This document shows, piece after piece, positions 1-20,000 of a DNA stretch of 20,000 bases; positions within the stretch are counted from its first letter, which is position 1; each line of letters starts with the position of its first letter. The stretch lies in IMG/VR virus record IMGVR_UViG_3300020151_001403; one strand, 5' to 3'. Source of the DNA: an uncultured virus (IMG/VR IMGVR_UViG_3300020151_001403) (Duplodnaviria > Heunggongvirae > Uroviricota > Caudoviricetes). Under the pieces are notes generated by a model, which worked only from the letters and a program-made list of their open reading frames with translations, ran no database searches and was not told the DNA's origin. The translations under genes and the position numbers were made by a program.

Positions 1-16
1 ATAAATTAGATTGTTA

Positions 17-856
17 ATGAAAATTTTACAAAAAACAGGTGATTATAACATAATCATTAATCAAGAAACGGATTTTCAAATGAATTTAGGTTGGGAAGAA
101 AGTCTTGCTCAATTTGAAGAGGAGGTTTTAGAAGATATCATAAACCCAATCGATAATTATGAAACGGTGAGATATGTTCATTCACCATATAGTGGTATAA
201 CAGTAAACACAGGAGATACACAAACTGATATTTGGTACGATTTTAAATTTATCGATTCAACAAGCGGATACACTAACGGAACTGATTACACATTAGTAGG
301 AATTACCGTTGATGAGAACGCTAAAATGTTAAAACAATCGGCTGAAAGTTTTTTTAGGTTAGAATTTTTTAAAACACCACTAATATCAGGAACAACATAT
401 GAACCACCAACAAGGATTAATAGAAAATTGGCTTTCGCTAAGAATTTATCGTTACCAATAGGTGAGAAGTATTTTTACACTCCAATCAATGATAATATAC
501 ATGTTCCCGTTTTTATGGGTTCAAATTACAAAAATAAGGAAAATATGTATATTTTTTGGTTTCAAGATGACACCGTTTTGAATGATTCCGTTTTAAGTGG
601 AAACACTTTTTTTATGACTTCTAAATTTTTTAATGCTAAAGATGGTACAATAATGGATTTCACAACTACGGGTTTAACAATAGACCAAGAAGTTGTTGAG
701 TATAGGGATATGTACTATAAGGTTAATATAAATAAAAACGACTATTCTTATAAAATATATAGATACACAGGAGGAACAACTACAGAAACAGATAGAGTGG
801 GAAATATTAGTGGAGGTACTATAAATAATGCGATTAAGTTTTACGAAAAACGATAG
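17..856 (+). CDS. Hypothetical phage structural protein (~279 aa)
   Basis: The track starts the ORF at TTG 11. ATG 17 is preferred because it overlaps TAA 15-17 (TAATG) of a probable upstream gene ending ...KLDC*. First gene of the virion cluster in this window; carries 8 [ST]GxT motifs. Confidence 0.75.
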   Translation: MKILQKTGDYNIIINQETDFQMNLGWEESLAQFEEEVLEDIINPIDNYETVRYVHSPYSGITVNTGDTQTDIWYDFKFIDSTSGYTNGTDYTLVGITVDENAKMLKQSAESFFRLEFFKTPLISGTTYEPPTRINRKLAFAKNLSLPIGEKYFYTPINDNIHVPVFMGSNYKNKENMYIFWFQDDTVLNDSVLSGNTFFMTSKFFNAKDGTIMDFTTTGLTIDQEVVEYRDMYYKVNINKNDYSYKIYRYTGGTTTETDRVGNISGGTINNAIKFYEKR

Positions 857-870
857 TTATAGTAATATAG

Positions 871-3800
871 ATGAGAAAAAATAAGTACACCATTAGACGT
901 AATCAAATACCAAATGTTAGACTGGTTTCATTAACCGGACAGACATGGTATGACTCTAATGATAATCTTATTTCATGGTCTGGCAACACAGGTAATCTAC
1001 CAACTGGTTTCACACCAAGTAACGGATATGTGGTTTATAATATTACAGGTGGCACTATTAATGGTGGTTATTACAAATGGGGAGTACCAACGGGAAACAC
1101 ATGGAATGCTATAACTGGTACAACATCGTATATTAATTCACAAATTTATCCAACCAATCAACTACCACTTTATTTGGAGGCAACTTCTGATGAATATGGT
1201 TCAATGGTTGCTTTCGACGGTAACTTAGCTATCGAATCAAGTCAAACACAAATTAATGCCAACTTCACATATGAGGTGGATTGTAATACTGTAATCGTTA
1301 CCAATACAACAAATCTAAATAATGTTAAAGGTTTAAATGACATTACATTTACAGTAAATTGGGGTGATGGAACAACATCACCTATCGGCGTTTATGGAGT
1401 TTGTACAGGTGTTGATTGTCATAAGGCAACAAAAATATATAGTTTAAACGGGTCAAAAAATATTAAAGTAACATTAGATGCTCCTTGGGTAAATAATGAA
1501 TTAAGTAAGGCGGTTAATATTGATTGCCAAGTGTTCCCAACACCAACACCAACACCTACCGTTACACCTACATTATCTATTACCGCGACAAATACAAAAA
1601 CACCTACAGCAACACCAACGATTACACCAACAAATACAAATACACCAACTGTTACAAAAACGTCGACACCTACAACCACACCAACAAAGAGTATTACACC
1701 GACGGCAACTCCAACAACAACGATGGAGGCTACACCTACAATGACACCAAGTGTTACACCAACTGTATTGTGTGAATTTGATGTTAATATCGAAGTACTC
1801 GGAATTATTCCTGGTGAGGGATGTGATTTTATTTACACGGGTGGATATTCTCAAACACCATTAGAATATATAATTGATTTAGGTAACAATGCTGGAACAT
1901 TTAATTTCTATTATAGTGGTTTCACTATTAACGATAGTTTCGATGTTTATTATCCAGTTGACACTTTATTAACTACGACATCAATTGTAAGTCAATCAAA
2001 CATAACAACAGGTTCAACGGTATTCTATGCTGATGGTACATCAAATTATGTGAGAGTTGTTGTTAATCAAGTAGATTCAGGAGATATTGAAACTTTATGG
2101 GCGTTTATGGTAACATGTATTGTGCCTCTATCACCTACCCCAACACCAACACATACCGCTACACCAACGATTACTCCAACAAAAACAAGTACAGTTACAC
2201 CTACAAAAACACCTACAAAAACACCAACACCAACAAGGACGGCCACCCCTACACATACACCAACACCAACAACTACACCAAATTATGTGTGTGGTGTGCC
2301 AATCAATGGTAGGTACATATATAACACATCAGGAACAACTGAATATTTTGTTCATGGTATAACACAATCGGGAACTATTGCGTTTGAATATGAATCATAC
2401 GATTTGGGTGATAGTTTTGAATTATTTTATGAGAATGTATCGTTAGGTGCACCAATTTCGGGTACGGGAATCACATATTTTACACTTAACTATAATAGTG
2501 ATGATTTTGTAAAAGTTAGAGTTACTAATTTTGATTATGAAACCGTATATCGATTTACAGTATATTGTGTTAATGTACCGGGACCATCTAATACACCAAC
2601 CCCCACACCTACTAAAACTGTTACACCAACAGTTACACCGACAAACACAATCACACCAACAGTAACACCAACAAATACTATTACACCAACAAAAACAATT
2701 ACACCCACCCCAACCAAAACAAATACACAAACACCAACAGTTACTAAAACAAACACACCTACACCATCTATTACAAGAAGCGCTACTCCAACACCTACAA
2801 ATACAGGTACACCTGGTGTAACCCCAACACCGACTAAGACAACAACGCCAACTATTACACCAACTAAAACTGTAACACCAACGGTAACCCCAACAAATAC
2901 CGTAACACCAACAGTTACACCGACAAATACAATAACACCAACAAATACACCTACAAATACAATAACACCAACAGTTACACCAACAATTACACCTACCAAC
3001 ACAATAACACCAACAAATAGTGTTACACCAACCAACACGCAAACTCAAACCCAAACAGTTACACCAACAAATACAATTACGCCAACTAATACTATAACAC
3101 CTACCAATACAGTAACACCTACTAACACGCAAACTCAAACTCAAACAAATACACCTACTAATACAATAACACCAACCAACACTATAACCTCAACAGTTAC
3201 CGTAACACCAACTAATACTATTACACCAACAAATACTGGTACACCAACAAACACACCAACAAATACGCCTACAAATACTGGTACACCAACAAACACACCA
3301 ACAAATACCTCCACACAAACACCAACTCAGACTGAGAATTTTGTACCATCACAAACTCCAACAAATACCGTAACACCAACTAACACAATTACACCAACAA
3401 ATACTGTAACACCAACAGTTACCGTAACACCAACTAATACTATTACACCAACAGTTACACCAACAAATACAATTACGCCAACTAATACTATAACACCTAC
3501 GACCACTAAAACAGCAACACCAACACCGACGCCAACAAATCCTTGTGGACCATATAATTTAGATGTTTCATTATTATCAACTGATTGTTCATATAGTAGC
3601 GGTGACCCTAATGCACTATATTTGAATGTATTCACAGTAGGTAGTTATCAAGTAAGATTGGTCGACACTTTAGGTATCAATACGACAGCATGGCAGACGG
3701 ACAATAATTTCTTTGACGGTATACCTAATGGTACATATTATGCTCAAGTTAGAAGTACCGCAGCAAATCAGTGTACCGCAAATAGTAACGAATTCGAATT

Positions 3801-4641
3801 AGATTGTTTTGGAGAATTTATTATTACGAATGTTACGTTTGACTGTGATTTAGGTACGGTTTCAATATCAGTTACGGGAGGAACACCAAATTATAGTTAC
3901 AGTATTAATGGTGGTGTCACATATAGTGCACCAACAGGAAGTACTACATATACTACAACATTTACAGGTGATACTATAAATGTGTGGGTTAAGGATTCAA
4001 CAAATAATGTACAAAGATGGTATACAATTTATTGTAATGTAACGACAACATTTATACCAATTTATTTAGACCAAGGTGCGTCTGGACACATCTTAGAACC
4101 TGATAATACACAAAGAACAAGTGAATTTAGTGTTAAAAAGGCTAAAAATCAAACTCACTCTTTAACTGGTGTTACCAATGGTAATACCACATTCCACGGA
4201 TGGTCATATGGTAATAGTAGAAATAGTCAATTAATTACTGCGCAAAATAACTACACGCACACATTCGAAAGAGATGTTAGGGTTTATGCTTTATTCAAAA
4301 ATTTGAGTGCGTATACTGAGAACTTCTGTTTTACATTAACAACTTTAGGTTATGTTTTAACATGTGAAGAAGAAACCACATTCTGTAGTAATTGTAGTGT
4401 AACCGAACAAGTTTTCTTTAAACCAGTCGATTACATAAATGCGAAGGGAGACTATGGTAAGATTGTAAATTGGTACAAAGATGAAGCATTTACCACACCG
4501 GCAGATAACGGTTACTATAGACTACCATCACCAACTAATAAAAATAACGATAAAGAACTATTTATGTTAAGTAATGGTGTACCAACTTCAAAAGGAATTT
4601 GTGGTGGATGTACACCGGGTAACACACCACTTAGTTGTTAA
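871..4641 (+). CDS. Large virion adhesin/tail-associated protein (1256 aa): PKD-like domain, two beta-sandwich modules, three Pro/Thr linkers, SprB-like and InlB B-repeat-like domains, Cys-rich C-terminus
   Basis: PKD signature ANFTY...TNT...NWGDG (1258-1530). SprB-like GTVSISVTGGTPNYSYSINGG and GIPNGTYYAQVR (3545-4040). B-repeat-like LTG....TFHGWS...YTHTF...VYALF (4045-4302). PT repeats visible in the sequence. Confidence 0.75.
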   Translation: MRKNKYTIRRNQIPNVRLVSLTGQTWYDSNDNLISWSGNTGNLPTGFTPSNGYVVYNITGGTINGGYYKWGVPTGNTWNAITGTTSYINSQIYPTNQLPLYLEATSDEYGSMVAFDGNLAIESSQTQINANFTYEVDCNTVIVTNTTNLNNVKGLNDITFTVNWGDGTTSPIGVYGVCTGVDCHKATKIYSLNGSKNIKVTLDAPWVNNELSKAVNIDCQVFPTPTPTPTVTPTLSITATNTKTPTATPTITPTNTNTPTVTKTSTPTTTPTKSITPTATPTTTMEATPTMTPSVTPTVLCEFDVNIEVLGIIPGEGCDFIYTGGYSQTPLEYIIDLGNNAGTFNFYYSGFTINDSFDVYYPVDTLLTTTSIVSQSNITTGSTVFYADGTSNYVRVVVNQVDSGDIETLWAFMVTCIVPLSPTPTPTHTATPTITPTKTSTVTPTKTPTKTPTPTRTATPTHTPTPTTTPNYVCGVPINGRYIYNTSGTTEYFVHGITQSGTIAFEYESYDLGDSFELFYENVSLGAPISGTGITYFTLNYNSDDFVKVRVTNFDYETVYRFTVYCVNVPGPSNTPTPTPTKTVTPTVTPTNTITPTVTPTNTITPTKTITPTPTKTNTQTPTVTKTNTPTPSITRSATPTPTNTGTPGVTPTPTKTTTPTITPTKTVTPTVTPTNTVTPTVTPTNTITPTNTPTNTITPTVTPTITPTNTITPTNSVTPTNTQTQTQTVTPTNTITPTNTITPTNTVTPTNTQTQTQTNTPTNTITPTNTITSTVTVTPTNTITPTNTGTPTNTPTNTPTNTGTPTNTPTNTSTQTPTQTENFVPSQTPTNTVTPTNTITPTNTVTPTVTVTPTNTITPTVTPTNTITPTNTITPTTTKTATPTPTPTNPCGPYNLDVSLLSTDCSYSSGDPNALYLNVFTVGSYQVRLVDTLGINTTAWQTDNNFFDGIPNGTYYAQVRSTAANQCTANSNEFELDCFGEFIITNVTFDCDLGTVSISVTGGTPNYSYSINGGVTYSAPTGSTTYTTTFTGDTINVWVKDSTNNVQRWYTIYCNVTTTFIPIYLDQGASGHILEPDNTQRTSEFSVKKAKNQTHSLTGVTNGNTTFHGWSYGNSRNSQLITAQNNYTHTFERDVRVYALFKNLSAYTENFCFTLTTLGYVLTCEEETTFCSNCSVTEQVFFKPVDYINAKGDYGKIVNWYKDEAFTTPADNGYYRLPSPTNKNNDKELFMLSNGVPTSKGICGGCTPGNTPLSC
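1537..1764 (+). repeat. Pro/Thr-rich coding repeat 1 (linker)
   Basis: ACA-CCA-ACA-rich stretch encoding PTPTPT/TVTP/TITP units. Confidence 0.9.
2125..2280 (+). repeat. Pro/Thr-rich coding repeat 2 (linker)
   Basis: Encodes PLSPTPTPTHTATPTITPTKT...TTTP. Confidence 0.9.
2578..3543 (+). repeat. Pro/Thr-rich coding repeat 3 (~320 aa mucin-like stalk; [16 protein letters not shown] units)
   Basis: Degenerate 12- and 18-nt units. Higher-order duplications with a 90-nt period (TQTQTQT at about 3031 and 3121) and a 42-nt period (TNTGTPTNTP at about 3229 and 3271). Confidence 0.95.
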
Positions 4642-4651
4642 AAAATAATAT

Positions 4652-7600
4652 ATGCCTTTAAGTAACACATATTCGGGTTCATTTAACATAACAGGGTTTA
4701 CAAAAAATAAACCTGATTACATAGTTACGGATAGTAGCTCAACGGGCAAAAAGTTTGCTACGGATACTATTGTTTTTAGTGGCGGTACCACTAATCACTC
4801 AAGTGTAAGATTCGATATTACATATACGGGAGATGCTGATGTTGCAATGGTTAGTTTTGCGTTAGATAAAGGAAACCAATTATCCTTTAGTCTTAATGAA
4901 CAAGGGCCATATGTACCATTTTATGTTGCTCATCCTATATATGGACCAAATCAAATATCACATACCGGACAAGGTATTGAATTAAGTAGTGGTATTAAAA
5001 AAAGTGTTTATATTATTTACAATGCGAACCAAGAAAGTGTTACCGAAAATGTATTAATTTATATGTCGGTTGGATTAACAAACGGTAAAACGCCAACAAA
5101 TAATCACAACTATACAATAGAATTTAATTGCCCAAGTCCGGTTTATACATATAATGTTGGTGTTCATGTTTATTCACCATATGATTCAATTAACACCCCA
5201 AAATTAACCACAACATTAGTATCGTTAAAAGAAATTACCACATGGACCGAAATGGGACCATTAGGTGCAAATATAACAAGAGTATATCATGATAAATTAA
5301 TGGTATTACCTGCTTATCCTTATTATTATGGTTATAATAATAAGGTTTATAAAGTTGGCGTACCATTTAGTAGGTCATTTGGTCTTTTATATCAATACAA
5401 ACTTAGGATTTCACCACTTATTCGTGAAGTGTTAGGTAATCCAGACCAAATAACTGAAAATGTAATGGGACCAATGGATTGGACAGGTGTTTTTGGTTTT
5501 ACCGAACCAGGTCAGTTTCCCGCGTGTGTGTTTCCCGTAATGGACAGAGGTATTATAAAACAAATAACCGATAAAGTTAAAATACCACAACCACAAAAAT
5601 ATGAATATTATTTAGGATTTGACTATACAAATAAACAAAAATCAAACGATGATTATTTTGTTGAATACTCATTTAAAGAAAAAAAATTCTATCCAATCAC
5701 AGGTTTAAGACATGCGTTAAATAGATTATTAAATGGATACGTTAGAGGTGTTGATATTGAAAATTCTCCAGAAATTATTAAAACTGACTTTTGGGGTGGT
5801 TTATTAGATTTTGGTAAAGATGTATTTGGTGTTGTACCTTTTGTTGCCGGTTGGTTGGGAGATTTTCTTTACAATATTTTTGGATTAAATATCGATTTAT
5901 CACAACTTTTTAATTGGATTACAGGCCCATTACAACAAGTAATGACAAAAATTACTGCATATGTTGGACAAACGTTCATAACATCGGCAACAGTATTTAT
6001 AGAGACATTTTTAATTCCACTTTATTTATTTTACGTTGGGGTTAAATTTTTAATTTTTATTTATGACTATATAATACCTTCAGATTATACCATAGAAGAA
6101 CCTTGTCGACAGTTAATAAGATTTAAAACAACAGGACCTTATATTGAAACGGGACAAACTATTATACAAAATTATTCGTACTTAGATTACACCTTTTATT
6201 CAATTAATAATGAGGTTACTTTAGTTACCAATAAAACCAGAACAATGAACGGTTATTATTGTGACGGAGCGTATTTTTATCAGCAATCAGGTAATGTTGT
6301 TACAACTAAAGAATTATCCTCAACAACTGGTCTTATTAAATATGATAAAGATTTTAACCCTATTTTGGGATTTGATAAATCTATAACTCCCGATAGTCCA
6401 ACATTTATACAAAATGGATTATCATTATTGTTTTTACCATACACATCTGGTGTACCTATAAATGACCCATTTGATTTTTCCGGGTTTGATTTTTATTTCA
6501 ATTTCCCCATATCAGGCTCAACAACTCCCGATATTGGTGGTGAAATGGAGGAAACTCAATTAAATGTTGATTTATATATACCTCCCGGAACTTCAATAAG
6601 TTTTAATAGTCAAGAAGAGGCAGACGGAATTGCTCAAGGTTTATATGATGGTATGGTATCGGCAATAACAGGTACCACTGATGGTGATTATAACTATTCA
6701 TCACCAATTAGTGTTAATGACATTGGTATTGTGACATCATATTTTACACATGAAATAAAAATTGAAAATGAACCCAAAATTTTAGGTTTATTTTATAATA
6801 ATACCGATAATCAAAACCTTACAATTGGTAAAAACGTATTTTATGATATAACAGGAAGATATAAAGTTTTAAATGGTTTTTATTCCACAACTGGAGATAC
6901 CTCATATAGATTATTTTATAAAATTAATGATGGCCAATTAACTGACATCTATACAATGCAAACTTCAGGGTCAACCATTGTAAGTGGGGTGACAAGTGGA
7001 GACACTTTATCGGTGGTTACAAGTAATTTGAATTATACAAGCGACTGGTATTTCTTTGACGCTAATTATAACAATATTTACAATTTAACTAACGATTATA
7101 AAAATAAAAAAGTTTTTAATCCAAATACTTTGTATAATGAAGCATTCATGAAAAGAGGATATGTTTCATCAGGTTACACCGATTTAAATATATATGATAG
7201 TAACATTGGACCTGTTGGTTCAATAACTGAAGGTGAAACTGGTACGTATTTAATTTTATCACCTTGGAATCATGGTGAAACATTCTATTACTACAGAGGT
7301 GAGAATGTGACTGTTGATATTGAAGAGATTTGTACATTACAATCAACAGTAGTTGACCCATTATATGGTTTCTATATTGTTGGTAGAGATGATAATGGAT
7401 TCCTTTCATCTTTACATAATAATGTTGAAATGACCATTAAAGTATACGTTGATGCTGTACTTGCTCAAACATATACAGGTATAACAAGTTCATTATCAGA
7501 AGCAAAAACATATATTCCATATACTGGTATTAGTTTGACAGATAATGTCACGCTAATTGAAATTTATTCATTTGACACACCAAACCCATATAATAAAATT

Positions 7601-10501
7601 TATTATAGTGGTGGTACATTTATTGGGTGTATTAACCCATCCCCAACGCCAACAAATACAGTTACGCCAACTAAAACAAATACACCAACCCCAACACTTA
7701 CCCCAACCAACACAATTACGCCAACAAATACGGTAACCCCAACCAATACCATAACACCTACGCAAACACAGACACCAACAAATACTATTACTCCTACGGT
7801 AACAGAAACCCCAACAGTTACACCTACAGTTACCATTACGCCAACAAATACAGAAACACCAACAAATACTCCAACACAAACGCCAACAACTACTAAAACA
7901 TTAACTCCAACACCTACAGAAACACCTACAAACACTCCTACAGAAACACCTACAAATACGCCCACAGAAACGCCAACACAAACACCAACACCCACAGAAA
8001 CGCCAACACAAACACCAACAACTACTAAAACATTAACGCCAACACCTACAGAAACACCTACAAATACGCCCACAGAAACGCCAACACAAACACCAACACA
8101 AACACCAACAACTACTAAAACATTAACGCCAACACCTACACAAACTCAAACACCAACACCATCACCATACCCACCTAATGGTATATCATTATCGAGTAAT
8201 TCAATACCTGAGAATAGTTCGACTAACTATGTTATTGGAACATTCTCATCACAAACCGCTAGTGCGATTAGTGAGACGTATACATATACATTAGTTGCAG
8301 GAGCGGGTAGTGGTGATAATGGTAGTTTTAATATTTCAGGAACACAGTTAAGAAGTTCTGAAGTTTACAATTATGAAGCCAAATCATCGTACTCAATAAG
8401 AGTTCGTTCAACCAACTCACTTGGACAATATTACGAAACAACATTTACCATTAACATTACTAATGTTAATGAAACACCTGCTTCAATCTCATTAACTAAT
8501 AACAGTATCAACGAGAATTTAGGTGGTAATGTACTCGTTGGATATTTCTCAACAACTGACCCTGATGCGGGTAACACATTTACATACACATTAGTGGCTG
8601 GTAATCATAGTGATGATAATGGGGCATTTAGTATTTCAGGAAACGAATTACGTAGTATTAACAATCTAAATTATGAAAGTGATAATGAGTTTTGGATAAG
8701 AATTCGTTCAACAGACCAAGGTGGTTTATATGTAGAGGCTGAATTCACAATTTATGTTAACGATGTTAATGAATCCCCAACGGACATTACTTTAAGTAGT
8801 GGTTCTCAAAACGAAAATACATCTACTAACACAACAATCGGAACCTTCTCGACAAGTGACCCAGATGCGGGTAATACGTTTACTTATACATTAGTGGCGG
8901 GAACTGGTGATGCGGATAATAGTAGTTTCAATATTTCAGGAAATGCACTTAGAAATTCAATAGTTTTTAACTACGAGTCTAAATCATCATACTTAATTAG
9001 AATTCGTTCTACGGACCAAGGTGGTTTATATTTTGAAAAACAATTTACAATTACAGTAAATAATGTTAATGAAACACCAACAGATATTAGTTTAAGTAGT
9101 AGTTCACAAAATGAAAACACGTCAACTAATACAACAATTGGAACGTTCTCAACAAGTGACCCAGATGCTGGTAACACATTTACTTATACGTTAGTTGCGG
9201 GGACTGGTAGTGGAGATAATGGTAGCTTCAATATTTCAGGAAGCTCACTTAGAAATTCTGTAGTTTTTGATTACGAAACTAAATCATCATACTCAATTAG
9301 AGTACGTTCAACTGACCAAGGTGGATTATACACTGAAAAAGAATTTACAATTAGTGTTAATAATGTTGCAGAACCAACATATGCAATCACATCATCAGCA
9401 TATACAGTTGCTGAAGGAGATACAATAACATTGACCGTAAATACTACAGATATTGGAAATGGAACGTCACTTGGTTGGTATGTTGGTTATAACGGAACAA
9501 CATCATCTGCTGATTTCTCAAGTGCAACAAGTGGAAATGTTACAATTAATAGTAATACGGGTACATTTACATTAACAATTTCATCTGACGGATTATCAGA
9601 AGGTAGTGAATCATTCTATGTGGTATTAAATAGTACCGGTGGAAGTGCTGCTGCCACAACAACCGATATAACAATCTTATCATACCCAGTATTTACATTG
9701 GGAACTACTCAACCAAATTGTGTTACGAATGGTACGAGTACAACTGGTAAACTTTTAATTACAGGTGGAAACCCTGGTGACAAATATAGATATTGTGCAA
9801 GTGCAACATTCTCATGTACAAATAACGGTTGTTCATCACCTGACGGTACATTAGATGGTAGTGGAAATGCAACAATTGATGTGAATTATGTAAATGGTCA
9901 GGGTAATCCACAATATACTGTTAGGGTTTACAACGCTAGTCCAAATTGTAATACTAGTGTTTATACTGACCATACAGTAACTTTATACGAATCAATTTGT
10001 ATCACAGCAACAGTATCAAGTACAAATGCCGCATGTAATGGAGGTAACGGTTCTATAACTATTACCAATGTTACGGGTGGAAGTGGTGGAACATTCCAAA
10101 CTAAATTAAGTAGTGTTTACACCACATATACGAATTGGACATCATCAACAACATATAACGTACCTGCAGGTGCGTACACTGTTTACATTAAAGATAGTGC
10201 GGGTAAAGTTGAAGAATATTCTAGTACAATAACACAACCAAGTGCACTTGGAATATTTGCACAAAAAACCGCATTTGACCAAATTTATGCATCCGTTTCA
10301 GGTGGCGCTGCAGGTGGTAAAACATTTGAATTATATCAAGATTATAGTGCACCATACGAAGTTGGTGGAGGTAGTTTAGTTGACACATTAACTGATACAT
10401 CAAATGTAACATTTACTAGTGTTACCGCGGGTTATTATTATGTTAAAGCTATCGATAATAATGGTTGTACTGAAACAACTGCATATTTAATAACAATGTA
10501 A
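4652..10501 (+). CDS. Giant virion adhesin/tail-associated protein (1949 aa): hydrophobic helical segment, DUF5977-like motif, PT linker, 4 cadherin-like repeats, Calx-beta, SprB-like repeats
   Basis: Cadherin motifs xENxxx...DPDAG...[18 protein letters not shown]...NVNE. Calx-beta-like VAEGD...ADF...GNVT...[10 protein letters not shown] (9379-9685). SprB-like [13 protein letters not shown]...[10 protein letters not shown] and [14 protein letters not shown] (9995-10501). Confidence 0.8.
7637..8176 (+). repeat. Pro/Thr-rich coding repeat 4 (~180 aa; TNTITP, TETP and [11 protein letters not shown] units)
   Basis: acaactactaaaacattaac recurs at about 7886, 8018 and 8108. TETP/TQTP units are tandemly repeated. 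Confidence 0.95.
8171..9373 (+). repeat. Four tandem cadherin-like domain repeats (~300-nt period)
   Basis: Linkers NVNE/DVNE/NVNE/NVAE at 8462, 8762, 9062 and 9362, an exact 300-nt spacing. Repeats 3 and 4 are the most similar and differ largely at synonymous sites. Confidence 0.93.
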
Positions 10502-10515
10502 TATTTTATAAAAAC

Positions 10516-11127
10516 ATGCCAAAAAACATTAAAGTAAGTTTTAAAAATCCACCAAGAGGTCAAGATTCAACATATAGTATGACAATCTTAAATATGGACT
10601 CGACAGGTATTGTATTAGATAACGATAGTGTTAATCCAATCGATACCACAATGGTTAGTTCATCATTAGTACCGTGTAGTGGAAGTATTTTCGTATTGGA
10701 TTATAATCCAACATATACTTTAATTAAAAGTGGTTTAACATATAGTAATCTAATTACAGGTTCAATAGTTCCACAGGTAAAATGTTCTACAACTGATTTG
10801 TTTCTCGAAAGTGAGGGTGAATGTTCATTGGTTGAGAAAACTGATTTAGTTGGTATCAATGGTAATCCAAGAGTTGTGTTATCCGTTCAAAATGATGGTG
10901 GAACTACAGTTACGGGTGTGTTAAATCTAAATTTAGAATATGGTTTTGTGGAACCATATCCCACATCATCATTAATAATATCACAATCTGGTGTAGGTAT
11001 TAATTCAGGAAGTATTTATTTGGGTAGAGGAACATATTCTTTTGAAATGACCATTACGGGAAGTGGAGTACTTACAACAGGTCAAACAGCAACTATTACA
11101 TATATGAATTGTGATAATGTTATTTAA
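10516..11127 (+). CDS. Hypothetical protein (203 aa), probably a beta-rich virion accessory protein
   Basis: ORF closely follows the giant adhesin gene with an A-rich upstream region. S/T/G-rich with 4 Cys. No family recognised. Confidence 0.7.
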   Translation: MPKNIKVSFKNPPRGQDSTYSMTILNMDSTGIVLDNDSVNPIDTTMVSSSLVPCSGSIFVLDYNPTYTLIKSGLTYSNLITGSIVPQVKCSTTDLFLESEGECSLVEKTDLVGINGNPRVVLSVQNDGGTTVTGVLNLNLEYGFVEPYPTSSLIISQSGVGINSGSIYLGRGTYSFEMTITGSGVLTTGQTATITYMNCDNVI

Positions 11128-11183
11128 CAACCCATTTATTTAGATAAATTTAATCATTATATTATTACAAATATATTCTAAAG

Positions 11184-11191
11184 ATATTTAC
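11184..11191 (+). promoter_or_regulatory. Putative late promoter motif variant ATATTTAC
   Basis: Lies 18 nt upstream of ATG 11210 in the longest intergenic gap of the structural block. Resembles ATATTTAT at 11725, 15062 and 17711. Confidence 0.35.
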
Positions 11192-11209
11192 TAGAATAGA
11201 TAATTAATT

Positions 11210-11719
11210 ATGCTACTTGATTCCGGTTCACTTACATTTACAATTCCTTATTGGGTTCCTGAAACAGGTATTACTCAGGGTTATGAAAATGATTTAGATT
11301 ATGTTGCATATACAGGTAATACCTCATTTACAGGTATCACTTATTATAACGCAATTGGTTTAAGTAAAGTATCCGAGTTAAAAAAGTATGGTTCAAACGA
11401 ATATGTTGGTATAACAATTAACCCAAATAACACAACCGGTTACACAATTGATGGTGTCTATTATCAAGATAATCCTGAAGGTTTCACAATAATAACAGGT
11501 AATACGGTTGGTTTTACAAAAGAAGAGGTGATGTTTGAAGTTCTATCTCGTAATGAACATTTCTTAGGTTTTGTTGAAGAACCAACAATATATTCGGATG
11601 TTTATGTTGACCGCGGAAAACAAAGTGTAATGGAAATAAACTTAAGATTGGGTGAGGTAGATAATATGGGTGAATTAAGTAATTATGGAAATGGTTATTT
11701 TAAAGTAAAAAAACAATAA
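11210..11719 (+). CDS. Hypothetical phage structural protein (169 aa)
   Basis: Clean ORF; an in-frame TAA at 11201 fixes the start. The C-terminus EPTIYSDVYVDRGKQS...RLGEVDNMGELSNYGNGYF looks conserved. Carries 5 TGxT motifs. Confidence 0.75.
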   Translation: MLLDSGSLTFTIPYWVPETGITQGYENDLDYVAYTGNTSFTGITYYNAIGLSKVSELKKYGSNEYVGITINPNNTTGYTIDGVYYQDNPEGFTIITGNTVGFTKEEVMFEVLSRNEHFLGFVEEPTIYSDVYVDRGKQSVMEINLRLGEVDNMGELSNYGNGYFKVKKQ

Positions 11720-11724
11720 GATTT

Positions 11725-11737
11725 ATATTTATAAATA
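11725..11737 (+). promoter_or_regulatory. Putative phage late promoter ATATTTATA, within the palindrome TATTTATAAATA
   Basis: Sits in the 30-nt gap before ATG 11750. The same core occurs upstream of 15075 and of the 17721 RNA. Includes the T4-type late -10 box TATAAATA at 11730-11737. Confidence 0.55.
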
Positions 11738-11749
11738 AAAAGAAATAAT

Positions 11750-12670
11750 ATGGCCGTTGGAAGTTATGGAATAATAAGACCCTCAGATGTGTCGCCGGAT
11801 GATGTTGAAATATTTTATCATTACACATCGGGTAGGACATCTACCTCTGCGGTCACACTAAAAAAATTAATATCAACAGATGTGTTAACACCCGTTTATC
11901 ATAATTCTGATACAACTGATGATGCATCGGCACCAAACACCGAAATATTGGGTGGTTTATATAATTTAAAGCTAAGTGCTGATGATTTTTCAAATTTAGG
12001 GGTTTATACTTTACACATTAGACCAAAACAAATAAGAACATCGATTACCGATTGCGGGGTTTTAGCTTCATTACCATCTGTTAGAGGTTTAATTATTGAT
12101 ACGTCAAATGTACCGGCCGAAGATAGAAGTAAATTTACTCCACAAGGATTGGTGGGTTATAGGGTTGAATATATTAATACCACAAACAACCAAAAAATAC
12201 CTAACTTTTATCGAGTAGTTACATCATCATTTTATTGTTTACCAATAACATCTAATCTTACTAACTCAACAGATAAAGCAATTAGATATCAATATACCGA
12301 CCAATCGAGTAATTTAATATTTTTAACAATAACACCATCATCGGCACCATCTAGTCGACCAAATGTGATTCCTTTTATTGGTCAACCAGGACAAAAAATT
12401 ATATTAACAAATACATTTGTGAATCCAACAACTATCGAAGTTGATATGGTTGAACATGATGCAAGTACATTGGCACATGCATTGTACGGTAATCAAAGTA
12501 AAGCGATTGAACCGGGTATTTACACAATTTACGACCAAGATAATAACATCTATAAACAATATAACCTTTATGAAATTAAAGATGAATTTAGTGAAACACT
12601 ATATGAAATTCGTGAAGAAAGAACGGATGTTGATGAGACATTAAATTTAGATAACATTACCGACGTATAA
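11750..12670 (+). CDS. Hypothetical phage structural protein (306 aa), probable baseplate-region component
   Basis: Clean ORF coupled to the baseplate wedge-like gene by a TAATG overlap at 12668-12672. Function inferred from position only. Confidence 0.7.
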   Translation: MAVGSYGIIRPSDVSPDDVEIFYHYTSGRTSTSAVTLKKLISTDVLTPVYHNSDTTDDASAPNTEILGGLYNLKLSADDFSNLGVYTLHIRPKQIRTSITDCGVLASLPSVRGLIIDTSNVPAEDRSKFTPQGLVGYRVEYINTTNNQKIPNFYRVVTSSFYCLPITSNLTNSTDKAIRYQYTDQSSNLIFLTITPSSAPSSRPNVIPFIGQPGQKIILTNTFVNPTTIEVDMVEHDASTLAHALYGNQSKAIEPGIYTIYDQDNNIYKQYNLYEIKDEFSETLYEIREERTDVDETLNLDNITDV

Positions 12671-15048
12671 TGGCAAAATATACAAGAGTCCCAAGTGCTG
12701 CACGTAGTGGAGCTGATACATTTAGTGATAGTATAGTTGGTAGACAAATTACCGATGGTAGTAGTCAATTAACTAACACCACATTTGTAATTGATAGACT
12801 CGTACCTGATAAAGATAGTAAAACCTTTGTCACGAGCCCATTTTCCGATTTCATAACTTTAGATGACTTAAATCAGGAAATAGGTAAGGTTAACACAAAA
12901 GAAGAAAAAATTAAATTTAAGGGTGCAAGAGATAATGTGGCTAAATCATTATTCGGAGCATTAAAGCATAGATTGAATGTATCAATCAATCGAATAATAC
13001 AAAATTTTCCTGCATCATTTTACATTGACAACACAATCGTCGTAAGGTCTTCGGAAAATACATTAGAAAATATTAGTTATAGTGAAACTTTTCAAACAAC
13101 AGAATTTAATTTTCAAAAATCAATTATCTTTAATCCATTTGATATTGTTTTAAGTGAACCGTTAAGTAACACAATTGTAGAAACAGAAAATCACATTAGG
13201 AATTTTTATTCGTCATATACGAAGTATGTGTTGGATTATAATAATATTACATACGATATTATTAGTTATACCGAACCTAATACTAACGACACAATTACAT
13301 TAAAAGTTAATGGTAATCCATTTAGTGGTGCAACTGGTTCTACTGAAAGTTTTTTAATAAGACCAAATAATGGTGTAACTGAGGAATTCTTCAATAACTT
13401 AGACGATGTTGAAGAATTATTGTTAAATAGGGAAACCAATCCAAAATACACCGCGAGTTTTAAAGTACCGAGAGACAGTTTTGACCAAAGTAAAACAGAA
13501 ATAACTACGGTCGAAGTTAGTTGGCCAATGTCAAGAGATGGTTGGAATTTACAAATTATAGGTATGGATTACTTACAATTTTTGGATAAGGTAATTGTTT
13601 TGGCGGAAGAGATTGATGAATATAAATCAGATTTAGTTGTTAGATTTTTAACCGCACCGCAGTTATATGAATTTGATACCGAGGACAAAAAAGCCGAATC
13701 TATCTTCCAACTATATGGACAAAGTTTTGATAGTGTAAAAAAATACATCGATAACATAGCTTTCATGAGACATGTGAGTTATGATGGAATAAAAAATGTT
13801 CCTGATTTATTATTAAAAAATCTTTCAGAAAATTTAGGTTTAAGTACTATCAAACTTTTTGACGAAACAAGTTTTAGTGATACATTATACACTAGACAAG
13901 ATAGTACATATGGTGGAGTACCTATTGGTAAAAATTTAATTGAGTCTGAATATGAATTCTATAGAAGATTAGTAACCAATTTGGCACATCTTTATAAATC
14001 AAAAGGTACAAGAAAATCAATTGAGTTCTTTTTAAGATTTTTAGGCGCACCCGAACCAATGATTAAAATTGATGAATATGTGTATGATGTTACATCATTA
14101 ACAAATTCTCCAATATTGGAAGATGACTTATATGATTTAATTAATGGAATTAAAATTGATAATCTAATTAATGGATTTACGTCAACAGTTTTTACAGGTA
14201 CTACAGTTGGTGGTGATGACCATGGTGATACAATTACAGGTTATACTTTTAACTTGACATCTGTTACAGGAACCACAACCTTCACAAGAGACGAATATCC
14301 CGTAGATGAAAATGGATTACCAAGAAAGACAACAAAATTTGATGGTTCGGTATTCTTTCAAAAAGGTTCGGGATGGTATGACACTACTTTAGACCACAGG
14401 TCACCACTTACAATTGATTATGAAAATTCAGTTTTAACAGGTAGAACTAAATCAACAAAAACAATGAATTCACCATATACATATGGTGAGGATTATTTCA
14501 ATTATTTTAGAACTTTTCAAGGTTTAGATTATGGTTTTGATTTGAAATCAAGAATCGACAATAAAAAAGTTAGTTTTGCCGATAATCTAAATGAATCAAA
14601 ATTAATTCTTAATAGAAAAAATATTAATGTATTTTTATCACCGTCACAAACAATTGAGTATGACGTTTGGAGACAATCAAGAAATAATGAATTGACGTTT
14701 GGAACTTTAACACCACAAACAGGATTTACATTTGCCGAATATTTGAATACAGTAGTTAATCAAGTAATATCAAATAGTAATACCATAAAATACGAAAGAA
14801 ATTACTCGGATTTAAATGATGTACTTAATGATTATAAAACAAACACAGGATATACACCATACGATTTTACATCGGTAAACGAATATACACAGAAAATGTC
14901 ACCTTATTGGATTAAACTTATTGAACAGTTTATTCCGGCAACAACATTATGGACGGGTGGCGTTTCAATATCAAATAATAAGTTTAATAGGTCAAAATAC
15001 CGATACCTTAAACCAAATTACGGTAGCAATATGAACCAACAGTGCTAA
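12670..15048 (+). CDS. Baseplate wedge-like protein (P2 gpI / T4 gp7-like core), 792 aa
   Basis: VPDLLLKNLSENLGL...YRRLVTNLAHLYKSKGTRKSIEFFLRFLG resembles the gpI-type LxxLA..G...Y..KGT motif. The distal LIEQFIPA motif is typical of this family. Confidence 0.6.
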   Translation: MAKYTRVPSAARSGADTFSDSIVGRQITDGSSQLTNTTFVIDRLVPDKDSKTFVTSPFSDFITLDDLNQEIGKVNTKEEKIKFKGARDNVAKSLFGALKHRLNVSINRIIQNFPASFYIDNTIVVRSSENTLENISYSETFQTTEFNFQKSIIFNPFDIVLSEPLSNTIVETENHIRNFYSSYTKYVLDYNNITYDIISYTEPNTNDTITLKVNGNPFSGATGSTESFLIRPNNGVTEEFFNNLDDVEELLLNRETNPKYTASFKVPRDSFDQSKTEITTVEVSWPMSRDGWNLQIIGMDYLQFLDKVIVLAEEIDEYKSDLVVRFLTAPQLYEFDTEDKKAESIFQLYGQSFDSVKKYIDNIAFMRHVSYDGIKNVPDLLLKNLSENLGLSTIKLFDETSFSDTLYTRQDSTYGGVPIGKNLIESEYEFYRRLVTNLAHLYKSKGTRKSIEFFLRFLGAPEPMIKIDEYVYDVTSLTNSPILEDDLYDLINGIKIDNLINGFTSTVFTGTTVGGDDHGDTITGYTFNLTSVTGTTTFTRDEYPVDENGLPRKTTKFDGSVFFQKGSGWYDTTLDHRSPLTIDYENSVLTGRTKSTKTMNSPYTYGEDYFNYFRTFQGLDYGFDLKSRIDNKKVSFADNLNESKLILNRKNINVFLSPSQTIEYDVWRQSRNNELTFGTLTPQTGFTFAEYLNTVVNQVISNSNTIKYERNYSDLNDVLNDYKTNTGYTPYDFTSVNEYTQKMSPYWIKLIEQFIPATTLWTGGVSISNNKFNRSKYRYLKPNYGSNMNQQC

Positions 15049-15061
15049 TCAAATTAAAATA

Positions 15062-15070
15062 ATATTTATA
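15062..15070 (+). promoter_or_regulatory. Putative phage late promoter ATATTTATA
   Basis: Ends 4 nt before ATG 15075. Identical to the 9-mer at 11725-11733. Confidence 0.5.
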
Positions 15071-15074
15071 ATAT

Positions 15075-17030
15075 ATGAGTTTTTTAGATACAAATTATTC
15101 GGGAATAATAGCCACAAGGTTAACACAAAAAGGAAGAGAAAGTATTGCAAATGGTAATTTTGTTATCAGTCATTTTGCAGTTGGAGATTCGGAATATTCT
15201 TATGTAGACTCAACTACAGGTTCTTTAGTATTTTCACCTTTTGATGATTATGGTAATGTGAAATATCCAATACAATACACTTCAGGTAGCACACCTTATG
15301 GTGTTCCAATTTCAGAAATGACAACGGTTGAATGTTCAAATGTGATGGGCCCAGCTGGATTTGTGTCGGGTTCATTAGATGACAACTTTGTTATTAAAAC
15401 AACATATGAAACAATAAGTTCATTTACGGGATTAACAAATCAATTAAATGTAATTAGTGGTTCCAATTATGGTGTTGGTGATTTTGTGACATTAGTTTTA
15501 AATCTAAATAAGATAAACACTTCATTAGATACAATAACAGGAAATACAAATAGTCAAATATATAAAATAACAGCAACAGGGTCGACAACGGTAACTCTTG
15601 ATAGAACAACACAATTATTACCGAGTGGTAATGTAATACTAATTCCAAACGAAGAAGATTTTCAAAATCCATTAAAATTAGATACGACCGAACAACAAAA
15701 TTCTTGGTCGATGAATGTTGTGTGGGATAGTCAACCAATAGGTTTAGAAACATCTGATAGACCAATAACCGGATACACTAGTAATGTTTTTGTTGGTACA
15801 AAAGAATTTTTAGGTTATAAAACATCTGAAGGACAAACAATTAATACAGGAACTACAATCACAAATACCTTAGGTGAGACGGTTATTATTACCCCTGAAG
15901 AACAAAAATGTATAGCAATTTTACATTATTCTAAAAACGGAGATTCAATTGACCCGGATAGGTTTTTTAAATACGATGACCATATAAGTACCACAAATAC
16001 TGGATATACCCCACCAAATGAACCTTCTTTATCTGATGAAGAATATTTTTTGGTTCATATGCCATTTTTATTATATCATAGAAATACAGGAACAACTGTT
16101 GGTGCAACATTTAAAATGGGAACAGTTGACAAAGAGTACGTATCATCCAAAAACTCAAGATTTGTTTTAAATTACAGAGATTTACTTGATAAAAATAATT
16201 TTAGAGTCGGTAAGATATTCTATAATCAACAAGTAATTGTATTTGACGACGAGGAAATTGTTGCAACTTTAGATTATAAATCAAATAGAAGATTCACATT
16301 ACCCGCACCAAAGGTAAGTGCAATTATTACCAATGACCCTATCACTGATTTAACTACAGGTAAAACTATGTGGGTTTCCTACGTTCTTTCATATACGGGT
16401 GATACTAATACAAACAGTTTACCATGTAACTATTTTATGAAAGTTACGGGAGGCACAACACCACATAGTGTTTCTGTTAAATTTAATAGTGGAGAATTTC
16501 AATACTTACAAACTTCAACAGGAAATACTATTAATGGACAAATTGCAAATGAATTTTATTTGTTATACCAATTAACTGATAATGGATTGACCCCTGACCC
16601 CGATAGTTGGTTAAAGAAAAAATATACATTAACACTTAATGGTAATTCATTAATTGAGTCATCATCACTGGCGGGACAAACGTTTACTTTAAATCAAACA
16701 GACTACGCGGCGGGAACCCCATTTATATTATCAAATCATATGAATAAAAATTTTTCACTATCATCAGGACCTTATTTTGGTGATGAGCAACCATTTCCCG
16801 GTAGTATAAATGCGGTGAGAGCAACTGAAATACAACAATTGAGTTTTAAAGTTAATCTACCCGCAGATAAATTTACAACATCGGTTAACCCAACATATAC
16901 TTCGGGTAATTTAAAAATAACCGAAGTGGCTTTATTGAACTCCAATAAAGATACATTAATTATGGGTAAATTATCAGCACCATTGACAAGGTCAGGAGCA
17001 CAAGTTTTTATGGTACAGTTAGATTTCTAA
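15075..17030 (+). CDS. Baseplate/tail-fibre attachment-like structural protein (651 aa) with gpH N-terminal/DUF3751-like termini
   Basis: N-terminal RLTQKGRESIANGNFVISHFAVGD and C-terminal ITEVALLNSNKDTLIMGK resemble the LT..G....A.G...I...AVGD and IRE.GL....G.LIA motifs of P2 gpH-type proteins. Follows the gpI-like gene, as in P2. Confidence 0.55.
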   Translation: MSFLDTNYSGIIATRLTQKGRESIANGNFVISHFAVGDSEYSYVDSTTGSLVFSPFDDYGNVKYPIQYTSGSTPYGVPISEMTTVECSNVMGPAGFVSGSLDDNFVIKTTYETISSFTGLTNQLNVISGSNYGVGDFVTLVLNLNKINTSLDTITGNTNSQIYKITATGSTTVTLDRTTQLLPSGNVILIPNEEDFQNPLKLDTTEQQNSWSMNVVWDSQPIGLETSDRPITGYTSNVFVGTKEFLGYKTSEGQTINTGTTITNTLGETVIITPEEQKCIAILHYSKNGDSIDPDRFFKYDDHISTTNTGYTPPNEPSLSDEEYFLVHMPFLLYHRNTGTTVGATFKMGTVDKEYVSSKNSRFVLNYRDLLDKNNFRVGKIFYNQQVIVFDDEEIVATLDYKSNRRFTLPAPKVSAIITNDPITDLTTGKTMWVSYVLSYTGDTNTNSLPCNYFMKVTGGTTPHSVSVKFNSGEFQYLQTSTGNTINGQIANEFYLLYQLTDNGLTPDPDSWLKKKYTLTLNGNSLIESSSLAGQTFTLNQTDYAAGTPFILSNHMNKNFSLSSGPYFGDEQPFPGSINAVRATEIQQLSFKVNLPADKFTTSVNPTYTSGNLKITEVALLNSNKDTLIMGKLSAPLTRSGAQVFMVQLDF

Positions 17031-17033
17031 GAC

Positions 17034-17062
17034 TTTACAATTCATGTTAAATTATTTATTAT
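17034..17062 (+). promoter_or_regulatory. Putative promoter for the replication module: TTTACA-N17-TATTAT overlapping a TATTTAT motif
   Basis: TTTACA 17034-17039, 17-nt spacer, TATTAT 17057-17062, TATTTAT 17053-17059. The AT-rich context makes a chance match possible. Confidence 0.35.
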
Positions 17063-17069
17063 AGTTTAC

Positions 17070-17684
17070 ATGAATAAAAAAATACTTGAGTCGGCTAAAA
17101 TTTTGGGATTAGACATCAGCACAAAGACCATAGGCTTTGCTCTATTTGATATTTCGGGTTCAAAATTATTGGAGTTAACACATTTTTCACCAAAAATTAA
17201 ACCACAACCCGAAGATAAAATTGAAGAATTAATTAAGAAGGCGGATGCGTTTAAAGCACACATTGAAAACTATAAAGGAATGGGAATTACTCGTGTCATT
17301 ATAGAAGAGCCACTCCTTCAATCTAACAACATTTATACAATCGGTACTTTGTTACGTTACAATACTTTAATTCTTAAAGTGTGTTACGATGCTTTAGGTG
17401 TGTTACCAACGTTTATCTCAACATATAACTCGAGAAAGTTTGCTTTCCCCGATTTAGTTGGTCCAAATGATAAGGGACGTAATGTTTTGTTTGGTGGTTA
17501 TCCAAAAGATATTGATAAGAAACATGTAATATGGGAACACGTTAATGAGGTTTGTCCTGACATTAATTGGTTGTACGGAAAAAACAACGCATTAAAGAAA
17601 GAAAACTACGACATGGCAGATGCTGCGTGTTGTGTGATAGGATATGTAAATATGATAAAAGAAATTGAAAAAAATACGAAGTAG
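17070..17684 (+). CDS. ruvC: RuvC-like Holliday junction resolvase (204 aa)
   Basis: RNase H-fold catalytic motifs ILGLDISTKTIG (D), VIIEEP (E) and YDMADA (DxxD). Confidence 0.85.
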   Translation: MNKKILESAKILGLDISTKTIGFALFDISGSKLLELTHFSPKIKPQPEDKIEELIKKADAFKAHIENYKGMGITRVIIEEPLLQSNNIYTIGTLLRYNTLILKVCYDALGVLPTFISTYNSRKFAFPDLVGPNDKGRNVLFGGYPKDIDKKHVIWEHVNEVCPDINWLYGKNNALKKENYDMADAACCVIGYVNMIKEIEKNTK

Positions 17685-17686
17685 GC

Positions 17687-17718
17687 TTTGTTTTTAAAAA
17701 TCTTTTATTTATATTTAT
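17687..17718 (+). promoter_or_regulatory. Putative promoter of the small RNA: TTTG-N19-TATATTTA (Bacteroidota -33/-7-like) containing ATATTTAT
   Basis: TTTG 17687-17690 and TATATTTA 17710-17717 (consensus TAnnTTTG with one mismatch). ATATTTAT 17711-17718. Confidence 0.45.
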
Positions 17719-17720
17719 TA

Positions 17721-17792
17721 ATGTAGGTCGGGAATGTAGCAATACATTCTTGGTTGGTAGAGGGTTCGGGTGGTGTCGAATCCTCTTTTTTT
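17721..17792 (+). ncRNA. Candidate small structured RNA (two hairpins ending in an intrinsic terminator)
   Basis: Hairpin 17726-17755: 13 bp, GCAA (GNRA) tetraloop, 5 G-U pairs. Hairpin 17759-17786: 11 bp with 2 G-U pairs, followed by a U-run. G-rich island within an AT-rich spacer. Confidence 0.55.
17759..17792 (+). terminator. Rho-independent terminator
   Basis: Stem AGAGGGTTCGG / loop GTGGTG / TCGAATCCTCT, followed by TTTTTT. Confidence 0.8.
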
Positions 17793-17836
17793 ATGTCTAA
17801 TTTTTTTTTCTCAAATTTTTTACATACCTTTCGAGT

Positions 17837-18781
17837 ATGACTGACCAAAAAGTAGATTATTCACCCGTAATTGATATCCTTGAGGACATATTAGGTTCAC
17901 CTAAACTCCACAACGATTACAAAGGACAAATATCTTTTGATTGTCCTGTTTGTTCATTCGACATCAAAGAGCTTGACCATGGAGACGGTAAAGGGAATCT
18001 TGAAATCAACTACAAAGAAAGTGTTTTTAAATGTTGGTCATGTTCTGAAACCCATGGGACTCATGGTACGTTGTATAAGTTAATTAAACAACACGGTAAC
18101 CAAAAACTACTTAAAAAATATCTCATATTAAGACCCGATGAGGATGGTGAAGCACCAAAACGAGTTTATAAAAATGTAAAATTACCAAAGGAGTTTATCT
18201 TATTTAAAGACGCAAGTAGAGGGTTGCGGTTAACATCACAATTCAAACAAGCGTGGGCTTATATTAAGAAAAGAAATATTACAGATGAGATGTTAGAGAG
18301 ATATAACATTGGATTCTGTTACGAGGGTGACTTTGCAAATAGAATTATCATTCCATCTTACAATGAGGAAGGTTATTTAAATTATTTTATTGCAAGGTCA
18401 TACCTTTCATATACTAAATTGAAGTATAAAAATCCCGAGGTACAAAAGGAGATTATTATTTTCAATGAAAAATTAATTAATTGGAATGAAAAGATATACA
18501 TCGTTGAAGGTGCTTTCGATAGTATATTCATCCCCAACTCAATACCAATGTTGGGTAAATTTATGTCAGACCACCTTTTTTATAAGTTATACGATGATGC
18601 AAAGGGGGAACTTACTATTGTCTTGGACCCTGATGCGTGGAATGATGCTGAAAGACTTTATCATAGAATTAATTGTGGTAAGTTAATGGGTAGAGTAAAC
18701 ATCATTAAATTAGAGGGTGATAAGGACATTGCAGATTTGGCGGGTGATTTAAGTGAATACAAAGAAAGAAAATTAGACTAA
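17837..18781 (+). CDS. dnaG: DNA primase (DnaG/T4 gp61-type; Zn-binding and TOPRIM domains), 314 aa
   Basis: CPVC...CWSC zinc finger, RIIIP, FIARS and KYKNP motifs, TOPRIM IYIVEGAFD and LDPDA (DxD), KDIAD. Confidence 0.92.
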   Translation: MTDQKVDYSPVIDILEDILGSPKLHNDYKGQISFDCPVCSFDIKELDHGDGKGNLEINYKESVFKCWSCSETHGTHGTLYKLIKQHGNQKLLKKYLILRPDEDGEAPKRVYKNVKLPKEFILFKDASRGLRLTSQFKQAWAYIKKRNITDEMLERYNIGFCYEGDFANRIIIPSYNEEGYLNYFIARSYLSYTKLKYKNPEVQKEIIIFNEKLINWNEKIYIVEGAFDSIFIPNSIPMLGKFMSDHLFYKLYDDAKGELTIVLDPDAWNDAERLYHRINCGKLMGRVNIIKLEGDKDIADLAGDLSEYKERKLD

Positions 18782-18782
18782 T

Positions 18783-19640
18783 ATGAATTTATACGATATC
18801 TCATTAGAGATGAGAGAGGTGTTCGAAGAGAAGAGAAAACAATTAGAGTTGTCCTTTATTGAAGAAGACCACATTTATTATATGAGAGACCTTAATGGTG
18901 AAATTAAAAGTAATTTCCCATCGGTTTCAAGACTTATATCAAAGTTCCACAAACACTTTGATTCAGAGGGTAAAGCATTACAAATGTGTAAGGGTGACCC
19001 TGAGGCAACAAAAGAATTGTTGGCGGAATGGAAACTTGCTGGTGATTTATCAACCAATATGGGTAGCCGTGTTCACTTTGAATTGGAAACTGATACCATA
19101 GGAAGATTCGGTAGTTATAAGGATGTGAGACAACCTATATTTGACATTAACGAAGAGCAACAACGTAAGAGTGATGCGATGATTGGTGCTGGTAAAGAGT
19201 TTCTTGATTTGATGTTAGAACGTGGTGCCGTGTTATTAGATACTGAGATGGTATTGGGTGACCCTGAAGAAGGATACACCGGACAACCCGATAAGGTATG
19301 GTTAATGATGAACAAACAAAAAACAGACTATGGTTTGGTTATCACTGATTGGAAGACAAATAAGCCAAAGAACTTTGAAGTTCAATATTATACAGGTAGA
19401 ATGTATCCACCATTTAACGATTACCATGATAACGCCTTAGGTCACTATTATTTACAACTACCACTATATGGTAGATTGATATTAAAAATGTTACAAGGTA
19501 CCAAATTTAATAATACAAAATTAATGGGAAGTGTTGTTGTTCTTTTAAAAGATAATAGTACATTTGAGGAATTCAGAGTACCAAAAGAAATAAGTGACAC
19601 AATACTAACTATGGATTTAAACAAATATTTGAAACGATGA
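18783..19640 (+). CDS. PD-(D/E)XK RecB-family exonuclease (285 aa)
   Basis: PSVS, GSRVH, E..L, GQPDK, ITDWKT and YYLQLPLY (QxxxY) motifs. Confidence 0.85.
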   Translation: MNLYDISLEMREVFEEKRKQLELSFIEEDHIYYMRDLNGEIKSNFPSVSRLISKFHKHFDSEGKALQMCKGDPEATKELLAEWKLAGDLSTNMGSRVHFELETDTIGRFGSYKDVRQPIFDINEEQQRKSDAMIGAGKEFLDLMLERGAVLLDTEMVLGDPEEGYTGQPDKVWLMMNKQKTDYGLVITDWKTNKPKNFEVQYYTGRMYPPFNDYHDNALGHYYLQLPLYGRLILKMLQGTKFNNTKLMGSVVVLLKDNSTFEEFRVPKEISDTILTMDLNKYLKR

Positions 19641-20000
19641 TAAAAAGAATTGTACACATTGCTGACATCCATATTAGGACTTATCAACATCACGAATTGT
19701 ATAAGAAACAATTTGAAACGTTATTGGAAGAAATAAAGAATAAATCTTTAGAATGGAAAGATGAAAATATATTGCACAACGAAATTAGAATTGTTATCGC
19801 TGGTGATATTTCGCATCAAAAAATTAATATTTCAAACGAACAACTAATGCTAACAAGTTGGTTCCTAAAACAATTGGGAGAGTTTGGTAGGGTTGTTATC
19901 ATACCGGGTAATCACGATTTCTTGGAGAATAACACACAACGTTTAGATAGTATCACACCAATTGTGGAACTATTATATGATGAACCAATTGTTTTAGGAA
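19637..20000 (+). CDS. Metallophosphoesterase, SbcD/Mre11/T4 gp47-like nuclease subunit (5' part; runs off the window)
   Basis: Not in the ORF track. ATG 19637 overlaps the upstream TGA (ATGA). Translates MIKRIVHIADIHIR...IVIAGDISH...IIPGNHDF, giving DxH, GD and GNHD motifs; open to 20000. Confidence 0.88.
   Translation, partial: MIKRIVHIADIHIRTYQHHELYKKQFETLLEEIKNKSLEWKDENILHNEIRIVIAGDISHQKINISNEQLMLTSWFLKQLGEFGRVVIIPGNHDFLENNTQRLDSITPIVELLYDEPIVLG

Follow-up and report, generated by a model that had tools for sequence, protein, structure and literature searches.

The window analysed here, a stretch of 20,000 nucleotides from an uncultured lake phage (Caudoviricetes), carries eight open reading frames (ORFs) followed by replication genes, all on the plus strand. 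The first ORF (17–856, 279 aa) belongs to no known family and has no Pfam or PHROG match; its orthologue in a relative of the window phage, G002, is a 397-aa protein encoded after the baseplate-wedge genes. The second (871–4641, 1256 aa) is fibre- or adhesin-like, contains long (T-P-T-x)n linkers and matches phrog_15511 (E 2e-28), and the third (4652–10501, 1949 aa) matches the cadherin family PF00028 (E 1e-20). They are followed by ORFs of 203 aa (10516–11127), 169 aa (11210–11719), 306 aa (11750–12670), whose product is the best conserved of the block, and 792 aa (12670–15048). The last of the eight (15075–17030, 651 aa) codes for a tail or baseplate protein from a large uncharacterised family, of which 1051 homologues were found; it has no match in the cultured-phage collection. 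Downstream lie genes for a RuvC-like resolvase (17070–17684), a primase (17837–18781), an exonuclease (18783–19640) and an SbcD-like phosphoesterase truncated by the window end (19637–19999).

The gene order of the window is that of positions 90–111 kb of G002, just downstream of the wedge genes, and the 651-aa protein shares 70% identity with its counterpart there. PHROG matches in G002 comprise the sheath (phrog_23), the tube protein, wedge proteins (phrog_6, phrog_219 and phrog_261), the major head protein (phrog_138) and the terminase, and the C-terminus of the sheath aligns to T4-type gp18 (E 1e-30). Judged from these marker genes, which are seen in the relative and not in the window, the window genes appear to belong to the structural block of a T4-like contractile-tail phage.

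Frequency of the motif in the window

An earlier note on this DNA described the tetrapeptide [ST]-G-x-T as saturating the virion proteins and absent from the replication proteins, and proposed it as a candidate sequon for virion-protein modification. Our exact recount found 63 occurrences across the eight ORFs, reproducing each of the hand counts in that note (8, 14, 13, 2, 5, 1, 8 and 12 in gene order) and the eight motif glycines among the 18 glycines of the first ORF. When whole proteins were shuffled, 16.0 +- 3.8 occurrences were expected, with a maximum of 31 in 5000 shuffles; shuffling within blocks of 10, 20 and 40 residues gave expectations of 15.0, 13.9 and 13.8 (maximum 29, 2000 shuffles each), and dipeptide-preserving shuffles gave 20.3 +- 3.9 (maximum 34, 1000 shuffles). 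With the Pro/Thr linkers masked, the remaining 4941 residues held 62 motifs against 9.7 expected, approximately a sixfold excess. The motif thus exceeds composition-preserving controls, with 63 observed against 14–20 expected, and an artefact of overall or regional composition is ruled out by the local and dipeptide-preserving shuffles together with the masking of the linkers.

Taken one by one, five ORFs showed a strong excess, namely those of 279 aa (8 motifs against 0.33 expected, P < 1/5000), 169 aa (5 against 0.30), 792 aa (8 against 0.84), 651 aa (12 against 1.33) and 1256 aa (14 against 5.9), the last with all 14 motifs outside the PT linkers and six of them within residues 22–85. The excess was weaker in the 1949-aa ORF as a whole (13 against 6.5), in which residues 1–995 hold 12 motifs (1.49 expected), the cadherin repeats at residues ~1190–1650 none (1.91 expected) and the C-terminal part one (1.60 expected). 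Two motifs in the 203-aa ORF (0.56 expected, P 0.11) are not significant alone, and three orthologues of this family combined hold 7 against 1.6. The 306-aa ORF is not enriched (1 against 0.30; 11 against 5.7 in nineteen orthologues of 71–88% identity), and a gp6-like wedge protein encoded upstream has no motif (0.49 expected). Saturation is too strong a word for this distribution, given the 306-aa ORF, the cadherin repeats and the wedge protein.

The four replication genes indeed contain no motif in 924 aa, an absence that is uninformative because just 0.22 were expected; 58 distinct orthologues of the resolvase, primase and exonuclease also contain none, against 3.4 expected.

Codon use within the motif equals overall codon use, its serines are drawn from both AGY and TCN codons, and the three reverse frames hold 0, 0 and 2 motifs against 1.0, 0.9 and 2.1 expected. 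These results rule out a DNA-level repeat or site, and selection on the motif acts at the protein level, as had been proposed.

Definition of the motif

The motif consists of threonine or serine, then glycine alone, then any residue but proline, then threonine alone. At position 1, enrichment was 7.6x for T and 4.8x for S, compared with 1.8x for N and 0.7x for D; position 2 accepts nothing but G, and at position 4 T was enriched 6.4x and S only 0.54x. Single-position variants remained at 0.65–1.23x in 41 motif-rich proteins from three relatives, and the excesses of G.T and [ST]G fall wholly inside the tetrapeptide. Other spacings reached 0.6–1.6x, [ST].G.T and [ST]..G.T 2.5–2.8x, and [VI]G.[VI] 0.8x. 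The residue x follows background composition apart from the lack of proline, charged residues are depleted at the flanks, and a hydrophobic residue occupies position -1 in 53% of cases (1.7x) and +1 in 48% (1.5x). The combination of S/T at position 1 with a strict T at position 4 is most simply explained if these are acceptor or recognition residues for O-linked chemistry.

Two established sequons were also counted. Bacteroidota possess a general O-glycosylation system with the sequon D-[ST]-[AILVMT], which acts on exported proteins. This sequon was not enriched in local shuffles (30 against 22.3 +- 4.2, z 1.8), in agreement with the distinction drawn in the earlier note, and neither was the N-linked sequon N-x(not P)-[ST] (89 against 107.9 +- 8.9). 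The Bacteroidota system resembles the present case in its sequon of three to four residues, hydroxyl acceptor, hydrophobic neighbour and many unrelated targets, but virions are assembled in the cytoplasm.

Distribution across the clade and among protein families

The motif reappears throughout a large clade of uncultured T4-like jumbo phages from fresh water. Seventeen orthologues of the 169-aa protein carry 107 motifs (12.2 expected), twenty-seven of the 792-aa protein carry 225 (33.3 expected), and every one of 40 aligned homologues of the 651-aa protein has 7–18. The sheath of G002 has 12 motifs against 1.69 expected, with a median of 9 in 120 close sheath homologues, and sheath parts that cannot be aligned to it are still enriched 3.3x (161 against 49.2). 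Counts among sheaths are patchy, from 0 to 15, and more than 4000 contigs bear a sheath. The virion block of the complete genome G024 holds 188 motifs against 58.5 expected, compared with 19 against 24.2 for the genes at 0–220 kb (summed bins), and in G002 annotated virion proteins hold 44 against 13.5, compared with 10 against 6.7 for annotated enzymes. The motif is thus confined to virion genes in these two genomes.

Fibres of the clade display it in different arrangements. A collagen-like fibre of G002 (1042 aa) has 20 TGxT and is built of N-T-G-x-T-G-P-Q units, and its orthologue in a second relative, G005, has one motif against 3.5 expected. A 2885-aa fibre of G024 bears the motif within a strict 46-residue structural repeat with 15/17/14-residue periodicity, and in the window a spacing of 13–17 residues between motifs occurs 9 times against 3.2 +- 1.7 expected. 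In the repeats of the G024 fibre the motif overlaps H-x-H units, which bind iron in T4 fibre tips.

Outside the clade, virion proteins were not enriched in RB51 (9 against 7.0 in 20 proteins; long tail fibres 3 against 5.0 in 5 proteins) or Mel-JY01 (2 against 5.6 in 12 proteins), and those of S-PM2 were rated not enriched (9 against 4.4 in 11 proteins). The sheaths of RB51, Mel-JY01 and S-PM2 hold 0, 0 and 3 motifs. A generic trait of beta-rich virion or fibre proteins is ruled out by these three phages.

Within the clade, the motif occurs in at least ten protein families without detectable mutual homology. Phage virion proteins exchange decoration domains, and the motifs cluster locally, as they might if a single promiscuous decoration domain or repeat of ancient origin had given rise to all motif-rich regions and its sequence had since diverged past recognition, the key turn alone being kept. 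Against such a relic, no BLAST similarity was found between motif-bearing proteins, and ten iterative HMM searches (three rounds, 1811 clade proteins) recovered the orthologues of each query with no cross-family match, which leaves a shared mobile domain without support and upholds the earlier claim that the carriers are unrelated. Sites have also come and gone within families, at positions where any residue is tolerated, and their structural contexts differ, so that we consider common descent highly improbable.

Location within proteins, turnover and structural context

Eleven of the 12 motifs of the G002 sheath lie in residues 121–604, a region that replaces the stretch between the N- and C-terminal core of T4-type gp18, and in 120 sheaths no motif was found in the first 10% or the last 20%. 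In the 169-aa protein all five motifs fall within the first 100 residues, which are variable, and none within the last 70, which are conserved in an alignment of 18 sequences. The AlphaFold2 model of this protein was too poor for use (pLDDT 37.6); that of the 651-aa protein (pLDDT 80.6) places 11 of 12 motif glycines in coil, in accordance with the loop location expected earlier. Foldseek returned no global match for this fold (best E 3e-4 at probability 0.10), and the VIA comparison gave domain-level matches alone, in which residues ~107–195 resemble domains of phage tail, baseplate and tailspike proteins (Z 7–8; 9h4p_BD, Z 10.2). As far as alignments and this model indicate, the motif occupies variable outer regions and predicted loops of virion proteins.

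Motif positions turn over among orthologues, as had also been anticipated. The 40 homologues of the 651-aa protein define 59 site groups, 39 of which occur in fewer than 10 sequences, while several are conserved in 26–34. At 24 recurrent sites, glycine was retained in 126 of 472 orthologous cells lacking the motif (27%, a figure that loop alignment error may inflate), replacements including L, V, E, A and P. Judged from these alignments, glycine does not appear to be conserved at orthologous positions as an obligatory Gly beta-turn would require.

These data bear directly on a structural explanation, in which phi-T-G-x-T-phi would be a favoured short strand-strand connection or strand cap, reused by a Thr-rich lineage in its beta-rich virion proteins and fibre repeats, and would be read by nothing. 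Two-residue beta-hairpin turns with glycine, of type II' or I', are universal, and share with the motif a short-loop glycine between beta-branched residues with hydrophobics one step outward. The hydrophobic flanks, the depletion of charged residues and the exclusion of proline at x fit this explanation, as do the 13–17-residue spacing in the window, the strict periodicity of the G024 fibre, the well-conserved sites of the 651-aa family and a TGYT site that is invariant in the alignment of 18 sequences of the 169-aa family. In the 651-aa model, five of 12 sites join two strands (strand-loop-strand) and two more begin a strand. Seven sites, however, have contexts other than between strands, and the five different contexts seen include hairpins, long loops, a helix cap and a helix. 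The excess is moreover limited to one clade, homologous or analogous proteins of RB51, Mel-JY01 and S-PM2, fibres included, being without it; turn-compatible variants ([ST]NGT, [VI]G.[VI], [ST]G.[VI], NG.T and DG.T) are not enriched; x follows background composition; glycine is often replaced in orthologues; and non-homologous sheath insertions are equally enriched. The structural explanation is weakened by these observations, and we regard it as somewhat unlikely, though still the chief rival.

Glycosyltransferases and other candidate enzymes

The search for glycosyltransferase and sugar-pathway genes suggested in the earlier note gave many matches in relatives; the 27.8 kb known of the window's own genome contain no glycosyltransferase. 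G002 has a sugar-nucleotide island and no fewer than 15 genes for glycosyltransferases, with 9 GT2 matches besides genes of GT4, GT7 and GT60-like type, and 6 GT2 matches were counted in G005. Nine of 11 clade records encode a 408-aa GT-B and eight of 11 a 260-aa GT2. Both enzymes occur in the two complete genomes and in none of three control genomes, a distribution that follows membership of the clade, as that of many other genes would. The family of the GT-B is confined to viruses, and no close homologue was found in a cultured phage, the matches being of 25–33% identity, in phi92-like coliphages and a 735-kb uncultured phage. Since T4 glucosyltransferases modify DNA, this enzyme could act on DNA instead of protein.

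Two further types of enzyme were considered as readers of the motif and ruled out, not being clade-wide. A GT60-like protein of G002 (PF11397, GlcNAc, E 2.6e-70) is encoded in this record alone among the 22 searched; it is absent from G005, from 17 further clade fragments and, by BLASTP with the G002 protein, from the complete G024, all of which are motif-enriched. G002 also encodes a pair of GT7-like enzymes, of which one carries a fused lectin-like domain and lacks a match in the phage collection; GT7C is absent from the complete genomes G024 and G025. Protist GT60 enzymes are polypeptide GlcNAc-transferases, and mucin-type O-glycosylation targets Thr/Pro-rich stretches. An enzyme of this type would fit the long mucin-type T-P-T-x linkers of the 1256-aa and 1949-aa ORFs, but would explain glycosylation of linkers and not the TGxT tag.

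The motif might also be read by something other than a glycosyltransferase, either for another modification (by a 2OG-Fe(II) oxygenase, a kinase or a cross-linking enzyme) or as an element to which a decoration protein, a metal or a ligand of the host surface docks or binds. The clade specificity, sharp definition and convergence of the tag would fit such a reader equally well; G002 has genes for seven paralogous 2OG-Fe(II) oxygenases and two halogenase-like proteins beside its fibres, together with an APS-kinase-like gene, and the overlap with H-x-H units in the G024 fibre would suit metal binding. No specific candidate is tied to the motif, however, the hydroxyl residue at position 1 and the strict threonine are simplest as residues of O-linked chemistry, and 63 sites in 17 kb is a high number for docking. 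A reader of this kind is in our judgement distinctly improbable.

Comparison with known systems

To our knowledge, phage virion glycosylation has been chemically documented for a few mycobacteriophages alone, and without a sequon; virion glycosylation in mycobacteriophages was reportedly treated by Freeman et al. in Cell Host Microbe in 2023. A full-text literature search for the motif gave none on a virion or glycosylation motif among the matches listed, and searches on phage virion or tail glycosylation gave no description of such a sequon among the matches listed. Mycobacteriophage-encoded glycosyltransferases are described as decorating the phages' own structural proteins, with glycans attached C-terminally to capsid and tail-tube subunits, and moraphages as jumbo phages of fresh water whose core genes include four groups of glycosyltransferases (PMC12619734). 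Relatives of the window phage likewise have glycosyltransferase genes, but the sites proposed here are tetrapeptides within the sequences of T4-like sheath, baseplate-periphery and fibre proteins.

A second parallel is SgtA of Clostridioides difficile, described as a soluble GT-A enzyme with four TPR repeats that transfers O-GlcNAc onto Thr of G-P-T triplets in the collagen-like spore glycoprotein BclA3 and also glycosylates Ser peptides (PMC7157674). T-G-x-T matches the reading frame of two triplets of this kind, and the collagen-like G002 fibre consists of N-T-G-x-T-G-P-Q units. In contrast to SgtA, position 4 of the motif excludes Ser, and there is no collagen-like protein in the window. 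No TPR-bearing GT2 was detected in G002, G005, G018, G006 or G004 (records 24–81% complete): the GT2 proteins of 367 aa and 599 aa in G002 have no TPR (Pfam, E <= 1), TPR_11 was found in none of the five records, and TPR_8 gave one sub-threshold match in G005 that is not on a glycosyltransferase.

Conclusions

We favour, with confidence a little short of even, the view that the motif is a tag recognised by a trans-acting phage factor, probably one of O-glycosylation. The site type proposed in the earlier note finds partial support in selection at the protein level, occurrence in unrelated proteins, location in loops, confinement to virion genes and the wealth of glycosyltransferases in relatives, none of which is linked to the motif. 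The cadherin repeats of the 1949-aa ORF, exposed yet devoid of the motif, count against a tag.

According to this proposal, phi-[S/T]-G-x-T-phi would be a short linear tag introduced over and over, and independently, into exposed, variable outer parts of the virion, its carriers being sheath insertions, baseplate-periphery proteins and fibres of the clade. If anything reads the motif, the reader would be a trans-acting, clade-specific factor, most likely a phage-encoded cytoplasmic glycosyltransferase that attaches an O-linked sugar to one of the two hydroxyl residues, and the outcome would be a sugar-coated tail. The phage of the window would itself carry the enzymes. More tentatively, and with rather less than even probability, [S/T]-G-x-T may be the acceptor sequon of a clade-shared, phage-encoded cytoplasmic O-glycosylation that coats loop tips of folded outer tail, sheath and fibre proteins.

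Even a purely structural motif would be unusual, as a clade-specific tetrapeptide gained independently in at least ten unrelated families would need explaining. If the tag is a glycosylation site, phage virion glycosylation would have its first defined sequon, in a system common to a very large clade whose sheath and 651-aa homologues in metagenomes number in the thousands. Virion glycosylation would then become predictable from sequence across metagenomes, and there would be a pointer to which 'auxiliary' phage glycosyltransferases target proteins rather than DNA or host polysaccharide. The gain and loss of sites would represent an arms race with hosts or grazers similar to that of a glycan shield, and the motif would offer a handle on surface change in abundant lake phages, with respect to their adsorption, stability and escape from recognition.

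Motif excess in the window

Translation of the eight ORFs between positions 17 and 17030 yielded 63 occurrences of [ST]-G-x-T (8, 14, 13, 2, 5, 1, 8 and 12 in the ORFs encoding 279, 1256, 1949, 203, 169, 306, 792 and 651 aa, respectively), exactly reproducing the hand counts of the earlier note. The excess held against the composition-preserving shuffles that this note had proposed as a control: whole-protein shuffles contained 16.0 ± 3.8 motifs (maximum 31 in 5000), block-confined shuffles of 10, 20 and 40 residues 15.0, 13.9 and 13.8 (maximum 29 in 2000 each), and dipeptide-preserving shuffles 20.3 ± 3.9 (maximum 34 in 1000). Codon usage inside the motif equalled overall usage, Ser was drawn from both codon families and the reverse frames showed no excess (0, 0 and 2 motifs versus 1.0, 0.9 and 2.1 expected), which places the signal at the protein level, as had been argued from the varied codons.

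The motif shuns the (Thr-Pro-Thr-x)n linkers at about 1530-3640 (ORF 871-4641) and about 7630-8220 (ORF 4652-10501), hundreds of residues altogether, and with PT linkers masked 62 motifs were counted versus 9.7 expected in the 4941 residues remaining. These linkers explain both the raised Thr content of the two ORFs and the GC skew, which is strongly negative at 2-4 kb and 7-8 kb; they are mucin-like, a type of sequence that is a classic O-glycosylation substrate. The earlier claim that the motif is missing from the replication proteins stood as a count (0 in the four replication ORFs of the window), but the window alone shows no contrast with the virion proteins because only 0.22 motifs are expected there.

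Identity of the motif-bearing block

Pfam and PHROGs gave almost no names in the motif-bearing block, just cadherin repeats in ORF 4652 and phrog_15511, while they did name the downstream genes (RuvC-like, primase, exonuclease and SbcD-like). Homologues of the 651-aa protein numbered 1051, and the contigs carrying them reached about 320 kb. One 27.8-kb record (G001) belongs to the same phage as the window; another (G002) is a 269-kb T4-like myovirus, 70% identical to the window in the 651-aa protein, in which the orthologues of the window genes come after gp6-like and gp25-like wedge genes. For the 651-aa protein, structure comparison of an AlphaFold2 model (pLDDT 80.6) gave no global match; residues ~107-195 resembled domains from tail, baseplate and tailspike proteins of phages (Z 7-8), with Z 10.2 over 111 residues for 9h4p_BD. 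On the grounds of synteny and these fold hints, the block can fairly be labelled as virion proteins. Its most conserved member, the 306-aa protein (11750-12670; 71-88% identity in 19 relatives), showed no motif enrichment, its orthologues in relatives holding 11 motifs versus 5.7 expected, and may form an internal or buried part. ORF 4652-10501 encodes three or more cadherin-type repeats (PF00028, E 1e-20; aa about 1190-1650) and, within the N-terminal third of the protein, a strongly hydrophobic stretch (aa about 400-480).

Definition of the motif

Position 1 was enriched in T (7.6x) and S (4.8x), with N at 1.8x and D at 0.7x; position 2 was solely G, position 4 was T (6.4x; S 0.54x), and x resembled the background composition minus Pro. 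S/T preceding Gly was strongly coupled with T two residues past it (62/63/37/226; odds ratio 6.0, P 4e-13), and the half-motif excesses G.T (101 versus 54) and [ST]G (129 versus 92) disappeared when tetrapeptide instances were removed, which shows both halves to belong to a single tetrapeptide. Alternative spacings ([ST]GT, [ST]G..T, [ST].GT and others) reached 0.6-1.6x, with the exceptions of [ST].G.T and [ST]..G.T (2.5-2.8x), and [VI]G.[VI], [VI]G.T and [ST]G.[VI] were not enriched (0.8-1.2x). Two established sequons, D-[ST]-[AILVMT] and N-x-[ST], likewise lacked enrichment, in keeping with the earlier distinction of the motif from the former, the Bacteroidota sequon. Among 476 non-redundant clade sites, the preceding residue was hydrophobic in 53% and seldom charged, the following one hydrophobic in 48% and the next frequently Asn. 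The hydrophobic flanks favour a serious, if less likely, rival reading, namely a loop motif favoured by the lineage.

Distribution across the clade and control phages

The 651-aa family carried 7-18 motifs in 40/40 aligned homologues (0.8-2.2 expected), and orthologues in relatives were likewise enriched for the 169-aa (107 versus 12.2), 792-aa (225 versus 33.3) and 651-aa (348 versus 33.3) proteins; in the RuvC, primase and exonuclease families, 58 distinct orthologues contained 0 versus 3.4. Upstream of the window in the same phage, proteins of 1524 and 589 aa held 9 motifs each (1.8 and 0.68 expected) and a gp6-like protein none. Whole records of the clade contained 168 versus 76 (G002), 198 versus 101 (G005) and, in the complete 360-kb genome G024, 214 versus 89. 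The latter encodes (317411-326068) a 2885-aa fibre protein of 46-residue tandem units with 75 motifs (14.3 expected), each unit having three TGxT-type motifs, including S-L-T-G-H-T-H (H-x-H); this periodic repeat also favours a lineage-preferred loop.

By PHROG annotation, G002 enzymes held 10 motifs versus 6.7 and virion proteins 44 versus 13.5. The proposed confinement of the motif to virion proteins was upheld in that the excess in relatives is restricted to virion blocks, but it does not extend to all virion proteins, the G002 tube, hub, wedge and adaptor proteins being unenriched. Virion proteins of the three cultured T4-like controls were unenriched (RB51, 9 versus 7.0; Mel-JY01, 2 versus 5.6; S-PM2, 9 versus 4.4), as were RB51 long tail fibres (3 versus 5.0). 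The sheaths of the three controls held 0, 0 and 3 motifs, compared with 12 versus 1.69 expected in the G002 sheath and a median of 9 in its 120 close homologues; in a representative set of 150 sheaths (32-70% identity), enrichment dropped with distance from 4.1x to 2.4x, patchily, with counts of 0-15.

Location and turnover of sites

In the G002 sheath, 11/12 motifs fell in residues 121-604, between segments (8-102 and 650-974) that align to T4-type gp18 termini, a region we take from the T4 structure to be outward-facing. None of the 120 sheaths had a motif within its initial 10% or final 20%; parts dissimilar to the G002 sheath (161 versus 49.2) and aligned parts (299 versus 109) were alike enriched. 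Motifs lay in the variable N-terminal 100 residues of the 169-aa family and the N-terminal 995 residues of ORF 4652, whose cadherin repeats had 0 versus 1.9 expected. In the 651-aa model, coil held 11/12 motif Gly and 25/36 other Gly, the 12 sites being 5 strand-joining, 2 strand-starting, 3 long-loop, 1 helix-capping and 1 in a short helix.

Motif positions turned over among orthologues, a point that the earlier note had proposed to check: of 59 site groups in 40 homologues of the 651-aa protein, 39 occurred in <10 sequences, 17 in 10-29 and 3 in at least 30. Conserved sites count in favour of the loop reading. At 24 recurrent sites, Gly was kept in only 27% of 472 motif-less orthologous cells, the residues standing in for it including S, N, T, D, L, A, V, E and P. 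Homology was undetectable among the motif-bearing families, consistent with the earlier description of unrelated proteins.

Candidate enzymes in relatives

The proposed search for glycosyltransferase and sugar genes found many in relatives such as G002, whose 35-kb island encodes GT2, GT4, two GT7-like proteins, a DegT aminotransferase, UDP-glucose dehydrogenase, a carbamoyltransferase and an APS-kinase-like protein, with a GT60-like PF11397 protein outside it. The adjacent GT7-like genes (L053:10881-13672; Glyco_transf_7N/7C), one of which carries a fused lectin-like domain (Laminin_G_3), are conserved in G005 and absent from both complete genomes (G024 and G025); to our knowledge such genes are rare in prokaryotic viruses. 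Neither GT60-like nor GT7-like genes are distributed clade-wide, and they were rejected as motif readers. Of 15 G002 glycosyltransferases, 10 recur in G005 and just three in G024.

No SgtA-type GT2-TPR was found in the clade records searched. A 408-aa GT-B (9/11 clade records) and a 260-aa GT2 (8/11) occur in both complete genomes and 0/3 control genomes, an association that clade membership confounds; the GT-B, from a family restricted to viruses, could have DNA as its substrate. In G026 its gene (C1:53603-54817) has one in-frame TGA.

The G002 island also contains, distant from the full-length capsid gene, a 128-aa ORF (L052:8682-9068) that matches a portion of the major capsid protein gp23 (PF07068, E 5.5e-16). 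Immediately upstream of its collagen-like tail fibre, G002 has seven 2OG-Fe(II) oxygenase paralogues (phrog_61, PF13640) and two genes resembling tryptophan halogenases (L054:951-10445, L062:8259-9387), which could encode protein-modifying enzymes.

Discussion

Among known systems, virion glycosylation in mycobacteriophages (as described in PMC12619734) and SgtA/BclA3 (PMC7157674) come closest; [ST]-G-x-T is a member of neither. A universal structural preference cannot jointly explain a single-clade excess, non-homologous proteins, single-residue definition and sites that tolerate any residue. On these grounds we tentatively favour a tagging role for [ST]-G-x-T; its reader would be a factor specific to the clade, most simply an O-glycosyltransferase.
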